Assembly (NCBI GenBank): GCA_003344405.1
Contig: NOWV01000014.1
Coordinates: forward strand, 1-64,000
Origin: Trichoplax sp. H2
Lineage: Eukaryota
Direction of reading: 5' to 3'
DNA: 64,000 nucleotides
A program made the translations under genes and the position numbers. The notes beneath the pieces were generated by a model. The model was given only the letters and a program-made list of their open reading frames with translations, did no database searches and was not told the DNA's origin. Every line of letters starts with the position of its first letter. Position 1 is the stretch's first letter. Positions 1 to 64,000 of this stretch are shown here, one piece after another.

Positions 1-20
1 GTACTTGAAATTTATCGTAT

Positions 21-453
21 TGTCACGGTACGAACTACCGTGAAGAAATAGCTATCTAAATTTGGTTAATATAATATAGTGATATTATATTACAACTAGT
101 TACTTACTATAGGAATTACTCTAATTATAAATGTGTTACAGTAAATTTAATGCTGTGCTGTAATGTGCACTGAAATGATTCTGTGGATGGACATTTTGTA
201 GTCCGACTGTGAAAAACTAGCTATCTCTCCTAAGTATTTTTATAAGATGACTTGTGAATGTTAGCTGCTGTAGAAGGGTATATAAGCCCGTCAGATATTT
301 GAATAAAGCAGTTCTCAATTGTATAGTAGTTTTAACGTAGAATCAAAGGCGTCTAAATTCTTGTGAGGTAGTTAAGGGATACTGAATCTCGGAGACTATA
401 GTAATTTAGAGATTTATTTTACGTTATCCTTGTCACGAAGCTGGTTTGTGACA
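21..453 (+). mobile_element. Solo-LTR-like element, family A (433 bp)
   Basis: TGTCAC...GTGACA termini; perfect 5-bp target-site duplication CGTAT (16-20 and 454-458); internal TATATAA (279-285) followed by AATAAA (302-307); a near-identical inverted copy of its first 87 bp lies at 42588-42674. Confidence 0.85.
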
Positions 454-2220
454 CGTATAATAAATAATTTATTTAGACATTCGCAATTGTTAAATTGGTC
501 TACCCCTACGCGATATTTAGAACGAAGAATGGCACTAGCAGATACTTCAGTCCACTCATTTTGTATTGGGTTATACGTATGACAATGATGACGTCTATAC
601 GAATTCCAAATATAATTTAAACATCCGTTGTAAACTGTTAATACATGAGAGTCAGGATATTCTGAAAATGGTATGCTCCAATTTAATAATTCCCACGTAT
701 CAGTGCTAGGGTTATATCTTTCAAAGCTGTCAACTTTCCCTTTATCATTCTGGCCTCCGCCTACATAAATTAAATTATCTAAAACAGCAACCACGCTATC
801 ATTTCTGGCAACATTCATCGGAGAAACATAAACCCAGTGATCACTACCACTCTCCAGATAGGCTACCTCATTAGTCGCAGTTGATGAATTTTCGTGGCTA
901 CCGCCAATAATATATAAGCGATTATCACATAGACAAGGCGATAACAGTGCAATGGGTTTAGGAAGTGGCGCCAAATCCGCGTTACTCCATCGAACTTTGC
1001 AAGTATCGAAGGCTATGATACTACGCAATATATCTACATTATCTAGAAATAGAGTAATTCATTTTATTTTCTCTAAAGACATAAAATTGATAATCATGTT
1101 ATGTCAACGTAACATTAATATTTCAAAATAACGATTAATAGACGGTAAGTATTGCCCTTAAGCGAGAGAATAGCAGTTTAAAAATATGAATAGTTCCTGC
1201 ATTTTATTTACCTTTAGTAATTCCACCAAACACAAGGATTTTATGACCTATTGCTAAGGCGCCATAACTACTTCTATTTGGTGATTCTACGTTGAAATGA
1301 GTCTCTTTGTAATCAAATGAGTTATTTTGGGTTTTTAATTTAATATCTATAATGCAATCCTTTCCTGAACTAAACCTGGATATCCATACAGATTCTCCGT
1401 CTTTGGTATAGTTTCGAAATTGGCAACGACTAGAAAAATGTCTTTCAGGTGACGATAGAAATGATTTGGCTTCAAGCAGGAGCTGAAGACAGCGTGAAGA
1501 GTTAAATATTTTTGTCTTCGGCTCAAATTCAACTAAATCTTGCACTGATATAGTAGACAAACGAATATTTTCCAATAAGTCACGAAGTGTGTCTTCTCCA
1601 CAAATGGATTCGTTACAATTATACCAAGTGTCTAGTATGTGCAACAATTCTATTTCGTGGCTAATTCTTATATCATCTGATTGTAGGCATCTCTTTAATA
1701 CTGAGATTGGAATATGCCCAATGTCACTTTGCTTTATTCTGCCAAAGTTGAGTAACAAAAATTGAAAAATTTTTTCGCTCAAGTTCGTAAAAAGATACGT
1801 ATCAGCAAAGATAGATAAGTTTACAACATTTTCGGTATTAATACTCTCGGATAAAAATGAGTAACATTTGTCAACGACATCCATAATATTAAGCATGGAT
1901 GCAGTTATTGCCAATATCTGAACATTTTTCTCAGTGATCTTCAAATCTACTCCATAAAAATAGTGAATAATGTCAGCGAAAACATCCTCGTTCAGTTCTT
2001 TTAACTCGATGATATTTTGCTGAGATTCTGCCATTTCATTTACGAACATTGCTTGAAAGTAAGAGCTAAACGATGCTAGCACGAAGCGATGGCAATGAAA
2101 TTGAGCGTCATTGATCTTGATAATAACATCGGAAAAAATTTTATCTTGAAATAATTGAAAACTCGACTGGGGTAATCTTCCTTTGATAGTTAATTCCGGC
2201 ATGATTGATGTAGAGCTCAT
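414..2220 (-). CDS. Kelch-like protein (BTB-BACK-Kelch), paralog 1; exons 2220-1212 and 1042-(~544 or 414); 3' end uncertain
   Basis: BTB motif FSDVIIKIND..FHCHRFVLASFSSYFQAMF..MAESQQ, BACK domain, kelch repeats (LYIIGG, IYVGGG, ERYNPSTDTW). A phase-1 GT-AG intron at 1211-1043 joins the two ORFs in frame (TK-D-NVDILRSII). A possible donor GAA|GTATCT near 543 means further exons may lie left of the window. Confidence 0.9.
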
Positions 2221-3995
2221 GCAATAATTATGATTATTATTTACTACTTTTGTTCGTCAGCTATGCCTAACGTACCTGGACCTAGCGATAGAACGAGAGA
2301 AATCCTTCTACCCGATGGTGATGCACCTTATATGAAAGTCCAGAAAGAACAGCACGGAATAGTATAAGCTAATTAGTAAAATATTTATCTTGAGTGTATC
2401 TGCTAGTACATTAGTGATACTTCCATAGTAATTCTTAGCAATAATACAGTTCTTGACTGATTAATAACAACCTGTCTCAACTGTATTATTAATAGGAGTT
2501 GCTAAAGGCAAAGTTAATCGTTTTGACCGGACGGATAGAAGTCGTTCTATTAAAGGTTATATGGCATCGGCATTCGTTAGTGTAAGTGTACGAATATATG
2601 TATTGTCTTAATGCATTAATTATATCTTAAGATTGATAAATGGATCAAATAAGCCAAAGTGCCATATCGGACTAATCGTGAATTACTTATGCTACTTTCC
2701 ACCTAAGTCAATTAAAATTCAACCATGACCGGTTATTATCCATAATAAATCTCAAGTACCAAAGATCAAGCTAAATACTGTTTAATAAAGTAATATTAGC
2801 AGCATGGATATATTCTTCTTGGAAATCAACTGCATTACAGTAAAAATCAGCGTTTAATAACAAAATAAATTTAATAACAAAATAAATTGACTACAATATT
2901 AGAGTAATTTATATTGTATTACGGTAGTTTTGTATATCTAAATCCGTTAATTAATTATCTTTCAATCATCGTCTGTAGAATGCTAGCATGATAACAACAG
3001 TTCGAAATATCAACCCATGCGAAAATATAGTCTCAAGAACAAATAAGCTTTACTAAACTGTAGCTAATTTAAGGTGTAATGTACCATAAAGTATCATTAA
3101 TTATCAGTAATATTTCGTATATTTATTGTGGACATAATATTAAAATCGGTTAATAAGAAGTGTGTGTGTTTAAGGAAATATCTTGACCTTATTTCGGCAC
3201 GTTTGGACCCAAGCGACCCAAGACTGCATAAAAAAATGCCATAACTATTTACATCGTTCGAATAAACTGATCTTCTAGTGCTTTTAATTATTTCGTAATG
3301 AACTGTAGAAAACAAATAATTACGCTAATAGAAGCTGTTCTAATTAATGTTGAAACCAACAATTCTTTTTGCGGGTGCTTGTAAATCAAAGTAGCTTACT
3401 TCTTTATTCATGATGCGTTCAATTGATTATTACGTAATGAGCTGTAGAAAATAATTAATTAGAAAAAAGGCAGAAATTACAACATTCGAAATACATGCAC
3501 ATTGTCATAAATTTCACTCCAGAAATCATTTACCCTTCCTCTTCTGTAATATTGTATTTAGATAGATTTTATCATTTTCTGAGGTTATGATTTTATTCTT
3601 TTACTCATGTATTTCATCCATGATCATTTCTCCATGGTTTTGATCTCAGTTCAATCAACAGGAATAAACAACGCCGAAATTTTATCAATGCAATTCGGTA
3701 ATATTATTTAATGCAATGATAAATATCTTTTGAATATCAATGTAGTGTATAAGCGATTTATGATATCAACGTTTATCGATTGATTTTTACACAGACTACC
3801 ATGGGTACTGCATACAGATTTATCTTGATTCTTAAAATATCAGTAATCTATTATCGTGCGAGAGTAATTGTCTCAAGGATGAATAGAACATCGTTTAAGA
3901 AGAACCTAATTTAAAGTTTAACGTAATAATATCTGCCTTTAAAATTAAATGAACTTAAAATAGGTACAATATACGCTACAGAGTTTATCATAAGT

Positions 3996-4320
3996 TTACT
4001 TTAAATTCATTGGTTTAATTTCGAAAACGACAACGACTAGAAAATGCTTTTCAGGTAATGAAGCAAAAGATATAGCTTCTTGCACGTACTGAGCACAAGG
4101 AGAAATATTAAAAAGTTTAGTCTTAGACTTATGTGCAGTTAGTTCCAGCACTGGCATAATAGACAAACGAATATTTTTCAGCAGATCTTCAACTGTGTCA
4201 TCTGTGCAAGTGGATTCATTATAATTATACCAAATATCTAGTATATGCAACGATTCTATTTCGTGATTAATGTTTAAATCATCTGATTGTAGACATTTCT
4301 TTAGTACTGAAAATGGAATT
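3996..4320 (-). pseudogene. Truncated, frameshifted BACK-domain remnant of the Kelch-like family
   Basis: Aligns by eye to paralog 1 at ~1410-1712 (HILDIWYNYNES..LLKNIRLS vs HILDTWYNCNES..LLENIRLS). A 1-bp deletion in the PE(R/K)HFSS codons (gaaaatg vs gaaaaatg) is followed by TAA where paralog 1 has Tyr. No BTB sequence is seen upstream. Confidence 0.85.
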
Positions 4321-7120
4321 CACTGCACTGAATACAAGAATGTTAAACGAGGTGTATAAATTGATGTTTGTAATCATAGCTCGATCAATAATGTCTAATG
4401 TCATTATTTCAGGACTTGATCTTTGAAGTTGCAATTGATATAAACCGAAAATTAGCAAGTTTATTCATAATAATTATAATAAAATTTAACAAGACCTATG
4501 TAACATTACACGAGAGCGATCATGGTATTGCCTGATCATTGTAGTCATCTCTAAAATGGAACTTTTAGGCAGAAATAAATAATTCCTTTCTAATCGATAT
4601 AATTGAAATACTACAGTAGTATGTGATTTTGAAATTACTTTGATGATAGTACGACTGTATCATGCTGTTCATTTATGTAGAGTAAAAAGCATCAACTAAA
4701 CTGTCATTATAAAAAACTATTAAAACAGTATACAGTATTTCAGTCTACTGTACTGCTATTATGAGAAAGTGCTATAGAACGATGAGAAATTGTTCAGTAT
4801 ACGAACAGTAGGTATAGATATCGATAGCTCAATGATGCACAGTGGTCGACCTATACACATATAGTAGGATTAACTAAATACCGTAGTATGAAAGTGTAAT
4901 AATTTAGCTTTATTTTGCTAAGATACACTAAGGTTGGTGACACTTTGAACCAAGATAGAGTTAGGTTCTAATTGTTGATTATATCTGTTTTAGGGTACCA
5001 TTATGCCACTAATCGTCGACATTATACAGTCTCAATTAAGGCATAGTCATAAATATGTCAAATCGTTCTTATTATTAAAGTATTATGAAGTACATATCCC
5101 AATTGGCATCATCAGTATCGAAAGAAGATAAAATAATAAAGGTTCATATACATAAGGCTTTAAAATTATTATCCACAGACGCTACAGCTAAAACTAGTAA
5201 AGGATTATTTTAGCAATCTACAATAAGTAAACTATGGTCCAATATTTTGTACTCCTACATTGCTATCTTTATAACGCAATTTAAAACTTGTTAAAGAAAA
5301 TATGCAGCTATGTCACAAAACAGCTTTGCAACAAGATAACGCAATATACGATCAATAAGTCAATTCCTTGAACCACGTATCAAGGAACGATATCTGCACT
5401 ATCACAAACACTTTTGCTCTACTAGCAGACTACACAAAGACTTAAACGCCTCGTATTTTACGTTAAACACTAAGTTGGACAATTCTTCTTTATTTCACGA
5501 TATACTGCATTTATATACTATTCCTCAATAGTTCATGAGTCATAGTTAATACAATTAACATTAGAATCATTTACTGAATTAGATATTAATTTTAGCTACT
5601 GCTCCCTTAATGCAGACAACAGTATTTATGAACATAGACATATAATGACTAATACAGAATAGTCAGATTACGATATGTCCTATCACGGAACATTTCCATG
5701 ATAATTTACAGTCTACCATAAGTAAATTACAATCACAATGATTCGAACTGTAAGCAGATGATTTGCATTCCCTATTATAACTATTAATTTCAGTATGTGT
5801 ATAAGTGTCACTGTCATAAAAAGTCAGTGCTATATTAAAATACAGTATATCCAAATTAGAAGTTAACTAAATAAGGATAGTCTAACAGAATTATCCTAAC
5901 ATAGTTATTTCTACTGTAATACAGTATTTAACACTGTAACAAGCTAATACTAAAGATTAGTGCCTAAATTTTGAATTGCAAATCTAGGTGGACCATTCTC
6001 GTATTTCATTACTATTATATGGATTGGTTTTAGAGATCGTAGATATGAAGATTAGCTTCATGCAAATATTACTCGTATCTTTACAAATATCTTTATTAAG
6101 TAAAATAAAATCGGTCTTGCATGGTAGAATATCTTTGGTGGATCTTAAGTAGAGACTCTGCTAATACATCAATTACAAGACACTAGCGCTCTAAGATAGA
6201 ATATATATTTGTTATTAGAGTATGATTATTATTACTGAGCAAGGACCTGAAGTCACACCGTATGCAATCAAATACAAAGACTGGCAGAATATTATGTACA
6301 GTTATTAATAATAACAGTTTAAAGTTGTGAATGAATTACTAAGTTGTAGTTGACTCATGTTTAATAATGTAGTATGCCATCGTTTTCTTCAAGATATTAT
6401 GAAACGACGGCGAATTTTTTAAAGCATTTCGGTTATATATCTTCGGATAGATATAACATGCGACGTATTTACGTCCGTTATAATATACCACTTCATTTTT
6501 GTTCAATGCTAAAGAAATTGGTATCGATTACGTAATATAGAATATGTATTATTTTTGCTTAAATAAGTAATAGAAGTTTAATTGCTTAAATCTATGATAT
6601 ATAGCTCTTAAAGTAAATTAGCATCAAGAAAATAAAAATATATTAATAATGTTGATAAAATACTACAATCAATAAACCTATAGAGGATGATTTTTACCAT
6701 GATACGAGTTCTATTATGCAGTGATAAAATATAAATTATCTTAATGGAAAGCGCTAAGGATGCTAAGACTGTAATAACAAAGCTCAGTAGCATGATTGTA
6801 GAATAATGGAGCTGATTATGCTATGGTTAAAATAAATACAGCTTTTATATGTTCTATTTTAGTTTATCTTCTGACGTTACGTTATTTTTAATGCTTCTGC
6901 TAATGATCCTAAAAATGATTTCTCCTTGTATTAACCTTTAGAATATTCTTCCATATTCCTTCCTACGTTATAGCATCTTCCAGAGTTATTTTGCCACTTA
7001 ATGCAATTTTGTGATCTCTCTTGTCCTATTTATAGCTATCTGCAGCTAATAGATAGAGTGACATTATCACGAAGACCTATAGCTTCCTCTATAGCGATAG
7101 CTAATCCAGTAACTGATATT

Positions 7121-8930
7121 TCAACATGGTGGTAACTGAAATGTCCTAACATCATCATTAGTGGAGCGTATGCAACCGCCCGAAACCCAACAATCGAACA
7201 AATTGCCGGTAAATGTTAAGTCAAATCGAACCTTCTCCCATGTATCTTCATCAGCGTTGTAGCGCTCACAGCAATTACCACGCTCATTATATCCGTACAA
7301 ATAGATATACCCCTTGAAGATAATTAATCGATTTGTCTGATAATATTCGTTTGTATTAGCAACTGATGTCCACTCGTCATTTCTTGGATCATACCTCTCA
7401 GCGGTTTTTAGCTTAATACCAGATTGATCTTTACCTCCCACAACGTAAATAAAATTACCCAAGGCAATCATTTCGCAATGGCATCTTGATGTTATCATGG
7501 GTGCTGCAGATAACCACTGATTGGATTTGCAATACCAATATGCAACCTGATTTGTAGCTGCCTTGCCTCCGTTTTCGGTGCTAATTTCGCCACCGGCAAT
7601 GTACAATCTGTCATCATATTGGCAAATACTTAACGCTGCAATTGGCTGTGGAAGATCAGGTATATTTGATTTGCTCCAACATTTCTTATAGCAATCGAAA
7701 CAAATTGTACTGGACAAGGCTTCCCGGGTAAAACCTAATGAAGATAAAGGGTAAGGTATATGATCAGAAAGATACCAGTGACATGGTAAGGCAAAGACTA
7801 TGCCAATAGTTATGAATTTTTGCTAATGTAATCCCAACTTATAAATTGGATATCTTAGTTAAAATTGTTTTTTAAGCTAATGTGATCCCTATTAGTAAAT
7901 TGGATTTCTTTGTCAAAATTACATTTTAAGCTAGTGAATTTGAAATCTTACTTGATCCATAACCTCCGACCGCATAGATCTTATGGCCTATCGCGATAGC
8001 TGCATAACTACTACGACGGGAAGCTTGAATTGCACCTCCAGCATCATGATTATAATAACTATCTAACTTAACCGAGATGGCTCTTGTTCCTCCACCACCA
8101 ATGGCAGCACAAATATTGCTATCCGCACATTGGCGTACTTTGGTTCGTGATGAGAAAAATCGCTCGGGTAAATAATGGAAATTTTTCGCTTCCAGAAGCA
8201 TTTGAAAACAGGGTAGACTTTCTTTTAACAATGTTTCTTTCTCTTCGAAATCAATTAATTGCTCGACTGGGATCATTGCTAGGCGTACATGGCTAAGCAA
8301 ATCAACCAGATGATCTTTCCTAATGGATGGATCCAGTTCGACCCATTTCTTCAATGTATTCAGTACTGTCAGTTCATTTTTAACAGCTAATCGTTCTGAA
8401 GGTAAAATTTTATTAAGCAAAGGGTAAGGTATCTCATAAAAGGTATCATAGCCGGTGCATTTCTCAAAATAGTCCAAAATGTAATTATTTGCAATTTGGG
8501 TTAATGGATTAAAGTTATAAAGCTCAGCAAAGATTAATATTTGCACGCAATTGGTGTAGCTTAAACTATCGGCCAGGAATGTACAGCAGTAATCGACGAT
8601 TTCGGATACGTTGAACATAGATGATGTGATGGCGATATTTTGTACGTTTTCACTAGTAATTTTTAGACTTCCACCGTAGAAATAATCGATAATGCTAGTC
8701 ATGGTTTTACCATCAACATGTCTTAGCTCAATCTTGCGTTGTTGTGATTCTGCCATGCCATTTGTAAACATAGCACGAAAGTAATCGCTAAAAGCAGCCA
8801 GGATGAATCGATGGCAATGCAATACGGTATCATTAGTGTGGATTGTAACATCAGAGAAGGTGCCTTCTGCGTATAATTCCAAAAAGGCTGAAGGAATTTT
8901 AGCTTGAATGATTACTTCACCGTCTTCCAT
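7121..8930 (-). CDS. Kelch-like protein (BTB-BACK-Kelch), paralog 2; exons 8930-7952 and 7734-(~7232 or 7121)
   Basis: BTB (FSDVTIH..LHCHRFILAAFSDYFRAMFTNGMAESQQ), BACK, kelch repeats (IYAVGG, LYIAGG, IYVVGG, AERYDPRNDEW). The phase-1 intron 7951-7735 is at the same position as in paralog 1. The terminal exon structure is uncertain. Confidence 0.9.
7822..7936. repeat. Degenerate 54-bp tandem duplication inside the Kelch paralog 2 intron
   Basis: GCTAATGT(A/G)ATCCC...TAAATTGGAT...AAAATT at 7822 and 7876; partial third start GCTAGTG at 7930. Confidence 0.7.
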
Positions 8931-11900
8931 GGCGTCAGAATTGGTTCCAATTTGGATGAGAGTAATCGATTCTCGATGTACAGTATATCGACGACTTCCA
9001 GACTATATCTATTTGCAAACAAAATTGAATGCATAATTATTGATTTTATTAGATGGAAAGCGAAATGATGAGATAATACTAGGGGTAATTAGTTTAATAA
9101 ATGATCGAGAAGCAAAATCATTCCGGTAAACGAGCTCGTATTATATTGGTACCTTGCTCGCATAAATATCTCTACTTACAGTCTTTCTCGCATGTCTATA
9201 TTAGCTATTCTGTTCAATAATGTATCCTATCGTTGTCAACCCAGCTTTTAAGGTAAAATTAAAGTTATCTATCTTATATTGAACTTATCCTCTTCAATAT
9301 TTACAGCACCCCGAGTTACCTGAAAGCCATAATCACAGGATTACAGTACACAATGAAATCTAAACCCAGCAAATACTAAGTTACCAGCATGTTTTCCATC
9401 GAAAGCAGGGAACTTTCGTATAAAATGTCACTTGTGACAGTTATTTAATATCTTTATCATTTACAATCATTTATTTTAAGTATTAGGTTTATACCATACT
9501 ATACTACTTTCTATAAGCGTACTCTTCAATTCTAATTCATTTTAACAAGTGCAAATACAGTAATAGTATTTTATTTTGTATTTTAATTGCTGCTATTAGT
9601 ATTATGTGCCCAAATTGTCTTTACGATATTATGTAATGCTTATACTCGTATCAAGATATCCGGCTGTCTGGTAGAATAAATCAAAGTTAAGAGACTTGCG
9701 AAAATTATTTAATAATAGTGTGTTTTGTAGATACTATTTATGTTGATAACTAAGATTACGCCCAAATTTAATATCTTGTATTTTCGTAACGTAGACGAAA
9801 ATAGCAGAAAAGATTAATCTAATACCTACTAACCACAATTATTTACTGACAAATTGCGTTATCAAAGGGTCGAGCGTATGACTCATTTAAATCTAGCACT
9901 CTAGACTTGTTTCTAAGGAGACATACCACCACATCGTTAAACCTATGGCGTAATATAGCTAGCGATTTATAGAAGAGAGGATATAACGGACCATTACAGT
10001 TATTGAAAATATGAGCGGTATCTGAAAGCTATTTCATGATATAAGAATATGAAGTTTTAAGGTATGTAATACATAAATCAATCATAGAAGCGTTCAGATT
10101 ACAAAAGCGATTGATAAATGTCTATTTTCTGCGTAGCATTGTAGAATCAGGCTGTGTTGAAGATGCTGTAACTAAAATTTAGTTTACCCAGCTTGGTAAA
10201 TTTTGTACGATTAATAGCTTGTGATAAGTATCTCTGTCGCTATATCGAATATTTTGCTTTAGATAGACCAGATAATGAAGTGATTTTATACTTGTCTACG
10301 GTTTGATAGCGTAAACCCTTAATGAAACCTTAAATGCAGCACAAACTGTTTAATCGTAGCTGACTGCTTTAAGTCATGTGAATGTTACAATGTGACATTA
10401 CAATTAAATAAAGAATTTAAAGTATTTTTTCTGGTTTAAACCGTCTGTTTGACTCTTAAGATATTAGTAATACTAGGGCAAAAAAATATTAGAATTAGCA
10501 ACGATAAATTGTCCATAATAAAGCAAAAGGGCCTTTTTAAAAGATATCGTTCATATAAACTTTAAATCGTAGCCTGTTGGTAATTACATTCAAGGTGTGG
10601 ATTAATAGCAACATTAAACCTAAGTTTTAAGAATGTTACGATGCCAGCAATTTGATTACGTTCTAAGAATAAAGCTAGGGAGCAAGTCTAAATTAAATTT
10701 ATAATACACTAGACTATCTTGATGATCATGGGACGGCAACAAAATGTATATTATCCCCAAGGATATATATAACATAAGGTATAATTATTCTAAGATTTTG
10801 TTCGTCGTCGCTATTGTAATCAGACTGCAAAATTCTTACTTTGTTGTGTCCCAACGTAATATTAAATTTATTCGACAACAGATATTTGTAAATCTAACCT
10901 CTTACTTGCATCTAATTACATTTTACTTTAATATTTAATTTAATAGACGTCACAACGTTATAAATTAATTAGTAAAAGTTTGCTATCGTTATGATTATAA
11001 TAATTTAGAAGGATAAGAACAGATATACTATTAGACATACCTTGGACGAAACGGAGATAAAATTGTAAGCTATGATGATATTTGAGATCGACGAATTTGA
11101 ATACTGAGTTGTTGACTATTTAATAATTACGATATATACTCTATCCTAGCTACGAATGATGTAAAAAATAAAAATTAATCTCTAATGATTAAACAACAAG
11201 AAAAGCTTACTGATTATGATTCGTAATCTAATGTAACAATAAAATCAATACAATTTATTGGCTACTATTTCTGAATGAAGGAATTGTTTCCATCAATTTT
11301 AATTGATCGTTATTATTCTCTTTTTCTTATTCATTGTTTTCATCATTTATTAATTAGATTGCTTTGAAAGCAATTCTGATTTTGCTTTATTTTATCATCA
11401 TTATTTTACAATACTATATAATATATAATGTTTCTATCAATAGTGAGCGTAGATAGATTGCAAGTTTTACCAATCCAATTTAGCACTGCCCTGTCTGTCT
11501 TTGATAGCAGTATAATATAGCAGTGTTAGACTAGTTTCACTCATAAATATGATTTTCATCTTTTATGATGATATCTAATATCGATAATTTAGATGTTACA
11601 TACTTATAATTTTAGGAGGTGTATTTTATTTTAACTTCATGCAATTATTATGATTTTATTCATATCTTTCTATTTATAAGATTGATCATGCTTGTATCAA
11701 ATTAAAGTAGTAAAATGGATAGAATAGAAAGACCTGCATCATTAATCGTCAATAAGAACTTTCTAAACAAGAATTGAAAGAGTGGAATGTCTACGTGGAA
11801 CAGGCAGTTAAAAATGAAGCCACTTTATTGATAAACATATTTGTCGTTATTCTACTTAAGTATGTGATTTCACAGGCTATAACAGTAATAACAAGATTTT

Positions 11901-13986
11901 GTCTCTAAGGCACTTATTGAATCATGAATGTCTAAAAACAAGTTATCACCTTCATCTGAACAAAGAATTTGAAATATCGAACGTGACTTATTGTAGTGAA
12001 TGATCGATTACTAAATAGTATTTGACTGTAATTAATCATTTTTTTTATGTACGAGTATATTTTTTCTCTAGTATTCTGTCAAATTTACAATAACATGACT
12101 ACAAGTACATTCAGATATTAAAAAGGAAATAAGTGTGTATTAAGAGGATCAATGAAATATGATTAAGTGATCGAAATATAACATAAAATTCCCTTAAAAT
12201 TTTGCGATTCCATGAAATTCTTTCATCAGAAGTTGGTTTATTTATATTCAATTTGTGAAGACTGAAATTAGTGCAACATTACTGCTATTCCACAAAGAAT
12301 TTACTAACAGTTATAAAGTTGATCATACTGAGACTATTTCATTTCAATTAATGCTGAATACAGTTAAAATCATATATACCAGTAGTACATGCTATTATTC
12401 CATAAAAATTTAATATCGAATATTATTTATTAATTCGAATAATATTGTTATCAAATCACGCTATGAGTTATAGTAAAATAGTCCTAACTATGTAATATAT
12501 GCAAATATATTTAATATATTTAATGTACAGCGGGGTATGCGGATTCGGCAGGTTAATACTTAAAAATGTCGCCGCAAGACAATAACCGTGATAGACTTGA
12601 AGTATTTCATAACTAAAGTGGTATCGTACATAAAATGAAATGAATTTTAATGAGATATCCGAAAATTAAATCTTTAGTCTGTACCAATATAAAACGCCAG
12701 CAGAAGTTTCTTTCAATGACAGATGCTATGTGCAAGTTGCTAGTAAGACAGCGACACAACCCTGTACTCACCTTTAGCTGTTGCGAATCCATTTAACCAG
12801 TTAATTCCTACTTATCTATTATAAATGAATAGCCTAAACCGTTTCCTGTATTGCAAACATATACAAATCTATCTAAGACGGTGTCACTTTTATTAAAGTA
12901 TTATTTATTTCGCAAGCATAAGTTCACATATCATCAAAGCCTACTTGCACACTAAAATGCTATATCGTACATAACAAACTGGATTGCTATAAAATCACCA
13001 AAGAATTTACAACTTCTCTTTACAAAGTTATTACAACTAATATAGTTGCAGTAACAAAGACTATGAGCAGCGCTAAAACAAAGTGTCAGTACGAATTATA
13101 GAGGTTACTACAAATTTTACTTTTATGGATATGATCAGCCAATAATTTAATTTATACTTTTACGATTATAATTTCAGATTTCAGACGGCAGTCTTGACAT
13201 TTTAATCTCTAAATAGTAATTATTATTACAATCTTATGGCTTGTTTATACTATAATAAAACGATCTAATTACGAACTATTGCAACTTCAGAGTTATTAAG
13301 AGTTTCCTCGTGCAAACGATGTAGTTTATTAGATACAATCAAGATTCCTTGGCTAAATAATAATAGTAGAATCAACTTTAATGTGCCAACGGCCACTTAA
13401 GTATACAAGATAACAGTAAAATGTGGATATAATATTTATTTTGAATGTGTATTTTAATAAATGCTGTTGACTTTAAAAATTTATTTGTCTTACGCATATT
13501 TTAAGTTATTCGAGATACTCAAAAGTTTTCTGGAAAAAAATACTTGTTGCAGTGGAGATAATAAGGTGTTACCCCAAATATCAATTCATATCAGATATAC
13601 GAATATTTTCAAGATTAGCACAGTTGGTAGCATAACTCAACCGCAATGTGCTATAATAAACCATCATAGGTTGATAATAAAGTAACGCACAATTGGTGAA
13701 AGCAGAGTGTCTGAAATCCCTTAGTATTGATTCATATCAAAAGCTGTGTAAAGTTCGTAATGATTCTAGTATATGCATAAGATATACTTTGTTCACGATC
13801 TATAAGAAAGTAAATTTATATACAGTACTGGTATGATTTCAATGTTTAAAATCTCAGGAAATTAGAGGACTAGCAGTAATATCACAATTCACTTTGGATT
13901 AGTACAAAGTCTTTGATTATAATCAGAGCAATCGCTCACAATCCAAATGGCAATCAACATTATCACGTCCCATTTATAGTTTGCAT

Positions 13987-16692
13987 TTATTCCATTACAT
14001 CTTCGCTAACATCGTCATTATGTTCCCCTGAGATATTTTCACTACAGGCTGATGTATTCATCGAGCTATTAATAGGCAGTGAGGATGAATTTTGGATTGT
14101 ATCTTCCAATATAGTGCCTATATGAAATGAATGAAGACTAGAAATTTAGGTTCAAATTAAAATTATAGGTAATATACAATAATTATTTAGCCCATCTTTG
14201 ACTGTCCATTAAGTTAAAATGGTAGCACTTACATTGAGTGGTATTCACCGATTCGTTAGCAAAATCTGATGCATTTTCGCTGGATTCTTTTACTTCCAAA
14301 TTTTTCGATTTTGCATTTAATAAAGCATCTTGTAATTCTTTCAATTGATAGTCCTGATCAGCAGTTAACTCACTAGTGCCACCATTTTTTATTTGTGCTT
14401 GCCTCTTTTGATGTATACTTTCGCTGATGGCTTCTAAATTTCGAAGAACTTTAGTGTATGAAAGCTTCAATCCATGCAATGCATCTTGAATTTCATTACA
14501 TGATCGCTTCTTGTGCTTCATAGAGAGAAGTGTTAACAATAATTCATATCAGCGGAGAAATTGTAATATGTACGTATTAAAGCATTATGAGCTATGTTGC
14601 ATCATCGATGATATATGCTATTAGAATACATCTAAATAGCTATGAATTCGTAACAAGGTAAACTTTACTGAATTGAAATTTTTCTAATATTTAGAATTGC
14701 AAGATAATAACGTTATAAAATTGACTTGTCTAGTAGATTTATAAGTAATAAAATAGATGTAAACCTTTAATTCGGCATCCATTCTGTACTTTTCTTCATA
14801 GTATAACCTATATGTGTTAAGTTTATAATTGGCTTTCAACAATTTTACTTAATTTTTCTAATATTATGATTCAGTTAAATTACCGTGATTTTGTTAAAGG
14901 TTTGTACAATTCGTAAAATAATTGCTCTAGAGTCTCCTCTGCATCTCGCTGTGCCTCTAATAGTAAATTATATCGATCTTCGCAGTCTTTTACTTCCGTA
15001 TTAGTAACCATAACCTAGAATGTAAATTATTTAAATTATTCATGCTATTAAATAGTAGTATATGAACTTTTAGCGATGTATGTAGAAATAACCTTGTTAT
15101 TAGCATGGTTGACCATATCTTGCCAGGCTCCATCAAAGCTAGACTCTGACCTATTAAGTAAGTTTTCTTCAGCTACTGCAATCATCTCGCGAGCTGCTTC
15201 ATGTACGGTTGATGCCGTTTCATAGGCTAGTGATGCTTTTTCGAATTCATGCTGTAGCTGAGAACGAAATAATTATTTTGATGAGGTATTGAATCACTTT
15301 TTTATCTAATTAAAATGATTAAATTTTTTGGCAAATACCGCATTTGCTCTTTCTGCTGTTTCATAATAGGGCCTTGATTTTGCAATGCAGCTGCCTAATT
15401 CTTGTGCTAGTTCAGTTAACTTCTTCGTACCTTCTTTAAGGGATTTTTCGAAATCACTTCTTGCATTCTATTGCAATAAACAAATTGTCTTCGTAACGTA
15501 AATGGCATTTGATATATTTAATGATCAAAAAGATGTAAACATTAGTCTCACATCCAATATTTTCTCATGTCGATTTATCTCCGAAGCTAAAGCATTCAGC
15601 TTTTCTAGTTCTTGCTAAAGAATCGAGTAATGAATTAAAAATTATATTGATGTTATAACACTTGAAAATGAGACTTTTCTGCTTATATTGTACTCCATTT
15701 TACCGTTATATAATAAATAAAAAATACAATATTTTATCCGAGATAGCTGAAGTAGAATTCCTGACGATAAAAGCGCCGGTAGCTATCCTACGTTTACAAA
15801 TTACGCTATAGATGGTATGAATCAATTTATACATATGGTATCTTGCATAAATAGAACAGATGTACACGATAGCGTTTTGAAGATTGTACAATAAAATGCT
15901 CCATAATAGGATACTGAAACCAGGAAAAGAATACAAGAACTCTCCAGGATCACATTCACTAGCATACATTTGCAAATATCAGTTTATGTAGTAAAGATAA
16001 CATCTTAGCAGTATTTAATAATAATAGTTTAATTTCCTTCTTCCAGGGCGATATTGGATGCCTATACTCCGATATGACAGTGATTATGATCACTAGTGTC
16101 TTCGATCTTATATTTATCCGGCCGTTAACAAGACAAAATAGGAGTATATGAATAATAGGATGATTTAAAAAAGCTAATTTTTATTTAGCCAAAATAGGTT
16201 GCTAAACAAAATATCATTCCGTAGAAATCTCAATTGCCTCGCTAGGCTTGGAGACTTTTATTACTACCTGACGCAATCTAGAATGAGTGCGATACATCCT
16301 ACTTTAAAATCATCCTTTTAAGTACTGTATTAGGTTTAAAACTTTTTAGTTCTTTAACAATTATCTCGATTATTACTGCCTCGTTGAACTTGCGGACTTT
16401 TAGTAATACCTAACGTAGTCTAGAATGAATGAGATCCATCCCATTTTAAGACATTCTTATAAAGTACAGTAATAGGTTTTAAAAATATTTAGTTCTTTAA
16501 CAATTATCTTAATCTTTATCAGATAATACGTATATTAGTGTATACTTATACTTATAGATAAAACAAAGATATTTGAAATTAGTTTTTCAGACTGGTTTAC
16601 AGCTACTTAGATGAGTTCCAATGTACTCAGATAGTAGTTACCGTAATTCTAGGATCTAATTCTTCATTAAGCTCTTCATCCAAATCCATCAT
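13987..16692 (-). CDS. SH3BP5: SH3 domain-binding protein 5 family (SH3BP5/SH3BP5L/REI-1/parcas-type Rab11 GEF), 8 coding exons
   Basis: Spliced translation MMDLDEELNEELDPRIT|QELEKLNALASEINRHEKILD|NARSDF..LGSCIAKSRPYYE..|..FDGAWQDMVNHANNK|V..|..LRNLEAISESIHQKR matches family motifs (EELDPRIQ.ELEKLN, AWQEMLNHA, NLE.ISD.IH). Exons 16692-16642, 15614-15552, 15467-15339, 15257-15093, ~15014-14884, ~14807-14765, ~14515-14233, ~14117-13987; all introns GT-AG. SH3BP5 vs SH3BP5L orthology is not resolved. Confidence 0.9.
16235..16510. repeat. Diverged ~142-bp tandem duplication in SH3BP5 intron 1
   Basis: Both copies run TGCCTCG..GACTTTTA..TCTAGAATGA..AAGTAC(T/A)GTA..TAGGTTT..TTTAGTTCTTTAACAATTATCT, starting near 16235 and 16377. 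Confidence 0.8.
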
Positions 16693-18625
16693 TCATGAAG
16701 GCCATGGAAGAATAATGACCAATTTGTATAGTGAGAAAAACTTTATCTGAACATATGGGCCGAAAAAATGTAAATTTTATGATTCATCATTTTAATAAAA
16801 TTATTGTGATGAAAATACCCCTAACTATCGTATAGAATAGACTGAATAAAGAATACAGTATACAATACCGTCAAAATAGAGTATGTAAATAAATGAATTG
16901 GCCATTATAATGGATACTATAGGAGATTTTCGATGGGCTGAAGGATTGGAATGCGCAGGTACTCATTCGATCAGAGAAAGATACTGCCTTAAGCCTAGGG
17001 CACAGAGTAATGCTCATCACCATGAGACAATATGGTGGTAAACTATTGACTGAGATATAAACTATTTACGAGTGTTTGGTAGTACTGCTACATTAGTCAT
17101 ATATAAGCGTGAGATTGCACGATTTCTTAATTTTTTTTCAAGATATGTCAATATATGTCTAATGCATCAGTAGGACAGCTTAACCGAAGTGTATAAAATA
17201 AATAATTTATGCAAAATAGTTAGGGCTAATGTACATTAGAGACCCTCTATGAAGCGGATGTTAGAATCCCGGTTATCCCTCTTTTCCTATTCTGAATAAA
17301 TATACTCTTCTTTCTTTATAATTTGCGTGCTACACTATCGATGGACTCACAACTACCACCTCCATCCATGAAGGTACCTACTGAAGTGAATGCCGATATG
17401 TCAGAGCTAATAACCTCGACGGCGACAACATCACAGTACACTGTACACTGTATAGAATTTTTTTTTCAGATCAGTGTATATTTTTATGGTTTATTTTATT
17501 ATAAAACCCGTAAAAGTTGATATGGGTTTGATCAAGTTTTGATCATATTATTTGTTTTTTTTTTAAACTGGATTGAATATCTACACCCTGTATATATATT
17601 ATTTGTAGTTAAACTATTGATTATATTGATTATTTGTATATGGCATATACATTTTTTAATTATAATTAACACTTACCAGGGCAATCATCACTGCGCATGC
17701 ACAAACACTATGACAGCATATCTACTACAGTACTTGACTATGAAGTATCGATGTTTTCTTGGAGTAACCTTTTAATGTCAAGACTTTAGCAGTTCTAACA
17801 TCGAAGAGGACTTTCACATGGAGAGTTACACATATAATAGCAAATCTTTGGTTGTAATCCTTTTCAGTTTTGATTCTATAGCAGCCCAAATCTTCCCATG
17901 CCGTCCTGAGGTTTGCATGAATTGCTACACATTACACAATTGTGCTGTTGTGGTAACTGCGCATGATCGTTAACCTCAGCTCGACATGTAACAACATGTA
18001 CCCATGCTGAGACTACAGTGTACAGTACATTGCAGCGTGCGCAAGGGACTGTAAGAGTACAATAGTACTGTATCAATGTGCGATAGTCGACCATCAGAAT
18101 ATTTCAGCTATACACGACTGAATATAGGATAAATTGCGCTGTCTAGTACATCATACAGCAATTCGCTACAGTACATTGGATACTGGATGACGCCAATGCT
18201 GTATCCAAGGCATCCTAGCAATGAACTGCACGTCATTTGATTAGCCCCGGCAAAATCAATATTAAAATAGCGCTGTAAAACTTTAAATCGTAGCAAAGTA
18301 GACGACTAACGCTTTGGAACTGCATGCAATAGCATTGATTGTATCTGAATTGCACTGGCCAGTGGAAATCGTGGAAAGGAACGCTACTTCTAGAGTCATT
18401 ATTGGCTAAGAGCTGATTTTAACGTCGCATACTTTTAGAGATCCAGGTCTTGCAGTTCATTCATTTACTGACAACGGATGGTGAAAATAAATTAAGTTGA
18501 ACTGGCGATCGTTGTGAAAGAAGAATATAATTGGATGAATGCTTCATTTTAGGTGAATTAAATATTGTCCAATCCTATTGATATAAAGATAGACGACTCT
18601 AGGCTCGGTAGAATTGTTGAGCGAA
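16693..18625. promoter_or_regulatory. Probable bidirectional promoter/5'UTR region between SH3BP5 (-) and SHPRH (+)
   Basis: Head-to-head start codons 1.9 kb apart. Locally GC-richer, with TGCGCATG motifs (~17692, ~17958), ATTGG/CCAAT (~18193, ~18401) and TACAGTA/TACTGTA motifs. Transcription starts are not visible. Confidence 0.45.
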
Positions 18626-21600
18626 ATGAAACGAAAAAATTCAACCGTACGTAAAATTTTACCTGAGCAACAACAGCAATTATCTTGGAACATGGCCAGC
18701 CTTGCCAATGGTGTTGCTGATGATGATGACATGGATGATCTACCGCATAATTCGGATAGTTCAGCCACAACGGCAAAGAAACAAAAGGTGGTATCGGATG
18801 ATAATTCTAACGATGAGATCGATCAATTCTCTATCCATTTGCATGTAAATATTTCTAAGGTAGAGACTGTTGCACGTACTTTCGAAATTGGCCAATTTAA
18901 AGCTCAGATTACATTAGATGGTACTTTCGACCTCCAAGCTATTGACGCTATGATCTTATCATTTGGCCAATGCAATGATAATGGCTTGGCAACTATCCAA
19001 CTCAATGATAATTATGAAAGAAAGCTACTATGTTCTATCCATCTACCTACACATGTACTCAATGCTATGGATATCCTAGTCAATAAATACCGAAATAAAA
19101 ATGGCAATGCTGCTTCGTTATACTTGCACGCCATGGAAACAGACAAACAATTTGTTAACCTTACTCTATCCCTATTTCTGGAAAGTCCAGCGTTCGCTAA
19201 ACTCCCAGGGCCAAGTGCATCCATTGCCAATACTGGTGCTAGTCATCTTATACAAAATGTACCCGTTATCATACGACATTTCTTGGGCGGTCAGTTGAAT
19301 AGTGAAGACTTTGAAGGTAACAGTAACTCATACTGAACATATTGATTACGTACAAATAACTATAACTGTGGATATACTGGTTGATTTCCTTTTAACATTA
19401 CGTCCTGCTGATTACTGTATACGTATAAAATAAATGGAATATCTATCCAACAACATTTTATGGCAACTAGTAGAGTATTATGCACATGATGCTTCGCGTG
19501 AATGTGTTGTAATGATAGTGAATTTTAAATTTCTAGAGAGGGATAAATGCCGTAATAAGCAATGCTTTAAGGATTGATACGACTAGATTAGCTTGGGTAA
19601 AAATGAAATTGACTTATTTTATTATCAATAGTTTCCCGAATACCAGGTACAGCTGCAGATGCAGATGAAATCTACCGTAAAATTAAATCATCTCCATATG
19701 CTATGAAATCGGATATCGATGATCGAACCCATTTGCAGCATCAAAATTTACTGCCAACTTTGAGACCGTATCAGGCTAGAGCTGTTCAGTGGATGTTAAA
19801 TAGAGAAAGATCATCAACATCGGTACAAGATCGATCGACAATCCACTCATTGTGGAGGGAGTTAAAATCAATTGATGGAAAACAATTTTATTTTAATCCG
19901 TATTCTTCTCGGTAAAGCTCTAATTACTGTTGATAGGACTGCTTATACCCTTTTGCAGTTTTACATATTATCAAGTTATCTATTATAACCAGACTTAATA
20001 ATATTATTAACCTTTCATCAATTTCTTAAGAATAACTATATCCAGATTTAATATTGCCCCTTTGCCACCTGGTGGGATTTTAGCTGATGAAATGGGCCTA
20101 GGAAAAACGGTAGAAGTTTTGGCTTGCGTACTATTGAATGAAAGACCAACTAATATACTAGAGAACTCGACATCGACAGATGTTAGTGGCAATAATTTAG
20201 CTGCAAAGAGTTGCAATGATGTATGTGAGCGATCAGATGTAGCCTATCAGTATGACTGCAGTGACTCGAAAGATGCGGATAAAGTTGATGAAGGAAAAAA
20301 TACTTCTACGCTACGTAAACGAATACACAGTCAACTGAAAGATAGTATAACTAGACCAAGTAATGGTAATTCATGCAAACTTACTTGTATTTGTGGTGGC
20401 TTAAATGAAGATGAAGACAGTGAGCAGCCGAAAACCGCGCAATGTCAAATTTGTTCGATATGGCAACATCCAAAGTGTGTTAGACCCGACTTTGATTATT
20501 GTTCAGAATATATTTGCCCGCATTGTATTGTTAGAAAGGTACAATAATGCCACATTTCTGCCATAATTAAATATAATTTAATCTAGCGGCAATCCATTTA
20601 TCAGGCGCTAGCTCAATTCTTGCTCAAGTGAAAATTTTATTTAAAAATTTGTTAATAATATTATTAGCCTACTATCGCATCCGGAGCTACGTTGATAATA
20701 TCTCCATCATCGATTGCTTACCAATGGAAAGAAGAAATAATGAGACATATCGATAAAGCTGGCTTTAAAGCAATGGTAAATATGGGTATATATCCTCATT
20801 CAATCGTATAGTTTACTGATATTGAAGATAATTAGTTACAAGTACTAAACCGAAATGAATTATTTTCTTCTTACAGATATATAAAGGTGTTGCCAAGGAA
20901 GGATTTATTAATCCTTCTGTTTTAGCAAACTATGATATTATCATAACTACATATGAAACTCTCCAGCAAGATATCTATCATATTGCCGACAACCACGGTT
21001 ATTATTGCATACATTACACAAAGCTTAATTATCTCCTGTAGGTAATGAAATTATGTCATATACTAACCCTTATATTTATTAATAGGCAATGTTCAAAAAC
21101 AACTGCGTTTCACTAGGCGATATTTAGCCTTGCCTAGCCCTCTACCATGCATAAATTGGTGGCGGATATGTTTGGACGAAGCCCAAATGGTAGAAAATGT
21201 AACCGCAAGGGTGAGTTCTTATGCATTCGAATAGGATTTTTCAAGCGTCTTGCATTTTTTTGAGTGTTTCTTTAAAAAATTGAAATTTTATTGTTTAATA
21301 GGCTGCAGAAATGGTTCTTAAATTGCAGTGTATCCATCGCTGGTGTGTGACGGGCACACCGGTTCAGAGGGGAATTGAAGGTAACCATATGCAATCTTAT
21401 TTGATACACAGTATAATTAAATGAAATTATTATTAGGATTTTAAAGTATTATACGAAATCCGTATCAAGATGAATGCCAAACTGATGTGTTAATATTTAA
21501 AAAATTATTCATTTTTATAGATTTGTATGGCCTTGCACTTTTTCTTGGGTTGGATCCAATTCACGAAAGGGTATGGTGGCGAAAGGTTATATATGAAAAT

Positions 21601-24600
21601 TATATTTATGGAAACTTGCAGCCATTAGTTGATGCATTTGCTTCAATTTTTTGGAGATCTGTAAAATCTGAAATCGTAGACGAGGTTAACGATTTTTGAA
21701 TTGATATTTCAGTAAAAGATTAAAATTCTACATCTAGTAGTAATACCGAATGTTTCATAGATCCAGCTCCCGGAACAGTCCAGTTCAATGAATTGGCTGA
21801 AGTTATCACCAATTGAATCGCATTTTTACCAGAGACAACACGAAGAATGTTCGACCGATGCCCTTAAGGTAGGTGTTTCTCTGAGTAGTGAATTTCGCAC
21901 TGTACGAAGTACATTTTAAGCTTTCGTACGTCATAAATGTTTTCATATATTTTATGTTATTGGAAAACCTCAGATTTCTTCAACTCTGGATATTAGGTTA
22001 TGAATCGAATTGAACAAAAGTCTGAAATATCAATTAGTAGCCTGGATAAAGTTACATTTCAAAAAGTATATTCGATATAAATTTAGAATAAGAAAGAAAT
22101 GGCGTTGTTAAATCAAATTTTGTACTGCATCACCTAATTTCCCTTTCAAAAATTAGATGCTGAACCCTCTGCTACGACTACGCCAAGCTTGTTGCCACCC
22201 ACAAGCTGTTACTAGTAGTGGGATATCTCTAAATCGAGGGTAAAGTGTTAGCATTTGTTTGTTCATTTACAATTGCATAGTGTTAAGATCAATTCACTTT
22301 CAACAGACGTTTAACGATGGATCAGATTCTGGAAAGTATGATTAAAAAGTCAAAGACTGAATGCGAAGAAGCCCAAAGACAAATCATTTTCGCGCTTAAT
22401 GGTATTACAGATATTCTTAAAAATACCGATTCTGTCGTTTGTTACGGCTTCGTCTGTAATGCTATTTATATTCATGTTTTAGGTCTGGCAGGTGTTCATG
22501 TTATGAAGGAAGAAGTCAGTGCATTTTCGGATTTTTGTTTTCTTCTTTCAGTTTTTTAAGTATATTATGCTAACATACTTTAAGTACCCTATGTTTTATA
22601 TTATGATAGTTAGTAGAGGCAGTGGATCGGTATAGGGAAGCCATTGCTGCATGGGAAGAATATAAAGATAGGCTCCATACAGACAGCATACAGGTATTCT
22701 CATTTGTTCATATATAAAAAGTTTTGAAAGCTGTAAAATCTTTCGTACTACCATCCTTGTTATGGAAACGTTAAGATCTACTTTAATGATTACATTTTAG
22801 AAAATTCACACTCTGCATAATCTGAATGATATCTTGAAGAATCATCCTGAGATAGCACAAGATTGTGGTAGGACGATACGAGAGAGCCGTCTAGACCATG
22901 AGGTACGCTATACTGATAGGTCATGCTATTTATTATTCTAATATATAAGCATAATTCTGCTATGTGAAATATAATTCTTTAAATTGCCTTCTTGCCTTTC
23001 TTGGACTGACATGTAACGGAAAATTACAAAGGTGGAACAACTAAAGCTTTCATATTTAATTAAATTTAAAACTGCTACTGTTAACTCTCGTGAAATTCTT
23101 CAACAAAGTAAACAAACAATATCGGAATTAAAGGTAAAAATTTTATACTGTTGTTATCAAAGGAAAATTTGATCCAAATATGATTTATTTTAACGATATA
23201 GTCTCAGCTGGATGAAATTTGGTACCTTCAACTACTGGAAAAATTTGAAGTACTTGGTCTTGAAAATCAATTAATAACCAGACTACAGCAACGTTTATCG
23301 ACTCAATTAACGCAAATGTATCTTAATTCTACTGAAATGGCTGGAAGGTTGTCAATCTGTACGCTTTTATAATTAGTAATAAGACGAACTTTAATGAATA
23401 AATATCATCTTACCATCTAAATTTTAGCTTTACAAATATTACTGGGCTGAAATATGTTGCGACTATGCAACTGGATGCAATAACAGAATCTCGTGAAGCA
23501 CTATTAAAATTGATATATTCCATTGATCAAGAGAATTTTCAACTTTTGGTATCTTCGGCGGCAGATTGTCACTTAAGACCCGCGAAACTTCAAAGGCGTA
23601 AAAAGTACTTAGAGGATCTATTATATACCTATCAATTTAAAGTTACTATAGGTTTTAATGGAGTGTTTTGAATTTTACTATAGGTGTAAGATATGTGAAG
23701 CCAATCGCTATTTTGAAGAATATGAATCTCACCTATTTTTATTACAAAGGCGTAGTAAAGAGAAGTACGGCTCCAATAAGTTATTGTAGCTTTTCACTTT
23801 CTATGTATAAAATGATTTAATAAATTGTAATTGTACATTATTATACTGTTTATAGATCCTCCAATTTACAGGAAAATTTGAATCGGATGATGACGACGAA
23901 GCAATTGGTTTCAAGAGCCGATAGTGAAATAGAAAGGACTCTGAAAGCTATTGTAGCTTTTGCAAAATCTTATGGTTGGGAATTTTTAAAATTATAGAAA
24001 AAAGTTGCTGAGTATGAATTTGTTTATATATCTGCCATTCATGCCTTAATAAATAGTGAATTATAAAGATGATGATGATGATGATGATGGCGGATTGAAT
24101 GCAAGCCAATCAGAAATGCATACGGAAAGGTTTGAGGGAATATCTGATGACGAACACCAAATTCGTGAGATGATTAGATCTGGTCGTCATTTTCTGTCAT
24201 TGCTGGACACCTACAAGAAAGAATTTAATGTAAGATTTGAAAATTTTATCAGTAACATTAGAATTTAGGTTCTTAGTTGGTAGTTTATGCTGAAGGGCTA
24301 TACGCATACAATCTGTAAATGATATTTACCATTTCCTGTAGCATATTAGAGCATTATGGATGTCTATAGATGATCATATCGCTGCGTTAGACGAACTTGA
24401 AATGGCAAAAACTCGGCTCCGTAAGCAATGCCCAGGTGAAGAAGTCCCGGATTCTGCTCAAACTTATATTATTCCTCCTGGCCTAGTAAGTCACAATCTG
24501 CAATGTACTGATATTGTGGTATCTGTAACTTGAGGTATTGGCATTGATTTGCTTTTCAATAATCATGATTTCCAAGGTTGAACAAACTAGATTTCGATTT

Positions 24601-26182
24601 TTATCGGATTTATCACTTGGAAAGATAGAATTAAAGAAAAAACTAGGCCAGCTATCTTATTTAGAGAATTTATCTAAGGTTATACTTGATTCCTGCAATA
24701 AAATAGATAAATGATTTGACCTGCTTTCTCACTTTTAATATTCTGTATGCCCTACCTTCTAAATTAGGCGCGCAACTTCAGCAGTCATGAAAATGAAGAT
24801 TCATGTCCAATTTGTGTACGAAAGCTTGGAAAAGAGGTTAGTATTCGTTTGATCTCTTTTTAATATACTTGTTTGTTTGTTACTCTTTGTAAATAAATGT
24901 CTAATTTAACTGATATAATCTTGTAAATATTAGTGGACAGTATTGGGCTGTGGTCATTGTTATTGCTACGATTGTACCGATGTCATGATAAAAAAGTGTG
25001 CACAAAATGATATGAGACAACAAAGTGTAAAGTGCCCGTTATGCCGCATAAAAACTGCAGTTCCTGAAATATCCTATGCTAGTTTGGATGATGCAGCATC
25101 TACTTCGGAGGCTTCAGATATTAAAGTTGAAGTAAGATCCCTTATCTCTTATGATATAACTTGTTTATAGTTACCAAAACTTATAATGTAAATTTTTACT
25201 GCTGTTAGCCTGTATTTGAAGTGTTTGCATTGACTTTCAGGGGAGTCATTCTACAAAAATCGAAGCTGTGGCTAGGAAGTTATTATCTTTTCTAAGAAAA
25301 GATGACCAGACCAAGTTTCTAATCTTTTCTAGTGTAATTTATTTGATAATTTTGCTACTGTATACTGTAATATTATGACATTCATTTGTTTAAGATTGCT
25401 ACCATAGAAGTGCTAGTATGACTACTAACTTTTTACTATCACATTCCTGTTACTATGCATATAGTGGACGGTGGTCCTAAATTTAATTTCTCAAGCTTTG
25501 ACTGACAATAAAATTAATCACATTAACGCTAAAAGTGGGCAAAATTTTCAAGTGAGTAGGATCGTTCTTGTAATTATGCATATACTTCCTGAGCCTTAAA
25601 CGTTGACCAGGGTTACTATTTTCATCAGGACTCTATTACGAAATTTAAATATGATACCAGCATACCAGTATTATTATTACCATTAAAATCGGGAGCTAAT
25701 GGATTGAATTTAATTGAAGCAACTCACGTTATTTTGATTGAACCGGTTTTAAATCCTGCCCAAGAACTACAAGCAATAGGAAGAGTTCATAGAATTGGTC
25801 AAACTAAGTAAGTTGTGTATTTGGCCGATATGGTGCTACAGTAAAGCTCCTGCCTTACAGTATAAAAAATTCATTCATTTTTGGGATATATAGATAATCA
25901 ATTGTTTATCTCTATAGATCAACTGAGGTACATCGATTTATAATAAAAGGTACTGTGGAGGAAAGAATTATGGATATGAGCCAGTCAAAGAAAGTGAAGA
26001 AATCGTCTCGGTAATACATAACTGTTTAACTAATAAGACGAAACAGTATTTTATAAAAATGTAATCTGGCTAATGCATACACTTACGTTATTTTTTAAAA
26101 TAGGAAAAGAGGCAAGGACGAAGTCCCGATAACAATCGATGAATATAAATCGTTATTTTTAAAGAGCGATGAGTTGCTATAA
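18626..26182 (+). CDS. SHPRH: E3 ubiquitin-protein ligase SHPRH (SNF2 helicase-PHD-RING), ~30 exons
   Basis: N-terminal MKRK...[19 protein letters not shown]; Walker [17 protein letters not shown] ([23 protein letters not shown], 20386-20526); [34 protein letters not shown] ([19 protein letters not shown]); C-terminal helicase [27 protein letters not shown]; stop TAA at 26180-26182. Confidence 0.95.
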
Positions 26183-28317
26183 TTTGTTTAAACTATTGGA
26201 AAGCTCTCTAGTTTCATATATCGAATTTTCTCTAAGCGACAAAGATAAAGTCTCATATTTGGTAGGACCCGTTTTAGTTCACAATACTTTAAAAAGTAAT
26301 TTGTATTAAGGAATTGTTGGGACAGTTGGAATAACTTTTGTATATAATAAGACGGTAAAAAGTTTTAATATCGTAGTTTACCAATGCTTTATTACCTGAA
26401 AATTTCAGAATTTTTTGGTCTGTCTACCAATTTTATTTTCGTTTGATTCTAATTACAATAAGGTACAAATTAAAAAAAATATGAAATACTTCGTTTGTTG
26501 TAATATGAAATGTTCCTTATTATATGGCAGACGGTGTCTTCTATTCTAAGCTACCAAGGACGCGAGTGGGTAATCTTTAGTATACATTGGGTTAGGACTT
26601 GAACGTTTTATGATTTTTCATTCATCGTTATAATTATAAACGAAATTACCACACGGTTATCGGGAGGGGTAGCATAACATGCTACAACTATCTGCATTAC
26701 AGTGGTAATACTCACTGTTTTTAATAGACTTGATTACTGAGATACGCTGAAACTTGTACCCATAAAATCAATCAATAATCGTGAATGATAATAACTGTTT
26801 GATGTTCATCTACAGTAGATTCTACACGTTACCCGCCCTATAACTGTAAACCCAAGTTACTGGGCCAATAGCGCAATTAGCATATCGTATAGTATCAAAT
26901 AGTCACTACAACTTGAAAATACAGCATCATTTTTCCTCACCTAATAGTGAGAACGCTTGTCACTTTAATAAGAATCAATAGTAACGATAAAACCGTAATA
27001 AAATTATATGCTTAGGACTGTCTCGTAGATATGGAATGGTATATCGGATTTGTAGTGTACATTTGTCGTAATATTTTATACAATGACTTACTTAACAACA
27101 GTGTGAATTTTTACGCTTAAATCGCATTGCTGTAACTTACAAAGGTATGCTGAGAAGTTACATTTAATGAGCGCCAATTTAGATAAATTGTATTCTAACT
27201 TCTAAATAAATATTAATCCTCTTTAATTAGCTACTAGGAATTGAGCTGCGGATAAAGATACTGTAATGTTATCGCGCTAAATAGTCAGGGACTTGAGGAT
27301 AAAAATGACTTTCCAAAATGAAAAAAATTGATTTAAAGGAATCAATTTTTATTCATTTTTGAAGACGATTTCTATCGAAAAGTCCCTGCAATAGTGTAGA
27401 TTGAACAAACACCTTTATCATATTGTTACATTTACTCATATATTTTCATCACAGGAAATGCTCATCGTTTTGAAAGTGTTTCATTCACTTCCTTTTGATA
27501 TCAAGCCTTGCCTGTATTTGTTTAGTAATAGATACTACTTCAATTAAGCGTATGTATGTTTGGACTATTTCCTGAATATGAATCTTTACGTTACTAGAAT
27601 AGATTACAACTTATCAGAGTATGTTTAATTCAAAAGGAAACGTAGTTACATATACCAGTAGCAATATTATTCTAGTAACCAAATTGATTCCTCAGTATGT
27701 ATAGTTTAGATTTCAACTTGGATAATTCCATCTCAACCCTTTTACTGTTATAACAAAAATCTTAAATAATTATAAATAATAATTAAATTATTATTATTAT
27801 TACATCTTTGTCGACTCTTGGTTGATATTGTTTACCCGGTCCAATTAGTAACCTGTAAACATCCTTAAGTAAAACAGGTAGTATGGATATAAAAAGATTG
27901 TATAAATACTGCAACTTTTTCACTGGTGATGAGTAAGTAGGTCAATTACTAGTTCAATAAAGGCAATAATACATCAATGATAAAATTATTATACAGTACG
28001 AGTTAATGTACATGAGCAGTTACAGACAATATGGATCTGATTTAATCTGCATTCTTTCAAAAATTTTTATCGTCGTAATATGGCTATATACAAAGTTACA
28101 GATGCAGTATGTATATTCTATCGCGCTGAATATATCATACAGATAATATGTGGAAGGATTCAATGCTAAAGAGACGATATACCGTACGTCCTAAGGCTTC
28201 ACACATCGACTTTCATAATCAGCTGTTAGAAAATTGTACGAACGTCTGCCATTTGGCTACCATCATTATCTTTTTTAAATAAGGTAGGGATAAAAATTGT
28301 GCCAGTAAAATGCAACA

Positions 28318-29697
28318 TTATGAAACATTGACTCTTCCACTGGTGCCAGCTAACGTCACCATGATTACGACCGTGACAGCAAGAAGGAAAATTACAGCCT
28401 TGCCGCTGAAGTGTTCCATGTTGTAGAAGAAAACAATCCACATAAAAGCGATAAATAGCACAAGTAGAGGAATAAACAATTTACTTAGATCCAATTCTTG
28501 CGATTCCTCTTGTGGTTGGCTTTGTTCCTGGCTTGCTGATTGTTGTTGCCCTTGGCGAAAACCTCGAACAGCATGGATATTGGAATGATTAGTAATATGA
28601 TAAGCAGCAAGTGTCCTAATACTGTCGCGTAATTCATATCCACGGTAAATTAAGCGTACAGACGCACCAGCAGCAAGATCTTGCGGGAAAGCTATCCTAT
28701 ATGGAAGAAAGGGTAATTGTTGATTATGATATTCTAGGATAGTGTATGTAATTTTCTAGTTAGAAGGATTTCTGAGCCTTAAAAAGTACTGTAATCAATG
28801 CAGTTTGACACATTCCAACTACTCAGTACAAGGGTCCATGCAGCTGATTTCTCATATTTTATTGAGCACAGCCTAGCTAAGTATAGTTACGTACTAGTAC
28901 ATGCAATTTGAAGTTATCAATTCCATCCGATAATATTTTTAAGAGACAAGGCTAGGTTGAAAGATAGCTAGCTTTTTGGAGTTATCAACTGTTTTTTTTT
29001 CTTTTGATGAATTAGACTGAAAGTAATGCAAGTACTGATGGCAAAGACTATGAATGAGAAGGTTACAGAGAAATAGCCAGGTTCATTCATAGCATCCTTG
29101 TCCAACTATTCAAATTAATACTCACTCTTTCAACTCGCCAACAGTTGTCATTGGATTAGCAGACACTACTTTCCTGCTCTGGTCTAACATGACAATGGTT
29201 AAAGTCCAAGTTTGATTGGGATCATTTTGTTGTGTCTGATTATTATTAGAACGACTTCTGAGCAATGTATCAGGCTGCGTTGAATGGCTAGCAGCAGGCG
29301 TTGTTGTACTCGTATTGGGAGTTTGATGAATTTGTGATGGATGAGTTTGTGTATCACGATTGTTGAACAAGTTGGTATGATAGGTATCACCAGTAGAAGG
29401 AGTAGATGGTTGATCATGGAGATTAGATTGCATAGGATGATCTGTAGACTGAGTATTTTGCTGCCTTTGCGAATGATTCGCAGGGATACGGATTAAATCA
29501 TCCGTGGATTGATTTGGGTCCACTTCATCGCTATTCCATTGGCTATTTTGACCAGTCATTGTAGCTTGAGGAATTGGCAGTGTAATGCGATGATTATTGG
29601 ATGATTTGACAGCCCACAAAATGACCGCAGCGCAGAACAAGGCGACAGTGCCTATGGATAACAGGACTTCATCATCAATGCCTTCGATGACCGCCAT
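28318..29697 (-). CDS. TMUB: Transmembrane and ubiquitin-like domain-containing protein (TMUB1/2 family); exons 29697-29126 and 28696-28318
   Basis: N-terminus MAVIEGIDDEV plus a TM helix (TMUB1 starts MTLIEGVGDEV); low-complexity linker; UBL domain (TTVGELKEIAFPQD..VRLIYRGYELRDSIRTLAAYHITNHSNIHAV); two C-terminal hydrophobic helices; phase-2 GT-AG intron in frame. Confidence 0.92.
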
Positions 29698-29807
29698 ATT
29701 GGAGAAGTTGCTAAAGAATCTGCAGTCAGTCAATGACGTCACCGTGCAGGGTGTCGAAGCTTACCGGTGGCTCATGGATCGCTAGATGCCCTGTGGTGAG
29801 ACGATAA

Positions 29808-30335
29808 CAGTGTACTGTACAGTACTGTACAGCAGCTTTACTTCATTCTTGTACTGTAGAATACAGTATAACGTGTTCAAGATGGTGCCGAGTCAACTAC
29901 GGAATACATGTACAGTAGAACGGAAAGCGGATGCGCACTTGAGCTCCTCGCGGATTGCACCTGCGTATTTCTTTCATGCCGCAACAGTGGGCTAACTATG
30001 GAACATGATACTGTACTGTACATACACTCAGTGTACAGTACTATACTGTACAGTACTGTACTGTACTGTACAGTACACTGTACAGTAGCTTTGCTTCATG
30101 CTTGTACTGTAGAATGTACAGTCAAGATGGTGCCGACTGCCGAGTCAGCTACGGAATGGAATGGAACGCGGATGCGCACTTGAGCTCCTCGCCGACTGCA
30201 CCTGCGTATTTCTTTTCATTCAGCCAAAGTGGGCAAACTATGGAGCATGATACAATACTGTACACAGTGTACAGTACAGTACATTACAGTATTCAAGGTG
30301 GCTGTACAGTACTGTACTGTACTGTACGTACTGTA
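29808..30335. repeat. Two ~250-bp tandem copies of a GC-rich module separated by (TACTG/TACAG)n tracts, immediately upstream of TMUB
   Basis: Copies start ~29841 and ~30094 and share CTTGTACTGTAGAAT..TCAAGATGGTGCCGA..GCGGATGCGCACTTGAGCTCCTCGC..TGCACCTGCGTATTTC..AGTGGGC.AACTATGGA.CATGATAC. Confidence 0.85.
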
Positions 30336-30611
30336 TTAAGAGTATGCTCGTTGCTGCTCATTCTACGCTTGACCAAGTTGTTCATCTCCATTTTTCGTCC
30401 AGCTTTGGAAAGAGTCTATTGGCTATCATCAAGACGGTGATGTCCACTGAAATACTGTGATAGCTCTACTGTGTCCCCAAAATCGCTTAAGGAGTTGTTA
30501 TGAAAGGAAAAGAACCTGAGAAAAATGTGTCCAACCTTTCCTAGCTCGAATAGGGTACACAGTACTGTACAGTATGATACACTCTATTACGCCAAGGGGC
30601 ACAGTATACAG

Positions 30612-30969
30612 TACAGTAGGCTGTTGACGAGTTGGGCAACCATGGGTTGATACACGGACTATAATAGTACTGTACCGTACCGTGCCAATTGCTCAGGACC
30701 AGTACAGTGCCCCACTTGCTCATGCTCATAATTGATATACGGACCGTAATAGTACTGTACCGTACCGTGCCAACAGCCCAGGACCAGTACAGTGCCCCAT
30801 TTGCTCATGCTCATAAGGACATTTTTAAAAGGCATACTGTAGGCTGTTGACGAGTTGGGCTACCATAGGTTGATATACGGACCGTAATAGTACTGTACCG
30901 TACCGTGCCAATAGCTTAGGACCAGTACAGTGCCCCATTTGCTCATGCTCATTAGGACATTTTAAAAGG
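30612..30969. repeat. Three copies of an ~84-bp unit (cores ~30647, ~30732, ~30870); copies 1 and 3 share an extra ~30-bp leader
   Basis: Shared TTGATA(C/T)ACGGAC..TAATAGTACTGTACCGTACCGTGCCAA..AGGACCAGTACAGTGCCCCA(C/T)TTGCTCATGCTCAT; leader GTAGGCTGTTGACGAGTTGGGC at ~30616 and ~30839. Confidence 0.9.
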
Positions 30970-33900
30970 GAAAGGACTGGAGAAGAAAGAAAGCCGCGGA
31001 TGCCATGACAATAATGGCGAATGGAGTCAATAGGCATTTGTTTAAGCCCAGTACAAGCAGTATGGAATGGGAAAATTAAAAAAGTCCTGCAGGCATTTTG
31101 TATTGAAACTGTCATTATCGAGTATTATACCCTTGTGTATCCATCTAATCAACGTTCATAATAGGACATTGATTTTCTCTTGATTGGATTGCCTATTCAG
31201 CCAGGACAACGATCTGACGGAGTTAGCAAATCGATTCCATTCCATTTCTATCTTGGGCCATCGTAGCGACGAGGAGACCAGTGGCAGTCGTTCAAGCCAT
31301 TCTTCAAGAGTCAATTGCTATCTTCAAGGCTTTACTTGACCGACAATTCAATTTAATTTGTTATCCTATCGTATTAAGTCAACCCTTCTACTTGAAAAGT
31401 GAAAAGAAATCGATTCAGCCAGAAAATTTCAATTCATACGTTGGCGTCGTTGAATGTCCAATATTTGGATATCTCTCCTATATCTCCCCCCCGTCTTTCG
31501 TCATTAGGATTGCATTTTTCCACGCTTTGCTGACATCTTTATCCACAACTCTATTTTAGACACTTTAACCATTCCATAAACTACCTCCATTGTTGGCCTT
31601 ATAAGCGACATTCTACAGTTCCAGCATGTTATCGGTAAGAACGAAACTACCATTTCCACTTGCTCGTGCCATTGACTGTCGATGCATAAATAGGAATAGT
31701 TGATGGGAAAATTTTTTATTTTCCTGTTATTTTAATGACGGGGGCGATATCGTCAATGGACTGTAACTAAATTCGATACCAATGACTCTGTAGATGGGAG
31801 AAAATGAGAGATTGATTGATTGATGATATTGATAGTATAGTTATTATTATATTTCAATGATATTCAAAATGCGACTCTACTTGCCCTTGAGAATTCCATT
31901 CTCACTAGCAGCACTGACAGTAACATGATGGTAGTTGCAATATCTTTTTATCCTGATGAAGGTTTTGCCTTTTATTCGATATGAAAAGTATAAATACCAG
32001 AGAGTGATGGTACGACTGTCATGGATTGATTATAAATGTAAGAAAAAAGAATATTTCAACCTTTACTAAATCATTATAATTCGTACAACTTTGACTTTGC
32101 TCCTCAATAACAGTTTGAGTGCAATAAATAAGAACAATCCAGCTTGACCATGGTATGAATCAATAGACACCAACTACAGTATATTGCTAACTTTGATTTA
32201 TAATTATCACAACTTAGACGCTGTGTTATAGTCATGACCGATTGAAAACTTCAAGTTGTCCGAAAAATTATCGTCATCATCTTTCCATAGCTTTTATACT
32301 CTTTTGAAGAGAATCGCAGCTTGACTAGTCCGATTGCAATATACTGTGTGCTGTAAATACTCTACTTTTTCATCGACGAGAAATTGAATTTCCTTTTTCT
32401 CACGTTTTCACTTTTTTTTGATTTTTATTTACTATCCGTTGAGTAGCTACCATCAGTATAGGATGTAATCTCCCATCAGTAATGTACAATAAATTAAATC
32501 GTTGCTACTATTTACTTTTACTGCGCATACTAGCTATCGATCCAAAACAACATTCCTTCTGAACTCATTAATTTCTCTTTCCTCTATTTTGGGGGCACTT
32601 TTCTCTTTTTATTCACTTCTTATCACAAATACTGTACTCTAGAAGAACTATTATGGCCTTTCAGCATTAGCAATTTTCTGTAATAATGACAGGCTTGCAA
32701 GAAATGAAATTGAAGTCAATATCCTCCTAGCGAACATATTGTACTGTACAGAGTCTATCGTTGTAGGTGATGTAGCCATTACGCAAATATCCGTTTACAA
32801 TGTCGTAAATAAAATGCTGCGATATCATTCTCTGTTATATTTTCTGTAACCCTTGCAGTTGGTATATTGTCAAGTAAGAAATCAAACGGTAATGATGAAA
32901 AGATTAACACTAAGCTCCCATCAATTACGAATCATACAATCTTTTCAATAATATTGAAATTGACCACGGTATTTCGCTCACTCAAAGTAGACTCTTTCTA
33001 TGCAAAAGTTGATCAAAAAATAAAATTATCTCTAATTTCACGATTCTTTACAGCTATATTGACATAACTGCGTATTACAGTACAATATACAAGCCTGCAC
33101 AATATCAGGAGCTATCTTGAACATGGACTTTTTGTTGATTTTCGATTAATTTATAATTGAATTCGTGAGCAAATATTGTGTAAGTGCAGTCAACCACAAG
33201 TGATTACTTTATATTAGCAGACTGTAAATCAGATGGAAAAACCCATAGATTGCTGTCTATGATACATTCTTAATCCACAGTTTAACCAATATCTTTCTAT
33301 GAATGATTCAATCATGTAAATCCTTCGTTATTTTATTCGAGTTGTAAAATGGAATTCATTTGATCAAGTGTGTCCATCTAACATTTAAAATATCAATCAA
33401 CCAGGATGATCACAACAATAGCGTAAATTTTCAATACTTTAGATCATTTCTACCTACTGTAAAGCATATTATGGACTACATTTACTTCTATTTTTTTTTA
33501 GTATTTGAGCTCACTAAAGTAAGTAATAGCCAAAGTTTAGTTATTATTACAACCGCCCATAAAATAGAGAAATTTTTTCTACTCGTGTTTTCCTTTGTAT
33601 ATGTTCATATATATAATCACAATCTTAAGTTTGACGATTATCATTTTTATTTTTGGATATCTATATATACAGTACAGTACGTCAGGGTCAGTACACGTAG
33701 GCTACATATTTTCATCATTTATTACCCTTATCGCTACTTGTTTTTATTATACGAAATTATTGCTCAGTATATAGCGATAGCTGTACATTATTTAGCTTTC
33801 CTATCTGCGGAAATCTGTTGTTATCACATTGTTGATGAGCTTGTTATGCGTACGTAAATATCTTAGTACAGAAGCAAAAATAGAACTAGATACAACATAG

Positions 33901-36563
33901 CAATCACTGACTAAAAGGTCAAGTAGTTCTTGAGGCAATTATGGCAATGACTTGATTCACGATGGGGGATAAAATCGATTTTCGTGAAACGGTCTTTATA
34001 GCTCTGAACGCGATAATATTGTTACAAGACGATTGCCAAGGCATTCAATTCCAACGTTAAAATGATCTTTGTCCATCACGATGGCAATACAATAGGATTT
34101 TTCCTATCACAAAACAGGATATCTAGTCTACTTCAAGGAGGGTTAATTTAATAGATTGATATAATGATGACACGGTATCATTGGAGGCTAAAAAAATTGT
34201 TGTATCTATGTTGTATCTTATAAACGGCCATCGTTACGTTTTCTTGAACGTACTGCCTTGTTTTAATATATTGCCCTAACTTCATGATGATGTTTACGTA
34301 TACTGGCTCACGATTCAATCTGTTAATAGAATCAAGAAAGGTAAGCAGCACAGTATACAGTACCACAGTAGTATGAAAAGTCCATAATAGTATAATGATA
34401 ACGTAATTTCATCCTGTTTTTCATAAAAAATGTAATGTCGATATCGTCTCTCTATTGATTGATGTACCTGATGCCTAGTATGATTAAAGCATACTTCACC
34501 GCGTATGATGTACCTTTAATGTAGTAGGAACTTTTCATTCTTTTTCTTGTAATTGCGCCAGATTTTACCTACGTGGACTTTCCTGTATATTTAATGTTGG
34601 ATACCTTACATTATATAGCCCATGATGCAGTATGTACAGTACTACATTTTGGAAAGCGTCGTCTTCATACAATACTACTGATGCTTATTGTTATTAAAGT
34701 GAGCAAATATAGCACATGAGTGCCTTAATCCACAATGAAATTGGATTGCAATGGTATCGAATTCGTATTGGCAAGATTTTGCTCAAATTTTGTACTCTAG
34801 GCACAAATATTACTGTAGTTACATCATCGACCAACTTTATGTCATTGCATGCACGGCATATACTGTGCTTTTGCAAATTAGCTTATGCTGTGCCTGTAGG
34901 TGATAGAATGATCTCTTCTCCTCAAAATATCTCCTATGATTAGTCGTTAATTAATTGATGTTTTACTTTAGATCCGACCTCTAAAGTAAGAGGATTTGTA
35001 AGGTCATCCTATTCTTTCGGATATTCTATAGTGTGTCTGTCCTAAGCCTATTTTTCGACAATAGTAATTAGGCATTTGGCCATCAAGAATAGCTAGAAGG
35101 TTGATTGTCCTGGTACTGTGACTGCAACTAAAATGTTAACCTCCCTATATACTGTACGTATGTAGCAATGTTTCCAGACCTCACTACAAAAGTTTTTATT
35201 TTTCAATGCCTACTTGACGTACTGTATATCAGAAGGTATAAATGATGTAAGATAGTAAATTACCAACCAAAACAGTTACTATTGTAAATTGCTACTCAAG
35301 CAGTTAATCAGCAGTAAATTCCAGCTCTTTTTTTAATTGATCATGGCCAGTATTTTTAGATCAAAATGTTGAACGTTCTTTACCTATTGTCTGGAAATAG
35401 CGATATTCTATTGTTTGCCTTTTTCTATTACAATCTTATCTTATCATATATGATTGTTTATTCTCTAATACTGTTATACTCTCTTTACATCAATGGAAGA
35501 AAAAACACTTTTTACTGTTGCTTTTGTCCATCTGATTTTCGTTTATTCGTTTTATTTATTTACTTCTTTAATTTATTGCCTACCAACGACGCAATTTTTG
35601 GTGAGAATTTGTATATCCCTTCTCAATGTCACCATGTCTATACAATGCATATGCGATCAATCCGTTACTGTACCGGTCCAAAATTGATAAATTGTTCAAT
35701 TTATAGTTATTGAATACGCGGCAAAATACGATCAGGAATCAGTCATCTCATACAGACTCTTGACAAACCTTAGGGCAAGATTAAAAGTATGCTGCTGATT
35801 AATGTAACTATCGAAGATTTTACTTTAATACAGCTACCTCACTTGATCAACTCGAAATACTAACGTAAATGACTTGCTAATCGCAAACCACGTTTAGTTG
35901 TACGAGATTATTTCTGCTTTCGATGATATCAAGTAAAATGTAATGCTGTAACTTACTGACGTTTTCTGCTAAATGCTAAGATGATATTGTATGGGTATTA
36001 GTGATTTATGATGACTACGCTATGAAATTAACATTGAGTTAAAAACAAATAGTAGTATTGCCGCCATCTGATCATAGAGTACCACCAATAACAAACTGTT
36101 AAATAAATATATTTCCTTAATTAATCACTCTTATGCCGAATTACTCTTTGCAAAATGAAACTTGTGTTGACATTGAGGTTGATCAAATAGTGATACAACT
36201 ACAAAAATGAAATTATTTTACTGATGCATGCTTAGCTGCTAATTTATCGATTCTCTTCCTTTGAAATAGCAAATCTTTTTTGTTGTAATAGGTTATAATT
36301 TTCAATTTCTGTATACGATAGGACAGTTGGTCCATGATAAAATTTTATATGAGAATACTGCATATTAAAGAGTTCTCATACTGTACAGTACACGTAGTAG
36401 TTTCATTTTTATCGCGATAAAATTAACCCGTGATCATATTCCATTTTCTATGTTTATCACTAAGGAAAAGTTAGTTAACGTATACTGTATACTTGCAGCT
36501 ATGTATCTTTCCTTCAATTAGAAGACAATAACCGATTGTATTTTTTATCCTCGATCCTCATAG

Positions 36564-38498
36564 GAGGAGTTAGAAAAGTCAATGAAAATTTTTATTGGTG
36601 GATTAAGTTTTGATACCACGGATGAGACACTTCGAAATTACTTTGCTAAATATGGAGATATTGCTGACAGTGTAGTGATATGCGAGTCTGGTTCAAGGAA
36701 ACCGAGAGGTTTTGGATTTGTTACCTATAAAGATGTAACTAGTGTTAAGAATTGCTTAGCTGGTATACCTCACCAGATTGATGGTAAAACTGTTGAAGTC
36801 AAGCATGCAGTACCAAGAGAAAGTAATGAATTAGCAGCACCTCATGAACGACGCTCTAAAAAGATTTTTATTGGTAGGTCAATAGTCTATTTCCATTATT
36901 AGTACTAGCCGTAATTATGAATTGTAACTGGTGCCCTGTTCTTGTTAAAATATGTCCGCATATAAATTCCTACTATTGACTTCCAGTCTCCTATCATCTA
37001 CATACATATTAATTACTAATAATTCATTAATATACTAGGCATTTATAACAACATTTGTCGCATTAATTAGACATTAAAGTTTTTAAGGAGTAGATTCACG
37101 AATTTTTAAAAATTCTATAAACTTCTGCAAGAATATCATATTAACCATTTTTTAACTTATCATACGCGTAGATTATTCTTAGCGGTACAATAACAGAATA
37201 TGCTATTTTCATTCTTTTTTTCTTCCAATACCCCATCAAGGTGGACTTGGAGCATCAACTACTGAAACTGAAATTCGCCAGTATTTTAATCAATTTGGTA
37301 AAATATTGAATATCGATCTGAAAAAAGATCGTGACACCAATGTTTTAAGAGGTTTTGGATTTGTAGTATTTGAAGCCGAAGACTCTGTAGATAAGGTCTT
37401 AACTGCTAGGTGAGATGATGAAAGTAATTTTTTCTCTAATTTTATCTTGAATCTGTTGGAATTGTACTGTAGCAGCAATGATTAGGCGCAGTTTTGAACA
37501 TACACATATTTTAAAAAACAAAAGTGCACGGTAATATTCAAATTCAATATCGTAAGTATATTAACATTCATACTACAGTGATATCTACAGTATACTGTAT
37601 CTAAATCAATTGTCATAGATACTTCTATGTGGGTACTGTAATTGCTTATTGGATTAATGATGATCATATGTTAAATTACTCTATTTAACATGTTAGATAC
37701 CATGATGTCGGTGGTCGCAAAGTTGAAGTTAAGAAAGCTGAGCCACGTAGTGCATTAAGTACCAGTAACAATAACGGTATAGGGCGATTTCCAAGAATGG
37801 ACACCAATGATACCTACCCATCAGATGGCTACTTCAAATGGGATGGAAGAGTACGTGAAAAGATTTCCGGCTATTTGGATCGACATGGACCTTTAATTGC
37901 TAATGCACAAAGTGATAACAACCTATCATTTGTAAACGGATATGATGATCATCGTTTCTCACCGAATCATATCGATAGTGATGAACTACTGCACAAAGGC
38001 GGAGCAATATATCGTCGTCAACCTGAAAGACCTTCTCGCGTTGATTGTGATGTTCCATACAATTCTGACTTAGTTTTCGATGCAAACTTCTCTAATTATC
38101 CCGTAAATAGTATACAGTACGACCAAGTACGAGATCTTTATGATCTAGATGCCAATAACTATAATGTCAATCCGCTACCAAGAGATTATCATCATTCTTT
38201 ACCATTGTATAGTAAACAACCCAGCGGAAGGCCTGATGGTAACCATAATAATGTTATCGCGCGTCAAGCTGGTGGCTACCAGCGGCATTTGTCAAGACTC
38301 CATTACGACTTTGATAGAATGCCAGAACACGATGGAAAAGAAGCCATGGTAGGAAAGATTTCTTCTGAACGATTACCTTATGACTTTCAGCCAAATCTAT
38401 CGCGTCGTCATAACTCTAATAGGAGGCAATCAAGGTTAGATCATCCCCAAGCAAGCGGTGCTACCTACAAAGGTATTCGTAGGGCCTACCCATACTAG
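36564..38498 (+). CDS. Dual-RRM RNA-binding protein of the hnRNP A/B-D / DAZAP1 / Musashi group; exons 36564-36873, 37241-37409, 37697-38498; first exon probably further upstream
   Basis: RRM1 KIFIGGLS..PRGFGFVTY..IDGKTVEVKHAVPRE; RRM2 KKIFIGGL..LRGFGFVVF..YHDVGGRKVEVKKAEPR; long polar tail ending RRAYPY*. An acceptor at 36562-36563 precedes the in-frame ATG at 36582. A candidate upstream phase-0 exon is 34284-34340 (ATG..AAG|GTAAGC). Confidence 0.88.
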
Positions 38499-41320
38499 AG
38501 CTAATCATTGCTTGATATCCAATTTACTTCTTACAAAAAAATTTTGACTGAGAGATTAAATTCAATTACAACCTTCAAGAAACCTTCTTAACATCTGACT
38601 TGGATAAATTTTCCTTATGAATCAGTCAGTTAATTATTGCTGATATTGACTATTAGACACTTACTAAATTGCAACGCTATTGGTAGTAGTACGGTACACC
38701 TATCGCATATTTAGATATTTAGCGTAATCAACTTAACGTAGCATTGCTTCCTATATCGAATGCAATAGACTGCATCAAATATCTGTTTTACTCGTTAGAG
38801 GTCAAAATTATTTAGCATGACAATGTATTGAAAGAAATAGATAAATTCATTACTGATATTGATGTTGACTAATAATGCAACTTCAACAAGTATACTCGTA
38901 TCAAAAAATTTTTACTATAAAAAATGTTGTTAAAATTTGACATGAAATGAAAATTATTATTTATTCCTGATTACTGTGTAACTAGTTCTGTTATTATTAC
39001 GACAAAGTGTCGACCATTATGATTCAAAAATTTTTATCTATCGTTTATTACCTAAATTAATTCCGCTATCATGTTTGTTTTTAATATCAGATATAATACA
39101 AGTTTATTACTAGTCGCTATCTTAAAATCTACTTTTACGCCTAACAAAGATCTATTGCAATAATGATTGTTGATTCATGCTAATTGCGTATCAGGCTTAA
39201 CCTTTTGTTACTGTGGAAAGAAAAAGCTTAATTTATTTCACTTACATTACTTATCAAAATTTTACATATCCTGTAAACATACAATCTTCCTTTGACCTTG
39301 TTAACATGTGATATAGCCTAAACGCACAACTGAAAGCATAGCTAAACGTCATATAGACCATTAAAAGTTTATATTTAAGTCACTGTGGTAAGCCTATAAT
39401 TGCAGATGGATTGTCATCCCCCACAGCTTCGTTATCTTTATGATAAATATCTATGGTCTAAATTTTACGATAGTATACTGTAATGTCCTTATTCTGATCT
39501 AACAGCACAATTTGAAATTGAATTGTAGTGATTCTTAAGTATTAGCTTAAGCTAGCACTCGTATCTACACGCATATAAATGATCATGAAAGTTTTGTATC
39601 ATGATAAAAAATTACCTTTATATTGTTGTTTAATAAATTGCAGCCTTAAAGAATGAAACAAATCCAGATTTGATTGCGTAATATATGTGAAAAAATTTGC
39701 TTTCGTTGAACTATCTAAACAGATCAATGTTTAGTATATATTATAAGATATCGTAGGAATAATTACAACTACGAATCTTTAAGGAAGGATAAATTTCTTG
39801 ATCTCTGTATCATTCCATGACATGAAATTAAATATTAGCAAAAGTAAGCATTTAATACATTTAAAAGAAATGTATACAAAGCATTTGATACGTATGATTT
39901 GCAACTAAGCTAGATAGAAAGTCTAATTCAATTAACACGACGTATTTGTCATTTTACAAATAAATATACGGGACCTATCATCTCGACAAAATTATGGATA
40001 AGAAATTCTACCTGCCTCTATTCGTGTATTTTAATCTAGATTACCTTCATAATTATGCTAATAACTGTTGTTACCATTATCAATGCTGTAGCAACATTAT
40101 CTATCATGCCAAGATCTTTAAGTTACCGTATGCACCGAAAAAGCTGATATTTCAGGATGCACTTAAGCTTTTGAACCCATGTTACAAATTCCTTCCAAGA
40201 TAGAGACATGAACATTACGTTACAATATAACAATATCTACTAATCTCGAGAGAGTGTGTGCTCGAATATTTACTACTTTCTACAAGTTCAAGAAACATTC
40301 GAACAGTAATATCTTAAAGCTAGAAGGTTCGTCATCAAATCAAATATAAATCCCTTTTCCATCAGATAGATTCCTAAGTAGCTCTCGTAGTCGTGTCTCG
40401 GTAAATTATAGCTATTGCTTGCTGTATGATATAAATAACGATAGAAAGGAGCTAACTAACTGTCATAAACATGCAAACTGATACATATTTGAATGGATTG
40501 CAACGAAACTGACTTATAACGTGCAATTTGATTTTAGTTTGTTAATATTGTTACTTTATTAGCACTGCTGGTAATTATTTCTTCGAATTCGCTTTATTTC
40601 CTCTTTTCTTTCTTAATCATTTCAATACTTAGGGTTCATAAATGGTCGAAAATTATACCATGCCCATACTGTAGTTTAAGACTACAAAAGATTTTCACTA
40701 TTGCGACCGTTATACGGTATTTGAAATTAATTCTAGATACCACACGCTTATATTTTTAAAGAAAAAAATAGCATATTCCAGTAACCATTAATGTCAATCC
40801 CATTATCATTTATGAGTTTGTATACTGTACGTCTGTACCTTAATGCTATGACCATATGATCGTAAGATCTTAATAAAACATTAAATTAATCAGATCTATA
40901 TTGGAAACTCTTGTCTTAATCCCAACCATCCACCCTTGAAATGAGCAGCGCGGGGGTATTTATACTACTGTTAAATGACTCTGATTATGGGTTCATTTTA
41001 ATAGGTCAGTATAAGATTCTTACAGTACTTTTAACCTAAAGATTTCTTCATGTAAAACGAATAGCTCTAAGGTAGTAAGTTCTGCAGAGTACTGATTATT
41101 AAAATAGTATTCGCTATATCGCTAAGGGTGGCCACTGGGCCTTTAAATTTTGATTTCATGTAATATTCTGATGAAAATTGAATAAACATAGAATCTTTAT
41201 AGAGTTTTCTACACAGCCATTTTGATTGTTACATTTTCTTATAACGGTTGTTATCGACAGAGCAAGCTTTGCTTGCATACGACAGCGATCCTTAGACACA
41301 NNNNNNNNNNNNNNNNNNNN

Positions 41321-42382
41321 TTTCAGGATGCACTTAAGCTTTTGAACCCATGTTACAAATTCCTTCCAAGATAGAGACATGAACATTACGTTACAATATA
41401 ACAATATCTACTAATCTCGAGAGAGTGTGTGCTCGAATATTTACTACTTTCTACAAGTTCAAGAAACATTCGAACAGTAATATCTTAAAACTAGAAGGTT
41501 CGTCATCAAATCAAATATAAATCCCTTTTCCATCAGGCAGATTCCTAAGTAGCTCTCATAATCGTGTCTCGGTAAATTATAGCTATTGCTTGCTGTATGA
41601 TATAAATAACGATAGAAAGGGGCTAACTAACTGTCATACACATGCAAACTGGTACTTATTTGAATGGATTGCAACGAAACTGATTTATAACGTGCAATTT
41701 GATTTTAGTTTGTTAATATTGTTACTTTATTAGCACTGCTGGTAATTATTTCTTCGAATTCGCTTTATTTCCTCTTTTCTTTCTTAATCATTTCAATACT
41801 TAGGGTTCATAAATGGTCGAAAATTATACCATGCCCATACTGTAGTTTAAGACTACAAAAGATTTTCACTATTGCGACCGTTATACGGTATTTTACTAAT
41901 TTAGCAATAGGTATTTGAAATTAATTCTAGATACCACACACTTATATTTTTAAAGAAAAAAATAGCATATTCCAGTAACCATTAATGTCAATCCCATTAT
42001 CATTTATGAGTTTGTATACTGTACCTTAGTGTTATGACCATATGATCGTAAGATCTTAATAAAACATTAAATTAATCAGATCTATATTGGAAACTCTTGT
42101 CTTAATGTTTATAATTCATAGGCATTTGATTCATTTTTACGATACAGTGTAGCCTTATAAAGATTTCTTAACACAAAAATTTCGTCCGTCATTTAACTGT
42201 AAACCTTAAGAGTTCGTTCTTACATATTTATAGGTGTAAAATATAATTAGCGAAAAGCACCGAGGGGAATGTCATCAATCGTAGCATAAATATAATTTTG
42301 ACTAAGTAATTCTTGCTGTTGATAAACTTAGTTAATGCAAATCCAGAAAGAGTATACTTAAATTATTTTAATGAAAATAAAT
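41321..42382. other. Uncollapsed alternative haplotype contig (Helitron-free allele)
   Basis: Bounded by N gaps (41301-41320, 42383-42402). 41321-42105 matches 40150-40919 and 42106-42382 matches 42972-43248, with scattered SNPs and two short indels. Confidence 0.85.
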
Positions 42383-42587
42383 NNNNNNNNNNNNNNNNNN
42401 NNGTATAAGTGATTGATACACATCAGTAGGTACTATCAGTTCTATTGCTCTCTTGCAATTCGTAGTGTTATCCTACTGTAGTTCCCCTGTCCTGATTACT
42501 TTTGATTGCTATACTGTATATAGTAACCATCATTATTCGGTAAACATACTAATACGAAAGTTACTTNNNNNNNNNNNNNNNNNNNNT

Positions 42588-42674
42588 GTAAGTAACTAGT
42601 TGTAATATAATATCACTATACTATATTAACCAAATTTAGATAGCTATTTCTTCACGGTAGTTCGTACCGTGACA
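42588..42674 (-). mobile_element. 5' end of a family A LTR-like element nested in the Helitron (remainder lost in the gap)
   Basis: Reverse complement matches 21-107 with one mismatch in 87 bp; the match ends exactly at the TGTCAC terminus. Confidence 0.85.
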
Positions 42675-45600
42675 CAGGATAATGTCAGTTAGTCAGCGAT
42701 CTGATAGGCGAAAGCGAAGTAAACAACGTGGAAATGTACAGTATGAATGAGTGGGTAAAAGTGTTCCACATAGCTAAAAATGGAGAGTTACTGTAAGATT
42801 AGAGAAATGCGGTATGTACAGTATATCAGTATATGTCATACACTCTACTACTACATAGTACACGGTATAAAGTTACTGAACCTCTGACAGGTCTACGACA
42901 AATGGTAATACTATCTGTTAAATGAGCACATTATCGTAAACCGTCAGCAAAGTGACGGGAGTTTGCACTAGTGTTTATAATTCATAGGCATTTGATTCAT
43001 TTCTACGATACAGTATAGCCTTATAAAGATTTCTTAACACAAAAATTTCGTCCGTCATTTAACTGTAAACCTTAAGAGTTCGTTCTTACACATTTATAGG
43101 TGTAAAATATAATTAGCGAAAAGCACCGAGGGGAATGTCATCAATCGTAGCATAAATATAATTTTGACTAAGTAATTCTTGCTGTTGATAAACTTAGTTA
43201 ATGCAAATCCAGAAAGAGTATACTTAAATTATTTTAATGAAAATAAATAACTCTGCGTCATCGTATACTTTAGGACCAGTCATTTATTTACCAAGCATTG
43301 AGGTAATTCAAATACATTAATTGATCTAACTCCGGAAACACACTCAAACGGTAAAAATCACCTACTCCAGCATACGTATAATTTCGATTAAGTTATTCGT
43401 GCAATAGATACAGTACTGTAAATTTTATTCAATACAGAACAGATAAAGTATACGTACTCGTAGGTAACTTTAGATTTGAACAAATGGCTTTATTTCATTA
43501 TCAGCTATAAGGCCTATCATTCAAATTTTCAAGCATTCGGATATTTTTACAAGAGTGTAGCAAGAAGTTCGTTTTAGTATTGAGAAGTAGAGTACGTTTG
43601 CCGCTAAATTTAATGGTTAATTTAGCTCTAATATTTCATGCAATATGGTACTTTCGATCACCAAAAATATATTATTCCTGTCTAACATATAAACTTATTT
43701 ATTTCCGTAATCGCCTACAAACAAAAAGAAGTACATTTTTTTACTGGCTGTAAATATTGAGAAATCTTTGCGTCGCTTATCATTAATAAAATGAAACAAT
43801 TGCAGCAAAATTTAAAATGATGCTTTGAGTTGAATATCCTGCTACTTGGAGTAATACTTTTGAATTATATAGTACAATAGAGTTGCATATTACACTTCCG
43901 TTATTTTCTTTGCTAATAGAAAGTAACTGTATGATTTTCTTAATAATAGAATATGGCGATCTAGACCATAGAAGTATAAAAATGTCTTGACTATTTCTTT
44001 GTTTGTCCTTGTTGATATAAATATCCGTATATTAATATTATCGAAATCAAAAATCTTGGTCGTAAAAATCTTCGATGATATTACTTTCTACTCCGACTGC
44101 TAGCCTTTGCTTGGCTATTAATTCCCGCAATTAAATTGCTAGCTGTGAACTGATACATTATTAATGATTAAATTTTAATTTAGCATGGTACCTAAGGAAT
44201 TTTTACTCTATTATTCACTGGCAACACTCATTCGTATAATATCAAAGTAAGCCTATATCTCCGTTAAATATATTTATATTCTGACCAGACAAAATAGGTT
44301 AAAACTATTAACCTATTGGTTTCATTATCATATCGACGCCAATGCATTCAATGCAACATTCTAATGATATCTTTGTGATTTCATTTCTGATGGTGTTCAT
44401 AAACAATTCAAAATGAAATTTTATAGATTATTAATTTACATTCTACAAATAACTTGAAAATTAGTGCGATTTTTGCAGTCAAAAGACTGAATAAATAGTT
44501 ATTGTCTTCTATACATTAACATGCTATTAAAAAAGAAGCATGCTTTAACGATCGAACCGTATGATGTATTTTAAGAAATCGAATTCACATTTTGGTATTT
44601 ACTTGTCATCCTAAACATCATAAGTGAAACGGAGCTGGCGAAAGTTGCAATCTCTTTATGGATTATAAATTTTTACCTAAATAATGTATCAAGCAAAGGA
44701 TGCAATATTAATTAGGTATTTATGTTTTGCCTTCATTCTCAGCTCAATAACATATTCATTGTCTGTTGGGGATAATTAAGTATTTGATTAATTAAAGGAT
44801 GTTTTCGAGTATTTATTATATTTAACTATCGCTTGTTTATTCTATTCATGATCTTAGGCCAAGAGAAAACAATAGTGTTGACATATGGTATTTCTGAATT
44901 ATTATTATATAAAATGCGCGATTTAAAATAATTCTAGAGTTACAATAGTGGAGGATTTATTCATATACAGTAAATATTTACTGTAAGACGAACACATTAT
45001 ACGATATAGTAATCATTTTTCATTTCGTCATAATCATATTAAAAGTAATTATCAGGTGTATGCGAAACGAAATCGTACTTCTCATCTATGTGATATGTTG
45101 TTTCGATCTTGACATCATATGACATATATTCGGCATCCTGTAAAGACAGATGTACGTAAGTTACGATTTTGTTATAGCATTTAAATAATACCAAACTATA
45201 ACATAATAAATCAAATTTTTATATTTTAAATCGTAAAATTTGATATTCAATCCGGTAAAATTGTATTTCTATACTTTACATTATTATATTTGAATATGCG
45301 AACGTGTGAGCAAGAGGTATAATAAATATATCCTATGAAGATGGATATAATCTATCTTTGGTACCACGTTTGAATTAATATCAAATTCGGATAAATAAGA
45401 GACAACAATGAATGCCTTGTTTTCGTATTTGAAACATCGCTAAATCCAAGTTTTCTTGAGATTTTTTATTCGATATACCATTGTATAATATTGTAACTTG
45501 CAAAATGAATGCATAGTACATTAGAGAAAGATACCTGACAATAAAATTTTATCTCGGCAGCTCATTCTTTTAATGGGTATATTTGCTAATTACTAAATAT

Positions 45601-46347
45601 ACTTTTATCTACTTAAATTGGCAATTTAATGTACAAAGGATAGATCAGAAAAATAGTACCACATGTTACAAAATATCTGGTAAATATTTTTGTTACTAAG
45701 GTTCCGAGGAAAACAATATTTTCGAATTAATTTATTTTCTTAGCTGCATACTACATACAGCTTATTTGTCAAATCGATTTTAACCTTAACTACGGCTAAT
45801 TTTTTGTCTATTGCTTACTATCATAACATAGTTGTAAATGTTTTATCTAGTGTGTTGAAGAAAATAAAGAAATTATAATGAACTTTCTTCTTTCAACTAT
45901 GCTATTCCTTATAGGATGTGCTTCATTCCTTTATTATCATTATTATCTTAAAAATATTTACTAAAGTTAACTTACTATACTTTCTGTATATTTATGGTTA
46001 GTATTTTGATCTCAATTTCTTTTAATTCGCATTGATTAAATAGCAGATGATGATCTCATTAGGTATCGTCATGTTATTTTATTCCATTTTATTATCCATT
46101 ATAACATAAGCATATAGCCAGAGAATCCTGTATTTCCCATTTACCAACTATATATTATATAGTAGCACAATGACCGATTAATAATGAAAAATAAAAGAAA
46201 GTACGGTAATATATCAGAGAATAAATTAGGTGGACACCGGCATATTCAATAAGAAATAATTATTAAGATGGTAATAACGTATTCTGATAAAGCAATAACG
46301 TCTCACTCATGTATTGTTAAATCTATCCAATAACATTTGTATGGTTG

Positions 46348-46934
46348 TGTCACGGTACCTTTTTGCCGTGATGAGTTAGAAGTGTTATGGTGTTTGTTAT
46401 TGATGGAAATTGATGTGTTATGATGTTTGTTAGTAAGGTGTTTTGATGATCAACTGTCCTTAGTTATTTTGTATGTATTCGAATAGGAGGATAGACTAGA
46501 TAAATATAAATCTTGATGATGTGCAACCTTTGTGTTAGAGAGTTGTTTATGCTGACACGATTTGTAGTCGTGTTGTAAGATTATTACAGGATAGGAGGTT
46601 ATGGTTGTGAGATCTCCTACGTGAGATTAATGTAAATAGTAAATATCTTAGAAAGTATATAAAGGCTAACTATGATGCCATGTGGACGAGGAGAAAGGCA
46701 TAGAAAAGAATAAACTGTAGTGATAGTTATCTATTCAAAAGCCTACGCTCAACTACTTGTGTAATCGAGTAATCTAGTGACGGTCAAAGAAGTGTAGTCC
46801 CACACCCGAGAAGTTAGTGTTCTAATAGGAAGCGTAGTTCCAGTAGCACTTGTTCAGTGTCGGGATTGTACCGTACTTAGCTAAGTTTTACACGATAAGT
46901 AGAGATCCTGTGTCACAAAAACGTGGTTGTGACA
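46348..46934 (+). mobile_element. Solo-LTR-like element, family B (587 bp)
   Basis: TGTCAC...GTGACA termini; 5-bp TSD GGTTG (46343-46347, 46935-46939); TATATAAA (46656-46663) followed by AATAAA (46709-46714); empty site with a single GGTTG at 47520-47524. Confidence 0.9.
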
Positions 46935-47232
46935 GGTTGGTACTTATAAATAGATTAAACTTGTTTCTAAGAATTTGAAAAGCTAATAGTTTAATAGAAA
47001 TATACAGTAGAACAAGTGCGCTTTAAATATTAAATTTTTTTTCAAGATTACATGAAACCTGTTAAGACGCATAACTGAATTCATTTAATTAAGAAACTAT
47101 ATTCCTGCGATCAGGCATCTTATACTAAATACCTATACTTTGCTGCTGTTTATTATACTCATATTATAGTTTATGCTACAACAATTGCAAATAGGTAGAT
47201 TCTGTTATCCTTNNNNNNNNNNNNNNNNNNNN

Positions 47233-47797
47233 TCATTAGGTATCGTCATGTTATTTTATTCCATTTTATTATCCATTATAACATAAGCATATAGCCAGAG
47301 AATCCTGTATTTCCCATTTACCAACTATATATTATATAGTAGCACAATGACCGATTAATAATGAAAAATAAAAGAAAGTACGGTAATATATCAGAGAATA
47401 AATTAGGTGGACACCGGCATATTCAATAAGAAATAATTATTAAGATGGCAATAACGTATTCTGATAAAGCAATAACGTCTCACTCATGTATTGTTAAATC
47501 TATCCAATAACATTTGTATGGTTGGTACTTATAAATAGATTAAACTTGTTTCTAAGAATTTGAAAAGCTAATAGTTTAATAGAAATATACAGTAGAACAA
47601 GTGCGCTTTAAATATTAAAATTTTTTTCAAGATTACATGAAACCTGTTAAGACGCATAACTGAATTCATTTAATTAAGAAACTATATTCCTGCGATCAGG
47701 CATCTTATACTAAATACCTATACTTTGCTGCTGTTTATTATACTCATATTATAGTTTATGCTACAACAATTGCAAATAGGTAGATTCTGTTATCCTT
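47233..47797. other. Uncollapsed alternative haplotype (LTR-free allele of 46056-47212)
   Basis: Begins right after N gap 47213-47232; near-identical to 46056-46347 joined to 46940-47212. Confidence 0.85.
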
Positions 47798-48259
47798 CGA
47801 CAATTTTCATATTCATTGACAATAGTTGATACATTTGACAAAAATATGAAGGTACGGTTTTACCAAGCTCACTATTCAAAACTCCTATGACTATTTTCGA
47901 CATTCGCGTAAATAGTACACTCTTGGATGATTTTAATTGCTTCAAAACAGTTTTAGGATTCTATAATAATAATTTATGGTGCGGCCTTATTTAGGTTTCG
48001 CATGAGCTACTCTCTTGATCATAAAAAATAATAAAATATAAATGATATTCTTCCGTGCTTATTCCATTTAATAATAATAGTTTGTACATTTTAGATGATA
48101 TACATCACATTAATACGATTATTTCCACACTCACTGATCGTTTTATCAATATGTATAGGAAAATCTCAGTGTAACTCTATGAAAAATAGATTATACACTT
48201 TATGACAGTATACAGCACAGCATTATTAAATCTCTCAATTTAATTCTCAGAATGTAACA

Positions 48260-49440
48260 AAGCAAGTGCAAAAATATTGCAATATCCTTTCTTGGCGATT
48301 AGAGCTCTTCGAAAAGCGGCGTATTGTATGCTAATAGTTTACAGTATAGCATGACTAAACCTTGTAATTCAACACTTTAATTAAAGATTATAATTTCAAA
48401 AAGATAGCTAGTATCCTCCTTTAGCAATTTATTATCTTATAAAAAAGGCGTATGCAACTATTATGATCATTTACAGCAAAATATTATCAATAGTTTACGT
48501 TGTGATTCAGTTATGCGTATTTTGATGATCGAAGTATCGAGAACAAAACAATATCTTATTTTGGCTAATTAAGTTTCATAAAAGTAGCTTAAGTATTCTA
48601 TAATACAAGTTTTGCTATGGACTTTACTGGACTTAATCAATTATAGTTTTAATTCAGCATCCGCGTCATTACAATATCAAACATGCACACAATGTCCTCC
48701 TTCGGTTATTTTCGTTCCACGATACGTGACGCATTCCTTGATGGTATGCAGCATCGTATTTTAGAACTATCAACTCAGCATTTTCCTGACCATATATCAA
48801 ATATGTAAAATATCCTCCCACAGAACAACGTTAGCTCTACAGACAGTTATCCATTTTATTGTCATTTGCAGCACTGTGAATTAAGCCTTTGATTCAGTGC
48901 TCCAGCAGCCATCATATCAAGTATGCAAACAGTATCCTTCTACAGCTACCATAGTTGCATAGAAAATAGTTCATGTTCATTTTGATGATTTACAACAAAA
49001 TATTATTAAAGCTTATATAATTAATTTGTCATTCTTGTGATGATAGTTAAAAATATGTAAACAATATTCTCACTTAACTGCTCAAGTTATAGAAAGCTGA
49101 TTTATTCGTTTTCTGATAATTGCAGTATAACTCTTATAAAGATTAGCCTGCAGTAAAGGCAGCACTTCCATATCATAATATCAAGGGCGTAATCAGACTT
49201 CACTGTGGTCATTTTTAGCTCTGTATAAATTCGTTGTTTGCATATTTTACTGAAAGATTTGTAGTATAAAATTTTTATGAAGGCCTATAAAGATGATTCA
49301 AGTGCTTCAAGCTCCATATGATCGTAGCATGAATATCAAATACTGCACATATGGTACATCACGTATTTCTCCTTGGTCTTGCTGCTGCATAGAATTATTT
49401 TATATTTTTAATAAATTGCAGAATGCACTTTAAGGTAAAT
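48260..49440. repeat. Highly degenerate tandem array with ~120-130 bp period
   Basis: Recurring ATATCAA.(T/C)ATG(C/T)A.A..ATCCT-like blocks (~48675, 48794, 48915, 49045, 49178) alternate with ATTT(A/G)CAG(C/T)A-like blocks (~48338, 48469, 48746, 48864, 48988, 49119, 49257). Confidence 0.55.
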
Positions 49441-52400
49441 TTCAACGTAAAACTATTAAATTTCTCAAATTTACGCATCAATTTATTAGTGACGGATAGT
49501 TCTAAAATGTAGCCTTTAATTATAGTACAGTAAAAATATTTGTAATAGGAAAGTTTATTTATTTTTTAATTGTAAGAATAAATGTTATGATAGTAAAATG
49601 AAAGCAGCAGTCAGATGCTAATCAAGTTTTTCTATTATTTATTTCTAGTTTACAAGTGATCAGCCTTCCTGGAACTTGATAGTGGTCGAAAGAGAAAAAT
49701 ATTTGTTTGTCTTTGCTTGTATTTCCTAATGATGGATTACTATAGCATCAATAAAATATACGATAGTCTACCAGCTAGTCATATAGATAAATTTATAGAT
49801 ATTTTAATTATAAAGTAATACCCTTTCTATGTCCGTGTCGATATGAATGATGTCAAAGTATTTCTTCCGTTAATAATAACAATACCAATACGTAGCATCA
49901 TTATATTTAGTCATTGAATTATTAACATTAGTATTTATAGCCAATAATGTTTTTAATATAGTATTTAATCAATCTTTCTTTCTCCAATGCTAGGTTTGGG
50001 ATTCTAACTACTTTCTATCGGACTACTTTACAATGAACTCTCTTAACATATCCGATCCTTGTTACTCTCTCAAACCCCAATCTAGCACAATGACGTACTA
50101 TTTATCATAATATTACTTATCCATAACTTCCGTAACAATATTTTGATGAAGAATAAATATTTATCATTCGCGAAATCACTCGACATGAGCATTTATGATT
50201 TCATTTGTAATATGTTACTTGTTTTCAAGTCCTATATGACTTTTCACTTTCTAAATCAGTTGGTGTAAAGAACAAAGAAATAACGTGATTTAGCGAGTAC
50301 TTTGAATACGATTAACTACCGATCGTTACGGGAAAGGGCATCCATTTGTTTCTATCTAGTAGGATAGGATATCAAATCAACAATTTATCTCTATGGGATT
50401 AATTCTATTATCATAGAAAGCAATGTTTTAACGCTATTGATGGCTTTGATAGCAAAATATATGAGAGATTTTCAAAAACTTTTGCTTGCATACAGGATCA
50501 ATCTTACATTTAGCAACCCTTCAACTGCAATCTTATAATGAAATATTTGCAACTTACAACATCTGTTTCTATACACCTCTGTTCTACAATTATCTTATAC
50601 GTGAAAAAAATTACGTAACTATAAAACCTTATTCTATCATCGTTTCTCAAATCGTAAACACTGTCAAACTACTGGAGATAAAGAGACATTTCGACTATTC
50701 GCCAATTTTATTATCCTTTGCTAATAAATGATATTGAAAAGAATAGGTTTGACGATTTAAGGACGCATCCACAGCAACATGATGTTAATAGTTTGCTAAA
50801 AAGCAAAGCAAGTCTCTGAATTATTACTAGAACCATTTTCGATTGATACAATATCATTATTTTAAGCCAATTATATTCCTCAACTCGATGATTACAATTT
50901 TATAAGTTTCGAAATATTTACTAGATGAATCAGCGAGTTTACATGGCGAAACGTCAATTTAGAAACGATTCTTGCCTTTGCAGTTTATAAATGGCAGAAT
51001 GCATGGGTCTCAGTATATAAACTGACCTGATGACACGCCAACTTATAATTAGTTAACGGTGCCTTTACAGCTTCTAAACGACAGACTGTATTGGCAGCGG
51101 ACGAGTTATATCTTGACTAGACAGTAAATAAACAGATTGGCTGAATAGTCTGTAAGTAAAAAATGCACTTAATGTCATAGTGAAGTTAGTTTAATTTGAT
51201 ATACTCGCAGATCTGATAGAGTCGAAGCTTTTAGGACAGCTTAGGATATACGCGCGATTGCTTGTTCAGCTTAATATTGTAAAGGCAAAATAGTTTAGGA
51301 AAAATAAGTCCACTAAAGTAAATATCAAGCGAAAAGACATACAGCACAGCTAGATTGTATCTAAAATATTGTTTTTTCTTATAGTTTAACTACAGTAATT
51401 TCTGCATTTAAATTTTAGAATATAATTTCCGAATATTAATCTGGATTGAATAAGCTTTTAATTATAAAACATCCTGGAGTACCTATACGATCAGCAGGCA
51501 TATATATGTATAAAATAATGATGAATTATAATTAAGGCAACAGTCTAGAACTGGGTAAATTAAAAATCTATCATACGCGTATTTATTACGTATTTCTACA
51601 TGCTTATACGAGTATTCGGTGTGCAAATATGCAATCATAGCATATTTTCTGCTAATAATCGCTGCGCCAAATTATTGTAGTACTCGAGTTTTACGGCCCC
51701 TTAAGTTCGCAATCGTCTAACTCAAAACCTGAGTTATTAAAATTGAGCAAATCTCTAATGTGACACAATATCAGGTAAACACCGCGTTTAACCTTAAAAG
51801 CATCGTTTATTAATAGAAAGCTCGATAAGGGAAGAATCCACTTTTCTTCGCTCATAATAACAGTCGAAAGCGGCTTAGATAAACCGGATAATCAACCTAG
51901 TCTCCACGATGACAATTCCATGTTATCTAACAGTTATGTTAAGACATTACACAACATATCACTTTATATAGCTACCTACTGCGGCCTTATACGCACATAG
52001 TAAGCATAGTATAAGTACACCGTTTCATCATCAGCAATCATGAAATCACCTTATAAACATAATAGACTATTCTACTTCTTAAAGCTACCGCACTTCAATT
52101 ACTACTGTAATTAATGAAACTACTATAAATACATATCCTACTAATAGCCAAATCATATTAAATTTTTAGATACTATATCCAGATAGCATCCTCATATAAT
52201 CAGATCTAAATATTAAAGAATTGATGATAATTTTTCGATATTCTGTTGTATGTTGCAAAGGAATCGATTTGCCTTTTCTGTCCATAAATGGGAAAAAACG
52301 CAGAAAAAACATTATGAAAGCTTGTTTTCGCCAATCTGCCTTCATATGGATCGTACTATGGTAGGCAATAATTTCATCGCCTGTAATTATTCTGATTAGA

Positions 52401-55400
52401 ATATTATCATCCACATAAGGCTCATTAGATTATGCTTTCTAATTATATCTTTCGCAATTTGGTAAGAATTAGGTACAGTAATTAACTGCAAACTTATAAA
52501 ACGTCGCTATGTTTAAATCGTAACAACACAAAATGTAATAAAACAATACGATGGAAACATACTATTTATCAAGCTAGAAGCATAATTTATATCATTTCTG
52601 TCTCCAAATTTGCTCAATTTTACCAAAAGTTAAAGTATAACAATTGAAGAGTCATATGCATTTAATACGATATTATTCCATAATTAAGGGTCTTTCTTAA
52701 ATCTGTCGCTCGTAGCTCAACCATCTTCAGGTTACAGGATTTCCATTGCTAACTAATGGATATGGTAATCCAAAGCATTTATTTTACAGCTCAAATTTTA
52801 GCTTTAATCTTATCGTAATACTGTACACTTTAAAAAAATGTAATGGCAAACTATACTTTTATAATCAAATGACTGCATACATCCTATAGCCATTTCGAAG
52901 CTGACTTAATTATTTGACTGCTGGTCTGATTTCTGTAGTTAAAAAAGCAAATTTAATTGTTTGCAATCTTTATTTTCATTTCTCACCAGTTTCTTTTCAA
53001 TCGATGATCCTTTCATCGTTATAAATCGTGATCTATCATTTTTCTATCATTTGTTCTCCTTCTACTCTGAAATTTCTCACGATTATTTTTAAATTATTGT
53101 TTCAGGTCATCTGATGCCTTGCACCTTGTATTATTAATACCTACATCTAGACAACTTCAGTCATTCTATTTTTACTAAATGTTCCTCTAGTTAGGTGTAA
53201 TCTCATACTATTAATAATACAGAAATCATATATATCATATAATTTTAATTCTTTTCTTATTGTCGATATTTTACTTCTAGTAAAATGAATTTATCTAATC
53301 AGAAACTTAAATCCAGACATTTCGAATTGTATCTTAGAATATCTACATAATATCGTCGTGGAATTTGATCCTTATAACGTATTGTCTTATTAACCAAACT
53401 ATTGTGGCTTATGAATATCTATGCTTTTAAATCTAAAGACTCATGAGGTAATATTATTAAATAAATTTCATGTGGTTTACCAGGGTATACGTCTATTATA
53501 ACCTTTGCTTGCTACCGTAATAGATTCATTAGATCTTCCTAACTTTATTTCTTCCTCCTAGATGACAATATCGATGGCAAATTTTGATATCTTAGCAATC
53601 TTTCGTGTTTTTATGTTATAAGTAATTTTCCCATGATCAACTTTGACTGTGATCATTATTTATTTATTTTTCGTTTGAGACAATGTATATCCAGTTATTG
53701 TCTGTAGAATTAATAGCGCTTTCTTTAGTTCTTCAAATACCAGCCTAAAGAATTATATTCTCACATATCCAAAAAATTTATTTTGACCTTTCTTGATGTC
53801 TGGTTGTAATAAGATAGGTTTATTTTTGCTATGCTAGGCTATTGTGTGGAATAGAAATTTACTGTACTGAATGATTTGATTAACTTTCATAAATTTCAGG
53901 AAATCAATATTAAGAGTTTATTAATTTAAAAGCATGATTATTTTAAGAATACAAATATGGCAAGCTTGGATGAACATAATGTTGACGGTGATTATTATTA
54001 CAATTATTAAAGTAAAGAACGTCAATACACTAAATACACAAATAATATACTGATGTTGGTAACCAGTTAAATAGCTCATAGCTAATTATAACAGAAAGGG
54101 AATAGAAAACGTCTATTATAACAAAATCTCAGACAATTAATTCCAAATGAGCAAGTGTTATTTGTTTTTATAGCGAGGATTTTAATTAGTTCTTCCAAAA
54201 TGGATTTCATACCCTTTTCGTTTGAATTCTTAAAGACTTTAGGTTTATCTTCCCATAAATATACTGTCTTTAGCGGATTAAATCTTCGTTCCGTTTCTCA
54301 AAATTTATGCATATTGTAGTTTAGTCATATGAAATAATGATTTTCTTTTAAACTATAATTAAAAATAGTTCACAAACTGTTCAATGCTGGACAGACGAAA
54401 AGTTGTATCGCGAATATACGATGAGAAATGAAAGTAATTGAAATTTTGATCGATGATAAATTGATTGCCCCGTCTCATTCAATAAAATTAGATTCGATTT
54501 GATATAAATTATATGAAGAAAGCTCGTAAGCACGCACCAAGAACTAGTTTTCTGTATGAATAACATGATAGAGGTCAGAAAGCGATACATTGAAGTTGAC
54601 CCCAGATTTTATAATATAGCGATGAAATGCAACAATATAATTTGTAACATATCAATATCCATCTTTAATATTGACGATAATGAAAGTAATTATAAATGGA
54701 TTTACTTCTGCTTTCATTTTAATTTAAAGTAAACCCAATTTATCAATATCATAAGGTTTTTATTCGAGTGCGATATGCAAAAATTTATTATCAATCCAGG
54801 GATGTCTACTCACTATTCAAAAATCAATATTTTATCAAAAGTATTACATAGTAATAAATTGCAACACATAAAGTAAAAGTTTTAATGTCAATACATGTTT
54901 GCACAATATAAAGCTACCTCGTATTGAGTTATACGAAAGAAACTCATTAAAAGAATTCTGAAATTACTAAATTTATTTAGCTGAATATAATCTAACTTGA
55001 AACAGGATGCGAAAATCGATGTAACGATTTGATTCGTACAAGATGTTGTAATATAATCGATGAACTACAATATTTTAATGAATTAGCAAACAGAAAGACA
55101 ATTTATGGCATTTTATACTCTGCCTTTAATAGAAAAGGTTTAAAATATTGCAGATATTGATAATAAACTTGAAGAAATCACACAATCTAATTAATTAGAA
55201 CTAGTACGTCATAACTGTCAGATGGACGTAGATGCCAAATATTTTTGATGGATTAATTAAATAGTTTGCGATACCATTCAAGAGATAGCAATGTAAGTTA
55301 TTATAATAAATAGATAGATTATGACTGCTGGTGACTTAAAACTAACTGTATTTCATAAACTATTAGACACAGTATCATTCAATTTTGCCGATACCAAATA

Positions 55401-57419
55401 AAGTTTTGGTACTGGGAGATTTTCATTAGACCTGATATGGATGGGTAGCTAAATTGAATCTCTATTTAAAATAATCTGAAATATATTTTTACGGAATGAA
55501 TACCATAACTAGGAATAGAAATTATGCTTATGTAATAAATACTATGAACCAGTGGGTTAAAAATTAGTTTCAAAATGGCCCATTAAGTTCTAGATTCGCC
55601 AATTACAATTCATAATTTAGGATTTATGATATGCAATAACTCGACTTGATGACCTATACTATAAACCGTAAGACTTATTAACAGTACAAAGACATATTTA
55701 ATACAGATTAAATTATAAAGCCACGTTGCTACATTTTCTAATTCTTTGCCATATTTATAGAATTTTAGATCACTCGTATAATATATCTATAGAATCTTAT
55801 ATTATATTTGGTTTCCGGTGATAGCAGAGGGTTTTAATTTCTGCAAATATGATATATTAGGTTTCTAATGTTGACAGAATATTTTTCTACCTTGTGTTAA
55901 TGGTGTAATATACAGTGAAAATGATCTTTAAAGCAAGTGATATAGATAGAGTCCCTTGCTTTACATTTAAAGGTAAAAATATTATGCCTACTATACTCCA
56001 AGCTACTTTTATTTATTGGATCTCCTAGCTTAAATAACTGGTAAAATAATAAGAGATGACGTGATAATGCTTAGATTAATTGGCTCCGGTAGTATCAGAA
56101 AATTGCCAACTCGGTTTCGTAATAAGGGTCATAAAATAAATACGAGTCTTTAAAATTTCTGGGATCTGCTATCCCTTAACTCTTCATAGGAATTTGGACG
56201 CCTTTACCTTTACGTTATAAGACTACAAAATTAATTTTATTTAACAATCTGTCGAGCTTATACAGCCTTCATCAGCTAACTTTGACGAATCATCTTAACT
56301 ATCTAACGGTAGATTCTTACCTATTAATCATATTTATATAACAATATTCATGGTATGGATATCTATCGTGCACGTAGTGGCTTAGTAACTGGACTAGAGT
56401 ATGTTCATTCATAGAATCATTCATAGAATAACGTATAATCTGCTATCAATCAGGATTATAATCGCTTGATATCAGTATCAATCTATCGTCTATCTTGTAC
56501 TTTTAGGCATGTCGATTAGGCTTTTCGCGAATTGACTGGATTTCGTATTTGGACGGTAACAATAAGAGAACTACAGTATATCCAGTCAGGTGATCTGATT
56601 TATTTTTAACCAACCAGTAGCCGAAAGACTACAAACATAATTGTGCACATCGTGCAATCAGTCATTTAAGGATTCTAGTGTCAAGAGATGCACTCTAAGT
56701 AGCGAAATTAATGATATTTATTGTGGAGAATATTAGTGATATACAACCTCTTATATTGCTAAGAGTAATTCTAATTCTATTTGGATAGAAGTTAATAAAC
56801 GCAACTTGTAAAGATTGTTTAAGTATTACTTCATCCCTGAGTTTTTTTCGGAGTACCTCGACGCAAAGTCATATATATGTTATACATATATTCATCAAGG
56901 GCCACAATTACAACAACTAGAATATTTTTAATGTCTACATCGACAATATATGCGTAATAATAATCATCCGCTCATGAAACTTATGAAAAAGGCAGAACAT
57001 GAATTAATGTGCTTTAGCTGAAAAATGTATTACCGCAACAATCTCTAACTGATCTACCGGCATTCTTCTAAAACGCTTATATCTAGTGCATACTTTGAAA
57101 AATATAATGAATTAATTACGGCCAACTATTCTTGTAAAGAACTGATATGTTTGGATGTTGCTTAATCAGATTTAAAAATCCGATACCAATTTTAGCACAC
57201 AGATAATTTAATTGCATTCTTTACTCATCTGTTAGATATATAAAACGTGATATATTTTCTTTATTTATAAATCTAACATGATACATTGAGTGTAAAATGT
57301 AATGTACCGAACTATTGAATTATTATAGCTAGCATTAGCAAGCAACGTAATGAAGGCCTTAATTACACTAGGTGTTTCGATTTTTACCAAAATATTAAAT
57401 CAAAATTATTAACAAATTA

Positions 57420-60270
57420 AAATCTTGGCTCTATGCATTCATGGAAAATTGCCAATACGTGAGAATATATTCGGCCTAAGAAGGTATACTCAATACGATT
57501 GAAGGCATTCGGTAGTTTATAAATATCTATGCAAATCATCCAGCTGGTCAGATCATATAAACAACAATAGAAGTTGCTCAGTATGTACATGCACATAGGC
57601 AACATAATTTTAAGAGCAATTATATCTACAAATATGGAAAAATACCAGAAGACTTATAAACTTTGTAAAGACAGGCAATGAAAATTTGTAATAGAAATGG
57701 GCATAGAGAAATAGCGGCAAAACTGGAAGGTGAAATGACGTTGCACGCAATAGAATTGTCAAATCAAAAATATTTGTTCAAAAAATGAAAATGGATCTGT
57801 TAATTTATTCAGCATTTGTGCATGGTTAAGAACAGTAGCAAAATTTTAGTGATATATACAGTTGATTTAGCTGTATTTCTCTTTGTTGATATTGATTCTC
57901 TGCATTCACTGAAAGTTTTATTTTACTTCTACGTATACATAGCTTGACTACCGATTTAATAAATCTTGATTCATTTGAAAGTTTAATTTTATAGGTTAGA
58001 GTTACGTATCTTGATTACCCAACCAGTAATTCTTAATTTATTTAAGACGTAAATTAAAATCAGCCGATGACAATGATGCTGTTGCCAAAGAGTGAGGCAT
58101 AAAATTGCCTTTCATTATTTTCTCTCCTATTTTAATAATTAATTTACCCATTCTTATCCAGGTATTAAAATTTTTAAGAGATTGGATAAATAATACAATC
58201 CACATCGATAGACAATAACAAAGTTGAAGAATAAACTTCTAATTTCTACGGAAATAGTACAAGATTATTGAGCACATATTTCTATACAATTAAAGTCATA
58301 GCTGCGTTATTTCAATTATGTATCCTCTATGCTTCATTTAATGTAAGGGAAATTAAGAAGATATCTCTAGGTTCGTGCAGTATTCTAAATTATTACAATT
58401 ATCCATAACATCGATTATATTATAGAGTCAAATGTAATTTTAATCTTATATGATAATGGAAAAAGCTATTTCCAATGTGTACTTTAGGTTGCTATCGCTT
58501 ATTGACATGAATAGTAGCCTTGAAATTCCATCCATTTCAATTGTTCAAAGAGCATGAATAATTTAATAAGTGTATCTCCACTTGAAAAATATAAACTTAC
58601 TCATGGAAATATTATCGCATTTTAGAAGCTATCGTTGGTTTAATAGATACTAGAAGAATTAGATTTTGATATGTGTGCAATAGCCAATGTGTGCTAAGTA
58701 CTTAGGCAACTAAAATATCATCTACTAGCTTGAGATCAACGTATCAATTCGAACATTATTGGAATAGAAGTTTTAGTAGATGCTTACTAATTGCTTCAAT
58801 TAAGGTCTAATAAATTCGATTAACGTATTCATTTCGGTTCATAAACTCAGGATTAATATTATTATATCTAATTTCAAGTTCTATCTATCCTTTATGCACA
58901 TGAAATTATTTTATTACAACTATCAAAGTCTATCAAATATTCATTTCAGAGTTATAAATAGGATTGACAGCTTGCATGGTTTAAGAGATGATATCATCAA
59001 AGGGGAGGAGAATATTATAATAGCTATAACAATCTTCAAATAACTATTAAAGCATGAAATTTATATTACCTAATTATCCTCATTAACTGATATGGTTGAT
59101 ATGGGAAACAAAATGATAGAGTACAGATTAATAATATTCTTCAGCATAACATTCTACATTAAATTCTTTTTTTAAGGGATTGGGAATTTTAATGGGGAAA
59201 GGAAGTTAAAATATTATTTGATGATCGAATTCACATAAAGGTCACTTCAAATGATAATAATTGTTTTCGATATCATTTAATACCGTTACTCGGTAAATTT
59301 AGTTTAGCTTCGCTAAACTAGCACAGGAAAGTGATATTGCTTAGATAGTCTTAGTTTAATATAGGCGAAAATTTTTCAATACAATTACTCATCTATCAGA
59401 GTAAATTATTAGCTTGAATAAAGGAGGCTATTACGATTTTAATTGACAGCTAAATTACATCAAAAGATTCTACTAAAACTGTTGTTTAGGAAGGAAATTT
59501 CCTACTTTATTTTAAATGAGTTCTTCCACCTCCTATTTAATATTGTAGCTCCTGGTCGACATCAACCGTAGCTAAATATTATTTTTTAGCGTATTGAAGT
59601 AAATAGATAAAGGGAATAAATAACGATTAGTAACTTCCAAAATAATCAAAGTTTAGCAGAGCAACTTTCTTATATCCATCACTGTTTGCAATTAGTAAAT
59701 TCCAGCCATTTCATAAATTGAAATTATAGAGATAGTAAACAGCACTTGGTGTAATTTAGATAATAGTTTTGTTGAAAAGCGATAAACTGCAATAACAGCA
59801 ATTATTTGACGGTAGTCATTATACCATGAAAAGAATAGTTGATTTGCTTTTTACATCATAGTATTACCGGTTGCTGATGCTTACAGCGGCTTGATTACAC
59901 TTGAAAAGAGAATTGGATTAGAAAAACCAAGGAAAAGAATACTCAATACAGACAATAGCTATTGTCTGTATGTAGAATATCACGACTTTAATTCACTTTC
60001 TATATACCCATACAATAGCCAGCCGATGAAAGCAAGAATTTTTGGAAAGATCCATTACTATGTATGAGCTAATTTCTCAGAAGCATTGAAGATGTGTTGA
60101 TCAGCTTGATAAAATTTGGAATGATTCATTGGGAAAACAGAGTTAGAATCAATTTTAGAAAAATAGGTGAATGTTCTAATGTTTTCCAAGCTAAATAAAC
60201 AGCATTTAACTGAAGCAGAAATCCTATAATGCTCTTTTCTCCATCCTAAAAAAGATTATTATCCTTGCTA
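57420..60270 (+). pseudogene. Possible heavily decayed coding relic with LRR-like and protein-kinase-like fragments
   Basis: Stop-interrupted peptides in colinear order: LEELDFDMCAI..INSNIIG..LLQLRSNKF (58650-58820), MGKGS* (59192), KLHQKILLKL..YFILNEF (59452-59523), QSLAEQLSYIH (59647-59679), HLTEAEIL*CSFL (~60204-60242). Recognised by eye only. Confidence 0.3.
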
Positions 60271-62432
60271 ATGCTGTCACCACTGAATAATGTCTACTCT
60301 ATTTAATAATAAGGATCGAACAGATCTAGTGCCATCAAAATTCCTATCCATAACCATCATTTCGTTTTGGATAGAAGTGAAAAGTCTAATGGATAGATTA
60401 CCCTTACATCTCCTAAATCTCTTCTAAAAATCTTGCTCAATAGCAATACTGCATAAGCATGCTATCGAGTGATAAACTTTTAAATTAACTCTTGGGGAAG
60501 AAATATTATCCACGTTAAAGCTACCACATCTGAATAACTTCTACCGGTGCCATATCAATATCGAAGAATGATCAATCTACTAAATCCAAAGGTAGTCAAA
60601 TTTCAATGTATGGCCATTATTTGTTTTGCATAGAAAATGAAAATACACTAATAGATAGGCTACCTTTTCTGTCTCAGTATACATTCTCGCTTAATAGTAA
60701 TAATGTATATATACGTTATATACTATGGGTAATCAGCCTTTTAAATCGATTTATTAATAATGCTACCTTTGGATGGCAGCTATATTGTTAAAATCGAATT
60801 CGCTGAATGAATTTGAAAATCATGCAGTCATAGCGGATACAAAAAGTCGATTTGAGACTATTTTTATTTTAATTAGCCCATCAATGTAGACTTGCTGCGT
60901 TTATTATATACTGATCCATTAATTTTCCTTTACTTTCGATACTGATCAAAGCTACATACATGTAGCTCATGTGGATGCGAACTATGTCATTCTTGTAGAT
61001 ACGCCTAATTAATAGTTTGTTAATACCACCGATAAACGAGAGAATGGCTATCAAATTGCCCTATTAACATTAGAATATGAGCTAGAAATTGCTAGTTATA
61101 AATGAAGAATGTATTATGGTTATTAAAAATAACTAAAACAAAAATTTAATAGGAATTTTAGCTGCTTATGATTCTCGCATTTTCTATATTACGTATATAT
61201 AAGTAATCTAAGGCAGTATCAATTTGCAATAGCCTAATATAGTCAAATTGCGACGATAAAAATGTTTGATGATTGTAATCTTAACATTAGACGCAATGGC
61301 ATCGGCTCAAAAATGATGAAATTTAAGTCACCCGACAAATGCTGTTATTGAATATAACGATCATGATGGTAATGTAGGAATTGTACACATCACCATCAAT
61401 TTAATTCAGCTATAATTAACTCTACTTCCTATCGAGCTATCATCTTAAATAATGGTAGAGATGCATTTTAATCAGCTATTCAAGCTGTCATAAATGAATG
61501 AATGATTTGATCAATACCATTTTAGCTACAACCCTGAGATCATTTGACAAATGATGTAACCGACGTTGAAAGTTTTTATATACAGTAGACAGTCAAGTTT
61601 ACCTCCAAAGATCGATTCTAGTATCATTAATGGGATCTATCTTAAAATAGACATAACGTTCTTTCAATGAATTTATTGCCTTAGTTATAACGCATAAAGG
61701 TTGTTACCCAAGTTTTATTGTTATCAAGTAGGAGTATAATATAATAATAATAAAGTTGATATTATCTTCTAGATGACTAAATTTTTTCTAGAATCCATTT
61801 TAACATGGACAGCATACATAAATGGTAGAAAGAATATTACAAGATAGGAAGATCTCTTAGCTCCAAATGTTGAATCAAGATTTCTATTTGGAAAATACGA
61901 TGTAACAAATCATAATGAACGCTTAAAATAATCAAAAGTCGCATGTTTATCTTGTTAATGATTGATAGAATTTATATTTAATGATTTTTAGTGGAATAAC
62001 GTAAGTAACGTCAGTTAATCTTGGTAGATTTGACTGAAAATTATCATAAGTAGATTTACACTGATGAAATCCTTTAATAATTCTACAATTTGCTGAAAAA
62101 TTTAGAAAGGAATCATAGTTATGTATAGGACAATTTTCCATCTACAATCATGTAAGCGTATTAATGTGCATAGGTCTTATAATGAGAAAATTACCATAGT
62201 AAAAGGGTAATGAATTGATAGGTAGCACAAGTCAAAATTAAATTACGAATACGAATGAACATACAGATTTTTTTACATGATAGCAGTGCCATAACTATTA
62301 TCAATCTAATAGTAAGGAGATAGTTGATTGTACTAATTATTATCTTTATTTCTACGACGATAATACTAGATATTGAGTTGAAGAGTGTCAATATGAAAGA
62401 TATAATTAAAATTGATATGTTTCTATCCTTAT

Positions 62433-62711
62433 TTAACTTGGAGTGGTCGGATCAACCAGCTGTGAGTTAAGATCAATTTTTAAATCAGGTAATTCTTCTA
62501 GCCTGTATAAGCCAAATTCGAAAATTAAATCGATTATAGTTTGATCATCGATGCTATCGGCTAGTAATTGAAAGTCTTCAAACCAACAACCATCTCGTTC
62601 GTAAAATGATTGATGAAGATGGTGATGGAGCAATAGATGATTATTATTCCTGTTCATTGAGTTCTTTCCATGACAGCTTTCATCTTCATTGGTTACAGTA
62701 AATTGAACCAT
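62433..62711 (-). CDS. CITED: CITED-like (CBP/p300-interacting transactivator) small protein, 92 aa, single coding exon
   Basis: Residues 52-82 DSIDDQTIIDLIFEFGLYRLEELPDLKIDLN align without gaps to CITED2 CR2 [31 protein letters not shown] (13/31 identical; reference sequence recalled from memory). Good start context gaaaATGG; His-rich N-terminal stretch. Confidence 0.8.
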   Translation of the reverse strand: MVQFTVTNEDESCHGKNSMNRNNNHLLLHHHLHQSFYERDGCWFEDFQLLADSIDDQTIIDLIFEFGLYRLEELPDLKIDLNSQLVDPTTPS

Positions 62712-64000
62712 TTTCTCTCAAAGTTTGAAATATTGATATAATATTGAGGATAAAAAGTTTTCAATTTTTTGTGGTACACTTATTTGCTTTGTCAAGTAGG
62801 AAACTTGAAAAGGTTTTATAACAACTTATTAATCAACTTTTAACCTATTTTTCGATCTTTTCCTTTCTCTTCTTGGCTTCACTAGCTTGCGATTTTGATA
62901 TGTCAATATCGATGATGCTCAATAGGATCAATTCTTATCACCGAGTAGAAATAGAATGGATGGGAAATATTACCAAATATAATCTTGTAATAGTATCCTT
63001 AATATTTTTATGCCTATATATAAGGAAATTATCGAGAAACCAACTTATTAATAATATAATCTAGTAATCGATGGTAACACTGAGTAAATTTAAATTATTA
63101 TTTCAAGTAGAAGGAGTCAGCTGGACTGGAATATTAATATTTAGTCATTGTAGTTTAAGTCAAATCTAGTTCATTCCATTACTTATTGAGCTGGAGTGCA
63201 AGTGAAAATAATTTACACGGTCACGAGTTATTTATATTGTTTCCATGTGATAGAAATAAAGCAAGATTAAATAGAATAGACAAGCAAGACAGGATGTCTA
63301 TATTAATCAATATTATTTCAATAATTTGAACCAATGAGAATGAGTAATAACCTAAAGTCATTTTATTTAATGTCTTTATTGGGGAGTATTATTTTATTAC
63401 GCTTCTATGTGAAAAGAATAGCTTTAGGTGTCGATTTCGATCCTAGTCGATACGCAAATGGAAATAAATTGAGCACGAGGTTGGTAATAATATTAGGAAT
63501 CAATAAAGATTTCAATTAAATAGTCAGACAAGAATAAAATTTGATTCTGTTGTCTTGTCAAGCATTTTATAATCAAAAAAATACATAAGGATATCGGAAA
63601 GGAAGGAATGGAAAGGAAAATAGTACCGTAGTTAAAAGAGTGAAAAATCATCTTTTAGCTCTTTCTTCCTCCTTTCTTGGTATAAATTTTGTCAAAATAT
63701 ATTGTTATATTTAGCTCGTAATCCTTGGTAACAATTATACCTACGTTAGGCATGCATTGATTAACATTATCTTACCCATGGCCGTAGCCTATTTTTACTT
63801 CTTTTTGCTTAATTACTTGATCATCGTCTATAACAACATGGCGCTCTAACTATGTAATTTATTCTATTAAATCCTATTATTGACTAGCTTTATTCAAATA
63901 GATTACAGTTGAAATTCTTCATCATCAACAATAGAATAGTATGACTGCTCTACACCCCCTGCTTGGAATAAAAGGATAATATCAATCATAGAAGGTAACC

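What the first reader, a model, noticed from the sequence alone, without database searches (positions are those of the whole stretch)
62433..62711. Minimal CITED-family CBP/p300 binder in an apparently early-branching animal genome
Seen: a 92-codon ORF with a strong start context whose C-terminal third reproduces the CITED CR2 pattern D-x-I-D-(D/E)-x5-L-x2-E-x-G-L-x-R-x2-E-L-P-(D/E)-L-x4-N, with LPDL at 62492-62481. Established: vertebrate CITED1-4 bind the TAZ1/CH1 domain of CBP/p300 through this region, and CITED2 uses LPEL in displacing HIF-1alpha. The family is usually described as vertebrate and is absent from fly and worm. Inference: this could be a near-minimal ancestral CITED, small enough to be missed by annotation, implying that TAZ1-competition control predates bilaterians. 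If the host is a placozoan, whose HIF-alpha is reported to lack the C-terminal transactivation domain, the ancestral competitor or partner may not be HIF (AP-2, Smad or LIM-homeobox factors are candidates). The vertebrate WLGQNEFDF tail is replaced by KIDLNSQLV. Whether this gene is already reported needs checking.
Basis: partly seen in the sequence, partly recalled or inferred. Interest (0 to 1): 0.88.

Follow-up and report, generated by a model that had tools for sequence, protein, structure and literature searches.

The report
Unannotated CITED-like small gene in Trichoplax
A placozoan (Trichoplax) genome carries a small, conserved gene, present in RNA libraries and missing from public protein sets, whose C-terminal half looks like the part of vertebrate CITED proteins that grips the coactivator CBP/p300; the match is specific but weak, and binding is untested.

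Summary
The ORF is real and lies as described: 92 codons at 62433-62711 (-), with LPDL at 62492-62481. It behaves like a coding gene. RNA-library contigs cover it, and one ends exactly at an AG acceptor at 63013 and continues with non-genomic letters. The 302-nt leader has no ATG, against 5.3 expected. All 5 of 5 variants in the CDS are synonymous. Two intact 84-aa orthologues exist. A neighbouring gene's 99%-identical cluster names Trichoplax, so the host is a placozoan. The exact protein is absent from the 15-billion-protein collection.

The CITED similarity is specific but below threshold. Pfam CITED is the only hit, at 18.1 bits against a cut-off of 27, E=0.003. The PDB hits are CITED2 chains only, E=0.005, ungapped, 13 of 32 identical. 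The match covers the αA segment, LPxL and a conserved Asn. CR1, CR3 and the aromatic φC residues are missing.

A control shows hits of this strength can be either true or false. TAZ1 binding could not be tested. I rate a CITED-type CBP/p300 ligand at about 0.55. The papers I could search say placozoans lack CITED2.

The parts
62433..62711 (-). Coding sequence of the 92-aa acidic protein (stop codon included); the whole CDS lies in one exon
   Evidence: ORF. pI 4.48, 17 D+E against 5 K+R. 5 of 5 variants seen in sequencing runs are synonymous third-position changes. Two 84-aa orthologues are 57% and 64% identical.
62688..62711 (-). N-terminal octapeptide MVQFTVTN, identical in all three orthologues; function unknown
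   Evidence: 8 of 8 invariant.
62586..62687 (-). Variable Asn/His-rich linker (residues 9-42), with an 8-residue length difference between orthologues; predicted disordered
   Evidence: 5 of 34 columns invariant. (6/26 and 9/26 identical, 8 gapped). (pLDDT below 50 for residues 6-38).
62451..62585 (-). Conserved C-terminal block (residues 43-87): the WFEDFQ aromatic-acidic motif, the αA-like segment, LPDL and the DLNxQL tail
   Evidence: 32 of 45 columns invariant. (33/45 and 35/45 identical, no gaps). (helices 43-53, 56-65 and 71-85; ten-residue block mean pLDDT 72-84 over residues 41-70).
62472..62561 (-). Stretch matched by Pfam CITED (residues 51-80, profile positions 160-189 of 210)
   Evidence: 18.1 bits, E=0.003, cut-off 27. 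(residues 51-82 against CITED2 chain 1p4q_A positions 13-44; ungapped; 13 of 32 identical by my count).
62514..62546 (-). αA-like segment (residues 56-66), aligned with CITED2 αA residues 225-235
   Evidence: Alignment. CITED2 numbering: PMC13286877. AF2 helix 56-65.
62481..62492 (-). LPDL motif (residues 74-77); it reads LPEL in both orthologues, as in CITED2 residues 243-246
   Evidence: Motif role: PMC8784115.
62451..62480 (-). Tail after LPDL (residues 78-87, KIDLNSQLVD). It is hydrophobic and acidic like the CITED2 φC motif and keeps the Asn, but has no aromatic residue
   Evidence: φC definition: PMC8784115.
62712..63013 (-). 5' untranslated part of the coding exon (302 nt), without a single ATG
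   Evidence: 0 ATG against 5.3 expected; 70 of 20000 shuffles and 11 of 2548 window segments of the same length have none. RNA contigs end at 62990, 63003 and 63013.
63014..63015 (-). AG of a 3' splice site (…ttccttatatatAG|G). The upstream exon is not within 58000-64000
   Evidence: table 7: the contig of run X5 fits up to 63013, then carries 29 letters that lie on nothing in 58000-64000. Sequence context.
61714..62432 (-). 3' untranslated region, end approximate. AATAAA at 61719-61714; further AATAAA/ATTAAA matches at 62350, 62078 and 61982
   Evidence: table 8 (RNA contigs reach down to 61714 in X7 and 61803 in X5).. The 64-aa ORF inside it carries 2 of 2 non-synonymous variants.

Best explanation
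This is an unannotated single-coding-exon gene of a Trichoplax-lineage placozoan. It has at least one upstream non-coding exon. It encodes a 92-residue acidic protein that is largely disordered and has no DNA-binding domain. Its conserved C-terminal half is a CITED-type CR2 activation domain: a short amphipathic helix segment (residues 56-66), an LP(D/E)L motif seven residues later, and a hydrophobic-acidic tail with a conserved Asn. I infer that this block wraps around the TAZ1 (CH1) zinc-finger domain of the placozoan CBP/p300, as the CITED2 αA-LPEL-φC region does. The protein would then either bring CBP/p300 to partner transcription factors or displace other TAZ1 ligands. What is shown: the gene is real, it is conserved under purifying selection, it is present in RNA libraries with a spliced 5' end, it is in a placozoan, and its only detectable resemblance is to CITED CR2. 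What is inferred: common descent with chordate CITED, TAZ1 binding, and any competitor role.
For: Coding gene. (a) 5 of 5 variants in the CDS are synonymous third-position changes (table 3). The chance of this is 2.6e-4 under uniform mutation and 1.8e-3 allowing for transitions. The 64-aa ORF in the 3' UTR carries 2 of 2 non-synonymous variants. (b) The 302-nt leader has 0 ATG against 5.3 expected; 70 of 20000 shuffles have none. An in-frame TGA lies three codons before the ATG. (c) Two intact 84-aa orthologues exist. Identity is 8/8 in residues 1-8, 33/45 and 35/45 in residues 43-87, and only 6/26 and 9/26 in residues 9-42.

RNA. Contigs of two runs on record as RNA (X4, X7) and of X5 cover the ORF. 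They stop at 63003, 62990 and 63013, where the DNA-like run X14 goes on. The X5 contig continues with 29 non-genomic letters exactly after an AG. X5 also holds a GT..AG joint elsewhere, at 63477>63900.

CITED likeness. Pfam CITED is the only family at E<=10 for all 3 of 3 orthologues: E=0.003, 0.0083 and 0.014. With phmmer against PDB, 4 of 4 hits at E<=10 are CITED2 or CITED2-HIF fusions; the best has E=0.005 and bias 0.1. A three-sequence profile gives E=0.0025, and the only other hit is at E=1. No HIF, p53, STAT or other TAZ1-ligand chain appears. The alignment is ungapped over residues 51-82 against CITED2 220-251, with 13 of 32 identical by my count. This is near the 45% that human CITED1 and CITED4 CTADs share with CITED2 (PMC13286877). 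It covers αA (225-235), LPEL (243-246) and N251. 11 of the 13 shared residues are invariant in the three placozoan-type sequences. Both orthologues read LPEL. The block sits at the C-terminus of an ED-rich protein, as CR2 does in CITEDs (PMC2780419). AF2 predicts a helix at 56-65 and disorder in residues 1-38.

Host and partner. Cluster members of the neighbouring KLHL gene are named Trichoplax sp. H2 and T. adhaerens. A T. adhaerens CBP/p300 sequence is aligned in a figure legend of 10.1101/2020.07.21.214338.
Against: The Pfam score is below the curated cut-off in every orthologue (18.1, 16.7 and 15.9 bits against 27).

Control. Among 63 other ATG-ORFs of 50-160 aa in the window, scanned at E<=0.02, two weak hits have no evident real domain behind them. 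One is OAD_gamma at 0.0086, on a transmembrane stretch. The other is Glyco_transf_90 at 0.0034, whose ORF I did not locate. A third, DUF6242 at 0.0015, lies on a Kelch exon. A PHD hit at E=0.003, also below its cut-off, is in the ORF at 20092-20544 (+), which overlaps the SNF2-matching ORF and which I take to be part of the SHPRH-like gene. So scores of this size can be either true or false.

No other relative was found. Only 1 protein at E<=0.001 came from 1.84 billion representatives. Only 1 of 21 candidates matched in the 5.8-billion search with the profile. The metagenome scan gave none. Nothing therefore bridges placozoans and chordates, and common descent would need many losses or undetected divergence.

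The match covers only profile positions 160-189 of 210, so CR1 and CR3 are absent. The window's protein has no aromatic residue in the φC-equivalent tail.

The two protein-atlas searches gave bacterial ankyrin or hypothetical clusters at 0.83-0.85, below the tool's own 0.9 line, and no CITED.

A helix plus LPxL is short enough to arise by convergence. Translation is not shown, and contigs cannot give strand or level.
Confidence: 0.55

Rival explanations
1. It is a real, lineage-restricted small acidic protein whose likeness to CITED CR2 is chance or convergence. On this view it is a generic acidic-hydrophobic interaction or activation motif that binds something other than TAZ1, or binds TAZ1 without common descent.
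For: All family scores are below threshold. Weak hits of the same size occur on control ORFs. No relatives were found outside three close sequences in 1.84 billion representatives. CR1 and CR3 are absent, and φC has no aromatic residue. The most strictly conserved stretch, WFEDFQ at residues 43-48, lies outside the CITED match. The published view is that CITED2 is limited to vertebrates and lancelet (passages; table passage).
Against: The resemblance is to one family only, in two libraries. It is ungapped across three ordered CITED motifs with the vertebrate spacing. It falls on the conserved block at the C-terminus. Sequence bias is low, 0.1 bits.
Confidence: 0.33
2. The C-terminal block is a degenerate ankyrin-like or other helix-turn-helix module, not a CBP/p300 ligand.
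For: The protein-atlas feature searches list bacterial ankyrin-repeat clusters as nearest, at scores 0.83-0.85. AF2 draws helices at 56-65 and 71-85.
Against: The atlas scores are below the tool's 0.9 line, and at most 101 of 256 features are shared. No ankyrin Pfam family appears even at E<=10. One repeat and a half would not fold alone. AF2 confidence is modest (mean pLDDT 58.5, pTM 0.26).
Confidence: 0.04
3. The transcript is non-coding, and the 92-codon ORF is a chance frame.
For: About one chance ORF of this length per 64 kb is expected at this composition (my estimate; no call computed it). Translation is not shown. The gene is absent from public protein sets.
Against: 5 of 5 CDS variants are synonymous. 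There is no upstream ATG in 302 nt. Two diverged orthologues have intact frames, and their conservation is block-wise at the protein level. Rfam gives 0 hits in the window.
Confidence: 0.04

Closest known systems
Vertebrate CITED2 C-terminal activation domain (CR2/CTAD, residues about 216-269; PDB 1R8U and 1P4Q in complex with CBP/p300 TAZ1)
   Same: It is the C-terminal ED-rich region of a protein with no DNA-binding domain. The order and spacing are the same: acidic D-x-I-D-[DE] cap, αA segment, G-L-x-R, LP[DE]L, then Asn five residues later. The alignment is ungapped with 13 of 32 identical. The free protein is predicted mostly disordered, as reported for CITED CTADs (PMC13286877).
   Different: It is 92 aa, against roughly 180-270 aa for vertebrate CITEDs (lengths recalled, from no call). 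There is no CR1 or CR3. The φC tail lacks the aromatic residues (KIDLNSQLVD in place of the Trp/Phe-rich stretch). It has an extra invariant WFEDFQ motif before αA and a conserved MVQFTVTN N-terminus. The Pfam score is below threshold. TAZ1 binding is untested.
Lancelet CITED2, reported as the only non-vertebrate CITED2 in 10.1101/2025.06.06.658374 (passages read)
   Same: It is a non-vertebrate protein with a CITED-type activation domain that differs from the invariant vertebrate sequence.
   Different: I could not see the lancelet sequence (figure and supplement not held), so no direct comparison was made. Lancelet has a HIF CTAD and FIH according to that paper, and placozoans are said to lack both.
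HIF-1α C-terminal activation domain (LPQL-αB-αC), the TAZ1 ligand that CITED2 displaces
   Same: It shares an LPxL motif that, in vertebrates, occupies the same TAZ1 site (PMC8784115).
   Different: No HIF chain or HIF CTAD family was matched at E<=10, apart from engineered CITED2-HIF fusions matched through their CITED2 part. In the window's protein the helix lies before LPxL, as in CITED, not after it, as in HIF.

Membership tests
CITED (Pfam PF04487) | Score at or above the curated Pfam gathering threshold (27 bits) | tested here: not met
   18.1 bits (window), 16.7 (P0001) and 15.9 (P0002). In each case CITED is the only family listed at E<=10.
CITED | C-terminal ED-rich CR2 domain, the one region present in all known CITEDs (PMC2780419, passages): αA segment plus LP[EQ]L at the vertebrate spacing | tested here: met
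   Ungapped alignment of residues 51-82 to CITED2 220-251 with 13 of 32 identical, E=0.005 against 177,635 PDB sequences. The profile gives E=0.0025. LPDL in the window, LPEL in both orthologues. The last 50 residues hold 12 D+E against 2 K+R. The statistical support is weak, so this is a met pattern and not proof of descent.
CITED | φC motif: conserved aromatic/hydrophobic and acidic residues right after LPEL (PMC8784115) | tested here: inconclusive
   The tail KIDLNSQLVD keeps the Asn and is hydrophobic and acidic. It has no aromatic residue in the window's protein, and Pfam positions 190-210 are not matched. The orthologues end in SFPF.
CITED | CR1 and CR3 conserved regions (found in CITED3; described as typical of the family in a figure legend, PMC2780419) | tested here: not met
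   The Pfam match covers only profile positions 160-189 of 210. Residues 9-42 are variable and low-complexity. CR2 alone is called characteristic of the family, so this does not by itself exclude membership.
CITED | Direct binding of CR2 to the CH1/TAZ1 domain of CBP/p300 | not testable with these tools
The complex predictor was therefore not run.
CITED | Non-DNA-binding transcriptional co-regulator: no DNA-binding domain | tested here: met
   No Pfam domain other than the CITED match at E<=10. Acidic, pI 4.48. Residues 1-38 predicted disordered. The co-regulator role itself is not tested.
CITED | Known taxonomic range (vertebrates and lancelet) | tested here: not met
   The host is a Trichoplax-lineage placozoan. 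Passages in 10.1101/2025.06.06.658374 say placozoans lack CITED2. PMC1868935 dates CITED2 to Chordata.

The most novel reading that the evidence does not exclude
A CITED-type ligand of the CBP/p300 TAZ1 domain already existed in the common ancestor of placozoans and bilaterians, as a minimal protein that is little more than CR2. It would predate the HIF C-terminal activation domain and FIH, which placozoans are reported to lack. On this reading the vertebrate HIF-CITED2 hypoxic switch was built by a late-arriving HIF CTAD competing for a site that an older CITED-like ligand already used. The original job of CITED would then be adaptor or competitor for other TAZ1-dependent factors.
Probability: 0.35. 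Interest if true: 0.82.

Novelty: new variant of a known kind. Interest (0 to 1): 0.64.

Why it matters
CITED2 against HIF-1α on TAZ1 is a textbook case of switch-like competition between disordered proteins. A 2025 preprint, 10.1101/2025.06.06.658374 (passages read), reasons from the premise that CITED2 is confined to vertebrates and lancelet and that placozoans have neither a HIF CTAD, nor FIH, nor CITED2.

A placozoan CR2-only protein would change the inferred order in which the parts of that switch arose. It would also give a natural minimal CITED for evolutionary biophysics: does αA plus LPxL bind without the aromatic φC residues? And it would point to a CBP/p300 regulator in an animal with very few cell types.

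Apart from that, it is a clean example of a conserved small gene, present in RNA libraries, that is missing from both public Trichoplax protein sets.

Tried and rejected
Word-indexed homologue searches found nothing beyond one cluster: none, and 1 of 21 candidates with the profile. The third search of that tool went on a neighbour gene to find the taxon.

A metagenome-contig scan matched 136 pattern stretches, none confirmed.

The protein atlas, queried with the whole protein and with residues 41-92, gave only bacterial ankyrin or hypothetical clusters at 0.83-0.85. That is below the tool's lead line and was not used.

The genome search on the window's own genome returned that no genome is held. 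Earlier-findings look-ups returned nothing relevant.

Rfam gave 0 hits in the window. tblastn of the three proteins against the window found no second copy; the other hits had E>=3.5.

There are 0 HRE-like RCGTG motifs in 61714-64000 against 0.83 per kb window-wide. This is uninformative, because the promoter and first exon lie outside the stretch examined.

In one search the runs X4, X7 and X5 had no contig on 58000-61617. Depths were not used to rank expression.

Codon-level dN/dS against the 84-aa orthologues was not possible, because their DNA could not be fetched.

One of the control's weak Pfam hits (Glyco_transf_90, E=0.0034) was not traced to its ORF: I rescanned 10 of the 63 control ORFs individually.

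Paper searches for invertebrate CITED found no report of a placozoan, cnidarian or other non-chordate CITED. Searches were badly aimed and returned irrelevant lists. Supplements and figures, including the CITED2 and TAZ1 alignments of 10.1101/2025.06.06.658374, could not be seen.

Full report
**1.

The minus strand carries an ATG-to-TAA frame of 92 codons at 62433..62711. The start context is gaaaATGg, and an in-frame TGA lies three codons upstream, so the frame cannot extend upstream within this exon. LPDL is encoded at 62492-62481. The window is AT-rich (GC 0.28-0.41 in 4-kb bins) and holds only 15 ATG-ORFs of 92 aa or more, real exons included.

**2. It is a gene, and most likely a coding one**

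Sequencing runs that hold the stretch were listed, and four were laid on 58000-64000.

- Two runs on record as RNA give contigs over the ORF: X4 at 62174-63003 and X7 at 61714-62990.
- X5 is guessed to be RNA and holds a GT..AG joint at 63477>63900. Its contig runs 61803-63013, then continues with 29 letters that lie on nothing in 58000-64000.
- The minus-strand sequence at that point is ...ttccttatatatAG|G. This is a 3' splice site. The plus-strand reading would need a GT donor, and none is there. So the transcript runs on the minus strand and has an upstream exon or leader outside the stretch examined.
- The DNA-like run X14 runs straight through this point.
- An AATAAA at 61719-61714 sits at the other end of the X7 contig.

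Contigs cannot give level or strand directly, and these runs were chosen because they hold the stretch. I therefore call transcription supported, not proven.

Three further lines speak for translation.

- The 302-nt leader (63013-62712) contains no ATG. The expectation is 5.3. Only 70 of 20000 shuffles and 11 of 2548 same-length segments of the window have none.
- All 5 of 5 differences that the runs show inside the CDS are synonymous third-position changes: 62445, 62457 and 62499 in X14; 62601 in X4, X7 and X5; 62700 in X7 and X5. The probability is 2.6e-4 under uniform mutation and 1.8e-3 allowing for transitions.
- The 64-aa ORF in the 3' UTR carries 2 of 2 non-synonymous changes.

**3. Relatives**

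An exhaustive phmmer pass over 1.84 billion representative proteins found 1 protein at E<=0.001: P0001, 84 aa, E=2.7e-21. Its cluster-mate is P0002. Both come from unnamed ENA and Logan assemblies.

In the three-way alignment, 46 of 92 columns are invariant:

| Residues | Invariant columns |
|---|---|
| 1-8 | 8 of 8 |
| 9-42 | 5 of 34 (with an 8-residue length difference) |
| 43-87 | 32 of 45 |
| 88-92 | 1 of 5 |

So the frame is intact in diverged relatives, and selection falls on the N-terminal octapeptide and the C-terminal block. A profile search of 5.8 billion proteins and a metagenome scan added nothing. The window has no second copy.

**4. Host**

The BTB-BACK ORF at 7929-9002 (-) has a 99%-identical cluster. 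Its members are named "Kelch-like protein 3 [Trichoplax sp. H2]" and "TRIADDRAFT_5330, partial [Trichoplax adhaerens]". The window is therefore from a Trichoplax-lineage placozoan.

The same collection does not hold the exact 92-aa protein, and one search returned no longer protein that contains it. The gene therefore seems to be absent from both public Trichoplax protein sets.

**5. The CITED likeness: specific but weak**

- Pfam CITED (PF04487) is the only family listed at E<=10 for each of the three proteins: 18.1, 16.7 and 15.9 bits, E=0.003, 0.0083 and 0.014. All are under the curated 27 bits.
- Against 177,635 distinct PDB sequences, 4 of 4 hits at E<=10 are CITED2 or engineered CITED2-HIF fusions. 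The best is 1p4q_A at E=0.005 with bias 0.1.
- The three-sequence profile gives E=0.0025. One unrelated chain appears at E=1.
- The alignment of residues 51-82 to CITED2 is ungapped.
- Numbering comes from PMC13286877 (Results part 1 read: αA 225-235, LPEL 243-246). On that numbering, residues 56-66 stand on αA, 74-77 on LPEL and N82 on N251.
- I count 13 of 32 identical. [quoted passage not shown]
- 11 of the 13 shared residues are invariant in the three placozoan-type sequences. Both orthologues read LPEL.
- AF2 with the three-row alignment gives mean pLDDT 58.5 and pTM 0.26. It predicts disorder for residues 1-38 and helices at 43-53, 56-65 and 71-85.
- PMC8784115 (passages) defines three TAZ1-binding motifs in CITED2: αA, LPEL and φC. 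PMC2780419 (passages) calls CR2 the characteristic domain present in all CITEDs and shows that it mediates CH1 binding.

**6. What speaks against**

The score is sub-threshold, and my control shows what that means. I scanned 63 other ATG-ORFs of 50-160 aa from the window at E<=0.02 and rescanned 10 of them individually.

- Clear exon families appeared: Kelch, RRM, SHPRH and SH3BP5.
- A PHD hit at E=0.003 and 18.0 bits is below its cut-off. It lies in the ORF at 20092-20544 (+), which overlaps the SNF2-matching ORF. I take it as a true hit of an SHPRH-like gene.
- A DUF6242 hit at 0.0015 lies on a Kelch exon.
- An OAD_gamma hit at 0.0086 lies on a transmembrane stretch and is probably false.
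- A Glyco_transf_90 hit at 0.0034 was not located.

Hits of this size are thus roughly a coin-flip on their own.

Further points against:

- Only profile positions 160-189 of 210 are matched, so there is no CR1 or CR3.
- The φC-equivalent tail (KIDLNSQLVD) keeps the Asn and the hydrophobic-acidic character but has no aromatic residue.
- No sequence bridges placozoans and chordates.
- The atlas searches did not point to CITED.

What raises the odds above a coin-flip is that several things agree:

- one family only, in two libraries;
- three ordered motifs at the vertebrate spacing;
- the match falls on the conserved block;
- a C-terminal position in a small ED-rich protein (pI 4.48; 17 D+E against 5 K+R) with no other domain.

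Vertebrate CITED genes also keep their coding sequence in one exon behind a 5' UTR intron. That is recalled and rests on no call.

**7. Mechanism proposed**

The C-terminal block would fold onto TAZ1 of the placozoan CBP/p300. A T. adhaerens CBP/p300 is aligned in a figure legend of 10.1101/2020.07.21.214338. TAZ1 is said to be conserved even in species without CITED2 in 10.1101/2025.06.06.658374.

The αA-like segment would dock first, and LPDL with the tail would then lock in, as described for CITED2. Whether it recruits CBP/p300 to partners or competes with other ligands is open. If placozoan HIFα lacks a CTAD (passage, citing Loenarz 2011, which I did not read), the competitor cannot be the HIF CTAD.

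**8. Novelty**

The searches found no report of a placozoan or other non-chordate CITED. Searches were uninformative.

- 10.1101/2025.06.06.658374 states that placozoans lack CITED2 and that only vertebrates and lancelet have it (passages).
- PMC1868935 lists CITED2 as of chordate origin (one table passage).

I could not check database annotations of other invertebrates, or any supplements.

**Verdict.** This is a real, unannotated, conserved small gene in Trichoplax. It is a candidate CR2-only CITED-like CBP/p300 ligand (confidence about 0.55) and is not yet a demonstrated family member.

Noticed in passing
window 63013-63015 (-) and beyond 64000: The X5 contig carries 29 letters past the AG acceptor at 63013 that lie on nothing in 58000-64000, and the contig ends there. 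This is either a short first exon at least 1 kb upstream, outside the window, or a trans-spliced leader. I did not search for these letters elsewhere.
   Followed up: no
window 63340-63477 and 63900-63994 (+): There is a spliced transcript on the other strand in run X5: a GT..AG intron of 422 nt, with a further loose end after 63994. It either diverges from the CITED-like exon or lies inside that gene's first intron. The ORF starting at 63334 gave no Pfam family at E<=0.02 in the control set.
   Followed up: partly
window 41387-61949: No ATG-ORF longer than 69 aa on either strand over about 20 kb next to the gene, and no stop-to-stop frame of 120 aa or more beyond 38498. This is an unusually empty flank for a window that is gene-dense elsewhere. 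It could hold regulatory DNA or small exons. Not examined.
   Followed up: no
window 62568-62585 (-), residues 43-48; and 62688-62711 (-), residues 1-8: Two invariant motifs lie outside the CITED match: WFEDFQ, an aromatic-acidic stretch directly before the αA-like segment, and the N-terminal MVQFTVTN. Neither has a counterpart in the CITED alignment that I could see. They may be a second binding site and a stability or localisation signal.
   Followed up: no
window 414-2256 (-) and 7121-9002 (-): A tandem pair of BTB-BACK-Kelch (KLHL-type) genes, each split into at least two exons. The second has a 99%-identical cluster named Kelch-like protein 3 in Trichoplax sp. H2 and listed as a partial model in T. 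adhaerens.
   Followed up: partly
window 14186-14548 (-), 18593-20547 (+), 36582-38498 (+): Other animal-type genes in the window: an SH3BP5 exon; SHPRH-like exons (an SNF2 match at 20011-20544 and a sub-threshold PHD finger at E=0.003 in the ORF at 20092-20544; the control set also matched SHPRH helical domains in an ORF I did not locate); and an RRM protein with a long low-complexity tail.
   Followed up: partly
window 28001-32000: A GC rise to 0.41 against about 0.30-0.33 elsewhere. It coincides with ORFs for a Gln/Ser/Thr-rich protein with a weak ubiquitin-like match (E=0.0007) and a transmembrane stretch.
   Followed up: no
window 63268: A 23-base deletion relative to the window in the contig of RNA run X4, within the putative intron upstream of the coding exon (table 4). 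It is probably a strain difference.
   Followed up: no
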